A stretch of DNA of 64,000 bases, from assembly GCA_050250895.1 (NCBI GenBank), contig JBFWNU010000001.1, positions 2,150,210 to 2,214,209 of the forward strand. The letters run 5' to 3'. Shown here piece after piece: positions 1-64,000 of the stretch. The number at the start of each line of letters is the position of its first letter. The first letter of the stretch is position 1. The notes beneath the pieces are model-generated. The model had not been told where the DNA came from, ran no database searches, and was given only the letters and a program-made list of their open reading frames with translations. This DNA is from Vulcanimicrobiota bacterium. GTDB taxonomy: Bacteria; Vulcanimicrobiota; Xenobia; Xenobiales; JADMJV01. Made by a program: the position numbers and the translations under genes.

Positions 1-12
1 TCAGGAGGACTT

Positions 13-918
13 ATGCTTGCTGTCGCGCCTACCAGCCTGCGAGCAACCAGCCCACGCTCACTAACCTATTCTGCGCCGCCCCAGGCCGAATCGGCCCCGG
101 CTCGCGCCGATCAGGTCGAGTTGTCGGTTCCCTCCGACCAGGCCGCCCCGCCCCGGAGCAACTCGCTCCACTGGCTGGCCGCCAGCGCCGGGGCCCTGGC
201 CCTGCTGGGGGCAGCCGCGCCCATGGCCGCCCAGGCCGCTCCCGCTCTGGTGATCGAACAGCCGGTTCGTCTGGACCTTTCCCACGCGCTGGCCCCGGGC
301 CAGGTCAAGGCGATGCGCCAGGCCGCTCAGCCCGGACTCTACGAGAACGCCCGCGCCGAGCGTATCCGCGCGGATTACGGCCAACTGGTCGAGACGGTCG
401 CCCGCGAAGCGGCCCGCTTCGACTATCAGGTCGAAGAGCTGCGCTCGCTCGGATCCAAAGCCGGCGACTCGTCCATGGGTGCTTTCCTGGGAGGCTCCTA
501 CGTTCAGGTCCGCCACTACGGCGACGAGACGGTCATTACCGAGAGCGCCGGCGGGTTCACGCGTAGCCTGGCCGAGTCGCCCACCCAGCGCACCATCCGC
601 GGCGGAGGCCAGAGCGCCACGCTCTATTTGCAGGACGGGCTCTTTCACAAAGCCGGCGACTTCGTCATCAACCTCGAAGATCAGACCCTGTCGGTCAACC
701 AGCAGAACCCCACCCGCATCCAGCGCATCGCCTGGAACGACAACAACTTGCTCGAGACCTACGAAAGCCCCGAAATCGTGGCCACCATCTATCCGGCTAC
801 GGTCTTCCAGTATCGGGCCCAGGGCGAGAACAGCGACCTGCAGGTCACCATTCGCCAGGACGGCAGCAACCAGGTCAAGGAAAACGGCCAGGTCTATCAC
901 GAGCCGGGACTGGAATAG
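13..918 (+). CDS. hypothetical secreted/exported protein (Ala/Pro-rich N-terminus with hydrophobic signal-like stretch)
   Basis: 301-aa ORF in the track. N-terminal region contains a hydrophobic stretch (LHWLAASAGALALLGAAAPMAAQA) resembling a signal peptide. No recognisable catalytic motif. Confidence 0.4.
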   Translation: MLAVAPTSLRATSPRSLTYSAPPQAESAPARADQVELSVPSDQAAPPRSNSLHWLAASAGALALLGAAAPMAAQAAPALVIEQPVRLDLSHALAPGQVKAMRQAAQPGLYENARAERIRADYGQLVETVAREAARFDYQVEELRSLGSKAGDSSMGAFLGGSYVQVRHYGDETVITESAGGFTRSLAESPTQRTIRGGGQSATLYLQDGLFHKAGDFVINLEDQTLSVNQQNPTRIQRIAWNDNNLLETYESPEIVATIYPATVFQYRAQGENSDLQVTIRQDGSNQVKENGQVYHEPGLE

Positions 919-984
919 TCGGTAGGCGGTAGACGGTAGGGGAGCGGGCTTCGCTCCTTTTCCCGCTGGCGAAGCCAGCGCTTC

Positions 985-2079
985 TTATGCCCCGGGCGAA
1001 GCCACCGGGCTCCTTTTCCCCTCGGCGAAGCCGGCGCTCTCGGGTAGGACCTGGCGCAGGACTCTTAGCCAGTTGCCGCCGAGCACTTTGGCGATGTCTT
1101 CTTCGCTCCAGCCGGCGTCGAGCATGCGTTGCACGATGTTGACGGTCTCGAGCGGCGAGCGCAGGTCGGTGGGAAGGAAGCGAACGCCGTCAAAATCGCT
1201 GCCCAGGGCCACATGATCGATGCCGATCAGGTTGGCAGCGTGCTCGAGGTGGCGAAAAACGTCGTGGCTGGTGACTTTGGAGTGGTGTTCGTGCGAGAGA
1301 AAGTCGGGCACGTAGGTGATGGCCGCCACCCCTCCCGATTTGGCCAACAACTTGAGCTGGTCGTCGCTCATGTTGCGCTCGGTGTCGACCAGGGCCCGGC
1401 AGCAGCAGTGGGTGTTGACAAACGGCTTGGTGACGACGTCCATCAGGTCGTAAAAGGCCTGGTGCGACAGGTGGGCCATGTCGAGCATGATGCCGAGTTC
1501 TTCCATCCGTTGCACCAGCGTTCGACCGAAATCGGTCAGGCCGTAACGCTTGCCGTCGGGGGGCTTGCACCCCCCGGCCGCCCCGTTGTTGTGATTGTGG
1601 GTGAGGCCGATGGAGCGGATACCGAACCGAAAGAAAATCTCGAGGACATCGAGGTCATCGAGCAAGGGCGAAACCCCTTCGAGGGTCATCAGAAAGTGCG
1701 GTTTGCCGTCGTCCACGCAAGCCTCCAGCACTTGCCGGTCGGTGACCAGGGCCATCTCGCCGGCCAACTCATCGACCACCCGGTGGCCAACCTGGGTGAT
1801 CCAAAGAGCCGTGACCGTGCCTTGATGACGCGGAATCTCGGGGGGGATGTAGACGGCCATCAACTGCAGGTTGACCCCACCCTGCTGCAAGGCCTCGAGG
1901 TTGATGTTGAAATAGTCGGTGCCCCGCCCCCCGACAAAGTCGGCTCCGGCGAAGGCTACTCGCGCCAGGGTGTCGGCGTGGCCGTCGCAGAAAAAGTGTT
2001 TGTGGATCAAGTCCTGGGCGTCCATTGAATATTCTTCAATGGTGGAGCGGTCGGCTCCTCTTCGGATAGGCTCAGCCAC
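985..2079 (-). CDS. membrane dipeptidase (peptidase family M19, renal dipeptidase-like)
   Basis: Motifs HKHFFCDGHADTL, IGIDHVALGSDFDG and HxD/His-rich metal-binding pattern are typical of M19 dipeptidases. The true start may be the internal Met at ~2025 (MDAQDLIHKHFF...). Confidence 0.8.
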   Translation of the reverse strand: MAEPIRRGADRSTIEEYSMDAQDLIHKHFFCDGHADTLARVAFAGADFVGGRGTDYFNINLEALQQGGVNLQLMAVYIPPEIPRHQGTVTALWITQVGHRVVDELAGEMALVTDRQVLEACVDDGKPHFLMTLEGVSPLLDDLDVLEIFFRFGIRSIGLTHNHNNGAAGGCKPPDGKRYGLTDFGRTLVQRMEELGIMLDMAHLSHQAFYDLMDVVTKPFVNTHCCCRALVDTERNMSDDQLKLLAKSGGVAAITYVPDFLSHEHHSKVTSHDVFRHLEHAANLIGIDHVALGSDFDGVRFLPTDLRSPLETVNIVQRMLDAGWSEEDIAKVLGGNWLRVLRQVLPESAGFAEGKRSPVASPGA

Positions 2080-2084
2080 GAGGA

Positions 2085-3164
2085 GTGCACGTCGAGCCGA
2101 GCGAACTTTCCCAGGTGGCTTTTCAAGTGAGGAGTTTAGGGGGGTTGGTCGGGCAATCCCTAGTCTCCCGTGAGCCCATAGCCGGTGCGGCGGGGGCCAC
2201 GCAGCCCGAAGCGACGCCGCCGGGCGACGAAGTCAACCTCAGCCAGACCACGCCTTCTCGCCGTTCTCTCTTCGGTCCCGGTCTGGCTTTGTGCGCCGTG
2301 GCCGCCTTGTCGGGCTGCGCCAGCTTGAGCGGACCCAGCCAGGTGGCCGCGCTGGCAGCCTACAACGGTCAGACCCCGATAACCCAGATCGACAACGCCA
2401 CCGAGAGTTTCATGCTCAGCCAGGGCGACGAGTGCGGGCGCATCGTCTCGCTCGGCGAGGGTCAGCCGGGTCGGGGCGCGCATCTGTCGATCCACGGCCT
2501 GGGCACCGGCCCCAGCGCCATGCAGCCCCTCATCGACAAAGCGGCGGCCGAGGGTCAGGCGACCAGCACCTTTATCTATGACGACATGCATTGCAACCAG
2601 GCGCGGGTGGGTTCAGACCTGGCCCGCTATCTACGCGGCTGGATGAGCCAGCATCACGGTCAACCCATGACCATCGAGACCCACAGCCTGGGCGGCCGGA
2701 TGGCCCTGACCGCGCTGGGTCAGATGGCCCGCGAGGGCACCTTGCCCAGTGACGTGGTCACCCTCAACATGATCTCGCCTCCGTTGGGCGGCTTTGGGTT
2801 CGCCAACATCTGCCTGACCATGCCTGGGCCGCTGGCCCGTCTCATTCCCGGGGCCACCCCCACCCGCGACATGGCGACCTGGTCATCGGGTCAGAAATTG
2901 CTCGAAGAAGTGGCCCTGCCCGCCAGCGTTCACACTTCGATCTTCTATGGCACCAACGACAACCTGATCGACTACACCAAGCCGGCCCACGCCACCATCG
3001 AGAACAACCTGCACGCCACCGTCTACTATCTGGCCGGGGGCGAGCACACCACCACCGTACCCACCGTGGCCACCACCCCGCGCCAGCACTTTTCTCGTCA
3101 GGCGCTGCCCTATGAGCCCCACCAGAGGGCTCCCCAAACCGACCTCTACCAGGGCGGCCAATGA
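2085..3164 (+). CDS. lipoprotein alpha/beta-hydrolase (lipase/esterase-like, GHSLGG nucleophile elbow)
   Basis: Lipobox LSGCAS after a hydrophobic stretch. HG oxyanion motif (SIHGLGTGP). Nucleophile elbow ETHSLGG. The start is probably downstream of the annotated ORF start, since no Met precedes the signal peptide (possible GTG/TTG). Confidence 0.6.
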   Translation: MHVEPSELSQVAFQVRSLGGLVGQSLVSREPIAGAAGATQPEATPPGDEVNLSQTTPSRRSLFGPGLALCAVAALSGCASLSGPSQVAALAAYNGQTPITQIDNATESFMLSQGDECGRIVSLGEGQPGRGAHLSIHGLGTGPSAMQPLIDKAAAEGQATSTFIYDDMHCNQARVGSDLARYLRGWMSQHHGQPMTIETHSLGGRMALTALGQMAREGTLPSDVVTLNMISPPLGGFGFANICLTMPGPLARLIPGATPTRDMATWSSGQKLLEEVALPASVHTSIFYGTNDNLIDYTKPAHATIENNLHATVYYLAGGEHTTTVPTVATTPRQHFSRQALPYEPHQRAPQTDLYQGGQ

Positions 3165-4147
3165 GGATACCCGATCGTCTCGGCCCCATCCTCGGGGTAA
3201 GCCGCCGGGCAGTCGCTTCCCCCGCGGGTAGTCAAGAGGCCGTTCCTGCCTCGAACGGCGACGAGGTGCGGCTTAGTGCCACCCGCCCTCGAGCCGCTCT
3301 CAAGGCCTGCGCCGCTGTGTGTCTGGTCACTGCCCTCTCGGGCTGTGCGTCGGTTGGCGGCTTCGTGGCCGGCCCCGTCCACCGCGCTGCGGCCGCGCTG
3401 GCCCCGGCCGGCACCTGCGCCCCCAGCGAACCGGGTCAGCGAGTCGACGACAAGGTCGAAGACGCTATCCTTAAGCAATCGAATCAACCGGCCTGTCTGC
3501 TCGACCTGCACGCCGGCAACCCCGGGCGTAGCACGGTGGTGACGATTCACGGCATTCACGGCTCGCCGGTCAGCCTGGAAGAGGTGGCTCAGACCGCCGC
3601 TGACCGGGGGCATTCGGTCAAGACCTTGCTCTATGATGATCAGCACAGTCGCCTCACCAAAGTGAGCCGGGATCTGGCCGAGTCGATCGCCGCCTGGCGC
3701 CGCGACCATCCCGGCGACAAGCTCACCCTGGTGGCTCACAGCATGGGGGCTCGCATCGCGGTGGGAGCCCTGCATGAGCTGGCCCGCACCCATCGCCTAT
3801 CTCAGGGCGAGTACCAGCTTTACCTGGTCTGTCCCACCCTAGACGGCTATCCGTCGGCCAACATGGCCGAGATGGCCTTCGATTGGATGGAGCGCTTTCC
3901 CGACATCGCCCCCAGCCGCGATATGGGGGACCGCAGCGCCTTTCAGCGTCTGCTCGAGTCGACCCACCCGCCGGCTAACGTCAAGACCACCATCCTGCTT
4001 GGAGCCCACGACGACGTGGTCGACGCGCGCGCCTCGGGCTTTCAAACCATCGCCACCAATCTGCGGGCCGAGGTGGCCACCTTCGATGGCGGCCACTCCA
4101 ATATCGGCCTGCCCGTCTCGCGCATTCTCGACTTCGACCCGCGGTGA
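3161..4147 (+). CDS. lipoprotein alpha/beta-hydrolase, paralogue of the preceding gene
   Basis: Same architecture as the upstream gene: lipobox LSGCAS, VTIHGIHGSP, nucleophile elbow VAHSMGA. Overlaps the upstream stop by 4 nt, indicating a tandem duplicate in an operon. Confidence 0.6.
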   Translation: MRIPDRLGPILGVSRRAVASPAGSQEAVPASNGDEVRLSATRPRAALKACAAVCLVTALSGCASVGGFVAGPVHRAAAALAPAGTCAPSEPGQRVDDKVEDAILKQSNQPACLLDLHAGNPGRSTVVTIHGIHGSPVSLEEVAQTAADRGHSVKTLLYDDQHSRLTKVSRDLAESIAAWRRDHPGDKLTLVAHSMGARIAVGALHELARTHRLSQGEYQLYLVCPTLDGYPSANMAEMAFDWMERFPDIAPSRDMGDRSAFQRLLESTHPPANVKTTILLGAHDDVVDARASGFQTIATNLRAEVATFDGGHSNIGLPVSRILDFDPR

Positions 4148-5982
4148 GCCTCAGCCGGCTCAACCAGCTCAACCGCGAGATCGGCCAGGCGCGCCGCTTG
4201 CGCGCAGCCCTGCTGGCCGCCCTGGAAGGCCTCGAGGCCTTGCTCGAATGCCGGGCGCGGGTGGTGACCGAGGACTTTGACTTCGGCTGTGCCGTCGATG
4301 GAGCTGCCCTGCCCGGGCGCTACCGGTTGGCCTACGAGCTACACCCTCTCTTTCGCGAGGCGCGCCGTCTTACTCTCCTGGCGGCCGCCGAGGGGCTGGA
4401 TGGCAAGCCCTGCCTGTTGGTGTGCCTGCGAGGAGGGTTCATCTATCTCGACCGGGATCGTGAGTTCACCACCGAGGAGTTGGCCATGGCCGGTCTGGTC
4501 GGGCAGCAGCTCTCGTCCGTGGCGGAGAAGTTTCAGGGCACCCCCCGAGTCGGAGATGCCATCACCGGGCTGCCCGATCGACTCTGGTTCGCCAACCAGC
4601 TCCACTCGGTCTCGGCCTCTCACTTTGCCATCCTGGCCGTCGAGATCGATGGTTTCGGCGAGTTCAATCGCAGCCACGGGGCCGCCCGCGGCGACCAGCT
4701 TTTGCGCGACGTGGTGGCCTTTCTGTCGGACCGCATAAAGGCCAACGATCTGCTGGCCCGCTCGCAGTGCGACGAGTTCCTCGTTCTCGTTCACCGGGCC
4801 GACAAAGAGAGCCTGGCCAGCGAATGGCGCGAGCATCTGGCCGCCTTTGAAGAACTCGGCTACCAGGTGACCCTGTCGCTGGGTCTGGCCTGCTACCCGG
4901 AGGATGGCGACAAGCCGCGTCAGTTGCTGGAACTGGCCGAACGCGCCTGCCTGCGGGCCACCGGCCTTTCGGACCGCCTGGTCCTGATCTCGAGCCAGCC
5001 CCAGCTCAAACTCACCGACGGAGAGGGTTTCGAGGATCCGACCGCCCAGTTCGACATGCGAGCCCGCGCCGCCGTGGGTTCGGCCGTGGCCGAGTGTCAG
5101 ACGAGCCGGCGCCACGTCGACGGAGTGGCTCTGCTTTGGGGCATTCACGAGCAGGTCCGGGCCTTGTCCAAGCTATTGGCCCAGGCCAATCTGACCGCCG
5201 GTCGGGTGAGGGCGATGCTGGTCCAGGCCGGCTATCCCACCGTCGAGTTCACGGCCGGCTGTCTGGCCATCTTCGCCGAGGCTCAGCGGTTGGCCCAACT
5301 GGCCGGCCGTCAGACCATCGGGGCCGATGAGCTGCTGCTGGCCAGTCTGGCCGATGCGACCACGGAAGAGGCCCTGCGTTCGGAGGGCATCAGCTACGGC
5401 AAGTTGCTCAGGCTGCTCTATCAAAGCGGGCTGTTGGCCTCCGGGGCGACCCTGATCATCGAGCGCTATCCGGTGGTGCGCTATGTCGAGGAGCAGACCC
5501 AGAAGCGCTCGCAGCCGCCCGTGATCGAGCGCAAGCAGTCTGACAAGCCATGGAGCGACTTTCTTGACGCCGAGGTGTGGCAGGCCCTGGCCGTGGCTCG
5601 CGACGAGGCCCAGCGCATGCGGGCCGATGTCTGCCTCGAGCACCTCTATCTCGGGCTGGTGAGCGTGCAAGGCCTGGCCACCGAGGCGGTACGAGCGGCG
5701 GTGGGCCGCCTCGAGGTGGCCTGGATTCAACCCCAGCGCTCGGGGCTAAACCGGGAGGTGGTGGCCCTCTTCAACGAGATGGGCGAGATCTTTGGCGGGG
5801 TCGACCTGCCTCGCCTCGAGCGCATCCTTCTGCAGCGGCCCGAGATCCTGCGTCTGCTCGAGTCCCTCGAGGGTCCAGCGGCGCGCCAGCCAGAGCGGGG
5901 GGAAGGCGAGCATGCCGAAGCAGCAGTCGATGAGTCGCCAGAACCAGGGGATGCCGCGCAGGGGCCCGCAGACGAGAGCTAG
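4144..5982 (+). CDS. degenerate GGDEF-domain protein with C-terminal Clp_N-like repeat pairs
   Basis: Central block GLPDRLWF...RSHGAARGDQLLRDV...RSQCDEFLVLV matches GGDEF-domain topology, but the signature is QCDEF rather than GG(D/E)EF. The C-terminal half has two Clp N-terminal-type repeat pairs (e.g. ADELLLASLAD..., WQALAVARDEAQRMRADVCLEHLYLGLVS...). Overlaps the upstream stop by 4 nt. Confidence 0.6.
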   Translation: MSLSRLNQLNREIGQARRLRAALLAALEGLEALLECRARVVTEDFDFGCAVDGAALPGRYRLAYELHPLFREARRLTLLAAAEGLDGKPCLLVCLRGGFIYLDRDREFTTEELAMAGLVGQQLSSVAEKFQGTPRVGDAITGLPDRLWFANQLHSVSASHFAILAVEIDGFGEFNRSHGAARGDQLLRDVVAFLSDRIKANDLLARSQCDEFLVLVHRADKESLASEWREHLAAFEELGYQVTLSLGLACYPEDGDKPRQLLELAERACLRATGLSDRLVLISSQPQLKLTDGEGFEDPTAQFDMRARAAVGSAVAECQTSRRHVDGVALLWGIHEQVRALSKLLAQANLTAGRVRAMLVQAGYPTVEFTAGCLAIFAEAQRLAQLAGRQTIGADELLLASLADATTEEALRSEGISYGKLLRLLYQSGLLASGATLIIERYPVVRYVEEQTQKRSQPPVIERKQSDKPWSDFLDAEVWQALAVARDEAQRMRADVCLEHLYLGLVSVQGLATEAVRAAVGRLEVAWIQPQRSGLNREVVALFNEMGEIFGGVDLPRLERILLQRPEILRLLESLEGPAARQPERGEGEHAEAAVDESPEPGDAAQGPADES

Positions 5983-6327
5983 CGGCAGCACCAGCACGCA
6001 GGCGAGTAGGCCGAACTCGATGACCCACAGGTTGCGGGCCGGGTCGCGCCAGGGTCCCACGAACAAGATGGCCAGCAGCAGGTGGGCGAAGGCCAGCCAG
6101 TCGGTGCCGTAGGCCAGCCAGGGCGAGTGGGAATAGGCCGTGGCCAGACCCTGACGCACGGTAACCAGCCAGTTGACGAGGGGGCCGTGCTCCTGGCCCG
6201 GGGCAAGACCGCCGAGCAACAGGTCCAGTTCCCACAGAATCGGGAAGGCGGTCAGGCCCGAGAGCACCAGCCCGGCCATCACGACGATCAAGGCCAGGCG
6301 GATTTTGCGAAGGCGTGAACTTTGCAC
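5746..6327 (-). CDS. hypothetical integral membrane protein (about 4 TM helices)
   Basis: Four hydrophobic Trp/Phe-containing segments typical of real TM helices. Its 3' end overlaps the 3' end of the convergent gene 4144..5982 by ~237 nt, so one of the two ends is uncertain. Confidence 0.4.
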   Translation of the reverse strand: MQSSRLRKIRLALIVVMAGLVLSGLTAFPILWELDLLLGGLAPGQEHGPLVNWLVTVRQGLATAYSHSPWLAYGTDWLAFAHLLLAILFVGPWRDPARNLWVIEFGLLACVLVLPLALVCGPLRGIPWFWRLIDCCFGMLAFPPLWLARRWTLEGLEQTQDLGPLQKDALEARQVDPAKDLAHLVEEGHHLPV

Positions 6328-6453
6328 GACAAAGTTTTCTCGGTGGTCGGGGTGAGGTCCTCTGTGGCCGGACTTACGCGCAGAAGAGGCCGGAAGCCGG
6401 GCCCTGGCTAGCGGGTCCAGTTTCGACCGGCACTATCCGGGGCACACTAGGCC

Positions 6454-7236
6454 ATGCGCCGTGTGCATCTGTTCGAGATCGAGGATCAGACCTGGTGCCC
6501 GAGTTGGCTGAGGGACCATATGACCGATTTTCTCAGCTGGTTCTTCATCACGTTCAAGGTCTATAATCCGGTGGCACCGCTGTTGCAGCGGCTGTTGAAG
6601 CTCGGTAAGACCAATCGCATTCTGGACCTGTGCTCCGGGGGATGCGGACCGTGGCCCGAGTTGATGGCGGCCCTGGGCGGGCTGGACACCCACCCGGTGA
6701 TCACTCTGAGCGACTTGTATCCCAACGTTCCCGCCTTTCGAGCCACTGCGGAGCGGTCGCCGGGCCGGGTCGAGTACGTGCGCGAGCCTCTCGACGCGAC
6801 CAATGTTCCCGAGACCTACGAAGGCCTGCGCACTCTCTTCACCTCGTTCCACCACTTCCCGCCAGAAATGGCTCGCCGGGTGCTGGCCTCGGCGGCGCAA
6901 GCGAGGCGACCGATCGCCGTGGTGGAATGTGTCGAACGCCAGTGGTATAACCTGCTGCTGGTGCCGCTGGGGGCGGTGTTGCTGTCGCTGGTGTCGGTGT
7001 TATTCATTCGACCCTTCAGCCCGTCACGATGCTGGTGGACTTACGCTGTTCCGCTGGTTCCGCTGACGGTGGCCTGGGACGGGATCGCCTCGATTTTGAG
7101 GGCTTACCGCCCTCACGAGCTCTTAGAGTTGGCCCCGCCTACAGCCGGCTATCGTTGGGAGGCGGGAATGCTGCCGGCGCGCTTGCCGGTGCGGATTACC
7201 TATTTGATCGGATGGCCAGAAGCTGAAGGAGCTTAG
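6454..7236 (+). CDS. class I SAM-dependent methyltransferase with C-terminal membrane segments
   Basis: Motif I ILDLCSGGCGPW (GxGxG-type SAM-binding loop). Hydrophobic helices in the C-terminal third. Confidence 0.6.
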   Translation: MRRVHLFEIEDQTWCPSWLRDHMTDFLSWFFITFKVYNPVAPLLQRLLKLGKTNRILDLCSGGCGPWPELMAALGGLDTHPVITLSDLYPNVPAFRATAERSPGRVEYVREPLDATNVPETYEGLRTLFTSFHHFPPEMARRVLASAAQARRPIAVVECVERQWYNLLLVPLGAVLLSLVSVLFIRPFSPSRCWWTYAVPLVPLTVAWDGIASILRAYRPHELLELAPPTAGYRWEAGMLPARLPVRITYLIGWPEAEGA

Positions 7237-7291
7237 CCTCCGCCCTGGAACCCTGGCAGATCACTCGCCAAGTGGGGAGCTAGTCGAAGTT

Positions 7292-9022
7292 ATGAACCTG
7301 ATGAAAGATAGAACCTGGGACCACCGCTGGGGCTTTCGCGATACCGAGTTTCGCATCCAGGGCCAGCATGTCACGATGACCGGCGACCGCTACCCCCTCT
7401 CTGGGACGGTGATGCCCGAGTTTCTTCCCTTCGCCGAAGAGATGCTGGGGGTCAAGTTTCCCCTTGGGGAACCGCGCCCCGAGCGCGCTACCAAACCCGT
7501 TCCGGCGCCGCGCAACAACTCCGCCTTTCTGAAAGAACTCGAGGCGACGTTTGATAGTTCGCTGTTCACCCAGGAGCCCGGGGTGCGCTTGCGCCATTCT
7601 CACGGCCAGACGACGGCCGACGAGCTTTACGTGGTGCTTTATCGCGAGATCGAGCGGGTCGCCGATCTGGTTTTTTACTGCGAGACCCACGACCAGGCGC
7701 TCAAGCTGGTCGAGTTGGCTGCTCGGTACGATGTCTGTCTGGTTCCCTTTGGGGGCGGCACCAGCGTTAGCTGCGCCCTCAAGCTACCGGCCGATGAAGA
7801 GCGGATGATCGTCTCGGTGGACACCACCCGCATGAACCAGGTGGAGTGGATCGACCGGGTCAACCTGCGAGCCTCGGTGCAGGCCGGCATCACCGGCCGC
7901 GAGCTCGAGGCTCTACTGGCCTGCGAAGGTTTCACCTGCGGGCACGAGCCTGACAGCATCGAGTTCTCGACCCTGGGCGGCTGGATCGCCACCAACGCCA
8001 GCGGGATGAAGAAAAACCGCTACGGCAACATCGAAGACATCGTCGAGAACGTCACCGTGGTGACCCCCCGGGGCGTGGTGACCCACACCCAGGACCAGCC
8101 GCGGGTGAGCATGGGCATCCAGCCCAAGCAGTTCTTCTTCGGCAGCGAGGGCAATCTGGGCCTGATCACCAGCGCCGTCATTCGCATCCATCCCAAGCCT
8201 GAAGTGACGCGCTATGCCTCCCTGGTGTTCCCCACCTTCAAGGCCGGCACCGACTTTCTCTTCGCGCTCTCGCGCAGCGGCGTCTTGCCGGCCAGCATTC
8301 GCCTGCTCGACAATATCCAGTTCCGCTTTGGCGGAGCGCTCAAGCCCAAGGCCAGCCCTTCGAAGTGGTTCAAGCGGAAACTCGAGAAGCTCTTCCTCAC
8401 CAAGGTGATGAAGTTTCATCCTCACGAACTGGCCGCCGCCACCGTGGTCATGGAAGGCAGCAAGGCCGAAGTCGGCCAGCAACAGAAGATCCTCTACAAG
8501 CTTGCCTGGGAACATGGCGGCTTCCCCGGCGGCGAAGCCAATGGCAAGCGCGGCTATATGCTGACCTACGCCATCGCCTACATTCGCGACTTTTTGGCCC
8601 AGTATCACATTCTGGGCGAGACCTACGAGACGACCGTGCCCTGGACCCATATCCACCAGGTGATCGAGGCCGTGAAAACTACCGCCGAAAAGGCCCATCG
8701 CGAGAACAACCTGCCCGGACGCCCCTACGTCTCGCCCCGCATCACCCAGATCTATCACACCGGTGTCTGCATCTACTTCACCCACGGGTTCTCCCACCAC
8801 GGAGTAGACAATCCCGAAGAAGTCTTCAGCAAGATCGAGCACCAGCTGCGCGAGACGATCATGGATGCCGGCGGCTCGATCTCGCATCACCATGGCGTGG
8901 GCAAGCTGCGGAGCGACTTCATGCAGCGAGCGGCCACCCCAACCGCCATCGAGCTGCTCAAAGAGATCAAGACCGTTCACGATCCCAAAAACGTGTTCGG
9001 CGTTCGCAACAACGTGCTCTAA
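7292..9022 (+). CDS. FAD-linked oxidase, alkyldihydroxyacetonephosphate synthase (AGPS)-like
   Basis: FAD-binding PCMH-type segment (LVPFGGGTSVSCAL). C-terminal HHGVGKLRSDFM motif. Overall length (576 aa) and layout match alkyl-DHAP synthase family members of ether-lipid pathways. Confidence 0.75.
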   Translation: MNLMKDRTWDHRWGFRDTEFRIQGQHVTMTGDRYPLSGTVMPEFLPFAEEMLGVKFPLGEPRPERATKPVPAPRNNSAFLKELEATFDSSLFTQEPGVRLRHSHGQTTADELYVVLYREIERVADLVFYCETHDQALKLVELAARYDVCLVPFGGGTSVSCALKLPADEERMIVSVDTTRMNQVEWIDRVNLRASVQAGITGRELEALLACEGFTCGHEPDSIEFSTLGGWIATNASGMKKNRYGNIEDIVENVTVVTPRGVVTHTQDQPRVSMGIQPKQFFFGSEGNLGLITSAVIRIHPKPEVTRYASLVFPTFKAGTDFLFALSRSGVLPASIRLLDNIQFRFGGALKPKASPSKWFKRKLEKLFLTKVMKFHPHELAAATVVMEGSKAEVGQQQKILYKLAWEHGGFPGGEANGKRGYMLTYAIAYIRDFLAQYHILGETYETTVPWTHIHQVIEAVKTTAEKAHRENNLPGRPYVSPRITQIYHTGVCIYFTHGFSHHGVDNPEEVFSKIEHQLRETIMDAGGSISHHHGVGKLRSDFMQRAATPTAIELLKEIKTVHDPKNVFGVRNNVL

Positions 9023-9504
9023 CAGACCTGGCCCGGCCATTCGGCAACACCCACTGCCGAATCGGAGTAGGCTCTCTAGCGATTTTTATGGTTGAGGCCG
9101 GTGCGGCTGGAAGGTCGTTCCCCCGTCGTTCAAGACGCCGCCGGCCGCCGGCCAGGTGGTGCCGGATTCTGCACGTGGTGCTGCCGTACTCGGGCGAGTT
9201 TGCTCTTCCGTGCTTCCGTGCTTGAGAGTCGTCTCCATATTGATCGGGCCGCCACCGAGCCAGCGCCGTTTTGAATACCCCGTTCGATGTCAAAACCCTA
9301 ATCCATAAATTCGCCAGGACGCTCACCCCACGGCCCCCACAACCCTCTCCGTGCCCTCCTGATCTCCGCGGTTTATTTCTCACGCGCGCCACTGGCGAGC
9401 CACACCGACCTGTGCTTCGACCACGCGCCGCGCCGCCACGACAGACGCGCTGAAGGCGACGCCTACTCCGAATCGCGCCAACCCGCCAAAAGCCAGGCCA
9501 AAAC

Positions 9505-10410
9505 TTGCCTTGGTCGGGCCGGCGGGCCGGCGGGCCCAACCGGGGTTCACCCCGTGATTTCACGGTGTGGACAAGCTTTCAGCGTCGATTCAGGGCCGCC
9601 TGGCAAGCTGGGGGCATGATTGGTTCCGTGTCCGCATTTCGCCCCGGGCTGCCGGCCCGCACCGCCAGCAAGGCTACGGATGAACTCGAGCAGCGCATCG
9701 AGATGCTCGAGACCCTGTCTCGTTCTCGTGGGGGCAGCGAGTTGCAGGAGAAGATCAAGCAGACTCGGGCTTTACTCGCCGAGGCTCGCAAGCCCGACCT
9801 GACCTTCAGCGACCAGACGAAGACCGAGGTCCGCGACTATCTCAAGGGCAGTCAGGTACTACCCCAGGCTTTCGACACCCACCAGAACGAGCAACTCGAG
9901 GTTTTCGGCAAGCTCGTCCAACGCGGGATGCACTTCCGCCGTTCCGGTCAGGAATTGCCCCCCGATCAGGCATTTCTCGGGCTCATCGCCAAGCCTTATC
10001 ACGCCCTGGACGAGCAGATCTGTTTCCAGTGCCACCTTCCCCAGGGCATTCGTGCGGTTACCCTCAGGCCCCAATATCTGCCGGCCGTCAACTTCTTTTT
10101 GGAGCGCACCCTCGAGGGCGAGGTCTTCTATCGCAAGCCCGATGCCAAGTCGTCGATGTTCGACCCCCAGCCCAATCGCGACGGCTATGTCGAGATCAAG
10201 ACCGTAGATGATTTCGTCAGCCATTATCACGACCATCCCGAGCAAGCCGTGGTTCGCTTTGGGGGAGTTTACACCACTCGAGAGCAGATCCAGAGCGACC
10301 GCGACTACATCGCGGCGCTGGCCGCCAATCACGACAGCAATCTGATCGATGACCTGGGCGACCACCTGATGGTGGGTGGGGTCATGCTCGACAAGAACCC
10401 CGACTGGTAG
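9505..10410 (+). CDS. hypothetical protein (function unknown; convergent with the SagB gene)
   Basis: 301-aa ORF; the likely true start is the internal Met (MIGSVSAF...) at ~9616. No recognisable catalytic motif; contains CFQCH. Confidence 0.4.
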   Translation: MPWSGRRAGGPNRGSPRDFTVWTSFQRRFRAAWQAGGMIGSVSAFRPGLPARTASKATDELEQRIEMLETLSRSRGGSELQEKIKQTRALLAEARKPDLTFSDQTKTEVRDYLKGSQVLPQAFDTHQNEQLEVFGKLVQRGMHFRRSGQELPPDQAFLGLIAKPYHALDEQICFQCHLPQGIRAVTLRPQYLPAVNFFLERTLEGEVFYRKPDAKSSMFDPQPNRDGYVEIKTVDDFVSHYHDHPEQAVVRFGGVYTTREQIQSDRDYIAALAANHDSNLIDDLGDHLMVGGVMLDKNPDW

Positions 10411-10435
10411 TCGCGGCCGCGCCAGCGGCCATTTG

Positions 10436-11638
10436 CTACATCAAGGCGAACTCGGCCACCGAGCTTTCTTCTTCATAGACTGTCCCGGCCAGGCGGCAGA
10501 ACAGGTCAGAGTCGCCGTAGCCGAGGGCGCAGACCGAGAGGCCCAGGGCGGTGGCCACCAGATACATCGTTTGGAGGATGGCTCCGGCGTTCTTGAGGGC
10601 CAGCGAGTAGGCGATGGCGCTGTATTTCCAGGCCAGCGCGGGAAAGCGGGCCGCCATCGTGACCACCACCGCGGGCGGACGCTCGATACCCAGGGCCCAG
10701 GCGGCGTTGAACAGCATATCGAGGCGAGCCTGGGGGGCCGAGGAGAAGAGTTCCAGAGTGTGGTCCAGGGGATCGTAGCGGTAAAAGCCCGGCTCGAGCC
10801 CGACGCAGGCTCCCACCGTCAGATAGAGTTCTTGCTCGAAGATGGCTCCGGCGCTGGCGAAGGGGCGCAGCTTGAGGCCCGGCTCCTGGGCCCGGGCGCA
10901 GTAGTGCAGAAAGTCTCCCAGGCGTCCAAGGTCCAGGGGGGGTTGGCCGGGTTGGCGGCGGCTGCGGCGGTTGGCCAGCACCTCGTCGAGAGCTTGAGCG
11001 AGACGACCGTTGGGAGGGCCCAGAGCCAGGCGACCCTGGGGCTGGCGAGGCCGGCGCTGGGGGGGGTCGAGTCGGCCCGCAAAACGGCGGGTCGCTCCCA
11101 TGGGGTGGCGATGGCGGCCCCGTCGGGAGCGGGCGTGGAAGAACAGGTCGTGGAATTCCCAGACGGCCAGGTGAGGCGCTTCATCTTCGTCCGGCCCGGT
11201 GACGTGGAGGCCGCACTCGGCCAGCAGCTGGCAACCCCAATCCGGGACCAGCAGGGCGGGCAAAGCGCACGGGTCGAGGACCACAATCCTGGCCAGGGCC
11301 CGGGGTGACTCGATCAGCAGCAGGCGACCCTCGCGCCGGCAACAGGCAAAGCGCGACAACCGATAGGTTGCCTCGGGTTGGTAGGCCAGGGCTTGATAGT
11401 AGGGCGAGAGCAGTTGGCGGGCCAATCTTGGACCCTCGGCGGTGACCAGCACTTCTTCCAGGCAACCGTTGCGCAGCAACAGTTCGGCCCGGGTCAACAG
11501 TTCCACGGCCTGGTGGGGGGCAAGGGCGGTCAGCTGTTGACGGGTCAGGCCCTGCTCGAGGTCGGGGCTCAGTTCTGTCCATTGCCGAGGATCAGCTCCG
11601 GCAATCGCCCGCAGACGCACTTCAGACGTTGAGGTCAA
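10436..11638 (-). CDS. SagB-type FMN-dependent dehydrogenase (nitroreductase fold; TOMM azoline oxidase) with ~190-aa N-terminal extension
   Basis: C-terminal half has the nitroreductase/SagB pattern (PSAGAIFEQELYLTV...AWKYSAIAYSLALKNAGAILQTMYLVATALGLSVCALGYGDSDLF). The 5' end overlaps the upstream YcaO gene by 17 nt, indicating translational coupling. Confidence 0.8.
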   Translation of the reverse strand: MTSTSEVRLRAIAGADPRQWTELSPDLEQGLTRQQLTALAPHQAVELLTRAELLLRNGCLEEVLVTAEGPRLARQLLSPYYQALAYQPEATYRLSRFACCRREGRLLLIESPRALARIVVLDPCALPALLVPDWGCQLLAECGLHVTGPDEDEAPHLAVWEFHDLFFHARSRRGRHRHPMGATRRFAGRLDPPQRRPRQPQGRLALGPPNGRLAQALDEVLANRRSRRQPGQPPLDLGRLGDFLHYCARAQEPGLKLRPFASAGAIFEQELYLTVGACVGLEPGFYRYDPLDHTLELFSSAPQARLDMLFNAAWALGIERPPAVVVTMAARFPALAWKYSAIAYSLALKNAGAILQTMYLVATALGLSVCALGYGDSDLFCRLAGTVYEEESSVAEFALM

Positions 11639-13712
11639 CAGGGTTCACCTCGGCTTCGGGAGTGGAGGCGGTGAGCCAACCCATGGCCACCGGGATGTCG
11701 TAGAGGCGCCCCGGAGCCAGGCGACGCCAGTGGTGGCGCATGCCGGGCACCACCACTCGGGCCACGGGCAGGCCGACATCCGAGCGAGTCAGGTCGACCA
11801 CCAGCATCTCGAGCCCGCGGGCGGCTACCAGTTCGTTGATGGTGGCCAGCGGATCGGGCCAATCCGGCAGCCGCAGGTCTTGCCAGGGCCGTCGCTCGGC
11901 ACCGGGGCGAAGATAGGCCCAATCGTCTACGCACAGGTTATAAGAGCTGAGTTCGTCGCGCTCGGGCAGGCCGCGGCCGGGGCGCTGGGCCTGGGAAAGG
12001 GGTTGGGGCAGGAACTGGTTCATCTCGGTGAGGGCGCGCATGATGGCCTGGCGAGGGTCGTGGTGAGCTCCGAAAGCCAGCGTGAGCTGGTCGGGCTCGG
12101 GTGCGCGGCGGCGGCTGACGGCCACGCAGGCTGGGATGGCGAAGTCGGCGGTCACATCCAGCACCCAGAAATCGCGGTCCATCTGGTCATAGGCCCGACG
12201 CAGGCGCCCGAGATAGTCGTCATCCAGGCCGGTCAGGTCAATCTCGGGGCGGGTCAGCCGGTGATACCACCACATGGCCACGCTGTCTCGCTCGACCAGT
12301 TCGAAAAAACCCTGGACCACGGCGTCCTCGAAGCTCGCCCCGGCGGCGCAGCCGTTGGATTCACCCACTGTGTAGAGGTGGTCGGCTTCGGTGTAGCCAT
12401 AGTGGACAAAGCCCGCGGCCAGATAGCGCCAGCCTTGGTGGGTCAGCGACCAGGCCTTTACCCAACGGATTGGCTGGTTCTCGTCGAGGGGGCGGGGCAC
12501 TCGGAGCTTGGGCGAAGAAACGCGGCCGCCCCCCTGCTCGAACTGGCGCTGGCTAAAGAGCATACAATGGTTGGGATGGATGGCCCGCTCGCCCAGTTCG
12601 AGACAGCTGGCCACGCGGTGAGGCTCTTCGCCGCGCCACAGCGAGCTGTGGCGCTCGAGGGCTTCGGCCAGCGCACTGACCCGGGCCTGGGCCGCGGTGG
12701 GTCCCTTCCCCCCCGCGAAGCTCTCGCGTCGGGTCTTCCACTGCTCAAGACTTTTGGCCAGCTGAGGGCGCTGGTAGGTCGAGCGAAAGACGTGCAAATT
12801 GTGGCTCAGTAAGGGCTCGAGGCGGCTGACCAAACCGGTCAGCGGGCTGACGTGGTGGCTATAGGTTTGGTAGAAGGCCTCAGCATCGAGCTGGCGGGAT
12901 AGGTTGGCCGTGCCGAGCCGCGGCGGCCCCGGCTGGCCAGGCGCTTGTCCGCAACGGTGGCATTGCGGACGTCTTATCACGGTGTGCTCGTGACTCTGGC
13001 CGGTAGCGGTGGCGAAGGTCATCAGCTTCTCGAGTCCCGCTCCGGTGGCAGCCCGGATCAGCAACTTGTTGACCACCAGATTGTAGACCAGGGCCAGCGA
13101 GGTGGGCAGGGTTGGGGCGGGGGTCGGCCGAGAAACCACCAGGCAGCGCGGCTCGCGGTTGCGTTCGAGGCGGTGGGCCAGGCAGTGCCAGCAGGCTCCG
13201 GGCTCGCCCAGCACCGGACCCAGCCAGGCCTCGACTCCGCCGGGCTTGACCAAGAAGAAGGGGCCTTGCAATTCGCCCAGCTCTGGTTGGAGATAGTCGT
13301 CCACCAACACCACCAGGAGGCCTCCGTCGACCCCGACACTGGCTGACTTGAAGGCCTCCAGCAGTGGCTCGTCGGGTTGGCTCGAGAGATTCACCACGTT
13401 CACCGACAGGGGTGGGGGGGCGAGGTCCTGGGCCTGCCAGTACGGGTGCGTGTCGTGGTTGACCAGCAGGCTGTCGACCTTGAGTTGGACCACCGCCTCC
13501 AGCAATTGGTGCGAGGGATACTGGCTGGCGAGCGCTCGCACCAATCCGGTGAAATCGAGGCCGCCGTCGAGTAATGGCAGCAGGTCGTTGTAGACTTTAC
13601 CCTCGAGCAGACGATCGCCGCCATCGGTCAACAGTAGAACACCGGCCTGGTCTGGTAGGGGGGCCGCCGTCAGGTGAGCTTTTAGCCGCAGGGGGTGGGC
13701 TAGAAAGTCCAC
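11622..13712 (-). CDS. fused TOMM cyclodehydratase: E1/ThiF-like docking (C) domain + YcaO (D) domain
   Basis: 696 aa. The C-terminal half carries the YcaO ATP-binding signature (ESNGCAAGASFEDAVVQGFFELVERDSVAMWWYHR) and a proline-rich C-terminus typical of azoline-forming YcaOs. The N-terminal half is Rossmann-like E1-type without an obvious glycine loop, as in SagC/PatD N-domains. Begins 3 nt after the precursor ORF stop. Confidence 0.85.
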   Translation of the reverse strand: MDFLAHPLRLKAHLTAAPLPDQAGVLLLTDGGDRLLEGKVYNDLLPLLDGGLDFTGLVRALASQYPSHQLLEAVVQLKVDSLLVNHDTHPYWQAQDLAPPPLSVNVVNLSSQPDEPLLEAFKSASVGVDGGLLVVLVDDYLQPELGELQGPFFLVKPGGVEAWLGPVLGEPGACWHCLAHRLERNREPRCLVVSRPTPAPTLPTSLALVYNLVVNKLLIRAATGAGLEKLMTFATATGQSHEHTVIRRPQCHRCGQAPGQPGPPRLGTANLSRQLDAEAFYQTYSHHVSPLTGLVSRLEPLLSHNLHVFRSTYQRPQLAKSLEQWKTRRESFAGGKGPTAAQARVSALAEALERHSSLWRGEEPHRVASCLELGERAIHPNHCMLFSQRQFEQGGGRVSSPKLRVPRPLDENQPIRWVKAWSLTHQGWRYLAAGFVHYGYTEADHLYTVGESNGCAAGASFEDAVVQGFFELVERDSVAMWWYHRLTRPEIDLTGLDDDYLGRLRRAYDQMDRDFWVLDVTADFAIPACVAVSRRRAPEPDQLTLAFGAHHDPRQAIMRALTEMNQFLPQPLSQAQRPGRGLPERDELSSYNLCVDDWAYLRPGAERRPWQDLRLPDWPDPLATINELVAARGLEMLVVDLTRSDVGLPVARVVVPGMRHHWRRLAPGRLYDIPVAMGWLTASTPEAEVNPVDLNV

Positions 13713-13715
13713 CTC

Positions 13716-13943
13716 TTACGAGGCGGAATAGGTGCAGCCGCAGCTGTCGCAGCCGCCATCACAGCCGTCGGTGCCCGGACCAGCGTTGACCGCCAGGGTT
13801 TGGCGGATATCCAGTTCTCGCATGGCGGGGGTGATCCAGGGCTTTTTGCTATCGGCTGCGTCCATCTTCGCAAGTTCTTCGAAGGTGCTTAGCCTCCTTC
13901 TGGGGTTGACCGCTTGGATTGGCAAAGATACCATGCCGTCCAT
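13716..13943 (-). CDS. RiPP precursor peptide (leader + Cys/Ser/Thr/Asp-rich C-terminal core ...GTDGCDGGCDSCGCTYSAS)
   Basis: Small ORF immediately 5' of, and co-oriented with, the YcaO-SagB operon. C-terminal 19 residues contain 4 Cys, 4 Ser/Thr and 3 Asp in Gly-rich spacing, then stop. An alternative in-frame start at 13865 (MDAADSKKPWITPAMRELDIRQTLAVNAGPG...) gives a 49-aa peptide and avoids overlap with the divergent kinase gene. Confidence 0.6.
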   Translation of the reverse strand: MDGMVSLPIQAVNPRRRLSTFEELAKMDAADSKKPWITPAMRELDIRQTLAVNAGPGTDGCDGGCDSCGCTYSAS

Positions 13944-14796
13944 GGCCAGTCGCTACCGCGCCTTCGAACTCGAAATCACCTCTGAATTCCCCCTTCCAGC
14001 CGCGCCCGGCAGTGGCGACCTCGAGGCGGACGTAACCATCGTGGCGGGCCGGGTGCCCGGGAGTCTGAGGTTTCCGTCGGACACTGGTTTGTTATTTCAG
14101 GCGGCTCCCGATGAATTCTTGCTGTCGGTCGCGGGCATTGCCCGTTACTATGTCGAGGCGGGTCATCAGATCACCGTCGAGCCGGCCGCGGGCGCCAAAG
14201 CCGACGCGGTCGAGGTTTTTCTCTCGGGCTCCGCCATGGGGGCCCTATTGCATCAGCGCGGCCTGCTGGCCTTGCATGCCTCGGCGGTCGCCCTGAGAGA
14301 TATGGCCGTCGTGTTCGCTGGACCCTCGGGGGCCGGCAAATCGACCCTGGTGAGCACCCTGATAGGGCGTGGCTACGAGATCCTTTGTGACGATATCTGT
14401 GTCCTTCGCCAGGACCTGGTGTTGCCGGGTTATACCCGCCTGAGGCTCTGGAAAGATAGCCTGGAGGGATTGGGCCTCCAACCCGGGCGACGGATCCGCG
14501 AGGGTATCGAGAAGTTCGAGTTCGACCACTCGGGTCGCGCCGGCTCGCTGCCCTGTCGGCAACTGTTTTTGCTTGGCTCAGGAGAAGCCGTCATCGAGCC
14601 GGGCAGCCGTCTCCAGCATCTTATTCGCAACACCTATCGGCGCCGCTATTTGCGGGGTCTGGGCCGGCAGGAGCAACACTTTCAGGCCTGCGCCCGGCTG
14701 GCCGGTCGGCTGCCCATGGCCTGGCTCGAGCGCGGCCGCGTGTTCGGACAGCTGCCCGGGCTGCTGGAGGAATGGACGGGTGCGGCCAGGGGATGA
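13933..14796 (+). CDS. HprK C-terminal-domain-like P-loop serine kinase (RiPP-associated HPr kinase homologue)
   Basis: Walker A GPSGAGKST embedded in AVALRDMAVVFAGPSGAGKSTLVSTLIGRGYEILCDD, as in the HPr kinase/phosphorylase C-domain. The annotated ORF starts at 13732; the start is chosen at the internal Met 13933, divergent from the precursor. Confidence 0.6.
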   Translation: MPSMASRYRAFELEITSEFPLPAAPGSGDLEADVTIVAGRVPGSLRFPSDTGLLFQAAPDEFLLSVAGIARYYVEAGHQITVEPAAGAKADAVEVFLSGSAMGALLHQRGLLALHASAVALRDMAVVFAGPSGAGKSTLVSTLIGRGYEILCDDICVLRQDLVLPGYTRLRLWKDSLEGLGLQPGRRIREGIEKFEFDHSGRAGSLPCRQLFLLGSGEAVIEPGSRLQHLIRNTYRRRYLRGLGRQEQHFQACARLAGRLPMAWLERGRVFGQLPGLLEEWTGAARG

Positions 14797-15632
14797 GGCG
14801 GCTGGTCTGGCTGGCGTCTTACCCGAAGTCGGGAAACACCTGGTTTCGAGCCTTCCTGCGGGCCCTGTTCAGCGGCTCGGTCACTCTTAACGCGCTGGGC
14901 TTCGAGCACTCGGGACGGCGTCGCGACTATGACGAGCTACTGGGCATCGAGACGGCTTATCTTCACGATCATGAACTCGAGCTGCTGCGGCCGGAGGTCT
15001 ACCGGGCCAAAGCGCGCGAGTGCCCGCACCCGGCCCTGGTGGTCAAGACCCACGAGGGCTACCGCAAGCTCGGCGACGGCGGTTGCTTGTTTCCTCCCGA
15101 GTGTACTCGGGGAGTGGTCTATCTGGCCCGCAATCCTCTGGACGTGGCGGTGTCTTACGCCTTTCATCTGGAAGAGGGCGACTTCGATCAGGCTATCGCC
15201 AAGATGGGCAGCCAGCAGTCCTGGGGTATGGCTCGCGACCGCTACAGCCATCAGACCAGCCAGTTGCTGCCGGACTGGAGCACCCACGTCTCGGGCTGGC
15301 TCGACAATCACGAATTGCCGGTGCATCTGGTTCGGTATGAAGCACTGCTCGCGCAACCCGAGGCGACCTTCGCCGAGGCCCTGGCCTTTCTCGGGCTGGA
15401 GTACTCGCCGGAGCAGGTATCCCAGGCCGTCGAGTTGAGCAGCTTCGAGCGCTTGCGTGAGCAGGAGCAGCGACAGGGCTTCTGGGAGAAAATGCGAGTC
15501 GGGGTCGAGTTCTTTCGGCGCGGCCAGGCGGGCCAATGGCGTCAACACTTGAGTCCTGAGCAGAGGGACAGGGTGTTGTCCCAGCACCACAACGTGATGG
15601 CCAGACTGGGCTATCTTCCGGAGGGTGACTAG
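14772..15632 (+). CDS. PAPS-dependent sulfotransferase family protein
   Basis: 5'-phosphosulfate binding loop YPKSGNTW, followed by the RNPLDVAVSY 3'-phosphate-binding region. The alternative start at ~14793 forms an ATGA overlap with the kinase stop. Confidence 0.75.
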   Translation: MDGCGQGMRRLVWLASYPKSGNTWFRAFLRALFSGSVTLNALGFEHSGRRRDYDELLGIETAYLHDHELELLRPEVYRAKARECPHPALVVKTHEGYRKLGDGGCLFPPECTRGVVYLARNPLDVAVSYAFHLEEGDFDQAIAKMGSQQSWGMARDRYSHQTSQLLPDWSTHVSGWLDNHELPVHLVRYEALLAQPEATFAEALAFLGLEYSPEQVSQAVELSSFERLREQEQRQGFWEKMRVGVEFFRRGQAGQWRQHLSPEQRDRVLSQHHNVMARLGYLPEGD

Positions 15633-15939
15633 CCAAAGAATCGAATCACTCCCCATGGGTTTGGGTAGGGACGCCATTTTGGTGCGACATCGTCACGTGG
15701 TCTCGACCGAGCTACCGGATGGAGAGGCGGCTCTGATGGACATGCAGAGCGGGACCTACTTTCATCTCAACAGTGTGGCTAGCAGGCTGTGGCAGCTGAT
15801 CGCCGAGCCGATCTCACTGGCTCAGGTTTTGACCGCTCTCGAGGATGAGTTCGAAGTCGAAGCGGACCGCTGCCACGACGAGGTGGTCAGCCTGGTGACG
15901 CAGTGGCTCGAGCGTGGCTTGAGCCAGGTCGTCGCGTGA
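15625..15939 (+). CDS. PqqD-family protein (stand-alone RiPP recognition element, lasso-peptide B1-like)
   Basis: ~100 aa. Pattern LMDMQSGTYFHLNSVASRLWQLI...VLTALEDEFEV...VVSLVTQWLERGL typical of PqqD/RRE proteins. Overlaps neighbours on both sides (operon). Confidence 0.75.
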   Translation: MTSQRIESLPMGLGRDAILVRHRHVVSTELPDGEAALMDMQSGTYFHLNSVASRLWQLIAEPISLAQVLTALEDEFEVEADRCHDEVVSLVTQWLERGLSQVVA

Positions 15940-17687
15940 CCCTGGCTGGCTCTTCGGGTAGCCACGGAGTCTATCAGCTGGAATGGCCCGTCACCCCGTG
16001 GTGCCGGGACCGGGTCAGTTTGGTGGAGGGGCTCGAAAGCCGGGGGCTTGCGGTGGGGGGTCACGTGCGTCTGGACTATGGCAAAGAGCTGCAGGCTCGA
16101 CTGGGGCTGGCCGAGGGGACGTCGGCGGCCGAACTGGTGCTGGCCGCCTGGCGAACGCGGGGGCCCGATTGCCTGACGATGCTCTTTGGAGAATTCGCCT
16201 TTGCCGTCTATGACGGCGAGGCCCTCTGGCTGGTTCAATCCCCGTTCGTGCGCTGGCCAATCTACTACACCGAGACTGCCGAGGGCCTGGCCTTTCATTC
16301 CAGCGCCCGCGCCCTGCACCGCCTGCTGGACCGAGCACCTCGACTGCACGAGCGAGCCCTGGCCGCCTGGGCAATTCGGCAGCGTCTGGTGGAACCCAGC
16401 GATACCTTTTTCGAAGGGGTTTCGCGGGTCGAGCCGGCTGGATTGGTGAAGGTGGTCGAGGGGCGGGTGGTGAGCCGCCATTGCTGGTGGAAGCCAGTCT
16501 GGAGTCCGGCCCCGGCCGGTCGCGACCTGGCCGAGCTGGCTGCCCACCTCACCGATCAGGCCGTTCGCTCGCGGTTGGGCAGTCGACCGGTCGGGTGCTA
16601 TCTGAGCGGAGGCCTGGACTCGAGCACTCTGACGGCCCTGGCCTGCCGGGCGCTAGGGCAGCAGGGGCGCCGCCTGATAGCCTTCTCTTCGGTCTTGCCG
16701 CCCGGATACGCCGGCCCGGAGCGCGACGAGCGAGAGCCGATCGGCGTGATGGCTCGGCATTTCGAACTGGAGGTAGTCGAAGTGGTGCCCACTCGGGGTC
16801 CGACCTGCGACCTGCCGGGCCACACCGAGCTGGCCGAATCCCCCTACCTATTCCCCAAGCAATATGTCTTCGCGGCGATGCTCGAAGCGGCCCGCCGACG
16901 CGGCCTGGCCACCATTCTCGATGGCGGCTTCGGAGAGTTGACCCTCAGCCACGATGCGCCGACGGCCTTTGCTTATCTGGCTCGTCGGGGTCGCTGGCGC
17001 GAGCTGGCCGGATTGGTCCAGGCCTGGGCGCCGCGGGCCGGGCTGCCCTGGTGGAGAGTATGGTTCGCGACGGTGCTCAGGCCGCTTCTTCCAACGCGCC
17101 GAGTTCCGGCGCCCTGGCTGCCTCTGCAGGCCGACTTTGTGGCCCGCCAGGGTCTTCGCCCTCGGTTTGAAAGGCCCCGCGCCCAGGGGTGGTTGCCACC
17201 GATGGAAGGGCTGACATCGGTCCTGACCGCGGTAGGAAGCAGCGCCCTGCCGTTCTATGACCGCCATTTCGGGGTCGAGGTGCACAAGCCGTTTCTCGAC
17301 CGTCGCCTGATCGAGTTCTGCCTGACGCTCGACCCGGCCGACTTCTGGCTCGACGGCTGGCGGCGGGGGCTGGTGCGCCAAGCCATGCGCGACATCCTGC
17401 CGCGGGCCATCGTCGAGCGGACCGATCGGGGCGCTTTCGCGCCCGACTTCTTTGCGCGCTTTCGCCAGGGAGCTCCGGCCTTGCGAGCCGAGTTTGGGTC
17501 TCAGGGGCCCACCGATCTGGCCGCCCACTACTTCGACCTGGAAAGCCTGAGAAAGCTGCTTGACCAGCTCACCAGCCGTCCCGCCAGCGAGAAGTCACCC
17601 CAGGGAGCCCAGGCCAAGCAGGTTCTGCTGCGCAGCCTGGGGGGCGTCCGCTTTCTACGAAGTCTTCACTCCCAACCCGTCCAGTGA
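15903..17687 (+). CDS. asparagine synthetase (AsnB)-like PP-loop ATP-pyrophosphatase (lasso-cyclase / amidotransferase-like)
   Basis: PP-loop VGCYLSGGLDSST. N-terminal Ntn-glutaminase-like fold (GEFAFAVYDGEALWL) lacks the catalytic N-terminal Cys, as in lasso-peptide lactam synthetases. 594 aa. Confidence 0.8.
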   Translation: MARAWLEPGRRVTLAGSSGSHGVYQLEWPVTPWCRDRVSLVEGLESRGLAVGGHVRLDYGKELQARLGLAEGTSAAELVLAAWRTRGPDCLTMLFGEFAFAVYDGEALWLVQSPFVRWPIYYTETAEGLAFHSSARALHRLLDRAPRLHERALAAWAIRQRLVEPSDTFFEGVSRVEPAGLVKVVEGRVVSRHCWWKPVWSPAPAGRDLAELAAHLTDQAVRSRLGSRPVGCYLSGGLDSSTLTALACRALGQQGRRLIAFSSVLPPGYAGPERDEREPIGVMARHFELEVVEVVPTRGPTCDLPGHTELAESPYLFPKQYVFAAMLEAARRRGLATILDGGFGELTLSHDAPTAFAYLARRGRWRELAGLVQAWAPRAGLPWWRVWFATVLRPLLPTRRVPAPWLPLQADFVARQGLRPRFERPRAQGWLPPMEGLTSVLTAVGSSALPFYDRHFGVEVHKPFLDRRLIEFCLTLDPADFWLDGWRRGLVRQAMRDILPRAIVERTDRGAFAPDFFARFRQGAPALRAEFGSQGPTDLAAHYFDLESLRKLLDQLTSRPASEKSPQGAQAKQVLLRSLGGVRFLRSLHSQPVQ

Positions 17688-18040
17688 GCTTCCCAGCTGC
17701 CATCATCGCGCCGAAAGACGACCCAGCTTCTGACCCGATACATTTGCCCTTCCTCGATCCAGGTGACGGGGTGCGAACTGACGTAGCGCTGGACCTGTTC
17801 GTCGGTGAACGTGCGCACGGTCACCTTCGGGGGTGGTCGGTGGGCCGGGGCAGGCGCTGACTGGACCGGCGCCTCGGCCACCTGCGTGGCTACCGGTTGC
17901 TGGGGTTGGTGCGGGGCCGAGCCGGGAGCCAGGGCCAGCGAGAGTAAGCACATCAAGACGACAAAGGCGAGAACGTAGCGCACTGGCTTAGATTCTGTGC
18001 CCACTTCAAGCGGTCCTCGTTGGAGGTCCTGGGCGCCCAT
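17666..18040 (-). CDS. hypothetical small exported/membrane-anchored protein
   Basis: Hydrophobic N-terminal segment ([19 protein letters not shown]) followed by a Pro/Ala/Gln-rich linker. Overlaps the ends of both neighbours; the real start is probably internal. Confidence 0.3.
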
Positions 18041-20296
18041 CCACGGAAGGAACCGGCGGGGTCATCAGAGATGCGACAAGAGGTCAATTTGACCGGCGAG
18101 GGTTTTCAGCTCGAAATAGAGCGGGGCCGATTTGAATGGCCCGGCGACGGGTCATTGCGCTTCTATGGGATTCCTGGGGCGTATCTTTGGCTTGACCCTT
18201 CCATGAAGATGATGCTACTGCCCTTCGTGCAAGAGGTCGGTAGAGATCTATTCACTCTGTTGGTGGCCCGGTCATCGAGTCACGGTACCCGCGAAGACTA
18301 CGAACAGATGGTCAACGAGCTGGCCCCCACCTTCGACCAGGGCTTTTTGGCCTGGGGTGAGGCCGTTTCGACCGCTGGCTGGGGACGCTTTGAGCTGTGC
18401 GAGTGCCAGCCCGAGCGGTGCCACGCGGTGGTAATCATCCGCAACGCCTGGGAGCGCATTATGCAAGCCGGCCTGGCCGCCGACGAACGCTGGGGATGCC
18501 CTTTCCTGCAAGGCAAGATCATCGGCATCTTTTCCCATGCTTTCGGCCGCAACTGTTGGGCCGACGAGACCCGGCGCGACGACCTGGGCGAGCACGATGT
18601 GGCCTTCACGGTGGCCCCCTCGACCAAGACCATCGAAACCGAAATCGAGTTGCTCCGCCAGGCCAGTATGCAAGAGCGCGAGCGGGCCCTGGCCGCCGAG
18701 GTGCGCAAGAAGACCGACGAGTTGCAAGAGGCCCGGGCCGCCCTGGAAGAGTATTCTCGCCAACTCGAGACCAAGGTGGCCGCGCGCACCCGCGAGCTCG
18801 AGCGAAGCAACCTGCAATTGCGCGAGGCCAAAGCCAAGGCCGAAGAGGTCAACGAACTCAAGTCGATGTTCCTGGCCAGCATGAGCCATGAGATCCGCAC
18901 CCCCATGAACGGCGTGATCGGCATGACCAGCCTGCTCGAACGCACCGAACTCGATAGCGACCAGCGCGAATTCGTCGAGATTATTCGCAAGAGTGGCGAC
19001 TCGTTACTCAATATCATCAATGACATCCTCGATTTCACCAAGATCGAGGCTGGCCGGATCGACCTCGAGTCTCTGCCTTTCCAGCCCGAGGATGTGCTCG
19101 AAGAGGCCCTGGACCTGGTAGCCGCCCCGGCCACCGCCAAAGGTCTCGAGTTGGTCTCGCTGGTTTGTGACCAGTTGCCTCGACGGGTCGAAGGCGACCC
19201 TAGCCGGCTGCGCCAGGTGATGGTAAATCTGCTGGCCAACGCCGTCAAGTTCACCCGTCAGGGCGAAGCCCGGATCGAACTCTCGGCCCAATCAGAAGGG
19301 GATTTCTGGCGACTGGTCGGCAAGGTCAGCGACACCGGGCCCGGCATACCTCAGGCTCCTCGTCGCGATCTTTTCGAGCCCTTCGCGGGAGCCGTGATCT
19401 CCCGCGGCAAGGGCACCGGGCTGGGCCTGCCCATCAGCCGCCGTCTCTGTCGCTTGATGGGCGGCGACATCGGCTTCGAGACCGAGGTCGGGCGGGGGTC
19501 GACCTTCACTTTTTCGGCCCTCGTCCGAGCCCTTCCCAGCCAGGAGTACGAGCCTGAATTGACCGGTGCCGACATTCTGGTGATCGAGCCTGACCAGGGC
19601 CTTGGGGCCAGCCTGGTGGGGATGGTAGAGCGCCTGGGGGGCAAGGCTCGCCGATTGGCGGCCCCACCTCAGAGTTGGGGTCAAGAAGACGCGGTGTTGG
19701 TCAATTGGGCCGTTGGCAGCCAGCTCAAAGACTGCCCTCTACCAGTCGTGTTACTGGCTCCGCTCGGTTGTTCCAAGCGACCCGAACACGCCCTGACCCT
19801 GGTCCACAAGCCGGTCAAACGCTCCACGCTGGTGCGAGCGCTCAGGCCTCTCATCAAGCCGGGCGTAACTCGCCAGTCGCTGGACGACGGCGCCCAGAAT
19901 GGCGAGTTCTCTGGCCTCCGGGTTCTGTTGGTCGAGGACAATCTGGTCAACCAGAAGGTGGCCAGAATGATGCTGGCCCGACTGGGCATTCGAGCCGATC
20001 TGGCCAGCAACGGTCTGGAAGCGATCGAGGCGGTGGGGCGGCAACCTTACGATCTCATCCTCATGGATATTCAGATGCCTGAACTCGACGGCATCGGGGC
20101 CACCCACCGCATTCGCGACTGGGAAGAGCGAGAATCCCACCCGCGCCAGCGGATCGTGGCCGTCACCGCCGGGGCCATGGAGTCAGACCGCCAGCGCTGT
20201 CACCGAGCCGGGGTCGACGCCTTTTTGTCCAAGCCGTTCAAGTTACCCGAACTGGAACGGGCTATCCGAGCAGTTTTGCGGGAACCGCGAGGCTAG
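18020..20296 (+). CDS. hybrid sensor histidine kinase / response regulator with N-terminal uncharacterised sensory domain
   Basis: HisKA H-box [18 protein letters not shown]. HATPase_c (N, G1, G2 boxes: [15 protein letters not shown]). C-terminal receiver domain ([10 protein letters not shown]...[14 protein letters not shown]...K). Coiled coil before HisKA. Probable start at the internal Met (~18071). Confidence 0.85.
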
Positions 20297-20303
20297 TTCC
20301 TCG

Positions 20304-22400
20304 ATGGAGAGCCCCTTTCAGGGCAAGGTGATTCGTTTCTTCAAGGAGCGGCTGGCCGCCACCGATGGCTATGAGCATCGCACTGCCCAGCTGGAAATGA
20401 CGGCGGCCGTGGCCTGGGCCATCGAGAATGAAGAGCTGCTGGTGGTCGAAGCCGGCACCGGCACCGGGAAGTCGCTGGCCTACCTCGTTCCCGCTCTGCT
20501 GTGGGGGGCCACCAGTCACAAGCCGGTCATCGTCTCGACCCGCACGCTCAACTTGCAGCAGCAGATTGTCGAACACGACCTGCCGCGGTTGGCCGGGTTG
20601 CTCAGTTTCGTTCCCGAGGTGGTCCAGGCTCGGGGGTGGTCCAACTACGTCTGTCTTCGGCGCTTGTATGGCTTGCCCGGTTCGGGGGCCCCGGCCGAGC
20701 TCGAAACCGAGGCGCAGGCTCTCACCGAGCAGCTCTCCAGGGGAGCGTCGGGCATTCGCCAGGAGCTCGAGGTGGATCCGGCGTTGTGGAATCGCATCCA
20801 CTGCGACTCGAGCGCATGTGGACGCCAGAGCTGTCCCTATTATGAAGACTGTTACTTCTTTCAAGAGCGGCGCAAGTTGGAGCGGGCCGACCTGGTGGTG
20901 ACCAATCACTCGCTGGTGATGTCCGATCTGGCTTTGCGCCAGGCCGGGGCCCCGGGCGTCTTGCCCGATCGTAGTTGCCTGGTGCTTGACGAAGGCCATC
21001 ATCTCGAAGAGGTGGCCACCCAGCATCTGGGTCGGTCGTTCGGCAAATACCAGTTTGCTCAATTGATGACCAATCTCTACGATGCCTCGACCGTACTCGA
21101 CAAGTCGGGCTATCTGCCCGGTTTGCGCGAACGGCTGGCCAAGGCCCCCTTAGAGGCCCAGGATAAGCAGAAGGTATTGGCCATCGTCGACCACCAGATG
21201 CTGGCCGCCATTCCTCCTCTCGAGCGGACCGCCGACGAGTTCTTCGAGACGGTGGCCCTGCTCTTGGCCGAAAGCGACGGCAAGCGCCAGTTGCTCAGCC
21301 AGGACTTCGAGCATGAAGTGGGCCAACAGCTGCGTCTGCTGGGGGCCGAGCTGGCCGGCCAGCTGGCCGCCCTGGGACGAGCGTGTGGTGAGGTTTGCGA
21401 ATGTCTGACCGAGGTCGAGATGGTGGGGGCCTCTGAGGTGACCGTCGAGCTGGGCGGTTATGTCTCGCGGCTCAAGGGAATGGCCTCGGACCTCGAGTTC
21501 TGTCTGTTTCCCGAGTCGGAAGACTGGGTCTATTGGGCCCAGGATAGTGCTCGCGACACGGCCCTGGCGGCCACCCCCCTCGAGATCGGGGAGCTGCTTC
21601 GTCAGCATCTGTTCGAAGAGGCCCGCAGCCTGGTGATCACGTCGGCCACCCTGGCCGTCAACCAGAGTCTCAGGTTTTTCGAGGAGCGGGTGGGACTGAG
21701 CGGTTCTTCGCGTCTCAACAGCCTGTGCCTGGAGAGCCCGTTCGATTTTGCCAACCAGGTCTATCTGGGAGTGGCCACCGGTCTGGGCGACCCCGGCTCG
21801 GGAGATTTTCTGCGCCAGGCGATTCCGGCCGTGGTCGATGTGGTCACGGCTTTGCGCGGCAAGAGCTTTTTACTGGTGACCTCGTGGCGCTTGCTCAAGC
21901 AGCTGGAAGGAGAGCTCAGGCCTTTACTAGAGACCGAGGGGATCGGCTTGCTGGTGCAGGGGCAGGCCTCGGGAGGGGCTCTGCTGGAGGCTTTTCGGGG
22001 CGGAGGAGACTATCTGCTGATCGGGACCGACTCGTTTTGGGAAGGGGTCGACGTGCCGGGCGAGGCCCTCAGCTGCGTCATCCTCGGACGCCTGCCTTTT
22101 CGCGTGCCCACCGATCCGGTCGTGGCGGCCCACTCGCGGCGCCTCGAGCGCCAGGGCCAGGATCCGTTTCGCCATTACCAGCTGCCGCTGGCGATTCTCA
22201 AGTTTCGCCAGGGCTTTGGACGTTTGATCCGAACCTCGAAGGACCGGGGAATCGTGCTGATTCTCGACCATCGGGCCCGCACTCGCGGTTACGGGCGGGA
22301 TTTTCTGGCCAGCCTGCCACCTTGCCGGCGGCGGGCCGGCCCGCTCCAGGGTCTGGTGAGAGAGTCGCTCGAGTGGCTGACCGCCGAGCCCGTCTGGTAG
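20304..22400 (+). CDS. dinG: ATP-dependent DNA helicase, DinG/Rad3-like (DEAD_2 family)
   Basis: Walker A VVEAGTGTGKSLAYLVPA. DEGH box (LVLDEGHHL). Conserved Cys residues for the FeS domain (CLRR..C..C..YYEDC). C-terminal helicase motifs (LVTSW.., GTDSFWEGVD). Confidence 0.8.
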   Translation: MESPFQGKVIRFFKERLAATDGYEHRTAQLEMTAAVAWAIENEELLVVEAGTGTGKSLAYLVPALLWGATSHKPVIVSTRTLNLQQQIVEHDLPRLAGLLSFVPEVVQARGWSNYVCLRRLYGLPGSGAPAELETEAQALTEQLSRGASGIRQELEVDPALWNRIHCDSSACGRQSCPYYEDCYFFQERRKLERADLVVTNHSLVMSDLALRQAGAPGVLPDRSCLVLDEGHHLEEVATQHLGRSFGKYQFAQLMTNLYDASTVLDKSGYLPGLRERLAKAPLEAQDKQKVLAIVDHQMLAAIPPLERTADEFFETVALLLAESDGKRQLLSQDFEHEVGQQLRLLGAELAGQLAALGRACGEVCECLTEVEMVGASEVTVELGGYVSRLKGMASDLEFCLFPESEDWVYWAQDSARDTALAATPLEIGELLRQHLFEEARSLVITSATLAVNQSLRFFEERVGLSGSSRLNSLCLESPFDFANQVYLGVATGLGDPGSGDFLRQAIPAVVDVVTALRGKSFLLVTSWRLLKQLEGELRPLLETEGIGLLVQGQASGGALLEAFRGGGDYLLIGTDSFWEGVDVPGEALSCVILGRLPFRVPTDPVVAAHSRRLERQGQDPFRHYQLPLAILKFRQGFGRLIRTSKDRGIVLILDHRARTRGYGRDFLASLPPCRRRAGPLQGLVRESLEWLTAEPVW

Positions 22401-22456
22401 AATAGGCGGCGAAACTCGGGCTTTGCGTTCGGGTTGGACCAGAGTGGAGGTCGATC

Positions 22457-23092
22457 ATGCGGCTGAAATTACTACTGTTTCTTTGCCTGGCCTGGTGTTG
22501 TCCGGCCGTAGCCGATTCACGCGTCGAAGCCATCTTCGAGAAGGTCAAAAACGTCAACCCCAAACTGGTCGACTATGCGGCCGATATCGACATCGATCTG
22601 GTGGTGCGGGTCGGCTTTATCCCTTACCGCCCCGAGGCTAACGGTAAGTATTACTATAAAAAGCCTGATCACCATAAACTCGAACTGCAGAAGGCCCCCG
22701 GTTATCTCAAGGATTATCCCAACATCTTTGGCTGGTCCCTGCCTTCACTCGAGAAGTACAACTCGGTGGTGCAACAAGAGACGGAGTGGCGGGGTCAACC
22801 CGTCTATTACGTCGTGCTTTTGCCTAAAGGCACCCAGGGCGATATCCAGCGCATCGAAATGTGGATCCATCGCAAAGACCATACCGTTCCTCGCCAGATC
22901 ACCTACTACTCTGGCAATGGCAAGCTCGAGGTCCAGGGCACTTACGCGCGCCACGACGGCTATCTGGTCTTTGACAAGATGCAGGCCAGTTTTGACTTTC
23001 CCAAAGCCTCGGTCCAGGCCCAGGCGGTGGCCGACTACACCAATTATCGCTTCAATCTGGGCCTCAGCGACGAGTTCTTCAACACGCCCTGA
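22457..23092 (+). CDS. secreted LolA-like/outer-membrane lipoprotein-sorting fold protein
   Basis: Clear signal peptide MRLKLLLFLCLAWCCPAVA. Size and beta-rich composition resemble LolA-like periplasmic proteins. Good SD (GGAGG) 7 nt upstream. Visibly AT-richer than the flanking genes. Confidence 0.5.
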   Translation: MRLKLLLFLCLAWCCPAVADSRVEAIFEKVKNVNPKLVDYAADIDIDLVVRVGFIPYRPEANGKYYYKKPDHHKLELQKAPGYLKDYPNIFGWSLPSLEKYNSVVQQETEWRGQPVYYVVLLPKGTQGDIQRIEMWIHRKDHTVPRQITYYSGNGKLEVQGTYARHDGYLVFDKMQASFDFPKASVQAQAVADYTNYRFNLGLSDEFFNTP

Positions 23093-24218
23093 ACCCAGCC
23101 TGGCTTTCGAGCCAGTCCATCATACTGACGGCCCCCGGCTCCTGAGCGCAGTGGTGCTGCAGATCGCGGTGGAAGGTCTTGAGCATTTGGCTCAACTGGT
23201 CCTTCAAGAGGACTCGCCTGGCCTGACGGGCCTCGTCTTCGAGCAGTTGATGGCGGGCTGAGTCATAGTTCAGGCTGCTCGTCCCCGACGCCATCGACGA
23301 TCCCGGCAATCCCAGGTCGAGCCGTTCCTGGTCGATGACGACCCCTTCACGAACCCAATGGATGGTGGTTTCGGGCCGGGTCCGCTGGCTGGGGGGCGAC
23401 AGCCAGAAATAGGCGCCGCAGGCGTAGGTGGTGGGCCCTATCGTGGCTGGGCCGGGGTCGGCCAGGGGGCCGACCAGTTGCGTGGTGGAATAGAAACGCT
23501 CACCCGAGCCGTGGCTGGCGGTCCGCACCGTACACTCTCCGTGACAGTGGCGTAGCAGCGCGTCGCCGGACACTTCGGCCCAAAGGTCGGGCTGATACTC
23601 GAGATAGACGCGCTCAGCCTGGGGCAGGCCCCGCGGAGGTCGCACCCGAGCGCTGTCGAGGAAGGTCTGGCAGGGGGCAAAGCCACAGCAACCCGCCACC
23701 GCCAGGTGCTGGTTGCTGTTGCGCCAGATGGTCTCACGCAATTGCTGCCAGAAGCTGCCGGTATCGGGGCGAACCAGGCTGATGCCGGCCTCGGGCTCGG
23801 CCGTCAGGGCTCCCAGTTCGCGGGTGAGTTCAACCTGGTCCTGGCCGGTCATGATGCCCACCTCGCCGGTCTTGACATCCCAGACTCGGGCGGTCGACCC
23901 CTCGCAGGTCGTGATCCGGAGGGCACAAGCCAGCAGATGTTCGGGGTCGCTGCCTGGATGGGGGTCCTCGAGAGCGGCCAGCACTTTGGGGACCGACAGA
24001 CTCGCACCCAAAAAGCGCAGCCGGACCTCGCGTCGCCCCACTTTGACGTCGATGCTGTGGGCTCCGGCGGCCACCCCGGCTCGAAAAGCGGTCAGCACGC
24101 CGAAGGCCGGCTGGTGGCTGGTGTCGGGAACACCCTGACGGGAAGATCCCCCCGAACTACCTGGGCCCCCACCCGGCTCTACCACCAGAAAATCGTCCAA
24201 AGACCGAAAAGGCTTCAC
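23079..24218 (-). CDS. hypothetical protein
   Basis: 379-aa ORF with no recognisable motifs. Gly/Pro/Ser-rich N-terminus. Confidence 0.35.
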   Translation of the reverse strand: MKPFRSLDDFLVVEPGGGPGSSGGSSRQGVPDTSHQPAFGVLTAFRAGVAAGAHSIDVKVGRREVRLRFLGASLSVPKVLAALEDPHPGSDPEHLLACALRITTCEGSTARVWDVKTGEVGIMTGQDQVELTRELGALTAEPEAGISLVRPDTGSFWQQLRETIWRNSNQHLAVAGCCGFAPCQTFLDSARVRPPRGLPQAERVYLEYQPDLWAEVSGDALLRHCHGECTVRTASHGSGERFYSTTQLVGPLADPGPATIGPTTYACGAYFWLSPPSQRTRPETTIHWVREGVVIDQERLDLGLPGSSMASGTSSLNYDSARHQLLEDEARQARRVLLKDQLSQMLKTFHRDLQHHCAQEPGAVSMMDWLESQAGFRAC

Positions 24219-24262
24219 TTACCTCTAAGTTCGGGGGCCGCGCAAGGGCCCCTTCCCCGGGG

Positions 24263-24808
24263 CTAGGAGCGCGGGGCTGCCTGCATCAACCAGTCTTCAT
24301 AGTCGATGATGCCCAGATAGTGGCTGCCCTCGGGGCTCGGTTCGAAGACCATCGCGTCACCTTCGTCGATATCGCTGAACTTTTCGGTGACGTGGCCGTG
24401 GGCCACCAGCACGGTGTTGGTGCCGGGTTCAGGCTGATGGTTCAGGCGCCTCTCGATACGTTCGCCCAGGTCGCCGTCATAGACTAGAGGAGTCAGATCG
24501 CTGATGGCTTCGGGTTCCCTCAGGTCCATTCCCAGGGCGGTGTCTTCGGCACGCCGGAACTCGCTACACAGCACGTGGTCGATCTTGAGATCCATGTCTC
24601 GAATGGCCTGGCCCAGGTGATAGGCCTGATCCCAGCCGTGATCGTCGAGTTGACGGGTCAGGTTGGGGTCGGTAGTGCGCCACCAATCGGGAAAGTCCGA
24701 GGTCTTCTCGTCGTGCCCGAGTTCGGCCGAGCCGTGGCGAAAATAGAGGACGTAGCCCCCGTTTCGCAGCCGGTTGGGGTCGAACTTCGGCTGTGCTGCT
24801 GAAATCAT
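24263..24808 (-). CDS. histidine phosphatase family protein (phosphoglycerate-mutase-like)
   Basis: RHG catalytic motif (LYFRHGSAE) near the N-terminus and a second His (VLVAHGH) toward the C-terminus. Confidence 0.7.
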   Translation of the reverse strand: MISAAQPKFDPNRLRNGGYVLYFRHGSAELGHDEKTSDFPDWWRTTDPNLTRQLDDHGWDQAYHLGQAIRDMDLKIDHVLCSEFRRAEDTALGMDLREPEAISDLTPLVYDGDLGERIERRLNHQPEPGTNTVLVAHGHVTEKFSDIDEGDAMVFEPSPEGSHYLGIIDYEDWLMQAAPRS

Positions 24809-24894
24809 GACAGCCTCAACCTAACCGACCGGGGCCAACCCGGTGCGAGACGTCTTGTTAACTTTTTTTCAGTCGGACCTGCTAGTCTGACGGA

Positions 24895-25815
24895 GTGACT
24901 ACCATCGGCAATCGCTATCCGCCCGGCTCCTACAAGCAGCAGCAAGATTTCTACGATGTCAAGCCCGAAGAGGACCGCCTCTGTGGCGTGGTCTTCCAGC
25001 AGGATGCCAGCGGGCAGATGAGGCCCCTGAAGTGGTCCGGTGAAACCAGCCATGAGACGGGGCCAGGCGGGCCCGACATCGGTCCCGAGGCCGTGGCCCG
25101 AGACACGGTCCTGATCACGGTGGACGGCATACATCAGAGCTTCGAAGAGCACCAGCGACAGATTCACGAACTCTTGCATGAGGGGTCCGACCTCGGGGTC
25201 GCCTGGCCGGCCGATGTGATCGGTATTCACGAAGGCAGTGGGACCACCATCCTTCACGATAGCGCTCGCCAGGCCGGCAACCTGCTCGCTCTCAAGAGCG
25301 CCGAAGCCGGCCTGATGCCTCCGGCCTGGGCCGAGAGCAAGATTTTTGCCAATGACCCGGCCGTCAAGGCCGTCCGCGATCAGGTGCAACAGTGCCTGGA
25401 CAACGGTCGCAAAGTGATTCTGATGACCCACAGCGGGGGCGGGATCGAGTCGGCTCTGGCTCTGGCGCTACTGGCCGGCCAGGGCAATGGGGCCTATAAG
25501 GAGGCCATCGGCTCCAGGGTGCGAGTGCTTTCTCTAGCTTCGGGCGTGGCCCGCGAAGACTTCGAAGCCGCCGGGGTCAAGCGCGACAATATCTACTACA
25601 CCGGCAGTCGCACCGATCTGGCCTGGCAACTGGCCAAACAGTTCCTGCCCGATGGTCTGGGAGCGGCGCTGAAAGGCATCTATTACTGGGCCGACGGGGC
25701 CCCCTCCGAAGAGATCCTGGCCCACTCGCCAGACTATCTCTTTGCTGCCAATGGCACAGAGTCGATCAAGGCTTTCCTCGACGGCGGTCCCGGCGGCTAT
25801 TTCGAAGTTCCGTGA
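24895..25815 (+). CDS. hypothetical protein, possible alpha/beta-hydrolase-like (MTHSGGG elbow)
   Basis: 306 aa. ILMTHSGGGIES resembles a nucleophile elbow. No other firm motifs. Confidence 0.4.
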   Translation: MTTIGNRYPPGSYKQQQDFYDVKPEEDRLCGVVFQQDASGQMRPLKWSGETSHETGPGGPDIGPEAVARDTVLITVDGIHQSFEEHQRQIHELLHEGSDLGVAWPADVIGIHEGSGTTILHDSARQAGNLLALKSAEAGLMPPAWAESKIFANDPAVKAVRDQVQQCLDNGRKVILMTHSGGGIESALALALLAGQGNGAYKEAIGSRVRVLSLASGVAREDFEAAGVKRDNIYYTGSRTDLAWQLAKQFLPDGLGAALKGIYYWADGAPSEEILAHSPDYLFAANGTESIKAFLDGGPGGYFEVP

Positions 25816-26518
25816 AATAGCAACAATATCTGCTGGCTTCGGCAACAATCTGTTAACAAGTCTTGATCTTTTTGCCTCTTTACTCGGGTAGGGTCGCGCG
25901 GTAGATCCATCTCAGGAGGAGTGCGGCTTGAGGTCGGTTAGTTCACGCGGCACGGATTGCCATTTTCGCGATCCGTTCAAGCAGGACAAAGGCTCGGACA
26001 ACAAACAGGGTTCGAGCCTTGGTGCCAAGGAAGTCAAGGCGCCCAAACCGATCCCCCTCCCCGAGAACCCTCACGACGACCATGCCGACACCGGTCCCAA
26101 CGCTCTAGCCACGCCCACCGACCATGTGGTGCTCTCGGCCGAGGCCAAGAAGGTGGCCCGGGTCCAATCCCGACCCAGTTCCCACCAATTGCGCCGTTCC
26201 GGTCGCAAGAGCCTCACCCCCGGCCTGAATCGTCTCGCCCAGAAGGCTTATCACGAGCCGAAGCCCCCCCAAGAAAGCGGCCACAACATTCTCCTGGCCG
26301 GTCTCTACGAAAACTGGGCTTAGGGCTTGTCAGGAAACAACTCGTGCATTCGGGGCGCCGGTCCTGGGCAAACAGGTTTTTGGGAGGACATCCCATCCCG
26401 ATGCCGATTTAGCCCATGCGCGGGTTGGACTGCGCCTGGAGTTGGAAATGGGATTTATCATCGGGTTTGTGCTGTTTTTGATCGCCCTCGAATGGCTTTG
26501 GCGCGAGAGCGTGCGGGG

Positions 26519-28153
26519 CTAAGCCCCGGCCGGCAGCAGAAACGAAAAAGTCGAGCCTTTGCCAAGTTCGCTGGTGACCCAGATGCGCCCCCCGTGGGCC
26601 TGGACCAGCGCCGAGGCCAACCATAGGCCGAGCCCGGTCCCGGGCACGAGCGAATGGTCTCCCACGCGCTGGAATTTCTGGAAGAGCTTCTGCTGGTCCT
26701 CGGGCGAGATGCCGACGCCCTCGTCCTTGACGGAGACGGCCACACCTCGGTCGTCTTGACGGCAGGAGATCTCCACCCGTCCCCGACCCATCGAGTATTT
26801 GATTGCATTAGAGATCAGATTGCAGAGGATCTGGCGGAGCTTCTGGGGGTCGGCGTGGGCGGTGGTGGTGGGCGGGATGCGATTCACCAGAGAGGGACCC
26901 TGCTCGTGATCGAAGACCGCCCGCTGAACGAATTCGAACTCTTCCTCCACCAGTCGGTGCAAGTCCACCTGTCGGCGGTCAAGCCGCAACTCCTGGCCAC
27001 CGGTAATGCCGGCCACTTCGAGATAGGCCTCGATCAAGTTTTCGGCGCGGCTGCCTGCGTCCAGAATCTTGGCCGTAAGATTGCGAATCTGACCGAGATC
27101 GTCCACCATCTCGATCAGCTTGGCACAACCTCGCACCACCGTCAGGGGGTTCTTCAGGTCGTGGCTGGCAATGTTGAGAAAGTTGGCCAGGGCTTCGCGG
27201 CGGGCCTCGAGTTGGCGAGCTTCTAGCTCGCGCTCGTGAGCCTCGCGCCGCAGCTTCTCCGAGGATAGGGCCGTGGCCAACAGCCCGCCCACCGCGCGGA
27301 TGAAGTGGAACTCGCTGTTTTCGAGAGGCACCGACGGGGTGGGACTATCCACGCACAGCACTCCCAGGGGAACACTCGCGGAAGACATCAAAGGCACGTA
27401 CACGGCGCTTCGAATGCCGTGCATTTTGGCGCTCTCGCGGGCCTTGGGGCTCTCTTGGAAGCTCTCCGAGAAAAGCAGTGCCTCGCCCTGCTCGACCGCG
27501 TAGGCGGCCAGGCTGCGACTGACCGGTCCGCTGCTGACGCCGGCCTTTTCGAGTTGCTGAGGGGCTACCAGAAAGCGAAAGGAGCCGTCCTCTTCCGGCG
27601 GCCACGCAATCAACGAGATGCGCTGGGCCGTCGGGATGACTTCGTTGAGCCGGCGCAGGGTCCGGTCCAGAGGAATCTCCTGGCTCGAGCCCAGCAGCAG
27701 ATGGATCAGCTCGGCCAGGGCGGTGACGTAGAGGGCCTCGCGCTGGGTGGCGGCCAACGCCTCCTCGAAACTGGAGCGGTCGGCCTTGCCTCGCATTCGC
27801 AAGCGCATGCCGTCGCCAAACTCGAAGGCCAGTCGAGTGGTTTCGTCGTCGTCGAGCAGGCGTAGCCGGGTCTGGCCGAGCAAGATCTGGCGACCAGGCT
27901 CGAGACAGATGCGCTCGGCCAGACGCCGCCCATCGTGCCAGCTGCCATTGGAGCTGCCAATGTCTTCATACCAGACCTGTTGATCTTCAAGCCACAGGCG
28001 ACCGTGGCGCCGCGAGAGCATGTCATCGCCGGCCAGTTCGAGATCGGCCTTGCCGCCGGGGCGGCCAACGAAGATCTCTTCCGCGCCGACTTGCGCCTGG
28101 ACGACCTGTCCGTCGGGGCGAGTGAATTCAACCTTCACGCGATTGCTTTCAAC
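26519..28153 (-). CDS. FHA-GAF sensor histidine kinase
   Basis: FHA-like segment (VGRPGGKADLELAGDDMLSRRHGRLW...GSSNGSW). GAF-like middle region. HisKA (IASHDLKNPLTVV) and HATPase_c (DEGVGISPED, GTGLGL). The ORF in the track extends to 28366 but overlaps the upstream gene; the start is probably a GTG near 28150. Confidence 0.75.
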   Translation of the reverse strand, partial: VESNRVKVEFTRPDGQVVQAQVGAEEIFVGRPGGKADLELAGDDMLSRRHGRLWLEDQQVWYEDIGSSNGSWHDGRRLAERICLEPGRQILLGQTRLRLLDDDETTRLAFEFGDGMRLRMRGKADRSSFEEALAATQREALYVTALAELIHLLLGSSQEIPLDRTLRRLNEVIPTAQRISLIAWPPEEDGSFRFLVAPQQLEKAGVSSGPVSRSLAAYAVEQGEALLFSESFQESPKARESAKMHGIRSAVYVPLMSSASVPLGVLCVDSPTPSVPLENSEFHFIRAVGGLLATALSSEKLRREAHERELEARQLEARREALANFLNIASHDLKNPLTVVRGCAKLIEMVDDLGQIRNLTAKILDAGSRAENLIEAYLEVAGITGGQELRLDRRQVDLHRLVEEEFEFVQRAVFDHEQGPSLVNRIPPTTTAHADPQKLRQILCNLISNAIKYSMGRGRVEISCRQDDRGVAVSVKDEGVGISPEDQQKLFQKFQRVGDHSLVPGTGLGLWLASALVQAHGGRIWVTSELGKGSTFSFLLPAGA

Positions 28154-29186
28154 CTGGACCCGTTGGCGACCTTCGCCGCTGACGAAGACCCACCATGTAG
28201 GGCGAGTCGAGGTAGCGCGCAGCCTTCTTGCGCATCCCCAACAGCATCCCTCTCGAGTGGTATTCAAGCTCGAGCAGCAGCTGCTCGAGACTGGCCTCGA
28301 GCATGGCGGTGATAGCCTCGAAGTGGGCATCCTGCAGAATGCCCGCCTCGGACAGGTCCCGGGCAAAGTCTGGACTGGCCATCACGGCCTGCACACCGTC
28401 GAGGGCATCCAGGCGCAGAGTGCTCTCATAGCTTACCCCGTGAAGGACCAGAGTCAGTCGCGTGGGGCGCTCGAGCCACAGCTTGCCCGAGGCTAGCTGG
28501 TTGTCCTGTTGCAGGCTCACCCAGGCACCGGTGGGGCGATTGGGTGAGTTCACGCCGGCCCGACAGAACCTGATCTCGGCCGGTGCCGGGTCATAGTCGT
28601 AGGAGCGGATGATTCTCTGACCGTCGATGCCCAGCTGAGGGCAGTAGCGGCAGTATTTCAGCAGCATCTCCCTCAGCTCGGTCCCAAGTTGGGCTGGAAA
28701 TGGCTTGCGGCCTTGATGCAGCTCGAACCGATTGGGCTGGCGCCCCCGCCAGGTGGGCGGATGTTGGCTCAACCCGGGACCGTCGGCAGTCACCTCCATC
28801 ACGGTCAACCGGGATGTCTCTTGAGAACAAAACACCAGGCGTCCCGGCGCGAGCATCTCGCTCCCCGATACCGCCAGGCCCAGTTCCTGAAAGCGGGCTG
28901 GGCGAGAAGGCAGCCAAAGGCTGGCCAGCTCTTCGGGGGTGAAGGGCGGGCCGTCGAACTCGATAGCCAGGCAGCGCCTTTCGCGGCGGAAATCGACCAC
29001 TGAAGCGCCCCCGGCCACGGCGGCCGAGACGACATGCAGCACGCATCGGTAGGGAGCCGCCAATCCGAAGCGGCGAATCTTCATGCCGGCCTTGAGGGCG
29101 TCCAGGGTGAAGTGGCCTTCTGACTCGTGCCTTCCGGTCTGGCGCAGCCCGTCGAGATACGCGCCGAGATCGCTGCTCGACTCCAT
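28149..29186 (-). CDS. hypothetical protein (co-operonic with FHA-GAF kinase)
   Basis: 345-aa ORF. Overlaps the kinase start by a few nt and abuts the upstream gene end (29187). No recognisable motif. Confidence 0.4.
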   Translation of the reverse strand: MESSSDLGAYLDGLRQTGRHESEGHFTLDALKAGMKIRRFGLAAPYRCVLHVVSAAVAGGASVVDFRRERRCLAIEFDGPPFTPEELASLWLPSRPARFQELGLAVSGSEMLAPGRLVFCSQETSRLTVMEVTADGPGLSQHPPTWRGRQPNRFELHQGRKPFPAQLGTELREMLLKYCRYCPQLGIDGQRIIRSYDYDPAPAEIRFCRAGVNSPNRPTGAWVSLQQDNQLASGKLWLERPTRLTLVLHGVSYESTLRLDALDGVQAVMASPDFARDLSEAGILQDAHFEAITAMLEASLEQLLLELEYHSRGMLLGMRKKAARYLDSPYMVGLRQRRRSPTGPG

Positions 29187-30914
29187 CTAGCGCAGCTTCT
29201 GCCATCCGATCACGTTAAAGTCGCCGGCTCCGTTGACCATCTTAAGATACTTGGGATTGTGATTTACCTCGACCGAACGCAAGGTGATGCCCCCGGCCCC
29301 GCCCGCCATGAGACCCCCCTCGATGATCAGGCGGTCGCCCTCGCCGGGCACGATGCTGATGGTGTTCTCGGCTACGATCAGGCCGCGGTAGGTCCCGCCC
29401 GCCTTCATCATGATGTCGTGGGCGTAGAGCACGAAGCCCTGGTCGCCGGCATCGATGGTGCCGTTGGCCAGAGTCAGCCGGCCGTTGACGATCAAAGTGG
29501 CGTTGTTGCCGTAGATCTCGACGGGATTGCTGGAGGCGCCCAGATCGAGATCACCCTCGATATACAGCACGCAGTCCTGCAACCTCAGGCCGGCCGCCAT
29601 CTCCTGGATCATCAGGGTCCCGCTATAGAGATTCTGGGACGGAATATCGGTCTGTAACTCAAAGGCCTGGCGATTGCGCAAGTTGCCCACATAGCGATAG
29701 TGGGGGGTGGCGGCTCCTGAGGCGTTGAGGGCCAGGGTTTCGGCCAGCAGCTCGGGCGGGTCCCCGGGATCAAGCGGAGAGTTGGAACGAAAATCGTCGA
29801 CCAACTCCGTAGGGGGAATCCCCAGCGCGGTGTCGATATCGAGGTCGACCAGGTGGGGCGAGACGAGGGTGAAGCCGGAGGGATCGGGAGCACTCAGGTC
29901 GGCCAACGGATTGACGGCCATGTCTCGCTCTCGGATGGCGTTGCCCGAAACCTGGTTGGGCGTGAACCCCGGCATGGATGCACCTAGCCACGGGTTAAAA
30001 CTCAGCCCGAGGGAATGGTGATAGTGGATGTCGCCCTCGAGCAGATTGCTCTGGTCGATGACGTCGACCGAGCCGAACACGGCCGTTCCCCCCGTTCCAC
30101 TGAAGGTCAGGTATTTGGCTCCGGCCGTGCCACCCCCCACGGTCAACTCGGCCGGCGGGGTGATGGGCTGGGTGACCACTCGGGGACCGACGATGACCGG
30201 AGAGACCGAAGTTCCCTGAGGAACCCCGGCGGCAGCCACCTCGGACTCGATGAGTTTGTCGAGCGCGGTGGTGGGCGAACTCGGGCCGCCGCCTCCCGAG
30301 CCACCCGCGTTCCAGTTGGTGTAGACGGCGCCTTTGACATGGCTTGGGTTGGGGAACGCCAGCGGCGAATCCTGGGGGATGCCCATCAAGACGATGGGGC
30401 CAGCGGCCGAATACACCGCATAGGGCCAGACCCGACGCAGCAAGGCTCGGTAGTAGTGGGTGGTGTTGCGGTAGCGGGCCCGCAAAATAAGTTCGAGAGT
30501 ATACGGGGGAACCGAACGGTCGGAACTGCCCCGATCGAGCCACCCCGCCCGCGGCAGGTCGCTGCTGGTGTTGTCGGTGGAAAAGCCATCGGCACTGGCG
30601 ACGAAGGTGATGTCACAGAACTCGTCAGGTCTCTCGATGAGAGGGTGGCCTTCAAACTGGGTAGCCAGCAAGCTGGCCTGAGGATCGAGCAGATTGAAGG
30701 TCCGGCTTTCGTCGAACTCGCGAACCTGACCGATGAATTCGGCCAGGGCGCTCCGGGCCAGCAGGTTGGTTCGGGTCTCGACCTGTTCCCCTTTGGAGAG
30801 GTTCAAAGACAGTGTCGATAAGGTTCCCAGCGCCAAGCCCACGACGAAAAGGACGGCAACCAGACCGAGTACCGTGGGCAGGGCTAAACCTTTGGCACGG
30901 AGGGCCGAGAACAT
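29187..30914 (-). CDS. membrane-anchored secreted protein with PilX-like N-terminal segment
   Basis: N-terminus RAKGLALPTVLGLVAVLFVVGLALGTLSTLSLNLSKG resembles pseudopilin/PilX N-domains. The remainder is Gly/Thr/Asn-rich (beta-solenoid-like). Confidence 0.4.
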   Translation of the reverse strand: MFSALRAKGLALPTVLGLVAVLFVVGLALGTLSTLSLNLSKGEQVETRTNLLARSALAEFIGQVREFDESRTFNLLDPQASLLATQFEGHPLIERPDEFCDITFVASADGFSTDNTSSDLPRAGWLDRGSSDRSVPPYTLELILRARYRNTTHYYRALLRRVWPYAVYSAAGPIVLMGIPQDSPLAFPNPSHVKGAVYTNWNAGGSGGGGPSSPTTALDKLIESEVAAAGVPQGTSVSPVIVGPRVVTQPITPPAELTVGGGTAGAKYLTFSGTGGTAVFGSVDVIDQSNLLEGDIHYHHSLGLSFNPWLGASMPGFTPNQVSGNAIRERDMAVNPLADLSAPDPSGFTLVSPHLVDLDIDTALGIPPTELVDDFRSNSPLDPGDPPELLAETLALNASGAATPHYRYVGNLRNRQAFELQTDIPSQNLYSGTLMIQEMAAGLRLQDCVLYIEGDLDLGASSNPVEIYGNNATLIVNGRLTLANGTIDAGDQGFVLYAHDIMMKAGGTYRGLIVAENTISIVPGEGDRLIIEGGLMAGGAGGITLRSVEVNHNPKYLKMVNGAGDFNVIGWQKLR

Positions 30915-30986
30915 GTTCAGAGTATAACATGTTTATAGGGATCGATGCCGGGGTAAACCCGCTAGAAGGAATTTCACGTCCTCGAT

Positions 30987-32393
30987 ATGAGTGGTTCAGT
31001 AGATAAACAGTGGACATTCGTGCGGGATTGGGTGCGACCGAATCAGGTTCGCCTCAATGCCGATCCGCGATTTGCCGGGCGTGGGGTCACGGTCGCATTC
31101 GTGGATGCAGGCTTCCATCCTCACGCCGACTTGTTGCTGCCCACCAATCGCATCAAAGCCTACTACGACGCCACTACCGAGCAAGAGCCGCTGGGCGAGC
31201 GCAAGCCCGAATGTTGGAACTGGCATGGGACCATGACCAGCGTCATCGCCTGCGGCAGCGGTCATCTGTCGGGAGGCATCTACAGCGGCCTGGCACGGCA
31301 ATCCGAGGTGGTGTTGGTCAAGGTGGCCAAGAACGGCTCGATTCGCCGCCGCAACGTGGCTCTCGGCATGAAATGGCTGCTCGAGAACCGCGAGCGCCTC
31401 GACCTGCGCGTGATCAATATCTCACTGGGCCTGGGCCAGCACGACCGCGAGTCCTCGCGCACGCTGGTCGACTACTGGGTGAAGAAGGCGGTGGACGCTG
31501 GCGTGGTGGTGGTGGTGGCGGCCGGTAATGATGGCGGTCCGGTCGAATCCCCCGCCAAAGCGGCCGAAGCCCTGACTGTGGGTGGCATCTTCGACCATGT
31601 CAACCAGCTCTATCACTTCAATCACGGCACCACTCCAGATGGTGTCCACAAGCCCGACATCCTGGCCCCGGCGGTGTTGGTGGCCTCGCCCATCCTATGG
31701 GGAACGCCCCAGCAGAAGCGGGCCGAGGCCCTGGTTCGCTTGCTCAATGACCCGAGCCTGATCAAGGAACTGTGGCGCGACGCTCAGCTTCCTCTGGTTT
31801 CGCTGAACTACAATCAAGAAGAGCTGATCTCGGAACTCCAGGGACAGATCGCCGGCCAAAAGGTGGTCTCTCCCTACTACGAGCACGCCGATGGAACTTC
31901 GGTGGCCGCTCCGCTGGTAACCTCGGTGGTGGCCCAGATGCTCGAGGCCGACCCCGGTCTGACGCCCGCTCAGGTGCGGGCCATTCTGGTCAGCACGGCT
32001 TCTCGGTTGGATCGCGTGTCGCATTATCGCCAGGGTCACGGCGTGATGCGCGCCCGTCGAGCCCTGGAAGTGGCTCTCGACCCCGAGCATCCGGTCCGGC
32101 AGGTTTCGAGTTTTGGCCCTCGCCAGGAGAACGGCAAGCTGCATTTTCTCTTTCATCACACCCAGGCTCAGGGGGTTTCCCTGGCCGGCGATTTCAACAA
32201 CTGGGATCCAAAACGGCACTCGCTAGAGAAGTCCTCGGGCGGCGTGTGGCAGACCGAGTTGGCCAGCCCTCCACCGGGGCGGTATCGCTATAAGTTTCTG
32301 GTCGACGGCCAGCGCTGGTGTGATGACCCCTGGAACGCTCACAAAGAGCCCGACGCCTGGGGCGGTCTCAATTCTATAGTACTCGTCAGCTAG
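30987..32393 (+). CDS. subtilisin-like serine protease (S8) with C-terminal CBM48/E-set (AMPK-beta glycogen-binding-like) domain
   Basis: Asp (VAFVDAGF), His (WHGTMTSV) and Ser (ADGTSVAAP) triad motifs in S8 order. C-terminal block GVSLAGDFNNWDP...YRYKFLVDGQRW typical of CBM48/E-set. Confidence 0.8.
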   Translation: MSGSVDKQWTFVRDWVRPNQVRLNADPRFAGRGVTVAFVDAGFHPHADLLLPTNRIKAYYDATTEQEPLGERKPECWNWHGTMTSVIACGSGHLSGGIYSGLARQSEVVLVKVAKNGSIRRRNVALGMKWLLENRERLDLRVINISLGLGQHDRESSRTLVDYWVKKAVDAGVVVVVAAGNDGGPVESPAKAAEALTVGGIFDHVNQLYHFNHGTTPDGVHKPDILAPAVLVASPILWGTPQQKRAEALVRLLNDPSLIKELWRDAQLPLVSLNYNQEELISELQGQIAGQKVVSPYYEHADGTSVAAPLVTSVVAQMLEADPGLTPAQVRAILVSTASRLDRVSHYRQGHGVMRARRALEVALDPEHPVRQVSSFGPRQENGKLHFLFHHTQAQGVSLAGDFNNWDPKRHSLEKSSGGVWQTELASPPPGRYRYKFLVDGQRWCDDPWNAHKEPDAWGGLNSIVLVS

Positions 32394-32402
32394 GAGGCTA
32401 TT

Positions 32403-32987
32403 TTGCTGCGAAGAATCTGCCTTGGTATGATCATGCTGGCCGCCCTCGTGAGCGGTTGCAACCAGCCCACTCCCACTCCGACACCGTCGGCCACTTCGAC
32501 CGCCGCGGCCACTCCCGAGGCCACCCCCGAGGCCACACCAGGCGAGTTGGACACCTCGAGTTGGATCGAGTTCGAGGCCCCTGACCAGAGTTTTACCGTC
32601 AAGCTGCCCAGCCAGCCCGAGTTCGACCAGAGCGAACGCGAAGAGAACGGCCAGAAGATTACTTTCTCGAGTGTCGTGACCAAAGTCGGGGGCGTGACCT
32701 ATCAGGTCAACTACACCGATTTTGCCGACGCCGAAGCTGCGCAGGCGCACTACGAGGAGCTGGTGGCCGGGCTACGCGAGACGGCCAGCAACGAAGAACA
32801 CGTGCAGTTGGACGGTCGCGACGGCATTCGCTTCGAACTCAAGAAGTCTGACGACGATGTCTTCTACGACGCGCTCTTCCCGGTAGAAACGCGGGTCTAC
32901 GACATCTTGATCGTGCACGGAGATGACCCTGATGCCGACAGTCGGGCCGCTGACGCGATGGTTCGGTCGGTCAAATTCAAGTCTTGA
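32403..32987 (+). CDS. hypothetical lipoprotein
   Basis: Signal + lipobox (MIMLAALVSGCNQ) followed by a Pro/Thr-rich linker. Confidence 0.5.
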   Translation: MLRRICLGMIMLAALVSGCNQPTPTPTPSATSTAAATPEATPEATPGELDTSSWIEFEAPDQSFTVKLPSQPEFDQSEREENGQKITFSSVVTKVGGVTYQVNYTDFADAEAAQAHYEELVAGLRETASNEEHVQLDGRDGIRFELKKSDDDVFYDALFPVETRVYDILIVHGDDPDADSRAADAMVRSVKFKS

Positions 32988-33613
32988 GTCGAGGGGTCTT
33001 TCTCGATTGGGACGGTGTCCTGGTCGACTCGCTCGCGATCTATTTTCAACTGTACCAGGACCTTTGCCGCGACTATCGCAAGCTCTTGCCGGTATCCGAT
33101 CTGGTGGGTTTTCGGGGCTGGTACGAGCCTCGTTGGGAACTTAATTTCGAGGCCATGGGCTTTAGCCCGGTCCAGTTCGCCGAAGTGCTGGCGGGCTATG
33201 AGGCCCGCTTGGACTACAACCAGTGCTTGCTGTTTGAAGGGGCCGCGGCCATGGTGAAGAGCCTGGCTGCCGATTGTCCGCTGGCCATCGTCTCGACCGC
33301 ACCCTCGCGAGCGATTCGGGCTCGGCTGGCTCGCGAAGGGTTGGCCGATTGCGTGGGGCTGGTGGTCGGCGGTGACGACGGCACCAGCGACAAGGTCGAG
33401 CGCCTGGCTCAGGCGATGGCCAGCCTGAAGGTGGGCGGCGGAGTCATGGTTGGGGACACCCAGGTGGATATCGAGGCCGGCAAAGCCCACGGACTAGCCA
33501 CCATCGGCGTCAGTTACGGCTGGTTTACCCCCGAAAGGATCCGAGCCACCGAGCCCCACGAAGTCGTCGACGAGCCTGGCCTGCTCGAAGCCAGCATCCG
33601 CCGTCGTCTATAG
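32984..33613 (+). CDS. HAD-superfamily hydrolase (subfamily IA, phosphatase-like)
   Basis: Motif I FLDWDGVLVDS, motif III K and motif IV MVGDTQVDIEAG. Overlaps the upstream stop by 4 nt. Confidence 0.75.
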   Translation: MSRGVFLDWDGVLVDSLAIYFQLYQDLCRDYRKLLPVSDLVGFRGWYEPRWELNFEAMGFSPVQFAEVLAGYEARLDYNQCLLFEGAAAMVKSLAADCPLAIVSTAPSRAIRARLAREGLADCVGLVVGGDDGTSDKVERLAQAMASLKVGGGVMVGDTQVDIEAGKAHGLATIGVSYGWFTPERIRATEPHEVVDEPGLLEASIRRRL

Positions 33614-34387
33614 TCGCATGCCACCGATGGTGTCTTCGTTGCCCTCGCGCAGCAAACGCATCTCGTCGATGATGCGATCCTCGGTGGTGGACTTTTGCGT
33701 GCCCAACCGAGAAATCGTGTTCACATGGCTGTGGACCAGAAAACCGTCGCGATAGGCGAACAGCAGCGTGCCCTCGATGAGATACTGGTGAATGGTGGTT
33801 TCGTTCACGTAAGACTGGTGCTTGGCCACGACTTTGACCTCGGCGCACTGATAGTTGTCGACCTTTTGCTGCCCAACCAGGGTGTAGAGATAGGGCAGGT
33901 CGACCTTCTCCTGGCCATCGGGGCGACCAGACGCATTGAACTTGGGGATGATCACCTCTTCGTTGACATCCCAGGTCTCGCCAGGGCGAAGGCTACGGTC
34001 GGGAAAAACACCCGTCAGAAAACGAGGGGCAGTGCCCGAGACCTCGAGCACATTGCCAAAACGGTCCACTCGCTCGTTGAGATAGGTGTGGCAGGGATCG
34101 TCGTCGCGACCGAAGGGGGCGGGTTCGCCACCCACCGTGCGGGCAGCCGACTCGATGGTGGATTTGACCGAAGCCACCCAGTCGGGCGACACGTCAGCCG
34201 TCCGCTGGACCATCATCATCTCGACGCGGGCATTGCCGACGACTTTTGACGACTGCTTCTTGCCCACGAGGCGCATCAGCGGGTTGCCACTTTTGACGAT
34301 CTCGCGCTCGGTCGAGCGAACCACCTGATATTCGAGTTGGAAGCCACGACGGCGTCGATATTCGATGAAAATTGGCCGGGCTTGCAC
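33608..34387 (-). CDS. hypothetical protein
   Basis: 259-aa ORF with no recognisable motif. Confidence 0.35.
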   Translation of the reverse strand: MQARPIFIEYRRRRGFQLEYQVVRSTEREIVKSGNPLMRLVGKKQSSKVVGNARVEMMMVQRTADVSPDWVASVKSTIESAARTVGGEPAPFGRDDDPCHTYLNERVDRFGNVLEVSGTAPRFLTGVFPDRSLRPGETWDVNEEVIIPKFNASGRPDGQEKVDLPYLYTLVGQQKVDNYQCAEVKVVAKHQSYVNETTIHQYLIEGTLLFAYRDGFLVHSHVNTISRLGTQKSTTEDRIIDEMRLLREGNEDTIGGMRL

Positions 34388-34505
34388 GGTTCCTCCTTGC
34401 CGAGGCGATTGTTGCAGAGCCCTTCCTCGCCCAAGCCAAGATCCCTCTGAGAGGGCGGTAGGCTAGGAGCCTACCGCCCCGTCAGCTCCGGGTGGAGCCG
34501 GCTCG

Positions 34506-34907
34506 TCAAGGGTTGGGACTCAACAGCAGTTCGGCTTCAGGACAGTACTTCGTGAGCATGTCACCGGGCAGCCGATGGAGAACCCCTAGATGGAGCGAAA
34601 GCCTTCGCTCGAGTTGCCGTATCCTTTCGTAGGCGGGCACGCGGCCGTGCAAAGGACCGTCGTGCTCGATCAGTCGTCTGGCCCCTTTTTGGGTTAGCCG
34701 GATACTGCGCGGTTTTTTGGCTTCTCGCTCGATATAGCCAGCGAGCTCCAGGTTGCGCAGGTGGGTATGCACCGTCGAACTGGAAATCAGGCCGAAATGC
34801 TCGGCGATCTCGCGGATTGCGGGGGGATAGCCTTTGCGGGCGCGGTAGTCGAACAGAAAGCGGAGCACCTGTTCACGCCGAAAAGTGAGGTTTTTTCTAG
34901 TCATCAT
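34506..34907 (-). CDS. LexA-N-terminal-like winged-helix DNA-binding protein (no S24 peptidase domain)
   Basis: REQVLRFLFDYRARKGYPPAIREIAEHFGLISSSTVHTHLRNLELAGYIERE matches the LexA DNA-binding domain pattern. Only 133 aa, so the autoproteolytic domain is absent. Confidence 0.55.
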   Translation of the reverse strand: MMTRKNLTFRREQVLRFLFDYRARKGYPPAIREIAEHFGLISSSTVHTHLRNLELAGYIEREAKKPRSIRLTQKGARRLIEHDGPLHGRVPAYERIRQLERRLSLHLGVLHRLPGDMLTKYCPEAELLLSPNP

Positions 34908-35037
34908 CTTCTCCTTCTGGTTTGGCCAGGGGCGCCTCTGGTCGTATATCTAGCCTAAGGGACCCAGGTGAAGACGAGCTTGCCAGACTGTTTCCAGGCT
35001 GTTGCGTCAATGTTTCAATAGTACTAACAGGGCCAGG

Positions 35038-36264
35038 TCAGAGTTGCTCGATGCGGTCCCAGACCCGCGCCGCCAGCAGGGTCTTGCTGGCCTGGCCCAG
35101 CGACTCGGCCTGGCCCTGCGGGGGAACGGCCCAGAGCAAATTTTCCTCGCTCTCGAAGCCGACTCCCGGAAGGCCTACGGGATTGGCCAGCACCAGGTCG
35201 GCCCGGCAGCGGGCGGCCGTGGCTCGGGCGGCCTGCCATAGCTCTTCAGGCTCTTGGGTGGGCAGGGCTTTGAAGGCCACCAATCGGATGTCGGGAGCCA
35301 GCTGGCGCACCCGGTCGATGACCTTGGGAGTCGGCTGGAGGGTAAGCTTGGTAGGACCGGCCGCGGTGGGCAGTTTGGTCGCAGAGACCTCGAGGGGCGC
35401 GAAGTCGGCCACCGCCGCTACGCCTAGAAAATAGTGGTATGGCTCGGTCAGGGCTCGTTCCACGGCTTGCAACATCTGGGCGGTCCGCTCGACCCGCTCC
35501 ACCCTGACCCCGGGCGGCGGGTCGGTTGGGCCCGGTCCGTAAATGAGGTGAACCTCGGCCCCGCGGCGATAGGCCTCGGCTGCCAGGCTGCAAGCCATTC
35601 GTCCACTGGAGGGATTGGTGAGGTAGCGAGCCGGGTCCAGGGGTTCGCGGGTCGGCCCCCCCGTCATCAACACTCGCTTTCCGCTGAGGCTGCCCGGACC
35701 CAAGAGCCTGGCCACTTCGGCCAGAATCACTTCGGGAGTGGCCATCTTGGCTTTGGCCTCGAGCCGTTCGGGGGCGATCACGCGCACGCCCATCTCGGTA
35801 AGCCGGCCCAGGTTGGCGCCGACCGCGGGATGATCGAACATGCACGCGTGCATCCCCGGAGCTACCAGCGACGGCAGCCTTCTGCCCAGGGCCGTCACGG
35901 CCACCGTGGTCAAGGGCGTATCGTCGATGCCCAGGGCCATCTTACCGATGGTGTTGGCGGTGGCCGGAGCCACCAGGAAGGCATGGCACAAGCCGTGTTC
36001 ACCGACCAGTTTCAGATGTTCGCAGGCTCCGGACAGACTGGTTACTACCGGGTTGCCGGTGGCCCAGTGCAAGGCCTTGGAGCTAACCAGTTCTGAGGCT
36101 GAAGGGCTCAGGACCACATGCACCTGAGCGCCGTGTCGCATCAGCAAACGGGCCACCCGATGGGTTTCCAGGGCCGCCACGCTTCCACTTACCCCGAGGG
36201 CGATGTGGCGTCCGCCAAGAGCGTCACCGTGACTGCCGAGAATGTCCTGTAAGTGCTCTTCCAT
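35038..36264 (-). CDS. coaBC: bifunctional phosphopantothenoylcysteine decarboxylase / phosphopantothenate-cysteine ligase
   Basis: N-terminal flavoprotein motifs (IALGVSGSVAA, PATANTIGKMALGIDD). C-terminal CoaB domain. 408 aa, typical Dfp length. Confidence 0.9.
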   Translation of the reverse strand: MEEHLQDILGSHGDALGGRHIALGVSGSVAALETHRVARLLMRHGAQVHVVLSPSASELVSSKALHWATGNPVVTSLSGACEHLKLVGEHGLCHAFLVAPATANTIGKMALGIDDTPLTTVAVTALGRRLPSLVAPGMHACMFDHPAVGANLGRLTEMGVRVIAPERLEAKAKMATPEVILAEVARLLGPGSLSGKRVLMTGGPTREPLDPARYLTNPSSGRMACSLAAEAYRRGAEVHLIYGPGPTDPPPGVRVERVERTAQMLQAVERALTEPYHYFLGVAAVADFAPLEVSATKLPTAAGPTKLTLQPTPKVIDRVRQLAPDIRLVAFKALPTQEPEELWQAARATAARCRADLVLANPVGLPGVGFESEENLLWAVPPQGQAESLGQASKTLLAARVWDRIEQL

Positions 36265-36540
36265 GCTCGCCCTTTCGTTCAGGGGGACAGTTTCCCTATA
36301 GGCAAGGTCGAAGGGGCTTGCCCGGCTTATTTTTTGTCAGGGAGGGTTTTTTTGCGGTTACAGTGAAGCTGTAATAGTGGCCGGGTGTCGTCGTGTCGAG
36401 GCAAATTTCGAGCGCCCCAGCTTGTCTCTGGCCCTTTTTGCGTCGCCTGCCAGCGGGGATTTTCCATTTGCGTCACAAAGGATAAACGTATGCGGACGCG
36501 AAGCACGAGGTTCGTCCGCAACTGTAGGAGGATCTAGTCT

Positions 36541-37230
36541 ATGTCTTTCTTCGGCCTTTTCGGGAGCAAAAAGCCAACCTTAAAACTCATCCCGAAAACG
36601 ATGGTCGAGCTCGAGTTCGAGAACTCCGAGAGCGAGTATGAGAACTACTTTATCGAGGTGGTTAACGTCGCCAAGAAAAAGGTCACTCTCAACGCTCCCG
36701 GGACCGATATGCGACCGATTCGGCTGGTGCCGGGCCAACCGGTGACAGTGTCGACCTTCGACGAGGATAAGAATACCTTCTTTAGCTATTCGGCCTCGGT
36801 TCTCGACAGTCGCGAGCGCGAGTTCGACGTGAACCCTCCCAAAGACGTAGATTCTGAAGAGATCCCCCCGCGGGACGAGAATTTTCGCGTCGAGGTGCCG
36901 ATCCAGGTAGAGTTCCGGGCCATGAGCACGGTCCACTCTCAGGTGGCCACCACTCACGCCATTACCACCAACGGGCTGTTCTTGCTGACCAACCTGCCCA
37001 TCCCGCCGGGAACGCCCCTGACTCTCGAACTCGAGATTCCCAACGCTCCCGACATCAAAGCCAACGGTCACGCCGTGAATAGCGAGCGCGATGGGGGCGG
37101 TCGTAAGCACATCACCGAGGTGGAGTACGACGATATTCCCGAAGACGACAAACGCTCGATTCTGCGCTACGCCATCTACTACGAGCAGCGCCAAAAGCGC
37201 AAGCAGAAGCGCGAATCCGAGGGGCTCTGA
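36541..37230 (+). CDS. PilZ-domain-like protein (possible c-di-GMP receptor)
   Basis: RDENFR (RxxxR) followed by an AITTNGLF segment resembling the D/NxSxxG PilZ motif. Strong SD (TAGGAGGA) 8 nt upstream. AT-richer than the flanks. Confidence 0.45.
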   Translation: MSFFGLFGSKKPTLKLIPKTMVELEFENSESEYENYFIEVVNVAKKKVTLNAPGTDMRPIRLVPGQPVTVSTFDEDKNTFFSYSASVLDSREREFDVNPPKDVDSEEIPPRDENFRVEVPIQVEFRAMSTVHSQVATTHAITTNGLFLLTNLPIPPGTPLTLELEIPNAPDIKANGHAVNSERDGGGRKHITEVEYDDIPEDDKRSILRYAIYYEQRQKRKQKRESEGL

Positions 37231-37239
37231 CCGACCACG

Positions 37240-37267
37240 AAAAAACCGCCAACTGGCGGTTTTTTAT
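37240..37267. terminator. bidirectional rho-independent terminator (A-run, GC hairpin CCGCC-AACT-GGCGG, T-run)
   Basis: aaaaaaCCGCCaactGGCGGtttttt lies between convergent genes ending at 37230 (+) and 37264 (-). Confidence 0.75.
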
Positions 37268-37764
37268 CGTCTGCGCCGGAACATCTTGTTGAGGAGCTTG
37301 AGGAATTGGCCTGGGACGTTGTGCCAGGCCGGATTCTCTTCGGTGAGGACCCGGTAGTTGCCGGCCTCTCTCACCCGCTCGATCTCGGCTCGCTTCTCTG
37401 CTCCGGCGTCGTCCCATTCTCCGAGGAACTCGAGCATCTTGGTGAGTTCGCCGTCATCTAGCCAGATACCGTGGTCAGGGCACTCGTCGAGGTAAATGTC
37501 ACTGGTGATCAGATATTGATAGCGGACCATAGGCTCGCCGCAGCGGGGGCAATCGAGGTTCTTTTCGGTGTCGACTTTGTCGAGTTTGTCCGCTACCAGG
37601 ACGGGCGCCAGGTCCGAGCCCTCGAGCTCGGCCAGGGGGGTCTCGAGGATGGCCGCCAGTTCATCGGCGTCATACCACGACCCCTCGCAGTTGGGACAGA
37701 GGTCGACGGGAATATTGCGAAGCATAACCTGCTTCATCTCGGTATCGCAGCGTGGACAGATCAT
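37264..37764 (-). CDS. zinc-ribbon protein (two CxxC...CxxC clusters)
   Basis: CPRC..(18)..CPNC and CPRC..(20)..CPDH arrangement. Small acidic protein. Confidence 0.5.
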   Translation of the reverse strand: MICPRCDTEMKQVMLRNIPVDLCPNCEGSWYDADELAAILETPLAELEGSDLAPVLVADKLDKVDTEKNLDCPRCGEPMVRYQYLITSDIYLDECPDHGIWLDDGELTKMLEFLGEWDDAGAEKRAEIERVREAGNYRVLTEENPAWHNVPGQFLKLLNKMFRRRR

Positions 37765-37772
37765 GGTCCCCC

Positions 37773-38387
37773 CTAGTGAATGTACTTCAACAGCACGATG
37801 CCGCCGATGAGAAGGACGGTGAACGCCACCGTCAAGATGTCGAAATACTTGTCGATGAAGTCCCTGGCTTTCTCGCCAAAGAAGTAGACCGTCGAGGCCA
37901 CTATCATGAAGCGGGCCGTGCGTGACAGCGCCGAAGCGGCTATCAGGGTGTAGAGCGGAACTCCAGCGAACCCGGCCGTGATGGTGAAAGCTTTGTAGGG
38001 AATGGGCGTAAAGCCCGCGACCGCGATCCAGAAGAAAGCGTTTTCGCGGTAGTAGCCCTCGACGCGCGCCACGGTCTCACCGAGGTGGTAGAAGTCGATG
38101 ATGCCCTGGGCCAGCGTCTCTCGGAACAAAGCGCCGATATAGAAGCCTAAAACCCCTCCACAGATCGATCCCACTGCACACACCAGCGCGAAATAGTAAG
38201 AACGCTTCGGCGCTCCCAGGCAGAGGGCCAGCAGCAGGACGTCGGGCGGAATGGGAAAGACCGACGACTCGATCAAAGCGATCAGGAACAGGGCTAGCAC
38301 GCCGTAGGGGCTATCTGCCCACTGCAGCACCCAGTTGTAGAGGCGCTTGATCATGCCGACTTTCGGCTCTTCGATGGGTTGGCTCAT
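37773..38387 (-). CDS. DedA/YqaA-family membrane protein
   Basis: VLALFLIALIESSVFPIPPDVLLLAL motif characteristic of the DedA/SNARE-associated family; multiple TM helices. Confidence 0.75.
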   Translation of the reverse strand: MSQPIEEPKVGMIKRLYNWVLQWADSPYGVLALFLIALIESSVFPIPPDVLLLALCLGAPKRSYYFALVCAVGSICGGVLGFYIGALFRETLAQGIIDFYHLGETVARVEGYYRENAFFWIAVAGFTPIPYKAFTITAGFAGVPLYTLIAASALSRTARFMIVASTVYFFGEKARDFIDKYFDILTVAFTVLLIGGIVLLKYIH

Positions 38388-39244
38388 GGGGTTGGCTGTG
38401 CCTCCACCGTCCCGTCGGGAACTCTCCAGATCTGGACCGACTGACCCTCGACCCAGCGATACTCGGGGCTGTCCGGCAGGTTGACCTTGACCACGGTCTC
38501 GACCCGATAGTCGGCCCCCACACCGTGCCCCGTTTCGGGGTCAATCAAACAGACGGCTTTAATCTTGCCGTCGGCCTCGGCCACCTCGGAACGATGGCGG
38601 ATAGTGCCGACGCACTGGGTGGCGGCAACCGACCGCCCGCCCATCGGAGTGAACTTCTCGATATTGTAAGAGAGGTTCTCCTCGAGGGTGATTTTCTGCC
38701 CCAACAACTCGATGTTGACGGGATATTGGCCGTTCCACTGGCGGCCGCCGGCCTTGACCAGGCCGTCGGGCAGACGAGGCCAGAGCATCGCAAACAGGGG
38801 CACCAACACCGTGTCGGAAGTCAGCGCCGATTCGGAGGGGACCGACTTGTCGAGACCCGCCGGCAATCCGTTGGGAAACAGTCGCAAGTCAAAGCGCGAA
38901 CCGCCAACCTGGCCCCGACTCCATTCCCACTGCTCTGACTGAAGCTCGGTGACCCGATAAGAGAAAGTCGGCTCGCCCTCGGTCTGCTTGACCGTCTCTT
39001 CAAGAATGAAGCCGGCTTGATGGTCTTCCTGGAATGGAGTCGGTTCTTCTGGACTGTCTTTGCCGCGAATTTCCTGGCCGGTCTCGAGCGAGAGTTTGAC
39101 CCCCACCCGGTGCACCGAGCCGGGGGCAAGGCGCATCGACATGCTAGTCCCCAGCACTTCCAGGCGTAATTCGGGAATGCTGACGACGGCCAGGGCCAGC
39201 ACCGTCAGAACAACGGCTATCGCTATCGGTATGGTTCGTTTCAC
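38384..39244 (-). CDS. hypothetical exported protein
   Basis: N-terminal signal/TM (IPIAIAVVLTVLALAVV). Overlaps the downstream gene by 4 nt. Confidence 0.45.
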   Translation of the reverse strand: MKRTIPIAIAVVLTVLALAVVSIPELRLEVLGTSMSMRLAPGSVHRVGVKLSLETGQEIRGKDSPEEPTPFQEDHQAGFILEETVKQTEGEPTFSYRVTELQSEQWEWSRGQVGGSRFDLRLFPNGLPAGLDKSVPSESALTSDTVLVPLFAMLWPRLPDGLVKAGGRQWNGQYPVNIELLGQKITLEENLSYNIEKFTPMGGRSVAATQCVGTIRHRSEVAEADGKIKAVCLIDPETGHGVGADYRVETVVKVNLPDSPEYRWVEGQSVQIWRVPDGTVEAQPTP

Positions 39245-39323
39245 GGCGCAGTTGGCTTCAACACGGCCTTCCTGCCTCCTGCACGAGGAGGAGCAGCGGG
39301 CCCGCGGAAGGAACGGCCGCAGG

Positions 39324-40253
39324 ATGCAATCTGGTTACAGCGACCTACCGGTTCTGGTCACCGGGGCAGGCGGCTTCGTCGGGTCCCATCTCTATCGCCG
39401 GCTGCTAGAGGAGCAGGCCAGGGTTTCCGTCATTTTGCGGCCCGACCGCGACTATACTCGCATCGGTCTCGACGGCGCCGAAGTCTTTCGGGCCGACATT
39501 GCTGACCATGACGCAGTCATGAAGGCTTTTCGCGCCAGTCGCCCGCGGGTGGTCTTTCATCTGGCCGCCAACCTCGACCGGCATCGCGGCTTGAAAGGCC
39601 TCGACCAGTTGATTCAGTGCAACGTCATGGGCACCCTCAACGTGCTCAGGGCCGCCGCTTCGGTGGGCTCTGAGGCGGTCGTCTACACCGGGGCCTCCGA
39701 GGAGTATGGTCGCAATCCCGCTCCCTTCGCCGAGACTCAAGAGCCGGACCCGCTTACTCCCTATGCCGCCTCCAAAGCCACCGCTACCATGTGGTGCCGA
39801 ACACTACACCGCAGTCTGGGCCTGAACTGTATGGCAGCTCGTCTTTTCATGATTTACGGCCCGGGCCAGCCGGACGACATTCTTATCGCTCAACTGCTTC
39901 GCGCCGTCAACGAGGACACTCCTCTCCGAATGACCGCTGGCGAGCAGACCCGCGACTTCACCTGGGTTGGCGACGCCGTCGAGGCCCTGATGCGGCTCGG
40001 CCGACAGCGCCGGCTCGGGGGGCAGGTCTTCAATGTGTGCACCGGGCACGAGACCCAGGTTCGCCAGGTCGTCGCCGCTTTCGAAGAGGTCCTCGGTCGG
40101 AAATTGCCGGTCGAGTTCGGAGCCGTCAATTATCGCGAAAGCGAACTCTTCCGTGTTTGGGGCAGCCCATATTCCCTCCACGGAGCTATCGGTTACCGCC
40201 CTCGGACCACGCTCAAAGAAGGCATCGAGCAGCTTTTGGCGGGCGCCGGCTAG
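39324..40253 (+). CDS. NAD-dependent epimerase/dehydratase (extended SDR)
   Basis: VLVTGAGGFVGSHL glycine-rich NAD-binding loop and YAASK catalytic YxxxK. Start chosen at the internal Met 39324 (GGAAGGAA upstream), because the longer ORF (39060) overlaps the convergent upstream gene. Confidence 0.8.
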   Translation: MQSGYSDLPVLVTGAGGFVGSHLYRRLLEEQARVSVILRPDRDYTRIGLDGAEVFRADIADHDAVMKAFRASRPRVVFHLAANLDRHRGLKGLDQLIQCNVMGTLNVLRAAASVGSEAVVYTGASEEYGRNPAPFAETQEPDPLTPYAASKATATMWCRTLHRSLGLNCMAARLFMIYGPGQPDDILIAQLLRAVNEDTPLRMTAGEQTRDFTWVGDAVEALMRLGRQRRLGGQVFNVCTGHETQVRQVVAAFEEVLGRKLPVEFGAVNYRESELFRVWGSPYSLHGAIGYRPRTTLKEGIEQLLAGAG

Positions 40254-41044
40254 ATCCAGGGGAAGAACCACTTGCCGTCGTTGGCGCGAAACATCTGGCG
40301 CACGTCGAGGACGGCTTCCAGGTTGAACCAACCATGGACATGCGACGAGAGTGTCGTTCGACCCTTGGCTTTTACCGCCTCGGGCTGAAACCGTGCCAGG
40401 TCGATGACCAGCACCACTAGCCCGCCGTCGTAGGCGCCGTAGAGGCGGTTAGCCATGTAAACGGCGGCGGATGGCTCGAGCGCGCACTGAATGTATTCTT
40501 GCGAGCCCTCGAGTTCTTTCCAGTGGTCGGGGTTGGCGATGTCGGGCAGGCCGTCCATCTTCATCACGTAATACACCAGGCCCTCGCGCGGGCATTTGTC
40601 CTGGCGATAAGCGCGAATCCTGTTGCCGTGGTGGTCGTAATGTTTCCAGGTGATTTCGTGGGCCAACGACACCATGTCGGGCTCTTCGAGCACCGCCGGA
40701 GTGCTGATGGCTCGGGCCAGCAGGCGGTGGGTGGCGCCCAGGTTGCGCCAGGTCTCGCGCAGGCTCAGTTCTGCTCGCTCGGCCACCAGTTCCGCGTTGA
40801 TGGCGTCGCCCTCTTGGTCCCAGTCGATGGCGAAGACCTGAGGCACCTCTCCGCCCAGCAGTTGACCGGCCGCCTCGATGTAGATCTCTTCCCACGAGGT
40901 GATGTGTCCCATCACATCCTTGATGGACCAAAGCCCGATCGTCTTCTCGCGCAGCATGAACTCGTCTCGCATGCCTGAGAGCGCGAGCAAAAAGTTGTGC
41001 CAAGACTTGTGGACGTTCTGGTGAAGTGTGTCGACATCACTCAC
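40250..41044 (-). CDS. DinB/YfiT-like (DinB_2) domain protein with uncharacterised C-terminal domain
   Basis: WSIKDVMGHITSWEE pattern of the DinB_2 helical bundle. C-terminal half of unknown function. Confidence 0.45.
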   Translation of the reverse strand: MSDVDTLHQNVHKSWHNFLLALSGMRDEFMLREKTIGLWSIKDVMGHITSWEEIYIEAAGQLLGGEVPQVFAIDWDQEGDAINAELVAERAELSLRETWRNLGATHRLLARAISTPAVLEEPDMVSLAHEITWKHYDHHGNRIRAYRQDKCPREGLVYYVMKMDGLPDIANPDHWKELEGSQEYIQCALEPSAAVYMANRLYGAYDGGLVVLVIDLARFQPEAVKAKGRTTLSSHVHGWFNLEAVLDVRQMFRANDGKWFFPWI

Positions 41045-41154
41045 GGGCCCGCGATTCGTCAGGGGATTCTGGTGGTCCTGGAAGGAGTCTTCGCTTGTCT
41101 CTAGAACAGGCTGGATTCGACCGGGGTTGCGAGCCCGGTGATTAGGAGACGATC

Positions 41155-41358
41155 GTGCAGTATAAAGAAGCCTACCTGGAAAAGTATTTCGACAACTTCG
41201 AGTTCTTCGACCCTGAATGCCGCGACAAGCGCGTGCGCGAGGTCTGGTTGCGGACCAAGCGTTGCCTCGAGGACCCCGGCTTTGAGGACTTCGCGATGTA
41301 TCCCAACAATTGGATGACCGGCGCCGAGAAGCGGCGTGAAGCGAATCGCAAGCTGTAG
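41155..41358 (+). CDS. small hypothetical protein (67 aa)
   Basis: Compact ORF followed immediately by an intrinsic terminator; basic C-terminus. Confidence 0.35.
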   Translation: MQYKEAYLEKYFDNFEFFDPECRDKRVREVWLRTKRCLEDPGFEDFAMYPNNWMTGAEKRREANRKL

Positions 41359-41378
41359 TCTCTAGCCGTCTGGTAGGA

Positions 41379-41410
41379 AATCCCCGCCCTCGAGCGGGGA
41401 TTTTTGTTTC
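41379..41410 (+). terminator. rho-independent terminator (TCCCCGC-cctcga-GCGGGGA + TTTTTGTTT)
   Basis: GC-rich 7-bp stem followed directly by a T-run, 21 nt after the stop of 41155..41358. Confidence 0.7.
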
Positions 41411-41418
41411 CCCAGCGA

Positions 41419-41452
41419 GAGAAAAGAAAAAGGGCGCCGAAGCGCCCTTTCG
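41419..41452 (-). terminator. rho-independent terminator for the pilN-pilO operon (GGGCGC-ttcg-GCGCCC + T-rich tail on minus strand)
   Basis: Reverse complement reads GGGCGCttcgGCGCCCtttttcttttctct, located just 3' of the pilO stop (41470). Confidence 0.65.
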
Positions 41453-41469
41453 TTGGATATCTGCGAGGG

Positions 41470-42135
41470 TTAGCCGCCCTGGCGCAGATAAGCGGTGATC
41501 GGAATGGTTACCGACAGCACCGGGCTTTCGCCTGGGTCGCCCGACGAGGGCGACAGGCTGATCTTGTTGATGGTGACCAGACGGTCGAGTTCGAGCGCAC
41601 CCAGCTGGTAGAGGAAGTCTACCAGGGTTGAATAGCGACCCTTCATCTGCATCTGGAAGACACGAGTCGGGAAACCTTGCAGAGCCTCGGGACCCTGGCT
41701 TGCCGTCTCGATATCGGCCTTGGTGCCTTCCTTCTCTTCCTCGCCTCCGGCTACAGCAGTTGCCTGCATCGCTCCCGGAGTGATCGAGGTGATCGAGAAG
41801 TCGTAGTCACCAGTGGCTTCTTGCTGGCCAACGACCATGCGCTCGATTTCGGCGATGTAGTTGGCTACGAACAGTTCTGGCTCTTCCTGGGTGAACTTGG
41901 AAGCGACCAGAGCCTGCAGCTGCTTTTCAAGCTCGTCGACCTTGGCGGTCAGGATCGGCAGCTGTTTGATCTCTTCCTCGGTCTTCGCCAATTTGTCTTT
42001 CTTGGCGTTGAGGTCGGCCGTCAGCTGGTCGATCTGTTGCTGTTTCTTCTGCCAGTCGAGGACGTAGAAGCCTACGCCGATTAGCAGGATGATGACTAGA
42101 GCCAGAATCAGCTTCATCGGTGTTGTGAGTGACAT
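41470..42135 (-). CDS. pilO: type IV pilus assembly protein PilO
   Basis: Single N-terminal TM (LILALVIILLIGVGFYVL), coiled coil, then C-terminal PilO-type domain. Follows pilN with a 4-nt gap. Start chosen at the internal Met (MSLTTPMKL). Confidence 0.7.
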   Translation of the reverse strand: MSLTTPMKLILALVIILLIGVGFYVLDWQKKQQQIDQLTADLNAKKDKLAKTEEEIKQLPILTAKVDELEKQLQALVASKFTQEEPELFVANYIAEIERMVVGQQEATGDYDFSITSITPGAMQATAVAGGEEEKEGTKADIETASQGPEALQGFPTRVFQMQMKGRYSTLVDFLYQLGALELDRLVTINKISLSPSSGDPGESPVLSVTIPITAYLRQGG

Positions 42136-42139
42136 TGGC

Positions 42140-42799
42140 TTACTCTTCCCCTTCCTTCTTGTCGGCGGGTGCCTCGGCGCCACTGCTGGCGTCAGGACCA
42201 CCCGTGCCCAGGCCGGTCGGCGGCAGAGTGGCCGCAGCTTCAGCGTCGTAACGCACCGTCAGAGCGAAGCTGAATCCACGCACGTCGTCGGTCATCTTTT
42301 CGCTGGTCGACGACAACGACGCATCTCTGAAGTAACGCGATTCGTTCAAATTCTTCATCAGCTGAGCAACGGTTGCCAGGGGCAGTCGGCCTTCGACTTC
42401 CGCCGCTGTTCCGTTGAATGTCACCGACTGGTTACCCGGTTCGATAGACAGGTTTTCGAGCCAGACGTTAGGCGGCAGCAGCACGGCAACCTCTTGCAGC
42501 AGGTTGGCATAACGCAGAGGGTCGTGGACCAGGCTCTGGATCATGCGGATCTGCTCTTCGAGTTTGCGAATGCGGGCGCGCCGTTCTTGCAGCACAGGCA
42601 ACTGAGCCTCATACTGCTTGATCTGTTTCTCGACGTCGGCGATTTCTTGGTTCTTTTTGTCGATGTCTCCCTGCAGCTTTTGGCTGTAGAACATCATACA
42701 AACGGTTGCACCGATGATGACGATCAAGAGCACGATCATCATCGGGTCAATTCCAAATCCCTTCCTCTCAGTTGGGAGAAGGTCAACCTTAATTGTCAT
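42140..42799 (-). CDS. pilN: type IV pilus assembly protein PilN
   Basis: N-terminal KVDLLP...TM helix (MMIVLLIVIIGATVCMMFY) and coiled coil typical of PilN; Ala/Gly-rich acidic C-terminal tail. Confidence 0.7.
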   Translation of the reverse strand: MTIKVDLLPTERKGFGIDPMMIVLLIVIIGATVCMMFYSQKLQGDIDKKNQEIADVEKQIKQYEAQLPVLQERRARIRKLEEQIRMIQSLVHDPLRYANLLQEVAVLLPPNVWLENLSIEPGNQSVTFNGTAAEVEGRLPLATVAQLMKNLNESRYFRDASLSSTSEKMTDDVRGFSFALTVRYDAEAAATLPPTGLGTGGPDASSGAEAPADKKEGEE

Positions 42800-42895
42800 G
42801 GATACCTCCCGGTATTGCGCTTGCTTGGATAAGACACCCTGTAAGCTCGATTTTGTTCCCGAGCTAGAAAAAAAATCCTGTGCCTAGAGATTTTT

Positions 42896-43720
42896 TCAGC
42901 CTGCGGGGGTCGGGGCCGGGCCGGCCAGGGCGGCAAAGAGGCGTACCAGCGTCTCTTTGCAGATCTCTTCGATCTCATCACAGCGCTCGTCGCTGATATC
43001 GTAGCCGGCGCCCCGAATGCACAGCCCCTTCTGATCGCCACTCAAAGGGAACGATTTGAACTCGAGGTAGCCGTTGACCTCGTGCCAACTGACCAGGATC
43101 TCGTGATGGGTGATGACCAGCACCTCGCCCGACATCTTCTGGCCGCCCACCATTTCGAGTTCGAACTTCTCTCCTACCTGATTGGGAAAATGACCGTTGA
43201 CGGCCAGCCATTCGCGCTGGCCTTCGGGGGTCAAAGTGAAAGCTCGCAGATGGTCGTAGGTGAATTGCGCGGGCAACATGGCCAGAAAAGACTTGCGCTT
43301 CTCGGTGTAGTGCTGCTCTAGATACAGCTTGAGTACTCCCAGAGCCATGGCCCAGCCTGAGTCGACCCCGCTTTCGAGGGGGTCCGACTTGTGATTCTCG
43401 GGGCCCGACTCGCTTAACGAGAGGATGGTCTCGGGAGCGCGCCGGCCCAGTTCCACCGTGAGCACCTGGGTGCCGACTCCCGAGAGCCGGGTTTTGAGCA
43501 CCACCTTCTTGCGGGGGACCATTTCGGCGATCTTGTAGTCGACCGTGAAGCCGAACTTCTCCCAGGTGAGACTGAGGGTGCTGCCCACTCCTGGCCAGCC
43601 GCGAACCTTATCGGTGAACCACTGGCACAACCGGTCGGGATCGGTCCAGGCATCCCAGACCCGGTCGATCGGGACGGTGGTGCGCATCTCTTTACGAACG
43701 ACATTGACGTCGTGAAACAT
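42896..43720 (-). CDS. tandem SRPBCC (AHSA1/Bet v1-like) domain protein
   Basis: TVPIDRVWDAWTDPDRLCQWF resembles the AHSA1/SRPBCC N-terminal strand-helix; repeated in the second half. Start set at the internal Met 43720. Confidence 0.55.
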   Translation of the reverse strand: MFHDVNVVRKEMRTTVPIDRVWDAWTDPDRLCQWFTDKVRGWPGVGSTLSLTWEKFGFTVDYKIAEMVPRKKVVLKTRLSGVGTQVLTVELGRRAPETILSLSESGPENHKSDPLESGVDSGWAMALGVLKLYLEQHYTEKRKSFLAMLPAQFTYDHLRAFTLTPEGQREWLAVNGHFPNQVGEKFELEMVGGQKMSGEVLVITHHEILVSWHEVNGYLEFKSFPLSGDQKGLCIRGAGYDISDERCDEIEEICKETLVRLFAALAGPAPTPAG

Positions 43721-43727
43721 ACCCCGC

Positions 43728-44420
43728 TCAATTCCCAGGCCCGTCGGCCGGTTCCTCTTTGAGAGCCTCAAGGGTGGCCGGCGCCCGGGGGTCGTTCGAG
43801 CTTTCGAGGTCGGCCCTGGCCCGCTCGAGATCACCGTCGCGAGCATAGGCCTGGCCCCGCCACCAGAGCACCTCGTCGCGGTCGGCTCCCGCCTCGATGG
43901 CGTTGGTGAAGTCGACCACCGCCTCGCCATTGAGGCCCAGTTCATAAAAGCTGCGGCCGCGTCGAAAGTAGACCTGAGGCTGGCGTGCCTGTTGACTCAG
44001 CGAGACGGTGTAAGCGGCGATAGCCGCTCGGTAATCGCCGCTCTCGAAGCGAGCGTCGGCTCGGTGGAGATAGATTGTGGCCACCCCGCGAGTGGTGAGA
44101 AAATAAGCCAGCAACAGGGCTGGTAGGGCCAGCCAGGCGAGGCCGATGGGGCGTCGCCTTGGGGCCGCCGGTGCAGGCCCGGCCAGGACCGGGGCGGCGG
44201 GGGCGGGGGCCTGTGCGGTCGAGCGCCCTTGATCGTAAGCTTCTCGGCGGGCCGGATCGCGTAGCACCTCATAGGCCTCGTTGATGAGGGCCATCTTTTC
44301 CTGGCCATCAGGGCCCCTGTGATCGGGATGGTATTTCTTGGCCAGGGCCTTATAGGCAAACGAGATCACTTCAGGTTCAGCGTCGGGCGCAACCTGCAGG
44401 ATCTCGTAGTAGTCCGGCAC
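43728..44420 (-). CDS. DnaJ (J-domain) protein with C-terminal TPR repeats and one TM segment
   Basis: J-domain with HPD (DYYEILQV...KKYHPDHRGPD...INEAYEVL). Hydrophobic segment LAWLALPALLLAYFL. Two TPR-like repeats. Start probably a GTG around 44420; the longer ORF is unlikely. Confidence 0.55.
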   Translation of the reverse strand: MPDYYEILQVAPDAEPEVISFAYKALAKKYHPDHRGPDGQEKMALINEAYEVLRDPARREAYDQGRSTAQAPAPAAPVLAGPAPAAPRRRPIGLAWLALPALLLAYFLTTRGVATIYLHRADARFESGDYRAAIAAYTVSLSQQARQPQVYFRRGRSFYELGLNGEAVVDFTNAIEAGADRDEVLWWRGQAYARDGDLERARADLESSNDPRAPATLEALKEEPADGPGN

Positions 44421-44421
44421 T

Positions 44422-45918
44422 TTAACCCAGATGAATCCAGGTCGTCTTGAGTTCGGTGTATTTGTCCATGGCGTGCAGCGATTTGTCGCGGCCGAAGCCT
44501 GACTGCTTATAGCCGCCAAAGGGCACGGCCAGCGAGCCGTGGTCGAAGCAGTTGACCCAGACCGTGCCGGCACGCAGGCTGCGGGCGGCTTTATGGGCTT
44601 TGGTGATGTCGCGGGTCCAGACGGCAGCGGCCAGGCCATACATGGTGTCGTTGCCGATTCGCAGGGCTTCGTCGAGGTCTTTGAAGGTAATGGTCGACAG
44701 GACGGGACCAAAAATCTCTTCCTGGGCGATGGTCATCTTGTTGTCGACGCCGTCAAAGACCGTGGGCTCGACATAGAAGCCTCCGCTTTCGGTCATGACC
44801 CGAGAGCCGCCCATGACCAGCTTGGCCCCTTCGTTCTGGCCTTTTTCGATGTAGCCCAACACGCGTTGCATCTGCTCGGAGGAGACCATGGCGCCCATCT
44901 TGGTCCGAGGGTCGAGAGGGTCGCCGGGCATCAGCTTTTTGCCCCAGGCCATCACCTTCTCGAGCACTTCGTCTTTGACTGACTCTTCGACCAGCAGGCG
45001 CGAGCCGGCGTTGCAGACCTCGCCCTGGTTGAAGAAGATGCCGAAAGCGGCCGAGCGGGCGGCGGCGTCGAGATCGTGGCAGTCGGCCAGGATGATATGG
45101 GGTGATTTGCCCCCGCACTCGAGCGAGACGCGCTTCATGTTGGATTGACCCGAGTATTGCATGAAGAGCTTGCCGATCTCGGCCGAGCCGGTGAAGGCCA
45201 CCCCGTCGATGTCGGGGTGCAGGCCGATGGCTTTGCCGGCGGTCTCGCCAAAACCGGGCACGATATTGAGCACCCCGTCGGGTAGCCCGGCCTCGGCCGC
45301 CAGTTGCCCCAGGCGCAGGGCCGTCAACGGCGACTGTTCGGCCGGTTTGAGCACCACACAGTTGCCGGTGGCCAGGGCGGGACCGAGCTTCCAGGCGGCC
45401 ATCAGCAGCGGAAAATTCCAGGGGATGACGGCCCCGATCACGCCCATCGGCTCGCGGGTAATGGTAGCGAAGGCCGAGTGGCCGGTAGGGGCCACCTCGT
45501 CGTAGATTTTGTCGATAGCCTCGGCGTACCAGGCGATGCAGTTGGCCGACAGGGGGATGTCGATGCTGACGCTATCTTTGATGGGCTTACCCATGTCGAT
45601 AGTCTCGAGCAGGGCCAGTTCTTCGGCGCAGGCCATCATGTTGCGAGCGAAGCTGAGCAGCACGTTTTTGCGCCCTTCGGGGGACATCCCGCTCCAGACC
45701 CCGCTGTCGAAGGCGGCGCGGGCTGCCTTGACGGCCCGGTCGACGTCTTCGGCTCCACAGGAGGCGACGCTGGTGAGAACGCGCCCGTCTACCGGGCTGA
45801 CACAGTCGAAAGTGGCCCCGTCGGCAGCCGGCACGTGCTTGCCGTTGATGAAGGCCTGGGTGGGGAGTTGCAATTCGGCGACTTTGGACTTCCAGTCCGG
45901 TTTGGTGGCGATACTCAT
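44422..45918 (-). CDS. NAD(P)+-dependent aldehyde dehydrogenase
   Basis: Catalytic Cys region (FFNQGEVCNAGSRL), Glu motif (LECGGKSP), NAD-binding GxxxxG (FTGSAEIGK). 498 aa. Confidence 0.9.
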   Translation of the reverse strand: MSIATKPDWKSKVAELQLPTQAFINGKHVPAADGATFDCVSPVDGRVLTSVASCGAEDVDRAVKAARAAFDSGVWSGMSPEGRKNVLLSFARNMMACAEELALLETIDMGKPIKDSVSIDIPLSANCIAWYAEAIDKIYDEVAPTGHSAFATITREPMGVIGAVIPWNFPLLMAAWKLGPALATGNCVVLKPAEQSPLTALRLGQLAAEAGLPDGVLNIVPGFGETAGKAIGLHPDIDGVAFTGSAEIGKLFMQYSGQSNMKRVSLECGGKSPHIILADCHDLDAAARSAAFGIFFNQGEVCNAGSRLLVEESVKDEVLEKVMAWGKKLMPGDPLDPRTKMGAMVSSEQMQRVLGYIEKGQNEGAKLVMGGSRVMTESGGFYVEPTVFDGVDNKMTIAQEEIFGPVLSTITFKDLDEALRIGNDTMYGLAAAVWTRDITKAHKAARSLRAGTVWVNCFDHGSLAVPFGGYKQSGFGRDKSLHAMDKYTELKTTWIHLG

Positions 45919-45996
45919 GGCGGGGGCTTATCCACGCCGAGGCCAGTTCCTCTCGTCTGGCAGGTCTAGCGGCTTGATTTCGGCAAAAGTAGGGTT

Positions 45997-46692
45997 ATGA
46001 ATGCTTCTGGTCGGTGGTTTTGTGTGTTGTTGGTGGTGGTCGCTTGCTTTGGCGCCTGTAGTGCGCCGGCCGGCGACCCGGTCGAGACTTCGACCGCCCC
46101 GGCTCTGGCCGTGGCCACCCCGGCCCCGACCGAACCCGAGAAAGTGTTGCCCGAACTTAGTCCCGAAGAGGCGCGAAAGGCAATCGACACCGGCATCAAG
46201 TTGTTTCATCAGGGAGCCACCAAGACGGCCCTGCGCAATCTCGAGGAAGGCTTGCACAATTTGCCCGATGATCCCCAGGGGCTGGCCTATCAGGCGCGGG
46301 CCCTCGACAAGCTGGGACGCTCTGACGAGGCCAGCGCCGTCTATGAGAAGATTCTGGCTAAGGACGCCAAGAATGCCGAGATCCATTGGCGCTACGGCAA
46401 CACTTTGCTGGTGGCCGGTCGCGACCAACCGGCCGAGCAGCACTTCACGACGGCTATCGAACTGGGCTATGGCGCCACGGCCCTGCTTTCGCGCAGCGCC
46501 GTCTCCATGAAGCGCAAGGAGTATGAAAAGGCGATCAAAGACCTCGATGCCGCTATCGCGGCCGAGCCAGAGCTGGCCCAGGCCTACATTCTGCGCGCTC
46601 AGGCCTATCAGAAGTTAGGCAAGAAAGACAAGGCCACCCAGGACTTCTTCAAAGCCCGCAAGCTCAACGGTCGACGTAGCCCGATGCGTTAG
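45997..46692 (+). CDS. TPR-repeat lipoprotein
   Basis: Signal + lipobox (VVVACFGACSAP). Several 34-aa TPR-like repeats (e.g. AYQARALDKLGRSDEASAVYEKIL). Confidence 0.6.
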   Translation: MNASGRWFCVLLVVVACFGACSAPAGDPVETSTAPALAVATPAPTEPEKVLPELSPEEARKAIDTGIKLFHQGATKTALRNLEEGLHNLPDDPQGLAYQARALDKLGRSDEASAVYEKILAKDAKNAEIHWRYGNTLLVAGRDQPAEQHFTTAIELGYGATALLSRSAVSMKRKEYEKAIKDLDAAIAAEPELAQAYILRAQAYQKLGKKDKATQDFFKARKLNGRRSPMR

Positions 46693-46715
46693 AGGTGGGT
46701 CGGGCTTTCGCGCCG

Positions 46716-47048
46716 GCGGGTTAGTCCTGCGGCGAGTACGGCACCAGGTGGCGCCGAATTCGGCACGTGGTGGCGCCGTACTCTGGCCAGGCTGCACTTC
46801 CGCGGGGAAGTTGGCTCGCCGCGGGCTGTGGTCGCCGGCGAGTTAGTTCTGCGGCGAGTACGGCACCAGGTGGCGCCGAATTCGGCACGTGGTGGCGCCG
46901 TACTCTGGAGCAGGCTGCACTTCCGCGGGGAAGTTGGCTCGCCGCGGGCTGTGGTCGCCGGCGGGTTAGTCCTGCGGCGAGTACGGCACCAGGTGGCGCC
47001 GAATTCGGCACGTGGTGGCGCCGTACTCTGGAGCAGGCTGCACTTCCA
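46716..47048. repeat. intergenic tandem direct repeat, ~122-123 bp unit, about 2.7 copies, each with internal palindrome GCCGAATTCGGC
   Basis: Unit boundaries (TTAGTCCTGCGGCGAGTACGGCACCAGGTGGCGCCGAATTCGGCACGTGGTGGCGCC...) recur at 46721, 46843 and 46966 with a few substitutions. The third copy is truncated near 47048. Confidence 0.85.
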
Positions 47049-47171
47049 CCGGGCGTCGGCCCGGCCGCGGCTGACGGGAGCAACGAGAACGTATGGTCAG
47101 GGGGTTAAACTCGAACGGGGGCGGCGTTCTCGTCGCTCCCTACGGCGCTTCGCGCCGCGCCGCTGGGCCGA

Positions 47172-48344
47172 CTAGAGATGGGTGGCGACGACGCTGCCGC
47201 CGACGAAGGTGCCGATGGTGCCCAGCAAGTTGGTCAGCACGATGACCATTAGAATGCGGGCTACCCGATTGGTCCACAGGCCTTTGAGGCTCACCAGATC
47301 GTCGCCGATCGATTCAAAGTCGGCCACCCGGGGCTTGCGGATCGAGGCCTCGACCAAACCGGCCACCCAGCCGCCGGCGATGGTGGGGTTGAGACTGGTG
47401 AAAGGAGAGGCCACGAAAGCCGCCAGGATCGTCAGGGGGTGGGCTCCGGCCAGGGCCGAACCGGCCGCCCCAAAGCCGGCATTGATGAGAAACCAGGCCT
47501 TGAACATCTCCCAGCTGGTTTCGGCTCCGCCGTGCACAAAACCGTAGACGATCATCGCCAGTACGATGATAGGGATGAGCCAGGCCAGGGCGCGACTGGT
47601 CTTGCTGGGGGCCGGCAACTCGTCGAGGGGGTCGGTGTCGATGGTCTCGCCCAGCCACTTCTTGATGCCCGGAACGTGACCGGCGCCCACGATGGCAACC
47701 ACTCGTTGGCCGGGCGATGCTTGGATGCGAGCGGCCAGGTATTGATCCCGCTCGTCAATGAGGGCCTCGCGGACTTCGGGCAGCTTTTCGGAGAACTCGC
47801 GCATGGTCTCTTCGAGCACGTCCGAGGTCTTGAGGCGCTCGATCTCTTCGGCGTCGAGCTCTTCGTCACCGAAGAGGCTGCCGATGAGGGTGGCCATCAC
47901 CTTGATCATCGAGAAGAAGCGCAGCTTCGCCCAGGTTCGCCGCAGGGTGATGCGGACTTCGCGGTCGGCCATCACGATAGGCACGCCCAGCTCTTCGGCC
48001 ACCGAAACGGCCCGCATCATCTCTTCCCCCGGTTTGACCCCCAGCTGGTCGCCGATTCGGCGCTGAAAGCCCGAGAGCATCAGCTGGGCCAGCAGCAGGT
48101 GGGCCTTGCCCTGGCGGATGACCTCGACCAGGTCGGTGTTCTTCCAGCGGTCCGGGTCGCGCAGCGACTGAAGGCGCGGCTCGCACAGCTCGACGGCTAC
48201 GGCGTCGGGGGTGACCTCGCGGATGACCTCTTCGGCCAGCTCCGCACTGGCCAGGCTGACATGGGCGGTGCCGACGAGGTAGATCTCGCGTCCGTCGAGC
48301 TTGATCAGGTCGACGTTGTCCTTGTGCTGGATGACTTCTTTCAC
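47172..48344 (-). CDS. TraB/GumN-family protein with C-terminal TM helices
   Basis: IYLVGTAHVS motif and overall TraB-family layout. Hydrophobic C-terminal third. Confidence 0.7.
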   Translation of the reverse strand: MKEVIQHKDNVDLIKLDGREIYLVGTAHVSLASAELAEEVIREVTPDAVAVELCEPRLQSLRDPDRWKNTDLVEVIRQGKAHLLLAQLMLSGFQRRIGDQLGVKPGEEMMRAVSVAEELGVPIVMADREVRITLRRTWAKLRFFSMIKVMATLIGSLFGDEELDAEEIERLKTSDVLEETMREFSEKLPEVREALIDERDQYLAARIQASPGQRVVAIVGAGHVPGIKKWLGETIDTDPLDELPAPSKTSRALAWLIPIIVLAMIVYGFVHGGAETSWEMFKAWFLINAGFGAAGSALAGAHPLTILAAFVASPFTSLNPTIAGGWVAGLVEASIRKPRVADFESIGDDLVSLKGLWTNRVARILMVIVLTNLLGTIGTFVGGSVVATHL

Positions 48345-48478
48345 CTGGGGTTAAACCTCGAGAGCTAGGCTTAGGTCGCGGCGTTGCTCTAACCTACTCG
48401 ATCGCGGGCACGATGTAAAGCGAACAGCACGGCCTGAAGGCTAGAAGGTTGGCTGGCTGGGTGGACGAATTGGCATCG

Positions 48479-48919
48479 ATGTTTTCTCGAATCTTGTGTC
48501 CCATCGACGGCTCCGAGGCATCCCTGGCGGCCGTGCGGCTGGCCAGCGACCTGGCCAAAGCTCACCAGGGCGAATTGACCCTGCTGCATGTAATTCCCAC
48601 GCCGGTGATGGAGTTGCTTCGTTACCGCTCCACCATGCTCGACTCGGACACGGTCTCGGACGGGGTGCGCGATCGGCTTACCGAACAGGCCGACCAGGCT
48701 TTGGCCGAAGCTTCACGGGTTTGCGGCCGAGAGTGTCAACTGGAACATCGCTGGGGCCATCCGTCCGAGACGATCTGTGAAGTGGCCGGCAATGGCTATG
48801 ATGTGGTGGTGGTCGGTTGCCGCGGCCGGACCGGCCTGGCCCGCCTGGCCCTGGGCAGCGTCAGCCACTATGTGGTGAGCCACAGCCCTGTCCCTGTTCT
48901 GGTCGCTCGTCACGACTAG
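48479..48919 (+). CDS. universal stress protein (UspA family)
   Basis: ILCPIDGSEAS N-terminus and C-terminal ATP-binding G-rich motif VVVVGCRGRTGLARLALGSVS. Start at the internal Met 48479. Confidence 0.75.
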   Translation: MFSRILCPIDGSEASLAAVRLASDLAKAHQGELTLLHVIPTPVMELLRYRSTMLDSDTVSDGVRDRLTEQADQALAEASRVCGRECQLEHRWGHPSETICEVAGNGYDVVVVGCRGRTGLARLALGSVSHYVVSHSPVPVLVARHD

Positions 48920-48936
48920 GCTGACGCCGTCAGGGG

Positions 48937-50046
48937 CTAATAGAATGTGAAGCCCTTGGCCTTGTGCTGGTCCTGGCGGACGTACCATTCTTCTTTGGCC
49001 CGCTCGTACTGAGTGCGCTTTTGCCACAGTTCGCTCTCGATGTTGTTGAGTTCGCTATCGATGCACGACACGCGGCTCTGGATTTCGCCCTGGCGGCGTT
49101 CGATGCCGACCCGTTTGGCTTCGAGTTCGGCGATCTCTCGGGCCAACCGGCCGCGCTCCTGGGGGCTGCTGGGATCGGTCGCGTAGCGTTCGACCATGCG
49201 CAGGTCGATGTAGGCGTTGTCGAGTTCTTCCTTCTTGTTGTAGATGACGCTGCTCATGTCCCAGTTGGTGTCGCGAATGCCGTAGATGGACTGTTGGGTC
49301 GAGGAACGATACGCCTCGGGTTCGTTGTTCATCCGCTGCTCGAGTTCGCTCAGGCGCCGCTCGTTGAGGGTCATTTCGCGTTCGAGGGCGATCAGTTCGC
49401 GCTTGAGCATCTCGATGCGTTGCTTGGCCGCCTGAACCTCGGGGCTGCCCCAGCGACCGTAGTTCTGACTTTCGAGGCTCGAGATCTGATTCTGGCGGGC
49501 CCGCAAGTCGGCAGCCAGCGCGTTGAGCGTGCCCAGGTTATTTTGATACTCGGACTGCAGCTGAAAGCGTTCGTTGCCCAGTGTCTGCTTGCTGGTCTCG
49601 AGCCCGGAGATGATGCCAGGCAAGGTGTCGATGGAGTCATCGATGGTGTGGATTCGGCCGTTGAGCCAGGCTTCTTGATCTTGCCGGTAGTAGGGCTCGG
49701 TCCGCTCGAGAAAGCGCTCTTGATAGCCTTCGTAAGCGAAATTGCCGGGGGTGCCGTCGTAGATGAAATAGCCCCGAGAGGCGCTCATCGAAGGTGTTGT
49801 CGCCTGGGACAACAGGTTGGACATCGGAGTCGGGGCCGGGGTGGCTGGCGTGGCGGGCTCGGGGCGAGCGCGGTACAGTTCGTGCACGGCCGGATTGTCG
49901 GCTACTGACGGATGGTCGTGACGGGTAAAGGCCACTTCGTCGTGCGGCTCATGCACTCTAGCCGCCTGGGTCTGCTTTTGGCGGCCCTGGAAGAAGCGAC
50001 GGTAGACGTCGTTGACTCCTGCGCTATGGGTGGTCGGTGTCTTCAT
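48937..50046 (-). CDS. hypothetical coiled-coil protein
   Basis: Long heptad-like segments rich in E/R/Q/L (LESQNYGRW...IEMLKRELIALEREMTLNERRLSELEQR). Confidence 0.4.
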   Translation of the reverse strand: MKTPTTHSAGVNDVYRRFFQGRQKQTQAARVHEPHDEVAFTRHDHPSVADNPAVHELYRARPEPATPATPAPTPMSNLLSQATTPSMSASRGYFIYDGTPGNFAYEGYQERFLERTEPYYRQDQEAWLNGRIHTIDDSIDTLPGIISGLETSKQTLGNERFQLQSEYQNNLGTLNALAADLRARQNQISSLESQNYGRWGSPEVQAAKQRIEMLKRELIALEREMTLNERRLSELEQRMNNEPEAYRSSTQQSIYGIRDTNWDMSSVIYNKKEELDNAYIDLRMVERYATDPSSPQERGRLAREIAELEAKRVGIERRQGEIQSRVSCIDSELNNIESELWQKRTQYERAKEEWYVRQDQHKAKGFTFY

Positions 50047-50249
50047 TCTTGACTAATGGTTAAATGGGCGTGGTTACCCACACCACCACCAGTATACCGG
50101 CACGCCGGCTCCGAGTGAAGGCATGCTTGCATAAGTTAACATGATTGGAACCATTCCAGGCAACCGCCCATGCTAGGCCAGGCCTCGCCTGACCAGGCTT
50201 TCGGAACGTTAACCTGGTTGGAACAAATTCGCCCACGTCAGGATGCATC

Positions 50250-50900
50250 ATGCTTACGATGCAAATCGGACCGGCTATAGGACAGGTAGAATTCATCCCA
50301 CGTGAGGTGGGACGAGTGGAGTTGGTGGAGGCCGGTCCCAGCGCCGAGTTCGGGGTGCACCTGGGCGACGGCGTTTTTTGCGATCTCAACGGCAATGTGG
50401 CCCTGGTGCCCGGCCGTTCTCAGGGCTCGCTGTCCCCTTCGCCCAGCTACGAGGTGCTCGACGGCGACAAGCTGACCAGCGTGCGTCAGAGCGACGACCA
50501 GACTTCGGTCGAATCGAGCGGCGCCTCGGCTCTAGTGGTCACTCGCCCCGGTGTCGCCGTGGTCCACGGAGAGTTCGGCCGCCAGGCCACCACCATCGCC
50601 CAGAACGGCAACGGCGTGGTGGTCTCCTCGGGCGACTCTCAGGTCTTGATTCAGTGGTCGGCCCAGGCCATCGAGATCGAGGCTCGCGGCAACAAGACCT
50701 TGCTGGTTCCCTGTGAGGGGGGCTTCATGGTGGATGCGCCGGGAACCGAGCGCGACGTGCGGGTCGAACAAAAGACCGACGGAGTCAGTCTGACCGACAG
50801 CCGTGGCACCGAGACTCGCTTCGCCGCCAACGTCTTCAAAGGCGAGCATGGGGTGTTGCTCGAGACCCCCAATCGCCAGGTCTTCATCTCGCCGCGCTAA
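50250..50900 (+). CDS. hypothetical protein
   Basis: 216-aa ORF, Gly/Val/Ser-rich with no motifs. Confidence 0.35.
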   Translation: MLTMQIGPAIGQVEFIPREVGRVELVEAGPSAEFGVHLGDGVFCDLNGNVALVPGRSQGSLSPSPSYEVLDGDKLTSVRQSDDQTSVESSGASALVVTRPGVAVVHGEFGRQATTIAQNGNGVVVSSGDSQVLIQWSAQAIEIEARGNKTLLVPCEGGFMVDAPGTERDVRVEQKTDGVSLTDSRGTETRFAANVFKGEHGVLLETPNRQVFISPR

Positions 50901-50933
50901 AGGAAAGCCGCCCTGCCCTTAGAATCGGGGCGC

Positions 50934-51665
50934 GTGCCAACGCGCAAGCTCGGTCCCTTCAGTCACACCCTCAAGGCGGTGATGCCCATGGCCATTTATG
51001 GCCACGGCGGCGTGCCGCTGCTGGTCTTTCCCACCGCCACCTCCGATTTCGAAGAGTTCGAGCGGATGGGGATGGTCGAGGCTCTGGCGGCCCCCCTCGA
51101 GCAAGGGCTGGTGCGGCTCTATTGTATCGACAGCATCAACGGCCAGAGCTGGTCCCATCCCGACCTGCCCCTCGACGAGAAGGCGCGGCGACAGACCCTC
51201 TACGATGCTTACGTCACGCGCGAAGTGGTGCCCCTCATCTGGCACGACAATCGAGCTCGGGTGCCCATCGCTACCACCGGAGCGAGTTTCGGAGCCTATC
51301 ACGCGGCCAACACCCTGCTCAAGCACCCCGAGTATTTTCGCTGGTGCATCTGCATGAGCGGTGTCTACGACATGCGTCCCGAGCACGGCGAAGAGCCCCG
51401 CGAGGCGGCCTATCGCGACCACAATCCCGGCTCCTATCTGCCCCGGCTAAGTCATGGCCGACGAACCCGCTTGCGGAGTTGCTCGATCGAACTCATTTGC
51501 GGGCGGGGGGCCTGGGAACGAGTCCACTGGTCCCGCGATTTTTCGCGGCTGTTGTGGACCTGCGGCATTCCCCATCACTTCGACCTGTGGGGGCGCGACA
51601 GCGCCCACGATTGGCCGTGGTGGCATCAGCAGCTGGCGGGAGCCGTGCAGAGGCTCTTCGGATGA
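50934..51665 (+). CDS. putative esterase (esterase D / enterochelin-esterase-like fold)
   Basis: GxSxG nucleophile (TGASFGAYHAANT) and overall 'putative esterase' family arrangement. Confidence 0.6.
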   Translation: MPTRKLGPFSHTLKAVMPMAIYGHGGVPLLVFPTATSDFEEFERMGMVEALAAPLEQGLVRLYCIDSINGQSWSHPDLPLDEKARRQTLYDAYVTREVVPLIWHDNRARVPIATTGASFGAYHAANTLLKHPEYFRWCICMSGVYDMRPEHGEEPREAAYRDHNPGSYLPRLSHGRRTRLRSCSIELICGRGAWERVHWSRDFSRLLWTCGIPHHFDLWGRDSAHDWPWWHQQLAGAVQRLFG

Positions 51666-52240
51666 CCGAGAAAGAACTCAAATTCATCGTGCCTGATGAG
51701 CCCGCCTATCAACGGCTGCTGGCTTTGCTCGGAGAACCCCAGGCCAGGATGCAGCAAGTAAACCGTTACTTCGATACTCCCGATGGGCGTGTGACCGCGG
51801 GTTTTGCGGCTTTGCGAGAGCGAACCGAGTCAGGTCGGCGGGTATTGACCTTCAAAGCCGGCAAACGCCAGCAGGACGGCTACTTCGAGGCCCTCGAGTT
51901 CGAGTGCGAACTCGACGACCAGCTCTTTCCCGACCAGTGTTGGGGGCTGGCCCCGATGGTCGAATTCACCAGCCGGTTCGGCGAGGGGCCGCTGGTCGAG
52001 CAGGGAGCCACCGAGAACCTGCGATTGTGTTTCAGGCTCTCGGGGGGCTGGCTGCTCGAGCTTGACCGCACCGTTTTTCCTGGAGGTAGGGTCGAGTTCG
52101 AGGCCGAGGTCGAGACCGAGGATCCCGAGGCGACTCGGGCGGAACTGGCTACCCTGTTTGCTCAGGCGCAAGTGGCTCTGACGCCTCAGACGAAGACGAA
52201 ATATGCTCGTTTTCTCGAGGCGGTCCAAAGGCGTCCTTGA
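51662..52240 (+). CDS. CYTH-domain protein (triphosphate tunnel metalloenzyme)
   Basis: N-terminal EKELKFIV (ExExK) signature. ATGA overlap with the esterase stop. The ORF in the track begins further upstream (51122) in the same frame but overlaps the esterase. Confidence 0.6.
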   Translation: MTEKELKFIVPDEPAYQRLLALLGEPQARMQQVNRYFDTPDGRVTAGFAALRERTESGRRVLTFKAGKRQQDGYFEALEFECELDDQLFPDQCWGLAPMVEFTSRFGEGPLVEQGATENLRLCFRLSGGWLLELDRTVFPGGRVEFEAEVETEDPEATRAELATLFAQAQVALTPQTKTKYARFLEAVQRRP

Positions 52241-53396
52241 AATAGTCGGGCAGCTCGAAAGCGTTCTCGAGCACCCGGGGCGTGGTTCGGGTTCCCAGCG
52301 GCCGCGGCGGCGGGCCCTGCAACGGTTGAGTGAGTGGGCCCTCGTCAAAGACAGGAATCTCTTCCTGTTCGGGAGCTTTGGCCAGTTCCCAATCCACTTC
52401 GACCAGCGACTCTTCGGGCTCTGGGGGATTCACCTGCTCGGCTTGCGGCCCGGTCATCGGCTCGGCCGCCGGCGCTGTCAGCTCCACCCCCTGGTGGCGG
52501 GCCACCGCATCCACCACGGCGGCGGCTACGCCCAGGGCCAGACCTGTCTTCTGCTGGCAAAGTTTGACGGCGTGCAGACGGTCGCCCTGGTCCAAAAATT
52601 CTTCGATCTCGGACTTGACCTTGTCCTCGAGATGGCCAAGCTTGGCTTCGGCCGCCTTTTCGAGGTCGTCGATTCCCTCTTCGGACTTGAGCTTTTCGAG
52701 CAACTGATGCGAGCAGGGCAGGTCCAGGCCAGAAGCGTCTCGCAGCTTGTGCAGAGCCTGGACGGATTGGCCGTTTTCCAGTAGCGAGACGACATCAGCT
52801 CGGACCGCGTCTTTGAGTTGCTCGAGCTTTTGCTCGAGCAGAGTCTGGCGAGCGTCGGGAACATCCTGCTGGCGCAGCCGTTGGAGGACCGCGCTGGCTA
52901 CGGCCAGTCCCAGACCTTTCTCCTGGCGCAGTTTGCGCAGGGCGTCCATGGTCTTGCCTTCGATCAGCAACTGGTCGACATCCGAGCGCAGCTGCTGGCC
53001 CAGTTCGTCCACCGTCTTGACGGTCTTGTCGCGCACACTGGCGGGAGACTCGTCTTTGAGGTGTTCGATGACCAGAGCGGCCTGCTTGGGGTCAAGGCCG
53101 GTCTCGTGGCAACACCAGTCTACGGCTTCGCGGGTCTCGCCCTCAGCCAGCAGCGACTTGAGGTCTTCTTTGAGCAACCCCACCGCGCCCGCGGCCACCT
53201 GGTCCCGGCCCATCTCGGACTGCAGGGACATCACGAACTCCGCGGCCGAAGCCGGATCGAGCAGGGCTTCGCGGCCGGCCTTCTTGACCGCCTCGGCCAT
53301 CTTGCCCTCGGCCACCAATCGCTCGAGGTCATCTCGCAGACTGTCTTGCAGGCGGCTCATCTTCCGCTTGAGCAGATTCTTCATGCGCAAGGCCAT
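52149..53396 (-). CDS. hypothetical protein with ~5 internal ~45-aa helical repeats
   Basis: Recurrent pattern L..L...G....A......GL....A..V..L (e.g. VDQLLIEGKTMDALRKLRQEKGLGLAVASAVLQRL / VVSLLENGQSVQALHKLRDASGLDL). The 3' end overlaps the convergent CYTH gene by ~90 nt. Confidence 0.4.
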   Translation of the reverse strand: MALRMKNLLKRKMSRLQDSLRDDLERLVAEGKMAEAVKKAGREALLDPASAAEFVMSLQSEMGRDQVAAGAVGLLKEDLKSLLAEGETREAVDWCCHETGLDPKQAALVIEHLKDESPASVRDKTVKTVDELGQQLRSDVDQLLIEGKTMDALRKLRQEKGLGLAVASAVLQRLRQQDVPDARQTLLEQKLEQLKDAVRADVVSLLENGQSVQALHKLRDASGLDLPCSHQLLEKLKSEEGIDDLEKAAEAKLGHLEDKVKSEIEEFLDQGDRLHAVKLCQQKTGLALGVAAAVVDAVARHQGVELTAPAAEPMTGPQAEQVNPPEPEESLVEVDWELAKAPEQEEIPVFDEGPLTQPLQGPPPRPLGTRTTPRVLENAFELPDYFKDAFGPPRENEHISSSSEASEPLAPEQTG

Positions 53397-53490
53397 GGCT
53401 TGTTCTACCCAAACGTCCTGGTGTTCATACTTTGTTAAGCGACTGGGGCTCGTGGTGGGGGATGGTAGTTATGGAGAGAGACAGACAACC

Positions 53491-53754
53491 ATGCTTGTGA
53501 TCAGAAATAGCCAGCAACTTGCCGCCGCCGAGCCGGCCGTCGAACACGATCGGATGCTCGTGACCAGCGCGGCCGTTCCCTCGCAGAGCGAGCATCGCCA
53601 TCGCCACCAGGAAGAGCGCCGCTCAGGCCGGTGGGAATGCGACGAAGAAGGCTATGACGAAGTGATTTTCAGCGAAGCCATCGAGGAAGAGCCCTATTCG
53701 GACTATGACGTCCAGGGGATCATCGGCAACCTGACTCAGGCCCTCAAGCTCTGA
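53491..53754 (+). CDS. possible small acidic protein (87 aa)
   Basis: In-frame Met with GGAGAGAGA upstream. Locally AT-richer codons, His/Glu-rich. It is the only part of the long ORF 52747..53754 not antisense to another gene. Confidence 0.3.
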   Translation: MLVIRNSQQLAAAEPAVEHDRMLVTSAAVPSQSEHRHRHQEERRSGRWECDEEGYDEVIFSEAIEEEPYSDYDVQGIIGNLTQALKL

Positions 53755-54596
53755 AAGAAGCCCTCGCCGGCCAGCTTGATTTTCTCTAGCTTGTTGAGAC
53801 TGGCCCGTTCTTTAAGCACCCGCGGACCCATCTGGGCAATGCGCTCGAGCAGGCCGCGATAGATTCGGGTCATGGCCACCAGTGAGGGGCGGCTGACCGA
53901 GTCGACCCTTTCCACCAGCGGCTCGGACTTTTCGTAGTAACCTCGCGCCCTCTCGACTTCGAAAGCGAGCAGCCGGGCGAAGCCCGGGCCGGGGTTGCCG
54001 GCCAACAGGTCGGCAGGCTTGACTTCGAAGCGTTCCAGATCTTCCAGAGGCAGATAGATGCGCCCCCGCTCGGCGTCCTCGCTGATGTCGCGCAGGATGT
54101 TGGTCATCTGAAAGGCGATGCCACGGGCTTCGGCCTCGGCAAAAGCCTCATCCGAACCATCGAAACCGAAGATGTGGATGCAGACCAGCCCGACGGTCGA
54201 GGCTACCTGATAGCAGTAGCGATAGAGTTCCTCGAAGGTTTGATAGCGTGAGACCGACAGGTCCGCCTCGGCCCCGTCAATGAGCTCGCGAAAATAGCGG
54301 GTGGGGATCGCGTAGCGCTGTACCGTTTCGTGAAAGGCCGGCAGGATGGGGCTCGAGTCCGCTTGTTGGCCCGGCTCGACCGAGGCCCGCCAGCGCGTAA
54401 GCAGCTCGTCGCGGTCGCCCACGATCTCGTCGTCGGACACATCGTCGCAGTAACGAAAGAAGGCATAGACGGCGCAAAGCGCGTCCTGGCGCTGGCTGGG
54501 TAGCAGGCGGATGCCGTAGTAGAAGTTTTTGGCTCGCTCTTTGGTGACTTGGCGACAGTGCCGATACGAGTCGGCCAGGCTAATCATGGCGGGCAA
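53736..54596 (-). CDS. squalene/phytoene synthase family protein (HpnC/HpnD-type)
   Basis: Asp-rich motifs (YCDDVSDD...; NILRDISEDAERGRIYLP) and YCYQVASTVG region characteristic of the trans-isoprenyl diphosphate head-to-head synthases. Confidence 0.8.
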   Translation of the reverse strand: MPAMISLADSYRHCRQVTKERAKNFYYGIRLLPSQRQDALCAVYAFFRYCDDVSDDEIVGDRDELLTRWRASVEPGQQADSSPILPAFHETVQRYAIPTRYFRELIDGAEADLSVSRYQTFEELYRYCYQVASTVGLVCIHIFGFDGSDEAFAEAEARGIAFQMTNILRDISEDAERGRIYLPLEDLERFEVKPADLLAGNPGPGFARLLAFEVERARGYYEKSEPLVERVDSVSRPSLVAMTRIYRGLLERIAQMGPRVLKERASLNKLEKIKLAGEGFFQSLRA

Positions 54597-54679
54597 AGCT
54601 TCTCGTTTGGGCTCTCAACTCCTGTGAAAGCCAAAAGGGCCACCCGTTTGGGTGGCCCGGCAAACCAGATAGTTCGAAA

Positions 54680-55057
54680 TCAAGCGCCGATGCGGTTTTC
54701 CATGACCTGCATGGATTCCATGTTGACGCGAATCTCTTGAGTCTGTTCTTGTGCGTAGGTGAAGAGCGTGGCTACGCGGCGGTTGCGGTCGATGACCAAA
54801 CGCTGGCCGATAGACGTATTGCGCTCTTCGCCCGGCTGGTTGCCGAGCACGTAAGCGCGCAGGTCGGCCTGGTCGAGTTCGAGATCGGGGGCCAGGAGCC
54901 AACCGTTGCGAAGAATATGTTTGGGCTGCATGACGTATTTCATGAAGCGGGGTGAGGTAACCTCGGTGAGGGCGCCGAAGAGGCGGGCTTCCCGCAAGCG
55001 GGTTGCCAATCGGGGGTGGACTTGGCCGGACGGCGCCTCGTGCATGACTGTATTCAT
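54680..55057 (-). CDS. hypothetical protein
   Basis: 125-aa ORF between the synthase gene and hpnA; no motifs. Confidence 0.3.
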   Translation of the reverse strand: MNTVMHEAPSGQVHPRLATRLREARLFGALTEVTSPRFMKYVMQPKHILRNGWLLAPDLELDQADLRAYVLGNQPGEERNTSIGQRLVIDRNRRVATLFTYAQEQTQEIRVNMESMQVMENRIGA

Positions 55058-55158
55058 TGTATTTGTGTAACCTTTCTAGCCGTCTCCGACTGAGGTTCGT
55101 TCTCCAGTTGTTGAGATTATTAAATATTCAGCTGAAAAAAGGCTGAAAGCCTGGGTAT

Positions 55159-56235
55159 GTGCGTTCCTCTCGGCCATTCCTGGTTGCGAGAGGAACTAGC
55201 CCACTCGGGCGGAAACGGTTTGCCTGTTTTAGGGAGTTCCTTTTGTCAGGCACTGTTCTCGTAACCGGTGGGGCCGGGTTCGTAGGTCACCATCTTGTTA
55301 ACAAACTACTAAACCGGGGCGATAGGGTTCGGGTTATGGTGCGAGCCAGCACGGATACCCGGCTGTTGGACGGACTCGAGGTCGAACTCTGCCACGGAGA
55401 TCTCACCGACCACGAATCGCTTCGTCAGGCCGTGCGCGGCTGTAGGCGCGTCTTTCATTGTGCCGCCGACTATCGTCTCTGGACCCGCGACCCCAGCCAG
55501 CTCTACGTCGCCAACGTGCAGGGCACCCATCAGCTTTTCGAAGCTTGCCTGGCCCAGGGGGTCGAGAAGGTGGTCTACACTTCGTCGGTGGCCACCATCG
55601 GCATTCCGGCCGACGGCACTCCGGGCGACGAAGAGACCAGGGTCGGCCGCCAACACATGATCGGCCACTACAAACGTTCGAAGTATGACGCCGAGCAGGT
55701 CGCCTTTCACTTTGCCCGGCGGGGGCTGCCCATCGTGATCGTCAACCCCTCGACGCCGGTGGGGCCCGGCGATGCCAAGCCCACTGCCACCGGGCGCATC
55801 ATTACCGACTTTCTGACCGGCCGTATGCCGGCCTACGTGGATACCGGGCTCAACCTGGTGGCGGTCGAGGATGTGGCCGAAGGTCACCTGCTGGCCGAGC
55901 AGCGCGGAGTGAACGGCCGCCATTACATCCTGGGCAACCAGAACCTGAGCCTGCGCCAGATTCTCGAGTTGCTGGGTGAGCTGACCGGCCGGGCCGCGCC
56001 CCGGGTCCGCATTCCTCAGCTGGTGGCCGAGCTGATCGGACACCTCGACACCTTTGTGCGGGGTAAGCTCTTTGGGGTCGAGCCCCGGGTGCCGATCGAG
56101 GGGGTCAAGATGGCCCGCAAGAAGATGTACTTCGATTCGGCCAGAGCCGCCACCGAACTGGGTTTCGAGCCCACTCCGGTGCGGGAGGCGCTGGCCAGGG
56201 CGGTGGACTGGTTCGGGAGTCAGGGCTATGTCTAG
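55159..56235 (+). CDS. hpnA: hopanoid-associated NAD-dependent sugar epimerase/dehydratase (HpnA-like)
   Basis: VLVTGGAGFVGHHL NAD loop and YKRSK catalytic motif. Sits immediately upstream of hpnG/hpnI homologues. The true start is probably nearer 55240. Confidence 0.7.
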   Translation: MRSSRPFLVARGTSPLGRKRFACFREFLLSGTVLVTGGAGFVGHHLVNKLLNRGDRVRVMVRASTDTRLLDGLEVELCHGDLTDHESLRQAVRGCRRVFHCAADYRLWTRDPSQLYVANVQGTHQLFEACLAQGVEKVVYTSSVATIGIPADGTPGDEETRVGRQHMIGHYKRSKYDAEQVAFHFARRGLPIVIVNPSTPVGPGDAKPTATGRIITDFLTGRMPAYVDTGLNLVAVEDVAEGHLLAEQRGVNGRHYILGNQNLSLRQILELLGELTGRAAPRVRIPQLVAELIGHLDTFVRGKLFGVEPRVPIEGVKMARKKMYFDSARAATELGFEPTPVREALARAVDWFGSQGYV

Positions 56236-56911
56236 CCCTCGGGTCGGGATCTTGGCCCCGATGCCGGAAGAGGCCGCGGGTCTGGTGCGCGTGCTGCGCT
56301 TGCGGCCCGAAGGCAGCCACCACGGCGTGCCCTTCTATCGCAGCCAGACGGTCAGTCTGGTCTGCTCGGGTCTGGGTCAAGAGCGGGCCCAGCACGCCAT
56401 GCACTGGCTGCAGAAGGTGGACCGTCCCCGCAGCATCCTGATTGCCGGGGTGGCCGGCGGCCTTGATCCCGAACTGGTGACGGGCGACCTGTTGTTGGCC
56501 GAGGGCGGCGAGCCCGCCTGGCTGGCGGCAGTGGCCGGCCGTCTGCCCCGGGCGCGGGTGGGCAAGCTGCTGACCTCGGGGCGGGTCATCGTCAAAGCGC
56601 GCAACAAGGCAGCCGTCTTCGCCGATACGGGAGCCCTGGCGGTGGACATGGAGACGTGGGCCGCGGCCGGCGTGGCCAGGGTTCCCTGGTTGGGGCTGCG
56701 GGCCATCAGCGATACCGCCGGCCAGGACCTGCCACTCGATTTCAACGACTATTTCGATGACAAGGGCCACTCGCGCTATGCCGCCGTGGCTCTCGAGGTG
56801 GCACGCCGCCCGGCCTTGCTGCCCGGGCTGTTGCGCCTGGCCGGCAACTCGGTCAAGGCCGTCAAGAGGCTGGGTGAGGCGGTTCGGGTGGCTCTCGAAG
56901 AGGCTCCGTGA
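56228..56911 (+). CDS. hpnG: hopanoid-associated phosphorylase (HpnG-like; PNP/MTA-nucleosidase fold)
   Basis: PNP_UDP_1-type pattern (VGILAPMPEE..., IAGVAGGLD, LAVDMETWAAA). ATG overlaps the hpnA stop (ATGTCTAG). Confidence 0.7.
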   Translation: MSSPRVGILAPMPEEAAGLVRVLRLRPEGSHHGVPFYRSQTVSLVCSGLGQERAQHAMHWLQKVDRPRSILIAGVAGGLDPELVTGDLLLAEGGEPAWLAAVAGRLPRARVGKLLTSGRVIVKARNKAAVFADTGALAVDMETWAAAGVARVPWLGLRAISDTAGQDLPLDFNDYFDDKGHSRYAAVALEVARRPALLPGLLRLAGNSVKAVKRLGEAVRVALEEAP

Positions 56912-57990
56912 GCACCCTCTGGTTGATTTTATTGCTGGTGGCGGCTGGCTACCAGCTGGCCTGTGCCTGGCTGAGCCTTGGTTTTCGAGGCGAGCTGCGC
57001 CGATTTGCCGACAAAGGCTTTCGCCCCGGGGTTTCGCTGCTCAAGCCGGTGCGAGGCTGGAGCGAGCGGACTGCTCGCAATCTGGCCACTTTCGAGGAGC
57101 TGACCTATGAGGGGCCGGTGGAGACCGTGTTCACGGCCGCCCGGCGGGGCGATCCGGCCGTGGCCGCCCTGGGCAGCCGGGTGGTCGACGGCACGCCTTC
57201 GCCTGGGCACAACCGCAAGGTCGCCGGTTTGGTGGCCGGGCTCGAGCGCACTCGTCACGATTTGCTGGTCGTCTCGGATGCTGATATCCGCGTGCCTCCG
57301 GATTATCTCGAACGCGTCTGTGCCGCTTTCGAGGACGACCGGGTGGGACTGGTGACCAGCCTCTATCGTGCTGGTCCGGGGCAGAGCCTGGGGACGGCCC
57401 TGGAGGCTCTCTGCATCGCCGATTTCTCGGCCTCGGTGCTGGTGGCCCGCCGCACCGAAGGCCTGGCCTTCGCGCTGGGGGCCACCATGGCCGTGCGGCG
57501 CCAGGCCCTCGAGCAGATTGGGGGCTTTGCCGCCCTGGAGGACTTTCTGGCCGACGACTTTCAGTTGGGCCACCAGGTGGCCCGGGCCGGCTGGCAGGTG
57601 CGCCTGGCTCCCACCGTGGTCGAGACCGACCTTGGCGAGGTCGACCTCCAGGGGGCCCTGTCTCACCAGTTGCGCTGGATGGTGACCTCGAGGGTGTCGC
57701 GCCCCGGGGGGCACGCCGCCTTCATCGTCACCCAGGGCCTGCTGTGGGCCCTGTTGTTGGTGGCCTCCACGGGTGCCTGGTGGACCCTGGCCGCCTGGTG
57801 GGGTTGGCGGTGGCTGACCACGGCGGTGGTCTGGCAGGTGCTGGGGGCTCGTTGCCGCTGGTGGCTATTGCCAGTCAAGGAACTGGCCTATCTGTGCCTG
57901 TGGGCGGCCTCGCTGGCAACTGATACCGTCCGCTGGGGTGAAGACCGCTTTCGCATCGACCGTCAGGGGAAGATGACTCCTGTATGCTAG
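56908..57990 (+). CDS. hpnI: glycosyltransferase family 2 (ceramide-glucosyltransferase-like; HpnI-like)
   Basis: N-terminal TM, DxD-type region (LLVVSDADIRV), QxxRW-like motif (HQLRWMVTSR), C-terminal TM helices. Overlaps the hpnG stop by 4 nt. Confidence 0.7.
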   Translation: MSTLWLILLLVAAGYQLACAWLSLGFRGELRRFADKGFRPGVSLLKPVRGWSERTARNLATFEELTYEGPVETVFTAARRGDPAVAALGSRVVDGTPSPGHNRKVAGLVAGLERTRHDLLVVSDADIRVPPDYLERVCAAFEDDRVGLVTSLYRAGPGQSLGTALEALCIADFSASVLVARRTEGLAFALGATMAVRRQALEQIGGFAALEDFLADDFQLGHQVARAGWQVRLAPTVVETDLGEVDLQGALSHQLRWMVTSRVSRPGGHAAFIVTQGLLWALLLVASTGAWWTLAAWWGWRWLTTAVVWQVLGARCRWWLLPVKELAYLCLWAASLATDTVRWGEDRFRIDRQGKMTPVC

Positions 57991-60089
57991 CCTTGCTGAT
58001 GCTACTTTGCGCCATGCCACTCGAGCCGACGGCCCTGGACGCCCTGGTCGAACAAGCCATCCAGCAGGGTCAGACGGCCGGGGCTGTCTTGCTGGTCGGC
58101 CGGGGCCGCGAGGTTCTCTACCATAAGGCTTATGGCTTTCGCCAGCTTGCCCCCGAGCGCTTGCCCATGACCACCGACACCCTCTTCGATGTGGCCTCTT
58201 TGACCAAACCAATGGCCACCGGGCTGGCCGTGAACTGGCTGTTCGAAAAGGGCAAACTCTCGCCCCAGGACCGGGTGGCCGACTATCTGCCCCAGGTCGA
58301 CCCGCGGCTAACGGTAGAGCAGCTTCTGATCCATCGCGCTGGCTTTGCCCCCGATCCCCCACTCGAGGCTGGCTGGGACGAGATCCTCGCGAGCCAACCT
58401 ATCCATCCACCGGGCCAGGAGTTTCTCTACAGCGACATCGGCTATCTCATCCTGGGCAAACTGGTCGAGAAGGTCGACGGGCGACCGCTGGACCGCCTTT
58501 GTGCCGAGGAGTTCTACACTCCCCTCGAGATGGTCGACACCGGTTTCAATCCGGCCCCGCGCCCGCGGGTAGCGGCCAACGAGGGGCCCCTCAGCGGTCG
58601 GGTGCACGACCCTCGGGCCGCCCGGCTGGGCGGAGTCGCGGGCCATGCGGGGCTGTTTTCGACCACCAGGGACACCTCTCGCCTGGCGGTGATGCTGCTC
58701 GAGGGTGGAGCCGGCCTGCTAGCACCCGAGACGGTCCAGGCCATGACGGCCAATCACCAGGGGCGCAGCTACGGGTTCGATGTCGACACCAGTTTCTCGA
58801 CTGCCCGTGGCGATCGCTTTGCGGCCGGATCCTCCTACGGGCACACCGGCTTCACCGGCACCAGCCTGTGGATCGACCCGGCTAGCGGCATCTATGTCAT
58901 CCTCTTCACCAACCGGCTCCATCCCGACGGGAAAGGCTCGGTGGTCGAGTTGCGCCGCCAGGTGGCCACGGCTGTGGCCGACCAGTTGCTGGGGCCGCCG
59001 GTAAAGTTGGGGGTCGATCGCCTGGTCGAGCAAGACTTCGCCCCCCTGCGCGGTCATCGGGTGGGCCTGGTGACCAATCACACCGGCCGCGACAGTCGAG
59101 GCCGACGAACGGTCGATCTATTGGCCCAGGCCGAAGGGGTCGAACTGGTCTGTCTGTTTAGCCCCGAACACGGCCTGCAGGGCAATCGGGACGAAAAGAT
59201 CGGCCATTCGGTCGATCAGACCACCGGTTTGCCGATCTACAGCCTCTACGGGGAAGACCGCCGCCCTCGGCCCGAGTGGCTGGCTCAAGTCGACACCGTG
59301 GTTTTCGACATCCAGGATGCGGGCTGCCGGTTCTATACCTACATCTCGACCATGAAAGCGGTGCTCGAGACCGCCCCCCGGGTGGTCGTGCTAGATCGTC
59401 CCAATCCGCTCGGGGGTCAGCTGGTCGACGGCTGGTTGGCCGAAGAATTCGACTTCATCGCTTGCGCCCCCATCCCCCTGGTCCACGGCATGACGGTGGG
59501 GGAGTTGGCTCGGCTCTTCAACCAGTCGGCCGGCACTCAGCTCGAGGTGGTCGCCATGCAGGGCTGGCGCCGCTCGATGAGCTTCGACCAGACCGGAGTG
59601 ACCTGGATCGACCCGTCTCCCAACTTGCGAAGCACCACCGCCTGTTATCTCTATCCGATGGTCGGGTTGCTAGAATGGGCCCATCTGTCGGTGGGCCGAG
59701 GGACCGACTCTCCTTTCCAGCGCTTTGGGGCCCCATGGATCACCGACCAGCGCCAGCTGGCCTGGCGCCTCAATCAGCTGGGCTTGCCTGGACTACGGTT
59801 CGTCCCCATCCGGTTTACGCCCCAGGCATCGGTCTTCGCCGGCCAGGAGTGCGGCGGAGTCGAGGTCGTGCTCTGCGACCGCCAGGTCTTGCGACCGGCC
59901 CTGGCCGGCCTCCAGGTGGCCCGACTCTTGGCCGAACTCTATCCCGACCACTTCCAACCAGAGAAGTTGAGCCGGCACATCGCCAACCCGGCCGTGCTGG
60001 CTTCTATCCAGGCTAGCCCCGACCCGGCCCTGTGGCAGCCGAGCCTGGAAGAGTTTTGCCGACGCCGCCAGCAAGTCTTGTTGTACTAG
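57984..60089 (+). CDS. fusion protein: class-C-type serine beta-lactamase/transpeptidase fold + DUF1343 (NamZ-like exo-muramidase) domain
   Basis: N-terminal SxxK (FDVASLTKPMA), YSD (FLYSDIGY) and HTG (YGHTGFTGTS) motifs. The C-terminal half (VGLVTNHTGRD...VVFDIQDAGCRFYTYISTM...) matches the DUF1343 pattern. 701 aa. Overlaps the hpnI stop. Confidence 0.75.
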   Translation: MLALLMLLCAMPLEPTALDALVEQAIQQGQTAGAVLLVGRGREVLYHKAYGFRQLAPERLPMTTDTLFDVASLTKPMATGLAVNWLFEKGKLSPQDRVADYLPQVDPRLTVEQLLIHRAGFAPDPPLEAGWDEILASQPIHPPGQEFLYSDIGYLILGKLVEKVDGRPLDRLCAEEFYTPLEMVDTGFNPAPRPRVAANEGPLSGRVHDPRAARLGGVAGHAGLFSTTRDTSRLAVMLLEGGAGLLAPETVQAMTANHQGRSYGFDVDTSFSTARGDRFAAGSSYGHTGFTGTSLWIDPASGIYVILFTNRLHPDGKGSVVELRRQVATAVADQLLGPPVKLGVDRLVEQDFAPLRGHRVGLVTNHTGRDSRGRRTVDLLAQAEGVELVCLFSPEHGLQGNRDEKIGHSVDQTTGLPIYSLYGEDRRPRPEWLAQVDTVVFDIQDAGCRFYTYISTMKAVLETAPRVVVLDRPNPLGGQLVDGWLAEEFDFIACAPIPLVHGMTVGELARLFNQSAGTQLEVVAMQGWRRSMSFDQTGVTWIDPSPNLRSTTACYLYPMVGLLEWAHLSVGRGTDSPFQRFGAPWITDQRQLAWRLNQLGLPGLRFVPIRFTPQASVFAGQECGGVEVVLCDRQVLRPALAGLQVARLLAELYPDHFQPEKLSRHIANPAVLASIQASPDPALWQPSLEEFCRRRQQVLLY

Positions 60090-60153
60090 AAGGATGGGGG
60101 GCGTGGATACCCCGTGGTAGTCCTTTCCTCGGATGCCTTCTCTATGCTCAAGA

Positions 60154-60973
60154 CATGAGATACTGCGCGTTATTGGTAGCCGTGTTGCTGTTGGTCGGCT
60201 GTGGTCCCGACAAAGAACCAGAACAGGCCAGGGTCAGTCCGACTGCCCGTCCGGTGGTGCAGGTGACGGCCACTCCCAGCCCCCAGCCGGCCTCTGAGCC
60301 AGGACCGAGCTTTCGCGTCAGAACGATTTTTCCCGGGGCCAGCAACGTGACCTTCGATGTGACCATCAACGGCCGTCCGGCGGGCTCGTTCAACACCTCG
60401 GCCCAAAACGATATCACCCCGCTGGTGAGCGCTGGTGACAACTCGTTGGAGATCCGCTGGAAAGCCGACCCCGAGATGATGAGTGGGCGCAGTGTAGAGT
60501 TCTATTTCGAGCAACGGCCGTCGCCTGATGATGATTGGAACACTCTGGTCTCGCGCCAGGTGAACAAAGACACCGAAGCAGGCTCGCTGACCACTAGCTT
60601 TGTCTCGGGCGAAGTCGGGCTGACCCAGCCGGCCGTGGAGGTGGATCAGCCCCCGGCTGAACTGGCTGACCGCTTCACCGTCAAGGTCGAGCAGAGCAAG
60701 CTGTTGCCGGCCGACTTTACTCTGACCCTCAACGGTCAGCCGGTGGGGTCGTTCGCGGCTAACTCGGATCAAGACGTGACCCGCTTTATCCGACCGGGCG
60801 AGAATCGAGGGCGTTTGGTCTATGAGGCCAAAGGCCACATCCTGCCGAAAGGGGCCCAGACCAGGTTCGTGCTCGGCGTAGAGCGCGACGGCAAATGGTC
60901 CACCGTGGTGGCCCAGACCGTCGGCCAAGCGGACCCGGAAGGGCTCAAGGAGTTCGCCTTCCAGGCCGAATAG
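60154..60973 (+). CDS. hypothetical lipoprotein
   Basis: MRYCALLVAVLLLVGCGPD signal + lipobox. Start coordinate is approximate (±1-2 nt) because the upstream ORF extension is in frame. Confidence 0.5.
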
Positions 60974-61017
60974 GAAAAGCCCCGCTGGTGTCGGGGCTTC
61001 GTCTTTGGCTCGCTGCG

Positions 61018-61374
61018 CTACTTGATGCGGGCTGTGTGGTCTTCTTCGAGAATGACCTGGCTCGCTTCCAGCAGGTTGATCTCTTCGAACTCGAGGGCGT
61101 TGCCTTCGGAGTCTTCCACCCGGATGTCCCACAGTTCCGCCTCGCTGGCGCCGTCAAATTGGATGTTGACGGTGGCCCCGTTCTGGATCACCTTGCCCCC
61201 CAGCAGGTCCTCTTCCCAGTTATCGGTGCCGGAAGGGCTGACGTAGAGGGCGTAGATGTCGACGCCCGTGCGATTGAAGAGTTCGAAGTCTTGCTCGCCG
61301 GCGCGGGCCGTCTGGTGGAGCGAGCCGAGCAGGAGCGCGGTGAGTGCAATAATCCCTAGAACTGACTTTCTCAT
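61018..61374 (-). CDS. small secreted protein (118 aa)
   Basis: Signal peptide MRKSVLGIIALTALLLGSLHQTARA. Acidic mature part. AT-richer codon usage. Confidence 0.45.
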   Translation of the reverse strand: MRKSVLGIIALTALLLGSLHQTARAGEQDFELFNRTGVDIYALYVSPSGTDNWEEDLLGGKVIQNGATVNIQFDGASEAELWDIRVEDSEGNALEFEEINLLEASQVILEEDHTARIK

Positions 61375-61482
61375 CGTGAGTATTCCTCCCCATTTTATTG
61401 CCCGGAGAAAGTTCAGCCGGAAACGAGCACCATCCTCTCGGCCTTGTCGGGTTCGCCTGCTCGAGGAACGGGGGCCGGCGGC

Positions 61483-62130
61483 CTAGTCGCCCTGGCGCCG
61501 GACCCGGTGGAAATAGACCGTTTCACGACCCCAACTGAAGAGATACTCCTGCTGGCGCCATAGCTCGAGGTCGGGATGGAGGGTCTGCCAGCCGACGCTG
61601 ATCCAGCGCGTTCCTTCGGCCAGATCGTCCACGCAAGCGGCCAGATCCAGGCGGGTGTCCTCTTCAAAGACAGTCCCGGCCACATAGACACAGGTGACCT
61701 CCTCGAGCGGGGTGTCGGCGAAGTCCTGATGCCGAAAGCTCACCCCGTCCAGGCCCAGCCAGGCTACAATGCGGCGGGCCACCACCAGATAGCTGGCCAG
61801 CAGGTCGACTCCGATAGCCTGCGCGCCCGTGAGCAGATGGGCCATGAAGACCATCTTGCCGCGACCGCAGCCCAGATCGATAAAGACATCGTCTGGTCCC
61901 AGTTCGGCCTCCCGCAGGATCTCTTCGGCGGTGAACCAGGGAGTCTCGCCGTAGCGAAAGTCGCCAAAAGGGCGTTTGAGGGCCCGGGCTTGCAGATAAA
62001 TGTCGAGAGGCGCGAACCGGACCAGATAGTGGGTCCAGAACAGCGCCTCTACTTTCCAGAGTCGGGGGACTCGAAAGAGTGCTTTCCACTCGCGGGGCCC
62101 TAAAAACAGGACCTCGAGAGATTCCTTCAC
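61483..62130 (-). CDS. class I SAM-dependent methyltransferase
   Basis: Motif I VFIDLGCGRGKM and an acidic residue after beta-2 (GVDL). Confidence 0.6.
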   Translation of the reverse strand: MKESLEVLFLGPREWKALFRVPRLWKVEALFWTHYLVRFAPLDIYLQARALKRPFGDFRYGETPWFTAEEILREAELGPDDVFIDLGCGRGKMVFMAHLLTGAQAIGVDLLASYLVVARRIVAWLGLDGVSFRHQDFADTPLEEVTCVYVAGTVFEEDTRLDLAACVDDLAEGTRWISVGWQTLHPDLELWRQQEYLFSWGRETVYFHRVRRQGD

Positions 62131-62131
62131 T

Positions 62132-63133
62132 CTAGGCGGTCAGGTGCCAGGTGGCCAGCTGGGCCATACCCTTGAGGCTGCGCGAGGCCGCTTGCACGGC
62201 GCTATGCTCGAAGCCCGAGTGCATCTTGCAGTTGGCGCAACGACGGTCCTGGCGGGTTTCCCAATAATCCCAGTCCACCGAGTTCCAGAAGGTGTCGAAA
62301 TCGTCGTAGTATTTGTCGCCAATCAGATAGCAGGGTCCCTTCCATCCGTTGGGCGTGTAGTTGACCGTCGACCAGGGCGAGCACTTGAGTTCGATCAATC
62401 CGGCCGCGAAGTCGAGGAAAGCGGGCGTGGCCGTCAGTTTGTATTTGCTCGAGAGTTCGCGGATGCGCTTGAACTTCTCGTGAATCTGCTCCTGGGTCAG
62501 GAAGACGTCGGCTTTGACGCTCTCGTAGCTGTAGCCGGGCGAGATCAGGATGCCGTCGACATTGAAGCCGGTCAGGAAGTCGCAAAGTTCCTCCACCTCT
62601 TCGATGTCGGTCTCTTTGAAAACGGTGGTGTTGGTCAAGGTCAGATAGCCGCGCTCTTTGCATTCTTTAATCATGGCCACGGCCTTGTCGAAGACGCCGT
62701 CGCGAGCGCACACATAGTCGTGGGTCTTCTTCATTCCATCAAGGTGGACATTGACGAATAACTGCTTGTGCGGCTTGATGTTGGGAAAGAACTTCTTGTC
62801 GAGCATCAGGGCGTTGGTACACAGGATGATGTGCTTGCCCTGCTCGATCAGGCCTTCGATCAATTCTGGCAGTTCGGGGTAGATGGTCGGCTCGCCGCCG
62901 CAGACGGCCACGGTGGGCACTTCGGTGATGCGGGCGGCCTCGAGGCATTTCTCGACCGGGAGGCGATCCTTGAGCTTGCCGGTGTGGCGCTCGACCGCGC
63001 AACCGATACAGGCCAGGTTGCAGGTATAGAGCGGCTCCAACATTAGCACGGTGGGGTAGCGCTTGCGCCCTTTACGGCGCTGCTGCACCATGTGCTTAGC
63101 GTTGGACATTACAAAGTCGATGGGGAATCGCAT
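62132..63133 (-). CDS. hpnH: radical SAM adenosyl-hopene transferase (HpnH-like)
   Basis: CxxxCxxC radical-SAM cluster motif (YTCNLACIGCA) near the N-terminus and a Cys-rich C-terminal domain (CANCKMHSGFE) as in HpnH. Start set at the internal Met 63133. Confidence 0.75.
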   Translation of the reverse strand: MRFPIDFVMSNAKHMVQQRRKGRKRYPTVLMLEPLYTCNLACIGCAVERHTGKLKDRLPVEKCLEAARITEVPTVAVCGGEPTIYPELPELIEGLIEQGKHIILCTNALMLDKKFFPNIKPHKQLFVNVHLDGMKKTHDYVCARDGVFDKAVAMIKECKERGYLTLTNTTVFKETDIEEVEELCDFLTGFNVDGILISPGYSYESVKADVFLTQEQIHEKFKRIRELSSKYKLTATPAFLDFAAGLIELKCSPWSTVNYTPNGWKGPCYLIGDKYYDDFDTFWNSVDWDYWETRQDRRCANCKMHSGFEHSAVQAASRSLKGMAQLATWHLTA

Positions 63134-63243
63134 GGTTACACCTCTAGGATCGGTTTCGGAGCCCCGGGTTCTAGTCGCCTGCCGAGATTCCTTTCTATCA
63201 GGCGAAATGGCCGCGCGCCCTGAGCCGCGAAAGAAGCCCTTGC

Positions 63244-64000
63244 GATGGAGCAAGCCGAGCAACTGCAACGATTGGTGGACCGCGGCGCCTTAGACGAGGC
63301 GGTCCGTCTGGCCAAATCCCATCCCGACCTGGCCTTCGCTCTGCCGCGGCTTCACCTGCTTCGGCGTGACCGGGCGGCCGTGCTCGCGATCATTCGCCGG
63401 CTCCTTCCCATGGCCGGCACCGATTCGGCCTATCGACTGCTGGGCGAGTTGGCCGGACAGGTGGGGGCCAGCGGCCTGCGCCGGCACATCGCCAGTCTCT
63501 GGGGCGAGCCGGAGTTTCTTTACGAGACTTATCTGGCCACCGGCTGCCCGGAGGCCGCCCGCAAGGTTCTGCACGCTCAGTTCCAGCAGGCCAGGATACC
63601 CACCTGGGCGCTTTCGCGACGGGCCCTCGAAGAACTCGAAGAGCGCCGCCTGGAATCGGCCGGACGCTTCTTCGAACTGGCAGGGGATGCTTTTAGTCTG
63701 CACCAGCAAGCCGAGGTCGCCCGCCGCCTGGGCGATGCCGCCCAGGCCGACCGGCTCGAGCGCAAAGCCATGCGCGCGCAGCCAGATTATCTGTGGACCC
63801 ACTGGCGCCAGGCCATGACCCATCGCCAGCCGGCTCGTCTCGAGCTTTGCGCTCCCGAATCCCAGGGCTTGCTCAAAGATCTCAGAGTGGCCTGGGGTCT
63901 GGCCCAATCCGGCTATCGAGGTGGGGAGGCCGAATGGCACCACTACAGCGGATGGCAGTCGTTGGACCGGTTGGCTCTGACGGTGGTCGCCGAACCCGGG
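63244..64000 (+). CDS. hypothetical protein, 3'-truncated by window end
   Basis: Manual translation from ATG 63244 gives an uninterrupted frame to the window edge (MEQAEQLQRLVDRGALDEAVRLAKSHPDLAF..., TPR-like helical content). Not in the ORF track because it has no stop within the window. Confidence 0.4.

What the first reader, a model, noticed from the sequence alone, without database searches (positions are those of the whole stretch)
10436..17687. Divergent hybrid RiPP locus joining TOMM-type azoline machinery (YcaO + SagB) with lasso-type machinery (AsnB-like + PqqD), a Ser kinase and a sulfotransferase
The minus-strand operon encodes a precursor peptide (13943/13865→13716), a fused E1-like/YcaO cyclodehydratase (13712→11622) and a SagB-type dehydrogenase (11638→10436), with 3-nt and 17-nt junctions. 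The divergent plus-strand operon encodes an HprK-like kinase, a sulfotransferase, a PqqD-like RRE protein and an AsnB-like protein (13933→17687), all overlapping. YcaO/SagB define thiazole/oxazole peptide biosynthesis. PqqD plus an AsnB homologue with a degenerate glutaminase domain are the B1 and C proteins of lasso-peptide clusters, and HprK-like kinases and sulfotransferases are known accessory tailoring enzymes of lasso clusters. No lasso B2 transglutaminase-like protease and no ABC exporter is present. The combination suggests one product carrying azol(in)es plus phosphate, sulfate and/or a macrolactam. I know of no characterised RiPP class with this combination.
Basis: partly seen in the sequence, partly recalled or inferred. 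Interest (0 to 1): 0.92.

Follow-up and report, generated by a model that had tools for sequence, protein, structure and literature searches.

The report
Rare lasso–thiazole hybrid peptide gene cluster
An uncultured Eremiobacterota bacterium carries one small peptide gene flanked by the enzyme sets of two normally separate peptide-antibiotic families (ring-forming "lasso" and thiazole-forming), a combination I found nowhere in the literature I searched and at only four places in public sequence data.

Summary
The minus strand has a 49-aa precursor, a fused E1-like/YcaO cyclodehydratase and a SagB/ThcOx-type dehydrogenase. The plus strand has an HprK-like kinase, a PAPS-type sulfotransferase, a PqqD RRE and an AsnB-like protein without the glutaminase Cys.

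The two halves belong together:
- Only one precursor is present. It joins a lasso-type leader (WxxPxM, Thr at -2), an Asp 9 residues after the predicted cut, a tail with four Gly/Ser-Cys sites and a C-terminal Ser.
- The whole arrangement is conserved under purifying selection in two other Eremiobacterota assemblies.
- A distant contig (33-43% protein identity) has the same six enzyme families in shuffled order, with AsnB-like/SagB and PqqD/YcaO gene pairs overlapping. Its precursor shares the AGPGTDG motif, a Cys-rich tail and the C-terminal Ser.

The most likely product is a thiazole-containing, C-terminally phosphorylated and sulfated macrolactam (lasso or branched-cyclic) peptide.

The main gap is the lasso leader peptidase B2. 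It is absent from the 64-kb window and from all related hybrid loci, so ring formation is inferred, not shown.

I rate this a new variant of known kinds, rare, and not found in the literature I searched.

The parts
13716..13865 (-). Precursor peptide, 49 aa: MDAADSKKPWITPAMRELDIRQTL | AVNAGPGTDGCDGGCDSCGCTYSAS. The bar marks the predicted cut after Thr(-2)-Leu(-1).
   Evidence: Weak match to the paeninodin-family lasso peptide model NF033524 (19.8 bits, E 4.6e-4, cut-off 27). It is the only W/YxxP-type small ORF in the locus. The core is invariant in L002/L003 apart from 3 substitutions, and all changes in the Cys-rich tail are synonymous. dN/dS is 0.10.
11622..13712 (-). Fused E1-like (RRE plus Zn-tetrathiolate CxxC...CxxC) / YcaO cyclodehydratase, 696 aa.
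   Evidence: PF02624 288 bits; TIGR03604 237.8 bits (cut-off 219.25); TIGR03882 79.3 bits (cut-off 36.9). The closest solved structures are the cyanobactin heterocyclases TruD, LynD and MusD, E about 1e-107. Residues 8-100 align with their RRE domain.
10436..11638 (-). SagB/ThcOx-type FMN-dependent azoline dehydrogenase, 400 aa. It overlaps the YcaO gene by 17 nt.
   Evidence: TIGR03605 132.9 bits (cut-off 78.4); PF22767 ThcOx 65.8 bits; PF00881 41.4 bits.
13866..13932 (.). 67-nt divergent intergenic spacer between the precursor start and the kinase start. The promoters must therefore extend into the neighbouring coding regions.
   Evidence: One sigma-70-like match at 13906-13934(+), no more than the shuffles give. 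A conserved GAAGGAGG lies 27 nt upstream of the precursor ATG.
13933..14796 (+). HprK-like peptide Ser kinase, 287 aa.
   Evidence: Weak PF07475, TIGR04352 and ScmC matches. The His-Lys-Asp-Asp motif is intact: LHASAV, GAGKST, LCDD (motif from PMC9266682). 36% identical to the L006 kinase.
14793..15632 (+). PAPS-type sulfotransferase, 279 aa. The longest ORF starts at 14772.
   Evidence: PF00685 101 bits. The 5'-PSB motif PKSGNTW and the 3'-PB motif RNPLDVAVS are present. The closest solved structures are the glycopeptide sulfotransferases Teg14, Teg12 and StaL.
15655..15939 (+). Discrete PqqD-type RiPP recognition element (lasso B1-like), 94 aa. The longest ORF starts at 15625.
   Evidence: PF05402 60.5 bits. 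The best NCBIfam match is lasso_PqqD_Bac, 55.3 bits, below its cut-off of 80.
15936..17687 (+). AsnB-like, lasso-cyclase-like ATP-dependent amide-bond-forming enzyme, 583 aa. The longest ORF starts at 15903.
   Evidence: PF00733 119.7 bits. The best NCBIfam match is the lasso isopeptide cyclase NF033535, 188 bits, below its cut-off of 525. SGGLDS is present and there is no Cys nucleophile. It is the reciprocal nearest relative of the L006 enzyme.
9616..10410 (+). Conserved convergent neighbour, 264 aa, of unknown function. I do not count it as part of the pathway.
   Evidence: Present in L001-L003 and absent from L006. A rare family with 17 representatives and no conserved catalytic-type residues.

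Best explanation
This is one integrated RiPP pathway acting on a single 49-residue precursor.

Proposed steps:
1. The 24-residue leader (WITPAM ... ELDIRQ-T-L) is of the lasso type found in kinase-containing clusters. It is bound by the discrete PqqD RRE and probably also by the RRE domain at the N-terminus of the cyclodehydratase.
2. While the leader is attached, the fused E1-like/YcaO enzyme cyclodehydrates the four Gly/Ser-preceded Cys of the tail (GC, GC, SC, GC) to thiazolines.
3. The SagB/ThcOx-type flavoenzyme oxidises them to thiazoles (-20 Da each).
4. The HprK-like kinase phosphorylates the C-terminal Ser, as shown for paeninodin-type precursors.
5. The PAPS sulfotransferase adds sulfate, most likely on Tyr22 or a Ser/Thr.
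6. The leader is then removed after Thr(-2)-Leu(-1) by a peptidase that is not encoded in the locus.
7. The AsnB-like enzyme adenylates Asp9 of the conserved G-T-D-G motif and joins it to the new Ala1 amine. This gives a 9-residue macrolactam with a 16-residue thiazole-rich tail. The product is either a threaded lasso or a branched-cyclic peptide.

Shown: gene content, family membership, intact catalytic motifs, conservation and linkage, and the features of the precursor.
Inferred: every chemical step, their order, the sulfation site, leader removal and the topology.
For: Family assignments.

One precursor only, carrying both signatures:
- Its lasso leader resembles that of a B2-containing cluster: L025 KPWSAPHVGELDIRSQTG|S versus window KPWITPAMRELDIRQTL|A.
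- It hits NF033524 weakly.
- It has Asp at core position 9 and a Cys-rich tail.

Conservation: the whole cluster is conserved in L002 (YcaO 87% identical) and L003 (80%), with dN/dS 0.08-0.28 for all genes and only synonymous changes in the Cys-rich tail.

Independent second version, L006:
- The same six families at 33-43% identity in a different gene order.
- AsnB/SagB overlap by 4 nt and PqqD/YcaO overlap by 4 nt.
- Its precursor...RSWKAPSYERLPINLTR|FTAGPGTDGGCGCAGCACTGTPTSCACACACMSSGS, lies directly after YcaO.
- The AsnB-like proteins of the two versions are reciprocal nearest relatives (204-205 bits versus 149 for the next hit to P0124).

Related B2-less cassettes keep Thr(-2) and Asp at position 8-9 in a G-[TA]-D-G context: L079 and L081 (the L081 precursor passes the lasso_leader_L3 cut-off) and L007.

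Literature: lasso kinases act on the linear precursor's C-terminal Ser (PMC9266682, PMC8498205). Discrete lasso RREs read [Y/W]xxPx[L/V/I/F/A] (PMC13381572). A lasso C enzyme can cyclise a leaderless core without B1/B2 (PMC6993621).
Against: - No B2 (transglutaminase-like) leader peptidase is found in the 64-kb window, in L001-L003 or in L006/L158, even at E<=1000. A free N-terminus is required for the lasso macrolactam.
- The AsnB-like protein, the PqqD and the precursor all score below the NCBIfam lasso-specific cut-offs.
- No exporter or immunity gene lies nearby.
- The L006 core has no Tyr yet keeps the sulfotransferase, so the sulfation site is uncertain.
- The L006 YcaO is not the closest relative of the window YcaO, so a single origin of the hybrid is not established.
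- A tail stiffened by four thiazoles might not thread.
- No product has been observed.
Confidence: 0.6

Rival explanations
1. The product is a linear azole-containing peptide (LAP) decorated with phosphate and sulfate. The AsnB-like enzyme does not make an N-terminal macrolactam. Instead it activates the conserved Asp for another amide-forming reaction (amidation to Asn with free ammonia, or coupling to some other amine), or it acts only as a scaffold. The leader is removed late by a housekeeping protease, as in several LAP pathways.
For: - B2 is absent from every hybrid locus and from most kinase/sulfotransferase cassettes.
- The AsnB-like protein is far below the lasso-cyclase equivalog cut-off (188 versus 525 bits).
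- One cassette precursor, L035, has no Asp/Glu at positions 7-9.
- A related family, the LPPs, uses the same RRE and HprK kinase without any cyclase and stays linear (PMC13381572).
- The closest solved relative by sequence is a hydroxyamidotransferase, not a cyclase.
Against: - The glutaminase nucleophile is missing, as in lasso cyclases.
- Thr(-2) and an Asp exactly 8-9 residues after it are conserved across five otherwise dissimilar precursors. That spacing has no obvious meaning unless the N-terminus produced by cleavage is the nucleophile.
- The best-scoring named family is the lasso cyclase.
Confidence: 0.25
2. Two independent pathways lie back to back by chance. One is a TOMM/LAP operon with its own precursor. 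The other is a degenerate lasso-like cassette whose precursor and peptidase lie elsewhere or have been lost.
For: - Each module occurs alone in other genomes (L004/L005; L035, L028 and others).
- The two operons are divergently transcribed.
- The YcaO proteins of the window and of L006 are not nearest relatives.
Against: - The only precursor has a lasso-type leader and ring motif fused to the Cys-rich tail.
- In L006 the modules are interleaved, with overlapping start/stop codons across the module boundary.
- All genes are under purifying selection.
- No second W/YxxP precursor exists in the locus.
Confidence: 0.04
3. The cluster is a non-functional relic of a recombination event.
For: The peptidase and exporter are missing.
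Against: - dN/dS is 0.08-0.28 in all genes across three genomes.
- Catalytic motifs are intact.
- There are no frameshifts or internal stops.
- A second, deeply diverged version exists.
Confidence: 0.03

Closest known systems
Paeninodin / pseudomycoidin-type phosphorylated lasso peptide clusters (Bacillota; padeCAKB1B2D, psm)
   Same: - WxxP leader with Thr at -2.
- Ala1...Asp9-type ring positions.
- A conserved C-terminal Ser.
- An HprK-like kinase with the His-Lys-Asp-Asp motif.
- A discrete PqqD/B1 RRE.
- An AsnB-like C enzyme.
(PMC6993621, PMC9266682)
   Different: - No B2 peptidase and no ABC exporter.
- YcaO cyclodehydratase and SagB dehydrogenase are added.
- The tail is Cys/Gly-rich instead of acidic/aromatic.
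- A sulfotransferase is present.
- The phylum is Eremiobacterota.
Kinase + sulfotransferase lasso-like cassettes of Proteobacteria (for example the Sphingobium yanoikuyae SyanK system; here L035 Sphingopyxis, and L011-L047 Pseudohongiella/Pseudomonadales MAGs)
   Same: - The same four families, and in L035 the same order: HprK-SulfoT-PqqD-(A)-AsnB.
- Leaders such as KPWSAPHVGELDIRSQTG.
- A C-terminal Ser with a nearby Tyr.
- Most of these also lack B2 within 10 kb.

   Different: - None of the 70 genome loci has YcaO or SagB.
- Their cores are not Cys-rich.
- As far as I could find, their products are uncharacterised apart from the in-vitro kinase work (PMC9266682).
Cyanobactin heterocyclase/oxidase pair (TruD, LynD, MusD; ThcOx) and linear azol(in)e peptides such as microcin B17 (the latter from my own knowledge)
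   Same: - A fused RRE/E1-like/YcaO architecture, E about 1e-107 to TruD, LynD and MusD.
- A ThcOx-type oxidase domain.
- Gly/Ser-Cys repeat substrate sites.
   Different: - No PatA/PatG-type proteases or macrocyclase.
- The leader is of the lasso type, not the cyanobactin type.
- An extra discrete RRE, a cyclase-like AsnB, a kinase and a sulfotransferase are present.
Linear polyphosphorylated peptides (LPPs), Bacillota, 2026 (PMC13381572)
   Same: - A discrete RRE plus an HprK-like kinase acting on a leader with a Y/WxxP motif.
- A lasso-related pathway that has lost or replaced the B2 peptidase.
   Different: - LPP clusters lack the cyclase and use a SipW-like signal peptidase and an NTP transferase.
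- Here the cyclase-like gene is kept, no SpI-like peptidase is present, and azole machinery is added.
Engineered hybrid RiPPs made with chimeric leaders (Burkhart et al. 2017, as cited in PMC8498205)
   Same: They combine a thiazoline-forming cyclodehydratase with enzymes of another RiPP class on one peptide.
   Different: Those are laboratory constructs with concatenated leaders, and no lasso combination is cited there. This is a natural cluster whose single short leader would have to serve two RREs.

Membership tests
Lasso peptide biosynthetic cluster | Precursor with a lasso leader: [Y/W]xxPx[hydrophobic] RRE motif and Thr at position -2. | tested here: met
   WITPAM and Q-T-L|A. The motif definition is from PMC13381572. 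The precursor hits NF033524 weakly. Its leader is near-identical in its C-terminal half to that of the B2-containing locus L025.
Lasso peptide biosynthetic cluster | Asp/Glu at core position 7, 8 or 9 to close the ring with residue 1. | tested here: met
   Asp9 in AVNAGPGTD. It is conserved in L002 and L003, and is Asp8 in L006. The rule is from PMC6993621.
Lasso peptide biosynthetic cluster | B1 / PqqD-like RRE. | tested here: met
   PF05402 60.5 bits (cut-off 23.4). The lasso-specific NF033536 scores 55.3 bits, below its cut-off of 80.
Lasso peptide biosynthetic cluster | C protein: Asn-synthetase-like macrolactam cyclase. | tested here: inconclusive
   PF00733 is met. SGGLDS is present and there is no glutaminase Cys. 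However, NF033535 scores 188 bits against a cut-off of 525, and no activity data exist.
Lasso peptide biosynthetic cluster | B2 transglutaminase-like Cys protease (leader peptidase). | tested here: not met
   A custom HMM built from 27 B2 proteins finds nothing in the 64-kb window, L001-L003 or L006, even at E<=1000. No PF13471 is among the called genes. The rest of the 3.95-Mb genome could not be searched.
Lasso peptide biosynthetic cluster | Threaded lariat topology of the product. | not testable with these tools
   Needs isolation, NMR, or protease and heat unthreading assays.
TOMM / linear azol(in)e peptide machinery | YcaO (SagD-family) ATP-dependent cyclodehydratase. | tested here: met
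   TIGR03604 237.8 bits (cut-off 219.25); PF02624 288 bits.
TOMM / linear azol(in)e peptide machinery | E1-like / leader-binding partner domain. | tested here: met
   TIGR03882 79.3 bits (cut-off 36.9). The CxxC...CxxC motif is in the sequence. The RRE region aligns with MusD, TruD and LynD.
TOMM / linear azol(in)e peptide machinery | SagB-type FMN dehydrogenase. | tested here: met
   TIGR03605 132.9 bits (cut-off 78.4).
TOMM / linear azol(in)e peptide machinery | Cys/Ser/Thr-rich core in an adjacent precursor. | tested here: met
   There are 4 Cys, 4 Ser and 2 Thr in the 25-residue core, 3 nt upstream of the YcaO gene. The L006 core has 8 Cys.
Cyanobactin pathway | PatA/PatG-type subtilisin-like proteases or macrocyclase. 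| tested here: not met
   No peptidase domain in any cluster ORF or neighbour scanned. None among the called genes of L001-L003 or L006.
Paeninodin-type phosphorylated lasso peptides | HprK-family kinase with the His-Lys-Asp-Asp motif, plus a C-terminal Ser in the precursor. | tested here: met
   LHASAV / GAGKST / LCDD. The precursor ends in ...YSAS. The motif and the Ser rule are from PMC9266682.
Paeninodin-type phosphorylated lasso peptides | Precursor passes the NF033524 family model. | tested here: inconclusive
   19.8 bits, E 4.6e-4, against a cut-off of 27.
HPr-rel-A system / SynChlorMet cassette (Haft families) | TIGR04352/TIGR04353 or ScmC/ScmD equivalogs above cut-off, with their partner genes. 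| tested here: not met
   TIGR04352 38 bits against 200; TIGR04353 24 against 35; ScmC 17 against 125; ScmD 27 against 100. No radical SAM partners are in the window locus.

The most novel reading that the evidence does not exclude
This would be the first natural azole-containing lasso (or lariat) peptide. One short leader would be read by two different RREs: the discrete PqqD, and the built-in RRE of a cyanobactin-like heterocyclase. The same core would receive thiazoles, a C-terminal phosphate, a sulfate and an Ala1-Asp9 macrolactam. The leader would be removed by something other than the canonical B2 peptidase. That last point would also explain the many B2-less kinase/sulfotransferase 'lasso' cassettes in Proteobacteria.
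Probability: 0.45. Interest if true: 0.8.

Novelty: new variant of a known kind. Interest (0 to 1): 0.68.

Why it matters
Lasso peptides and azole peptides are two of the most exploited RiPP scaffolds. Combining class-defining modifications on one peptide has so far needed engineered chimeric leaders.

A natural pathway that does this would:
- show how one leader can serve two recognition domains;
- give a rigid thiazole-rich tail as a new way to lock or replace lasso threading;
- provide enzymes that tolerate each other's products, which is useful for combinatorial biosynthesis.

It also exposes a gap. A whole branch of lasso-like cassettes, here and in Proteobacteria, lacks the supposedly essential B2 peptidase. 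That points to an unknown leader-removal route.

The source phylum, Eremiobacterota, is uncultured and its natural products are essentially unexplored.

Tried and rejected
1. **A B2 peptidase hidden in the locus.** I built an HMM from 27 B2 proteins of the fetched loci and found no hit in the window or the hybrid loci, even with filters off at E<=1000.
2. **The conserved 264-aa neighbour (9616-10410) as a substitute peptidase.** It is a rare family with no conserved Cys, His, Asp or Ser, and it is absent from L006. Rejected as an enzyme candidate.
3. **More family members.**
   - The genome-contig scan with the AsnB alignment gave 70 loci, none with YcaO or SagB.
   - The metagenome scan with the same alignment found nothing.
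   - A metagenome DNA pattern for AGPGTDGxxGxC gave 76 hits, all random or out of frame.
   - A protein search seeded with the L006 enzyme found no further close relatives.
4. **Loss of the cyclodehydratase's own RRE**, which would have made the discrete PqqD obligatory for it. Rejected: residues 8-100 still align with the RRE domain of MusD, TruD and LynD.
5. **A second precursor for the plus-strand operon.** None was found.
6. **HPr-rel-A and SynChlorMet systems as the identity of the plus-strand cassette.** Scores are far below the cut-offs.
7. **Literature searches** for natural lasso-plus-YcaO/azole hybrids found none. My recollection that the pseudomycoidin cluster lacks B2 was wrong: it has B1/B2, but they are dispensable when the core alone is expressed.
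8. The paeninodin JBC paper (PMC4919450) is not held, so the PadeA sequence could not be quoted.

Full report
**Observation**

Minus strand:
- A 49-codon ORF at 13865->13716.
- After a 3-nt gap, a 696-aa protein at 13712->11622.
- Overlapping that by 17 nt, a 400-aa protein at 11638->10436.

Plus strand, starting 67 nt from the precursor start:
- Four tightly packed genes from 13933 to 17687.
- With the starts used in public gene calls, kinase/sulfotransferase and PqqD/AsnB overlap by 4 nt.

HMM scans confirm each assignment:
- YcaO: PF02624 288 bits; TIGR03604 237.8 bits against a cut-off of 219.25.
- TOMM leader-binding/docking domain: TIGR03882 79.3 bits against 36.9.
- SagB dehydrogenase: TIGR03605 132.9 bits against 78.4, plus the ThcOx domain.
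- Sulfotransfer_1: 101 bits.
- PqqD: 60.5 bits.
- Asn_synthase: 119.7 bits.
- The kinase matches HprK models only weakly. However, it has the P-loop and the complete His-Lys-Asp-Asp motif reported for lasso-peptide kinases (PMC9266682).

Further sequence features:
- The AsnB-like protein has the SGGLDS ATP-pyrophosphatase motif and no N-terminal Cys. Its glutaminase half is therefore inactive, as in lasso cyclases.
- The sulfotransferase keeps both PAPS-binding motifs.
- Closest solved structures are the cyanobactin heterocyclases TruD, LynD and MusD for the YcaO protein (E about 1e-107). For the sulfotransferase they are the glycopeptide sulfotransferases Teg12, Teg14 and StaL.

**Source**

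The identical YcaO and AsnB-like proteins are on record from a Vulcanimicrobiota (Eremiobacterota) MAG with a 3.95-Mb contig.

**The precursor joins the two halves**

The peptide is MDAADSKKPWITPAMRELDIRQTLAVNAGPGTDGCDGGCDSCGCTYSAS.
- The N-terminal part has the WxxPx-hydrophobic motif read by discrete lasso RREs (definition in PMC13381572) and a Thr at -2 of the predicted cut.
- It hits the paeninodin-family lasso precursor model weakly (19.8 bits, E 4.6e-4, below the cut-off of 27).
- Its C-terminal leader half is nearly the same as the leader of a complete lasso cluster that does have B2, an NTP transferase and an ABC exporter: L025 ...KPWSAPHVGELDIRSQTG|S....
- Counting from the predicted cut, Asp is at position 9, within the 7-9 range required for lasso rings (PMC6993621).
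- The rest of the core is a 16-residue tail with four Cys, each preceded by Gly or Ser. It ends in Tyr-Ser-Ala-Ser.
- A C-terminal Ser is the conserved phosphorylation site of kinase-containing lasso clusters (PMC9266682).
- No other W/YxxP-type small ORF exists in the locus.

**Conservation**

Two further Eremiobacterota contigs carry the same seven genes in the same arrangement: L002 (YcaO 87% identical) and L003 (80% identical, GCA_020431725.1).
- dN/dS between the window and these loci is 0.08-0.28 for every gene, and 0.10 for the precursor.
- In the Cys-rich tail all nucleotide differences are synonymous.

The nearest relative of the AsnB-like protein outside this clade is P0124 (34% identity). 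It lies on a contig, L006, with the same six enzyme families at 33-43% identity but in a different order: AsnB-like, SagB/ThcOx, sulfotransferase, two HprK paralogues, PqqD, YcaO, precursor, and a B12-radical SAM gene.
- There the AsnB-like and SagB genes overlap by 4 nt, as do the PqqD and YcaO genes. The 'lasso' and 'TOMM' genes are therefore translationally coupled across the class boundary.
- The L006 precursor has the same design: WxxP leader, I-x-x-T-x, the identical AGPGTDG motif, eight Cys and a C-terminal Ser. Its sequence is MSEKSMAVDRSREVGEAAAKRSWKAPSYERLPINLTR|FTAGPGTDGGCGCAGCACTGTPTSCACACACMSSGS.
- The AsnB-like proteins are reciprocal nearest relatives: 204-205 bits, against 149 for the next hit to P0124.
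- The YcaO proteins are not nearest relatives. Either the hybrid arose once and the YcaO diverged quickly, or it was assembled twice. Either way the association is functional and not accidental.

**Rarity and context**
- A scan of one genome per species, seeded with the AsnB alignment, gave 70 loci and none had YcaO or SagB.
- Two metagenome scans added nothing.
- In the 5.8-billion-protein collection the hybrid AsnB clade has four members.
- The plus-strand cassette alone is common. HprK-SulfoT-PqqD-(precursor)-AsnB occurs in the same order in Sphingopyxis (L035), and in rearranged form in many Gammaproteobacteria MAGs. Its precursors end in Tyr-x-Pro-x-Ser.
- Kinases and sulfotransferases have been noted before as accessory genes of lasso clusters (PMC8498205, PMC4289311).

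**The missing peptidase**

A B2 HMM built from 27 diverse B2 proteins in the fetched loci finds no B2 in the 64-kb window, in L001-L003, in L006/L158, in L007 or L079/L081, or in most kinase/sulfotransferase cassettes. This holds even without filters at E<=1000.

Yet these B2-less clusters keep Thr(-2) and an acidic residue 8-9 positions later, often in a G-[T/A]-D-G context:
- L079: TQ|STANGTGAD.
- L081: TQ|TGHNSSGTD.
- L007: TR|QQSNHGID and TR|HGATLGAD.

The L081 precursor passes the lasso-leader model cut-off. This spacing is hard to explain unless the N-terminus created by cleavage is the nucleophile. I therefore keep macrolactam formation as the most likely role of the AsnB-like enzyme, with leader removal by an unlinked or unknown peptidase.

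It is documented that a lasso C enzyme can cyclise a leaderless core without B1/B2 (PMC6993621). A related pathway, the LPPs, replaced B2 with a SipW-like peptidase (PMC13381572). No such gene is present here.

The conserved 264-aa neighbour (9616-10410) is not a plausible enzyme.

**Mechanism proposed** (all steps inferred)
1. The leader is bound by PqqD and by the cyclodehydratase's own RRE, which is retained.
2. Four thiazolines form and are oxidised to thiazoles.
3. The C-terminal Ser is phosphorylated on the linear precursor.
4. A sulfate is added. Tyr22 is attractive given the Teg/StaL-like enzyme, but L006 has no Tyr.
5. The leader is removed.
6. An Ala1-Asp9 isopeptide bond forms.

Expected monoisotopic neutral masses:
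- Linear core: 2266.79 Da.
- With four thiazoles and the lactam: 2168.67 Da.
- With one phosphate and one sulfate added: 2328.60 Da.

**Comparison and novelty**

The machinery works like a paeninodin-type lasso pathway fused with a cyanobactin/LAP-type heterocyclase-oxidase pair.
- It meets every defining feature tested for TOMM machinery.
- It meets the lasso features except B2, which was tested and not met. The cyclase equivalog score is inconclusive.
- It should therefore not be filed as a canonical lasso cluster.

Four literature searches found no natural lasso-azole hybrid. The only combination of a cyclodehydratase with another RiPP class that I met there is the engineered chimeric-leader work cited in PMC8498205.

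I rate it a new variant of known kinds. It is well supported as a real, conserved, rare hybrid cluster, but its chemistry is untested.

Noticed in passing
window 9616-10410 (+): A 264-aa protein convergent with the SagB gene. It is conserved in L001-L003 (90-94% identity, dN/dS 0.06-0.10). It belongs to a very rare family, with 17 representatives among 1.84 billion. It has no Pfam or NCBIfam match and no conserved catalytic-type residues. Its function is unknown and it is absent from the second hybrid locus, L006.
   Followed up: partly
L011, L012, L017, L022, L024, L027, L028, L034, L035, L047 (genome-contig loci): Many proteobacterial AsnB-like + PqqD + HprK + sulfotransferase cassettes with lasso-type precursors (ending ...Y-x-P-x-S) have no detectable B2 peptidase within 10 kb. 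Several carry two HprK paralogues, one lacking the catalytic His or the Asp-Asp pair, plus an Asp/Asn beta-hydroxylase-like ORF (L027 14102-14710; L035 1356-2096).
   Followed up: partly
L006/L158 9030-10349 (-): A B12-binding radical SAM gene ends 3 nt after the hybrid precursor gene of the second cluster. It could be a further tailoring enzyme. No counterpart exists in the window.
   Followed up: no
window 13885-13900 (-), with L002 and L003: A conserved GAAGGAGG lies about 27 nt upstream of the precursor ATG, too far for a standard Shine-Dalgarno spacing. The sequence in between is also conserved.
   Followed up: no
window 11622-13712 (-): The cyclodehydratase is about 50 aa shorter than its 35-40% identical relatives (mostly 740-760 aa). 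Unlike most of them, it has no PF21084 winged-helix call, although its N-terminus still aligns with the RRE of MusD, TruD and LynD.
   Followed up: partly
L007 5877-11350: A related B2-less cluster: HprK-like, PqqD, a TPR/2OG-Fe(II) oxygenase, AsnB-like (33% identical to the window's), two tandem precursors ending in ...DDSAS and ...DDMHS, and a Stf0-like sulfotransferase-like protein.
   Followed up: no
L082-L157 (metagenome pattern hits): The string AGPGTDGRCGRC followed by a stop recurs in many unrelated metagenome contigs. It is probably an out-of-frame reading of some conserved gene and is unrelated to the finding.
   Followed up: no
window 18020-22400 (+): Immediately downstream of the cluster lie a hybrid histidine kinase with a receiver domain (758 aa) and a DinG-like helicase (698 aa). 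The kinase gene is also next to the cluster in L001.
   Followed up: no

Follow-up and report, generated by a model that had tools for sequence, protein, structure and literature searches.

In the genome of an uncultured member of the Eremiobacterota/Vulcanimicrobiota, two neighbouring sets of maturation enzymes probably form one RiPP pathway and act on a single 49-aa precursor, which would become a thiazole-decorated, lasso-type peptide. The DNA analysed, here called the window, is a 64-kb stretch of this genome. The only precursor gene lies between two divergent operons, as part of the operon that also encodes a YcaO cyclodehydratase and a SagB-type dehydrogenase, and its product combines the features of a lasso precursor with a Cys-rich tail. 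The coordinates of the features are listed in Table 1.

Table 1. Genes and domains of the gene cluster and its conserved neighbour, with positions in the window.
Feature	Position	Strand	Basis and remarks
Conserved convergent neighbour, 264 aa, rare family	9616..10410	+	Present in loci L001-L003, absent from L008
ThcOx-type SagB FMN dehydrogenase, 400 aa	10436..11638	-	TIGR03605, Pfam, ThcOx match
Putative reduced tandem peptide-clamp (RRE-like) region of SagB	approximately residues 1-150 = nt 11189-11638	-	
Fused cyclodehydratase, 696 aa	11622..13712	-	Pfam, TIGRFAM, LynD alignment, AF2
YcaO domain	residues 335-659 = nt 11736-12710	-	PF02624
Predicted RRE/winged-helix domain of the cyclodehydratase	approximately residues 8-80 = nt 13473-13691	-	AF2 fold
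Precursor peptide gene, 49 aa, previously unannotated in the window	13716..13865	-	ORF list, NF033524, conservation
HprK-like/ScmC-like P-loop kinase, 287 aa	13933..14796	+	Sub-threshold Pfam Hpr_kinase_C and TIGR04352; PF27840 ScmC; start codon from the L003 gene call and DNA alignment
PAPS-type sulfotransferase, 279 aa	14793..15632	+	PF00685, E 8.1e-29; 4-nt overlap with the kinase gene
Stand-alone PqqD-family RRE, 94 aa	15655..15939 (alternative start 15625)	+	PF05402, E 2e-16
Asn-synthase-like lasso cyclase homologue, 583 aa	15936..17687	+	NF033535, PF00733; 4-nt overlap with the PqqD gene

An earlier sequence-only reading described the 696-aa protein as a fusion of an E1-like docking domain with YcaO, and the domain matches confirm this. 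The YcaO domain is matched by PF02624 with an E-value of 1.2e-85 over profile positions 2-325 of 325, TIGR03604 scores 237.8 bits (cut-off 219.25), and residues 151-295 match TIGR03882 ('TOMM precursor leader peptide-binding protein'). LynD aligns with it from end to end (residues 22-693 against 20-772, E 1.7e-107), and the AF2 model superposes on full-length LynD with a TM-score of 0.90 over 754 columns. The Cys4 site of the E1-like domain, a CxxC...CxxC arrangement formed by C174, C177, C251 and C254, is invariant. Mapping of the N-terminal domain by AlphaFold, which the same reading had proposed, gives a beta-beta-beta-alpha-alpha-alpha RRE fold at residues 15-79 with pLDDT values of 90-95. 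The protein is thus a cyanobactin-type fused RRE/E1-like/YcaO cyclodehydratase, in which the leader-binding RRE is predicted to be intact. A C-terminal 'NPVDL' motif was considered as a marker of hybrid clusters and rejected, because its position varies across the family; the comparison led to contig L171, on which a related YcaO gene is convergent with a lasso-cyclase-like fragment.

The SagB protein matches TIGR03605 over residues 237-399 (132.9 bits, cut-off 78.4), the Pfam Nitroreductase model over residues 287-385 and ThcOx with an E-value of 4e-43; ThcOx is also the top, full-length Foldseek match (E 1e-24). The catalytic domain begins near residue 153, and the RRS and WKY motifs are retained in it. 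W337, K338 and Y339 are conserved, and the KY and RRS motif residues are kept across homologues; a functional role of the Lys-Tyr motif in azoline dehydrogenases was reportedly established by Melby and colleagues in 2014. The part of the N-terminus that precedes the nitroreductase core measures 150 to 235 residues, depending on how the core is defined, so that the long N-terminus noted earlier is real, but it is not a peculiar extension. It matches PF22767 (E 7.8e-18) and appears to be the family-typical tandem peptide-clamp region of ThcOx in a shortened form: in a comparison with 63 homologues, the first strands of clamp 1 (about 25 aa) and a helix of clamp 2 (about 21 aa) are missing, the deletions being measured against relatives of 450-500 aa; PF18679 was not detected in this N-terminus by the Pfam scan. 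Its proposed use as a second recognition domain is doubtful, because clamp 2 of ThcOx is buried and no bound peptide was seen (PMC5108345).

As a pair, the two enzymes are of the usual cyanobactin type and would form thiazoles, and the family matches of the YcaO, SagB and PqqD proteins reflect strong homology and not chance. The pair shares the fused RRE/E1-like/YcaO plan of LynD, TruD and PatD at about 33% identity and the dehydrogenase type of ThcOx, with putative tandem clamp domains (PDB 4V1T, 4BS9, 5LQ4), and the predicted chemistry is alike, from Cys to thiazoline to thiazole. In contrast to the cyanobactin enzymes, the clamp region is about 70 aa below the family norm, and a 7-residue 'DGGHR' segment of the cyclodehydratase, kept in at least 90% of relatives, is missing. 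Unlike cyanobactin systems, the conserved cluster encodes neither a PatA/PatG-type subtilisin protease or macrocyclase nor a PatE-type precursor and its recognition sequences (the only S8 peptidase lies about 13 kb away, outside the conserved block), and its precursor has a lasso-type leader.

The 49-aa precursor reads MDAADSKKPWITPAMRELDIRQTL / AVNAGPGTD GCDGGCDSCGCTYSAS, where the slash marks the predicted junction of leader and core. The 24-aa leader carries a WxxP...Thr-2 motif, the only recognisable one, and the junction (...RQT-L / AVNAGPGTD) places Thr at position -2 and Asp at core position 9, so that the predicted nine-residue ring would span Ala1 to Asp9. Four Cys residues follow in the tail (GC, GC, SC, GC), and the core ends in ...YSAS with a C-terminal Ser. 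The match to NF033524, the paeninodin-family lasso peptide model, is weak but specific (E 4.6e-4, 19.8 bits, below the cut-off of 27). Thr at -2 together with Asp or Glu at core positions 7-9, the mark of lasso precursors, recurs on the same plan in loci L003, L008, L009 and L014. The gene is conserved in L002 and L003, and the NCBI gene call in L003 likewise has 49 aa. Between the window and L003, 14 synonymous and 6 nonsynonymous codon changes were counted, of which 7 and 1, respectively, fall in the core, a pattern of purifying selection. A 75-aa extended form of the ORF, which would offer room for a second recognition site, was rejected because of an in-frame TAG in L003.

On the opposite strand the divergent operon encodes a probable paeninodin-type lasso set, with the PqqD protein as its B1 leader chaperone; the presence of a PqqD-like protein in this operon had been recognised from the sequence and holds (Table 1). 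The best NCBIfam match of the cyclase is NF033535, the lasso isopeptide cyclase (E 2.9e-55, 188 bits against a cut-off of 525), and that of PqqD is lasso_PqqD_Bac (NF033536, E 5.5e-15, 55 bits against a cut-off of 80); with the precursor included, all lasso NCBIfam matches stay below their curated cut-offs. The cyclase keeps the PP-loop motif SGGLDSS, while its N-terminus (MTLAGSS) has no Cys nucleophile, and it is therefore not a glutamine-dependent amidotransferase. An HprK-like P-loop protein and a C-terminal Ser of the core occur together, as in paeninodin-type clusters, both in the window and in L008, where the core ends in ...SSGS. In the paeninodin pathway the kinase acts on the linear precursor and phosphorylates its C-terminal Ser (PMC8498205), and the same activity is predicted here by analogy.

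Self matches aside, the nearest relative of the cyclase is P0261 (34% identity), encoded on the unrelated metagenome contig L008, which carries genes of the same seven families in another order and at 34-44% identity to the window. Its genes are translationally interleaved, with 4-nt overlaps of PqqD with YcaO and of the cyclase with SagB, and its YcaO and SagB proteins are as near to those of the window as any other homologue. The 73-aa precursor of L008 follows the same plan (...SWKAPSYERLPINLTRF TAGPGTD GGCGCAGCACTGTPTSCACACACMSSGS), with eight Cys in CxC repeats of the core that are typical of azole substrates. Among the 80 reference-genome YcaO loci listed, none of them above 40% identity and the window's own lineage not being included, no gene for PqqD, the cyclase, the kinase or the sulfotransferase was found near the related YcaO. 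Likewise, YcaO or SagB stood beside Asn-synthase-like genes in none of 80 metagenome loci, a scan by a generic PP-loop pattern that returned distant Asn-synthase relatives only. Because of these two controls, the association of the YcaO/SagB pair with the lasso set is regarded as specific.

The alternative that a TOMM cluster and a lasso cluster are merely neighbours, with YcaO and SagB acting on an unseen substrate and the Cys residues linked by disulfide bonds like those of class I lasso peptides, is highly improbable. The operons are divergent and transcribed separately, and the nearest relatives of each set usually stand alone, which would fit such an arrangement. Against it, the only precursor gene belongs to the YcaO operon, with its stop codon 3 nt before the YcaO start, and no second precursor was seen, the ORF list showing no further small Cys/Ser/Thr-rich ORF at 9-18 kb of the window. 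The recurrence of the whole combination on L008, with interleaved and overlapping genes at this level of divergence, and the CxC-rich core there also speak against two independent clusters.

A common precursor raises the question of how many domains read the leader. Fused cyclodehydratases should normally need no separate RRE, as the sequence-only reading had stated, and this agrees with the 80 related YcaO loci listed, none of which has a PqqD gene within 10 kb. The seemingly extra PqqD is explained as the B1 protein of the lasso set, which shares its precursor with YcaO and SagB; it would not be redundant with the RRE of the cyclodehydratase, since each enzyme set has its own leader reader. 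Of the two modes of leader use suggested earlier, recognition by two enzyme sets is thus retained, but two binding sites on one leader are unlikely, because the leader is only 24 aa long and has one recognisable motif. For the same reason the readers most likely bind one segment in turn, several RRE-type domains then reading one short leader.

In another version of the same pathway only one RRE works, either PqqD as a common subunit beside a vestigial YcaO RRE, or the YcaO RRE alone for azole formation. Three points would favour a single reader: the overlap of the PqqD and YcaO genes in L008 hints at coupled translation and perhaps a complex, the leader is short and has one motif, and the dehydrogenase has clamp domains that are already degenerate. 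We nevertheless consider this version improbable, as nothing is missing from the RRE of the cyclodehydratase, its model is of high confidence and it aligns gap-free with relatives that function in the absence of PqqD, and PqqD is coupled in the window to the cyclase gene and not to the YcaO gene.

The chief weakness of the single-pathway reading is that the cluster has no lasso B2 peptidase. The transglutaminase-like B2 family (PF13471 / MEROPS C96) is absent from the called genes and candidate ORFs of the 64-kb window, L001-L003 and L008 in Pfam scans, and an ad hoc B2 HMM, which recovered B2 in 10 other loci, was negative at full sensitivity in the same loci. Pfam scans of 20 further ORFs of the window and tblastn with two B2 proteins were negative as well, and no ABC exporter was found in the cluster. 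Without removal of the leader the N-terminal macrolactam cannot form, and in known systems the lasso peptidase requires an RRE, with Thr at -2 being invariant (PMC10885120). The 264-aa conserved neighbour, whose family comprises 17 representative clusters among 1.84e9 proteins, was rejected as the missing peptidase: it has no Pfam or NCBIfam match, no Cys, His, Asp or Ser that could serve in catalysis is conserved in it, and L008 does not contain it. A MusD-like peptidase activity of YcaO was also rejected, as MusD removes a C-terminal dipeptide and not a leader, and the B2-less loci L009 and L047 have no YcaO.

The only families common to the window and all of the B2-less loci L008, L009 and L047 are those of the Asn-synthase-like enzyme, PqqD and the HprK-like protein, with the sulfotransferase present in some. 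The canonical relative L014 has genes for the kinase, the sulfotransferase, PqqD and B2, and its precursor shows the same WxxP...T-x leader and ends in Ser. The pathway and precursor proposed here might also yield a product that is not a threaded lasso, if the cyclase and PqqD served another carboxylate activation (giving an amide or ester of a side chain, or a macrolactam only once an unrelated protease has trimmed the peptide) or if the leader stayed in place. In favour of this are the lack of B2 in all four loci, the score of the cyclase on the lasso model, far below the cut-off, and the existence of NCBIfam models (TIGR04352, TIGR04353, TIGR03108) for B2-less trios of HprK-like kinase, PqqD and amidotransferase, although their matches are weaker. 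Such a product is unlikely, however, since the lasso cyclase model still ranks above the asparagine synthase and XrtA amidotransferase models, the cyclase lacks the N-terminal Cys of the amidotransferases, and the precursors of the clade all keep the lasso signature, Thr-2 combined with Asp or another acidic residue in position 8 or 9 of the core. A precedent is pseudomycoidin, a related lasso peptide made in vivo without leader or peptidase, as cited in PMC10885120, so that by this account a trans-acting peptidase would suffice.

For the preferred reading, a lasso-type product of one pathway, homology suggests the following sequence of events. The YcaO protein and the ThcOx-like dehydrogenase, co-transcribed with the precursor, would convert the four tail Cys to thiazolines and then to thiazoles, and possibly act on Ser or Thr too. 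The HprK-like kinase would phosphorylate the C-terminal Ser, and the sulfotransferase may act as well. PqqD would bind the leader at its WxxP...Thr-2 motif, and the cyclase would activate Asp9 by adenylation and link it to Ala1 once the N-terminus of the latter is free, with threading expected as in lasso peptides. Azole formation and phosphorylation would take place on the linear peptide, followed by leader removal and, last, by ring closure.

Compared with paeninodin/pseudomycoidin-type clusters, in which sulfotransferase and nucleotidyltransferase are optional, the window has the same HprK-like kinase, sulfotransferase, B1 and cyclase, the same leader (aromatic-xxP and Thr-2), the acidic core residue at position 8 or 9 and the C-terminal Ser site, but lacks B2 and the ABC exporter and adds YcaO, SagB and the Cys-rich tail. 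Linear azole peptides of the microcin B17/plantazolicin type have the same Gly-Cys/Ser-Cys core and a YcaO with a SagB/McbC-type dehydrogenase; in microcin B17 the leader peptidase, TldD/E, is likewise encoded outside the cluster (PMC10885120). The window differs in its fused cyanobactin-type enzyme in place of a separate C/D complex and in the added lasso-type ring segment and lasso enzyme set. Thiopeptides and engineered chimeric-leader hybrids also join enzyme sets of different RiPP classes, each with an RRE, on one precursor, but natural thiopeptides pair YcaO with LanB-type enzymes and not with lasso enzymes. For the engineered hybrids, leaders had to be concatenated (Burkhart et al. 2017, as cited in PMC8498205), whereas here both sets appear to use one and the same 24-aa leader.

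In the searchable literature we found no natural lasso peptide described as containing azoles, and no YcaO/SagB pair described in combination with a lasso set on one precursor; a search pairing the uncultured phylum Eremiobacterota/Vulcanimicrobiota with lasso peptides returned only an unrelated match. We tentatively propose a natural class of azole-bearing, lasso-type peptides matured without B2, in which the leader might be read by the YcaO-fused RRE and then by B1, and the N-terminus freed in a non-canonical way by a TldD/E-type housekeeping protease or an enzyme of the cluster. Lasso and azole peptides are among the most exploited RiPP scaffolds, and natural crosses between RiPP classes are rare. 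If the proposed pathway is correct, it would provide a ready example of two RRE systems reading one leader and a new scaffold composed of a macrolactam ring, a rigid polythiazole tail and a phosphate or sulfate, and the missing B2 makes B2-independent lasso maturation directly testable.

The gene cluster comprises a fused cyclodehydratase and a SagB dehydrogenase on one strand and, divergently transcribed, an operon of four proteins; the G+C content of the window is about 63%. A sequence-only reading had described a fused YcaO protein, a SagB homologue with an N-terminal region and a PqqD protein in the divergent operon, and the domain matches agree with this description. Overlaps of 4 nt join the HprK-like and sulfotransferase genes as well as the PqqD and cyclase genes, and only 67 bp lie between the divergent precursor and kinase genes.

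Features of the hybrid cluster, with window coordinates
Feature	Coordinates	Strand	Evidence or position
Fused cyclodehydratase, 696 aa	11622-13712	-	ORF; YcaO and leader peptide-binding domain matches
SagB dehydrogenase, 400 aa	10436-11638	-	ORF; TIGR03605 and PF22767 matches
Precursor, 49 aa	13716-13865	-	between the two operons, 3 nt upstream of YcaO start
HprK-like/ScmC-like P-loop protein	13933-14796	+	divergent operon
Sulfotransferase	14793-15632	+	divergent operon
PqqD-family protein	15655-15939	+	divergent operon; best NCBIfam match is the lasso B1 chaperone
Asn-synthase-like protein	15936-17687	+	lasso isopeptide cyclase is the top-matching model, E 2.9e-55

The cyclodehydratase carries a complete YcaO domain (residues 335-659; PF02624, E 1.2e-85; TIGR03604 above cut-off), preceded by a profile match to the 'TOMM precursor leader peptide-binding' region at residues 151-295. 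Along its whole length the protein can be aligned with LynD, TruD and MusD, heterocyclases of cyanobactin pathways (E about 1e-107), and its AlphaFold2 model (40 homologues as input, mean pLDDT 88) superimposes on substrate-bound LynD with a TM-score of 0.90 over 754 columns. Four cysteines of the E1-like domain are invariant. Residues 15-79 are modelled as three strands followed by three helices (pLDDT 90-95), the predicted fold being that of the RRE or 'peptide clamp', and the segment aligns with relatives free of gaps. The N-domain, which the earlier reading had allowed might lack an RRE, is on this predicted fold and alignment equipped with one. After residue 271, in the linker ahead of the YcaO domain, the window lineage has lost a 7-residue segment containing 'DGGHR'. 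Of 37 homologues compared, at least 90% keep this segment, as does the rearranged hybrid cluster of L008, an unrelated metagenome contig.

In the dehydrogenase the SagB domain spans residues 237-399 (TIGR03605, above cut-off), and the N-terminus matches Pfam PF22767 'ThcOx'. The nearest solved structure is the cyanobactin azoline oxidase ThcOx, both by sequence (E 4e-43) and by full-length Foldseek match (E 1e-24; model pLDDT 82). ThcOx has two peptide-clamp domains, residues 7-86 and 87-194; the second lies buried, and the structure showed no density for a peptide (PMC5108345). Relatives of the window SagB are typically 450-500 aa long with PF18679, PF22767 and PF00881; a comparison with 63 of them shows about 25 residues missing at the N-terminus of the window protein, corresponding to the first strands of clamp 1, and about 21 inside clamp 2. 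The long extension noted from sequence alone is thus present, but it is a known family feature, here reduced rather than peculiar, and peptide binding by these clamps is doubtful.

The cyclase homologue keeps the PP-loop SGGLDSS and has no N-terminal Cys, an absence expected of lasso cyclases but not of glutamine amidotransferases. The 49-aa precursor, MDAADSKKPWITPAMRELDIRQTL-AVNAGPGTDGCDGGCDSCGCTYSAS, matches the model for paeninodin-family lasso precursors weakly but specifically; its leader carries a WxxP motif and Thr at -2, and its core has Asp at position 9. Four cysteines stand in Gly/Ser-Cys contexts, and the C-terminal residue is Ser. The peptide is conserved in two related contigs, one of which annotates a gene there, with 14 synonymous versus 6 nonsynonymous codon differences (7 versus 1 in the core). 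A stop codon in the related contig L003 interrupts an alternative, longer reading of 75 aa. The three related loci all keep the sequence GAAGGAGG at 13893-13900 (-); it precedes the precursor ATG by about 27 nt, a distance that exceeds normal Shine-Dalgarno spacing. A C-terminal Ser of just this kind is reported to be the residue that the paeninodin kinase phosphorylates, acting on the precursor in its linear form (PMC8498205).

The window's layout recurs in three related contigs, identically in L001, with 87% YcaO identity in L002 and with 80% in L003, an Eremiobacteraeota MAG. L008 carries the window's families in a different gene order, with 4-nt overlaps between cyclase and SagB and between PqqD and YcaO, together with a sulfotransferase and two HprK-like genes. 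It holds the nearest non-self relative of the cyclase (34% identity), and no other homologue comes closer to the window's YcaO and SagB than those of L008 (40% and 44%). Its 73-aa precursor follows the plan of the window precursor: WxxP leader, Thr-2, 'AGPGTD', eight Cys and C-terminal Ser. A further contig, L171, is not long enough to reveal a precursor; at 1242-7555 it has a YcaO that shares 37% identity with that of the window, ends similarly ('NPADLEI') and runs convergent with a lasso-cyclase-like fragment. Beside it lie a lasso-associated PF14907 nucleotidyltransferase and two PhyH dioxygenases. As a control, 80 related YcaO loci from outside the window's own lineage, none above 40% identity, were kept from the reference-genome matches listed; 48 of these have a ThcOx-type SagB, and no PqqD, cyclase, kinase or sulfotransferase gene lies within 10 kb of any of the 80. 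Conversely, YcaO or SagB occurred at none of 80 Asn-synthase-like metagenome loci, distant relatives only, retrieved by a generic PP-loop pattern. The recurrences and the two negative controls thus show both enzyme sets being inherited together, as a single unit, within a clade that is small and rare.

Canonical lasso maturation depends on B2, a transglutaminase-like leader peptidase that the leader-bound RRE activates (PMC10885120); in the canonical relative L014 kinase, sulfotransferase, PqqD, B2 and precursor stand in a row. In the 64-kb window, L001-L003 and L008, B2 was found neither by Pfam scans nor with an HMM made from eight B2 sequences, although this HMM detected the peptidase at ten other loci. 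B2 and YcaO are both absent from two relatives: L009 (6124-10626), a lasso-like cluster of HprK-like protein, PqqD, Asn-synthase-like cyclase and 2OG-Fe(II) oxygenase with two tandem precursors (PWSAP...T-R leader, Asp8, C-terminal Ser), and L047, with HprK-like protein, sulfotransferase and two copies each of cyclase and PqqD. Together they suggest a wider B2-less clade. Only cyclase, HprK-like protein and PqqD are common to all B2-less clusters, whose chemistry may possibly be other than lasso chemistry.

If lasso chemistry is kept, the leader could be removed by a peptidase encoded elsewhere in the genome or by a housekeeping protease, for which microcin B17 offers a precedent (PMC10885120). 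A route acting in trans is plausible, since work cited in PMC10885120 reports production of pseudomycoidin, a lasso peptide of this family, with neither leader nor peptidase. A 264-aa neighbour (9616-10410, +), convergent with the SagB gene, is not credible as the peptidase: residues of catalytic type are not conserved in its family, which is very rare, with 17 representative clusters among 1.84 billion proteins. Neither Pfam nor NCBIfam has a model that matches it; L001-L003 keep the gene next to the cluster, and L008 lacks it. A subtilisin-like S8 peptidase that also carries a CBM48-like domain is encoded at 30987-32393 (+), some 13 kb away and not part of the conserved block, with no evidence tying it to leader removal. 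In L008 the stretch 9030-11999, next to the hybrid cluster, encodes a B12-binding radical SAM protein and a truncated metalloprotease-like protein with the motif HELFH (HExxH). The window has no equivalent of the latter, which is a candidate tailoring enzyme or leader peptidase.

In the proposed order of events, YcaO would bind the leader via its own RRE and cyclodehydrate Cys residues, and the ThcOx-like enzyme would oxidize the thiazolines to thiazoles. The C-terminal region of the linear peptide would then be modified by the kinase and possibly also the sulfotransferase. PqqD would next bind the same short leader and present it for cleavage, and the cyclase would close an Ala1-Asp9 macrolactam. 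Two binding sites on one leader had also been considered; as the leader has 24 residues and one recognizable motif, a single site used successively or competitively is more likely.

A 2021 review of lasso tailoring lists no YcaO-lasso hybrids or azole lasso peptides (PMC8498205). Likewise, the full-text literature searched yielded neither a natural azole-containing lasso peptide nor a YcaO-lasso hybrid cluster, and an earlier genome-mining survey may possibly mention one. Every enzyme of the cluster comes from a known family; the novelty lies in how they are combined, in the leader they share and in the absence of B2.

Follow-up and report, generated by a model that had tools for sequence, protein, structure and literature searches.

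Results

In the 64-kb window (the whole stretch of DNA analysed here), a gene for a 49-aa precursor peptide (13716..13865, minus strand) lies between two sets of enzyme genes. On its own strand it is followed by a gene for a 696-aa fused E1-like/YcaO cyclodehydratase (11622..13712), whose E1-like part is of the leader-binding type with a CxxC...CxxC arrangement, and by one for a 400-aa SagB/ThcOx-type FMN dehydrogenase (10436..11638), the type of enzyme that oxidises azolines to azoles. Divergent from it, on the plus strand, are an HprK-like (ScmC-type) peptide Ser kinase of 287 aa (13933..14796), a PAPS-type sulfotransferase (14772..15632), a discrete PqqD-type RiPP recognition element resembling the B1 chaperone of lasso clusters (15625..15939), and a lasso-cyclase-like Asn-synthetase homologue (15903..17687).

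The original prediction had proposed a small precursor ORF directly upstream of the cyclodehydratase gene. This ORF (13716..13943, minus strand) is present, with the translation MDGMVSLPIQAVNPRRRLSTFEELAKMDAADSKKPWITPAMRELDIRQTLAVNAGPGTDGCDGGCDSCGCTYSAS followed by a stop codon, and the four Cys, interspersed Asp, single Tyr, and terminal Ser ascribed to it can all be seen. Its stop codon lies 3 nt upstream of the GTG start of the cyclodehydratase gene. Because 16 kb of this 63% G+C DNA contain 123 ORFs of at least 40 aa, the size of such an ORF means nothing by itself, and conservation is what proves it real. We found the ORF kept at the same position in three related Eremiobacterota/Vulcanimicrobiota loci (L017, L018, and L019), the very check that had been called for. 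Between the window and L017, codon changes in the core are 8 synonymous and 0 non-synonymous, and those in the leader 7 and 5, while the 26 codons upstream of the 49-aa start show 4 synonymous and 12 non-synonymous changes; in L019, this upstream extension contains an in-frame TAG. The extension thus evolves like non-coding DNA, which refutes the alternative 75-aa start, and the gene is the 49-aa form, under purifying selection on its frame. NCBI annotation likewise calls the 49-aa ORF (as a "hypothetical protein").

Could the frame be a chance product of G+C-rich DNA that is never translated? Frames of this length are abundant here and, as had been noted, neither possible start has a strong Shine-Dalgarno sequence (none lies within 5–12 nt of either). 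Chance, however, does not account for core changes that are exclusively synonymous across loci whose aligned 1.3 kb has a mean column identity of about 85%, for an ORF boundary that is kept while the upstream extension decays, for a GC3 of 0.74, similar to that of real genes, or for a homologous peptide in a distant locus (L020, below). The codon comparison with L017 already effectively refutes this explanation, and we assign it a negligible probability.

Translation from the ATG at 13865 leaves 67 bp (13866..13932) between the peptide and the divergent kinase, in agreement with the shared region of about this length that had been anticipated. Within it, GAAGGAGG (13893..13900, minus strand) is conserved, and a putative promoter-like site, TTGACC-17-TACCAT (13906..13934, plus strand), begins here and extends over the first 2 nt of the kinase start codon.

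The peptide divides into a 24-residue leader, MDAADSKKPWITPAMRELDIRQTL (residues 1–24; 13794..13865), and a predicted 25-residue core, AVNAGPGTDGCDGGCDSCGCTYSAS (13719..13793), where the cleavage site is placed by leader register. The leader had been described as falling outside the NHLP, Nif11, and double-Gly families. We likewise obtained no NHLP, Nif11, or other Pfam or NCBIfam precursor match, and no match at all in a Pfam scan of the peptide, but the leader is not an orphan, since it resembles the leaders of paeninodin-like lasso peptides. Its motif, W10-I-T-P13-A-M15 with Thr23 at position −2, stands in the same register as in PadeA and PbaA (W/Y −15, P −12, T −2), and the fuller set of K −18, W −15, P −12, and T −2 is that of PbaA. 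The spacing of 13 residues from W10 to Thr23 is that of PadeA and PbaA, and Thr23 is kept in L017–L020. BLASTP aligned the peptide with PadeA at an E-value of 5e-07, with KK.[YW]..P...LD[IV].QT[ML] and AGPGT in common; for PadeA we used what we take to be its sequence, the composition of which agrees with published m/z values. The paeninodin lasso family NF033524 matched the peptide below threshold (18.5 bits, cutoff 27, E 0.0012). Lasso leaders bind their recognition element through [Y/W]xxPx[L/V/I/A/F/Y], with W preferred in paeninodin-like leaders (PMC13381572); the [Y/W]xxP part is present here, and the last residue, Met, is hydrophobic but outside the listed set. Judged by motif and register, the leader is a lasso leader of the paeninodin type.

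The predicted core opens with a putative ring-forming segment (A1...D9) and continues with Cys at positions 11, 15, 18, and 20, Tyr22, and the terminal Ser25. Four Cys, four Ser, and two Thr are found among its 25 residues, and A4S and T8M are its only variants. An Asp at core position 7–9 is invariant across loci (Asp9 in the window clade, Asp8 in L020), and the combination of Thr(−2) with Asp or Glu at core 7–9 is clear in nine of the ten tabulated precursors, the tenth (L147) needing a Thr at +15. The terminal Ser is found in the window, L017–L021, L147, and L148, and a requirement for a C-terminal Ser in kinase-associated clusters has been described (PMC9266682, PMC8498205). Given the neighbouring operon with an HprK-like kinase and a lasso-cyclase-like enzyme, this Ser is probably the phosphorylation site and the Asp the macrolactam acceptor. 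Bulky residues are few in the tail (Tyr22 alone in the window, none but Met in L020), which makes a stable threaded lasso doubtful.

Both enzymes downstream of the peptide gene exceed the curated cutoffs of azole-forming families. The cyclodehydratase scores 237.8 bits against TIGR03604 (cutoff 219.25) and 79.3 bits against TIGR03882 (cutoff 36.9), and matches PF02624 at 1e-85; the dehydrogenase scores 132.9 bits against TIGR03605 (cutoff 78.4) and also matches PF22767 (ThcOx) and PF00881. The C-terminus of the YcaO protein is unusual, reading NPVDLNV and not NPxPxF, the form that the proline-rich end of azoline-forming YcaOs takes in this subfamily. About 115 YcaO homologues keep NPxPxF-like ends; deviating ends are also found in L020 and in P0014, and in a neighbour-joining tree the two hybrid-type YcaOs and P0014 fall in one small clade with a common C-terminal NPxDL signature. 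No PF21084 winged-helix match was detectable in the YcaO protein. We considered a loss of its own leader-binding domain and did not adopt this idea, since homologues can still be aligned with the N-terminal region.

That the peptide is the substrate of the YcaO/SagB pair, as proposed, is very likely. Cys-rich cores (4 and 8 Cys) are confined to loci that have YcaO and SagB, and no Cys is found in the four core peptides of three kinase-linked loci devoid of YcaO (L021a/b, L147, and L148) or in PadeA. Alternatively, the four Cys might form two disulfides or bind a metal while YcaO and SagB act on another substrate. Class I lasso peptides do carry four Cys in two disulfides, and the atypical YcaO C-terminus points the same way. 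This explanation is nevertheless very improbable: the number of Cys varies by lineage (4 or 8) and correlates with whether YcaO/SagB are present; the Cys follow Gly, Ala, or Ser (three follow Gly and one Ser in the window core), as LAP cyclodehydratases prefer; in both lineages the peptide gene is next to the YcaO gene or comes after it; and no ORF for another substrate was found.

The divergent kinase named in the original prediction is no unrelated neighbour. It is an HprK-like tailoring kinase at the head of an operon with the sulfotransferase, B1, and cyclase genes, all four being translationally coupled. Lasso-tailoring HprK-like kinases share a His-Lys-Asp-Asp catalytic motif (PMC9266682), which is present as His115, Lys136, and Asp153-Asp154. 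The match to TIGR04352 reaches 38.7 bits, below its cutoff of 200, and PF27840 (ScmC) matches the orthologues of the kinase. These features suggest an enzyme akin to the kinases by which lasso precursors are phosphorylated on their C-terminal Ser. The sulfotransferase (PF00685, 8e-29; motifs PKSGNTW, KTHEG, and RNPLD) likely starts at the ATG at 14793, which overlaps the kinase stop as ATGA. B1 matches PF05402 at 2e-16; its best NCBIfam match, lasso_PqqD_Bac, scores 55 bits, below the cutoff of 80, and among solved structures PbaB1 (9x90_B, E 4.7e-10) is its closest relative, ahead of TbiB1 and TfuB1, with LppB (9x8z) absent from its PDB matches. The cyclase homologue likely starts at the GTG at 15936, overlapping the B1 stop as GTGA, and its best family is the lasso cyclase family NF033535 (2.9e-55, 188 bits, cutoff 525). 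Searches of the PDB, which holds no lasso cyclase structure, with this protein returned only AsnB-type enzymes, beta-lactam synthetase, and a hydroxyamidotransferase. It has no Cys2 glutaminase nucleophile, and so needs a peptide amine as nucleophile.

Beyond the three syntenic loci, we identified a distant locus, L020, in which proteins 32–44% identical to those of the window represent the same six enzyme types in a different, interleaved order. In L020/L026, the cyclase and SagB genes overlap, as do those for kinase, PqqD protein, and YcaO, and these are followed by a homologous peptide with the leader part ...SWKAPSYERLPINLTR and the core part FTAGPGTDGGCGC...CMSSGS. The L020 peptide has WxxP...T-x, AGPGTDG, 8 Cys, and a terminal Ser. 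The gene set thus co-occurs in an independent, rearranged locus, and conservation together with co-localisation with YcaO/SagB in every related locus supports the precursor gene that had been proposed.

These comparisons bear on whether the locus consists of two adjacent clusters, in which the peptide would be a TOMM/LAP precursor only and the lasso-type operon unrelated, perhaps decaying after loss of its precursor and leader peptidase (B2). RiPP clusters with similar leaders can lie side by side and yet be distinct, for instance clusters for linear polyphosphorylated peptides (LPPs) that adjoin paeninodin-like ones; B2 is indeed missing here (see below), and synteny among three loci as closely related as these is by itself weak evidence. 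We nevertheless consider such an accidental juxtaposition quite improbable, as the peptide itself bears the lasso leader, Thr(−2), Asp9, and terminal Ser, no other precursor-like ORF was found in the cluster, and the four lasso-type genes are all intact and conserved, at 73–89% aa identity. L020 furthermore interleaves both enzyme sets as overlapping genes alongside the same type of peptide, while generic YcaO relatives (L001–L016 and L023–L025) occur without lasso-type genes.

When 1.84 billion proteins were searched with the peptide by phmmer, the only matches were P0001, a cluster of close Eremiobacterota orthologues, and a doubtful one of 710 aa; a word-indexed peptide search found nothing beyond these two. 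Either the peptide family is very rare or its members are seldom called as genes, and only two independent lineages of the hybrid locus are known. Scanning GTDB genomes with the YcaO protein yielded 16 loci, mostly cyanobacterial and 32–37% identical, which are uninformative about the hybrid because kinase, cyclase, and peptide occur in none of them; the top database matches of the YcaO protein (P0005 and P0093) sit in unrelated contexts. A metagenome scan for the pattern AGPGTDG with Cys options gave at least 120 chance matches, with no family member and no cluster enzymes among the matches listed. Full-text literature searches and reviews of lasso tailoring yielded no natural lasso/azole hybrid, and an earlier description may still exist.

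The window differs from canonical lasso clusters in its lack of a B2 leader peptidase (PF13471). None was detected in the 44 ORFs scanned with Pfam (of which 40 belong to the 61 long ORFs mapped in the 64-kb window), and tblastn and phmmer searches with the bona fide B2 of L022 gave no match; weak tblastn matches at the B1/cyclase junction were too short and not significant. B2 is also absent from L018, L019, L020/L026, L021, L147, and L148, such that all five independent kinase, PqqD, and Asn-synthase-like lineages examined are devoid of it. Nor did the scanned ORFs of the window contain a signal-peptidase family match, and the window has no ABC exporter or nucleotidyltransferase. A conserved neighbouring ORF (9613..10410) was considered as a candidate peptidase and rejected, having no match in Pfam, NCBIfam, or the PDB; as L020 and L021 do not have it and its conservation exceeds that of the cluster genes, it probably lies outside the cluster.

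Since macrolactam formation needs a free N-terminus, the missing B2 counts against a lasso product. The peptide might instead acquire azoles and phosphate or sulfate but no lasso ring, with the Asn-synthetase homologue doing something else, and end as a linear or differently cross-linked polythiazole phosphopeptide that would be analogous to the LPPs. In that case no lasso-type peptidase would remove the leader, and the enzyme could activate the conserved Asp of T-D-G to form another amide or imide, or could act after an unrelated protease. The consistent absence of B2 across the five lineages favours such a product, as do the tails poor in bulky plug residues and the LPP family itself, which demonstrates that an HprK-like kinase and a discrete recognition element can yield non-lasso products and use a leader peptidase other than B2. 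LPP clusters, however, have no cyclase, whereas here a cyclase homologue is retained and translationally coupled to B1, and it lacks the glutaminase Cys; the lasso signature of Thr(−2) with Asp/Glu at core 7–9 is kept; and the pseudomycoidin cyclase is active without leader and peptidase. On balance, a product without the ring is unlikely.

Discussion

Because the precursor gene lies between lasso-type and thiazole-forming enzymes, its product probably combines two peptide classes, and we consider it probable that lasso-type and azole-type chemistry meet in one integrated RiPP pathway whose sole precursor is the 49-aa peptide. Counting against such a pathway, besides the missing B2 and the tail poor in bulky residues, the peptide, B1, and the cyclase homologue all score below curated NCBIfam cutoffs, the YcaO C-terminus departs from the usual motif, and the hybrid locus is known from just two independent lineages.

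Of the known systems, the closest on the lasso side are the phosphorylated lasso peptides of the paeninodin/pseudomycoidin type from Bacillota (PadeA, PbaA, and PsmA), whose clusters encode an HprK-like kinase, B1, B2, a cyclase, and sometimes a sulfotransferase and a nucleotidyltransferase. The window shares with them the leader register, AGPGT, Asp9, the C-terminal Ser, a B1 closest to PbaB1, the H/K/DD kinase, the sulfotransferase gene, and an Asn-synthetase-type protein without Cys2. Unlike these clusters, it has no B2, ABC exporter, or nucleotidyltransferase, adds the YcaO/SagB pair and the Cys-rich tail, encodes a peptide, B1, and cyclase homologue that fall short of the family cutoffs, and belongs to a host of the Vulcanimicrobiota (Eremiobacterota). 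With TOMM or linear azol(in)e peptide clusters it has in common the fused E1-like/YcaO and SagB/ThcOx proteins above curated cutoffs, the precursor gene directly upstream, and a Cys-rich core with small residues before the Cys. In contrast to these, its leader is of lasso type and no known TOMM leader, lasso-type enzymes for tailoring and ring closure are encoded alongside, and the YcaO protein differs in its undetectable PF21084 domain and its NPVDLNV end.

The LPPs (Popov et al. 2026, PMC13381572) have YxxP leaders, a SpI/SipW-like peptidase in place of B2, an NTP-transferase, and no cyclase, and are phosphorylated at core Ser3. They resemble the window system in the discrete recognition element, the HprK-like kinase, and the [Y/W]xxP leader, and differ from it in that the window has a WxxP leader, a cyclase homologue, a conserved Ser at the C-terminus, and no visible SpI-like gene. 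Engineered hybrid RiPPs with chimeric leaders (Burkhart et al. 2017, as covered in PMC8498205) likewise present one peptide to a thiazoline-forming cyclodehydratase and to enzymes of another RiPP class. Those hybrids are artificial and pair azolines with lanthipeptide or sactipeptide enzymes, whereas the locus described here is natural and pairs azole with lasso-type enzymes.

For the integrated pathway, we infer the chemical steps, their order, the cleavage site, and the alternative between a threaded lasso and a branched-cyclic polythiazole. The discrete PqqD-type chaperone would bind the 24-residue leader (WxxPxM...T-x, paeninodin type), and a winged-helix domain of the fused cyclodehydratase may bind it too. 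The E1-like/YcaO protein would cyclodehydrate the four Cys on the linear peptide, and the SagB/ThcOx enzyme would oxidise the azolines to thiazoles, at −20 Da each. The HprK-like kinase is predicted to phosphorylate the C-terminal Ser25, as in paeninodin and pseudomycoidin, and the sulfotransferase may sulfate a hydroxyl near the C-terminus. The leader would then be cleaved off after Thr(−2)-Leu(−1), by a peptidase encoded outside this locus, allowing the Asn-synthetase homologue to adenylate Asp9 and close an Ala1-Asp9 macrolactam. Calculated monoisotopic masses are 5034.20 Da for the precursor and 2266.79 Da for the free core; a core with the lactam and four thiazoles would have 2168.67 Da, rising to 2248.64 Da with a phosphate and to 2328.59 Da with a sulfate as well. 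In more specific form, we regard it as evenly poised whether a natural RiPP class exists in which, without a canonical B2, a single lasso-type precursor is closed to an N-terminal macrolactam (with or without threading), carries a polythiazole tail, and is sulfated as well as (poly)phosphorylated at the C-terminus.

At about 7.3 kb and eight genes, the system is directly testable by heterologous expression and mass spectrometry. Few RiPP scaffolds have been studied as much as lasso and azole peptides, and until now hybrids between RiPP classes have had to be built by means of chimeric leaders. A natural locus with a leader that apparently serves both enzyme sets would provide a new scaffold, a macrolactam-capped charged polythiazole, and would show how a discrete B1 and a cyclodehydratase winged-helix domain share a leader or hand it over. 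It would also expose kinase-linked lasso-type clusters devoid of the supposedly essential B2 peptidase. If our reading is correct, either lasso-type cyclases have a new route of leader removal or the cyclase homologue has a new reaction, and the lasso and YcaO enzymes can both be recruited through a single leader of lasso type, in a phylum (Vulcanimicrobiota/Eremiobacterota) that is largely uncultured.

The peptide gene is conserved

The predicted minus-strand ORF (13716..13943) is present with the translation originally given, and its stop codon lies 3 nt ahead of a GTG-initiated gene for a fused E1-like/YcaO protein (696 aa), which is followed by a SagB/ThcOx-type dehydrogenase gene. At 63% G+C, an open frame this long is nothing unusual: we counted 123 of 40 aa or more in 16 kb. 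Because chance ORFs of such size are abundant, conservation was the test of the gene. The small ORF proved conserved, at the same position in an identical gene arrangement, in three related loci, L017 (ENA metagenome), L018 (Logan assembly) and L019 (GCA_020431725.1), whose proteins are 72–94% identical to those of the window. Between the window and L017, the last 25 codons of the 49-codon frame differ by eight synonymous and no non-synonymous changes, the first 24 by seven and five, and the 26 codons 5' of the internal ATG by four and twelve; L019's counterpart of this upstream extension also contains an in-frame TAG. Hence, we rejected the longer form with 26 extra codons, and these patterns indicate that the peptide gene is the 49-aa form (13716..13865). 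NCBI likewise annotates the 49-aa ORF, as a 'hypothetical protein', and its GC3 (0.74) is similar to that of adjacent genes.

In line with the original remark that neither possible start has a strong Shine-Dalgarno sequence, none lies close to the peptide ATG. A GAAGGAGG box (13893..13900, minus strand), 27 nt 5' of this ATG and kept in all four Eremiobacterota loci, is too distant for that role. On the plus strand, a promoter-like TTGACC-17-TACCAT beginning at 13906 ends at 13934, within the annotated kinase start codon; the real kinase start could be a conserved second ATG (13942), on a leaderless or near-leaderless mRNA.

A paeninodin-type leader and lasso-type operon

The original prediction saw no match of the leader to the NHLP, Nif11 or double-Gly families, and the peptide's sole family match is indeed sub-threshold (NF033524, 'paeninodin family lasso peptide'; E 0.0012, 18.5 bits, cutoff 27), but pairwise comparison points to a paeninodin-type lasso leader. 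BLASTP against the paeninodin precursor PadeA gave E 5e-07, with KK.[YW]..P...LD[IV].QT[ML] and AGPGT common to both peptides. The composition of the PadeA sequence used here matches both m/z values published in PMC5067487. In the crystal structure of the paeninodin-like PbaB1-PbaA complex, K, W, P and L occupy leader positions -18, -15, -12 and -10 (PMC13381572); K7, W10, P13 and M15 of our peptide fall in exactly this register, making Thr23 and Leu24 residues -2 and -1. AVNAGPGTD-GCDGGCDSCGCTYSAS, the predicted core, has Asp at position 9 and Ser last, and hallmarks of this lasso subfamily are Thr(-2), an acidic residue within core positions 7–9 and, if kinase-linked, a C-terminal Ser (PMC8498205, PMC13381572, PMC9266682).

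Beside the peptide, an HprK/ScmC-like P-loop kinase gene (13933..14796) is followed by genes for a PAPS-type sulfotransferase whose PAPS motifs are intact, a 104-aa PqqD-type protein and an Asn-synthetase homologue. Starts and stops overlap as ATGA and GTGA, so the four genes form one translationally coupled operon, and the paeninodin-type tailoring set in the literature matches it, sulfotransferase included (PMC8498205). The kinase carries the His-Lys-Asp-Asp motif known from kinases that tailor lasso peptides (PMC9266682). Of solved structures, those closest to the PqqD-type protein belong to the lasso B1 chaperones PbaB1 (E 4.7e-10), TbiB1 and TfuB1, and its top NCBIfam model is lasso_PqqD_Bac. 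The Asn-synthetase homologue scores best against the lasso cyclase family NF033535 (2.9e-55, below cutoff), and the Cys2 glutaminase nucleophile is missing from it and all its relatives.

Around the cluster lie signalling genes for a hybrid histidine kinase (18020..20296, plus strand), an FHA-GAF histidine kinase (26519..28366, minus) and a GGDEF protein (4144..5982, plus); no transporter gene was seen adjoining it. A 265-aa protein (9613..10410, plus), convergent with SagB, is 90–94% conserved in L018 and L019, above the cluster enzymes. It has no match in Pfam, NCBIfam or the PDB, is not present at L020 or L021, and probably lies outside the cluster.

Probably one peptide for both enzyme sets

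Synteny among the three Eremiobacterota loci is little proof of one pathway because flanking housekeeping genes are conserved as well. Between one pathway and two neighbours, we consider decisive the gene content of a distant locus (L020/L026), located via the cyclase's nearest relative outside the clade (34% identity). Its genes comprise an overlapping cyclase-SagB pair, a sulfotransferase, two HprK-like paralogues and an overlapping kinase-PqqD-YcaO set, followed by a 73-aa ORF ending in ...KRSWKAPSYERLPINLTR|FTAGPGTDGGCGCAGCACTGTPTSCACACACMSSGS. Each of the six enzyme types has its homologue in the window (32–44% identity), but the order differs and lasso-type and azole-type genes are interleaved. 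The L020 peptide shares WxxP, Thr at W+13, AGPGTDG, a Cys-rich tail and the terminal Ser with the window peptide, and its core residue 8 is acidic. Three further loci (L021, L147 and L148) carry cyclase relatives with kinase and PqqD genes and no YcaO; their precursors keep the leader, acidic residue and terminal Ser and contain no Cys, so that Cys-rich cores go with YcaO/SagB.

Neighbour joining of 121 YcaO homologues groups the window clade with L020 and P0014, a Logan homologue, in a five-member clade with a C-terminal NPxDL (window 11622..11645; L020 8680..8707; also P0014), as against NPxPxF in about 115 homologues. The PF21084 winged-helix has no match in these YcaO proteins, and the 7.5-kb contig of P0014 may represent a third hybrid locus. 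No second precursor-like ORF was found in the cluster. From the interleaving at L020/L026, the tracking of Cys with YcaO, the YcaO clade and the single precursor, we conclude that one peptide would serve both the lasso-type and azole-type enzyme sets.

The distant loci have features of their own. At L020, the catalytic His is replaced by Glu (PMEAAAV versus PIHASAV) in one of the two HprK/ScmC-like paralogues (4201..5154, minus; 5216..6169, plus), and a B12-binding radical SAM gene (9030..10349, minus) directly 3' of the precursor suggests further tailoring such as C-methylation. L021 has two tandem precursor-like ORFs (9963..10190 and 10215..10379, both minus) of the form ...LPWSAPVVSR[VI]PIV..TR|..., ending in DDSAS and DDMHS; they adjoin a kinase-PqqD-2OG/Fe(II) oxygenase-cyclase operon, which suggests hydroxylated, phosphorylated lasso-type peptides, likewise without the leader peptidase B2. 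The 48-aa L147 precursor (1940..2086, plus) has a textbook YxxPxLx3Gx5Tx leader, but its 13-residue core (STANGTGADGTYS) is shorter than a normal threaded lasso requires. It adjoins an unannotated 670-aa protein (5212..7224, plus) whose C-terminal half resembles, by eye, prenyltransferase/terpene-cyclase-like alpha-toroid repeats.

Proposed maturation and the missing leader peptidase

In the proposed pathway, B1, and perhaps also the cyclodehydratase's own N-terminal domain, would bind the leader. YcaO/SagB would convert Cys11, 15, 18 and 20 to thiazoles, as their family assignments above curated cutoffs and the small residue before each Cys suggest. By analogy with the biochemistry of paeninodin, pseudomycoidin and the linear polyphosphorylated peptides (LPP), the kinase would phosphorylate Ser25 on the linear precursor. 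The sulfotransferase would act on a C-terminal hydroxyl, Ser being the conserved candidate because the L020 peptide has no Tyr. After leader removal, the cyclase would close Ala1-Asp9. The tail may or may not be threaded: bulky residues are scarce in it, and pseudomycoidin work suggested that a C-terminal phosphate and glycan may serve as plugs.

B2 (PF13471), which the canonical relative L022 carries, matched none of 44 ORFs in a Pfam scan (40 of them belonging to the 61 long ORFs that were mapped in the window), and tblastn and phmmer with the genuine L022 B2 found none; nor was it found at L018, L019, L026, L021, L147 or L148. It is thus missing from clusters of HprK-like kinase, PqqD and Asn-synthase-like genes in at least five independent lineages (window, L026, L021, L147, L148). 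This gap leaves our confidence in the macrolactam step moderate and supports the main rival, an azole-containing phosphopeptide without a lasso ring. The precursors of B2-less clusters retain WxxP/YxxP, Thr(-2), Asp at core position 7–9 and the terminal Ser. A leader peptidase may be encoded elsewhere, for which the retained Thr(-2) argues; alternatively, maturation differs in this subfamily. In the LPP family such leaders can be served by a non-B2 peptidase (PMC13381572), and the pseudomycoidin cyclase can act in the absence of leader and peptidase.

Members of this peptide family are very rare in sequence databases, and the matches listed by a metagenome pattern scan were all chance ones. 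The literature searched, including 2021 and 2022 lasso-tailoring reviews and the 2026 LPP paper, does not mention YcaO or azole modification of a lasso-type precursor, with earlier description possible, and the hybrids mentioned there are engineered only. The locus would combine two known chemistries on one natural precursor, with B2 missing.
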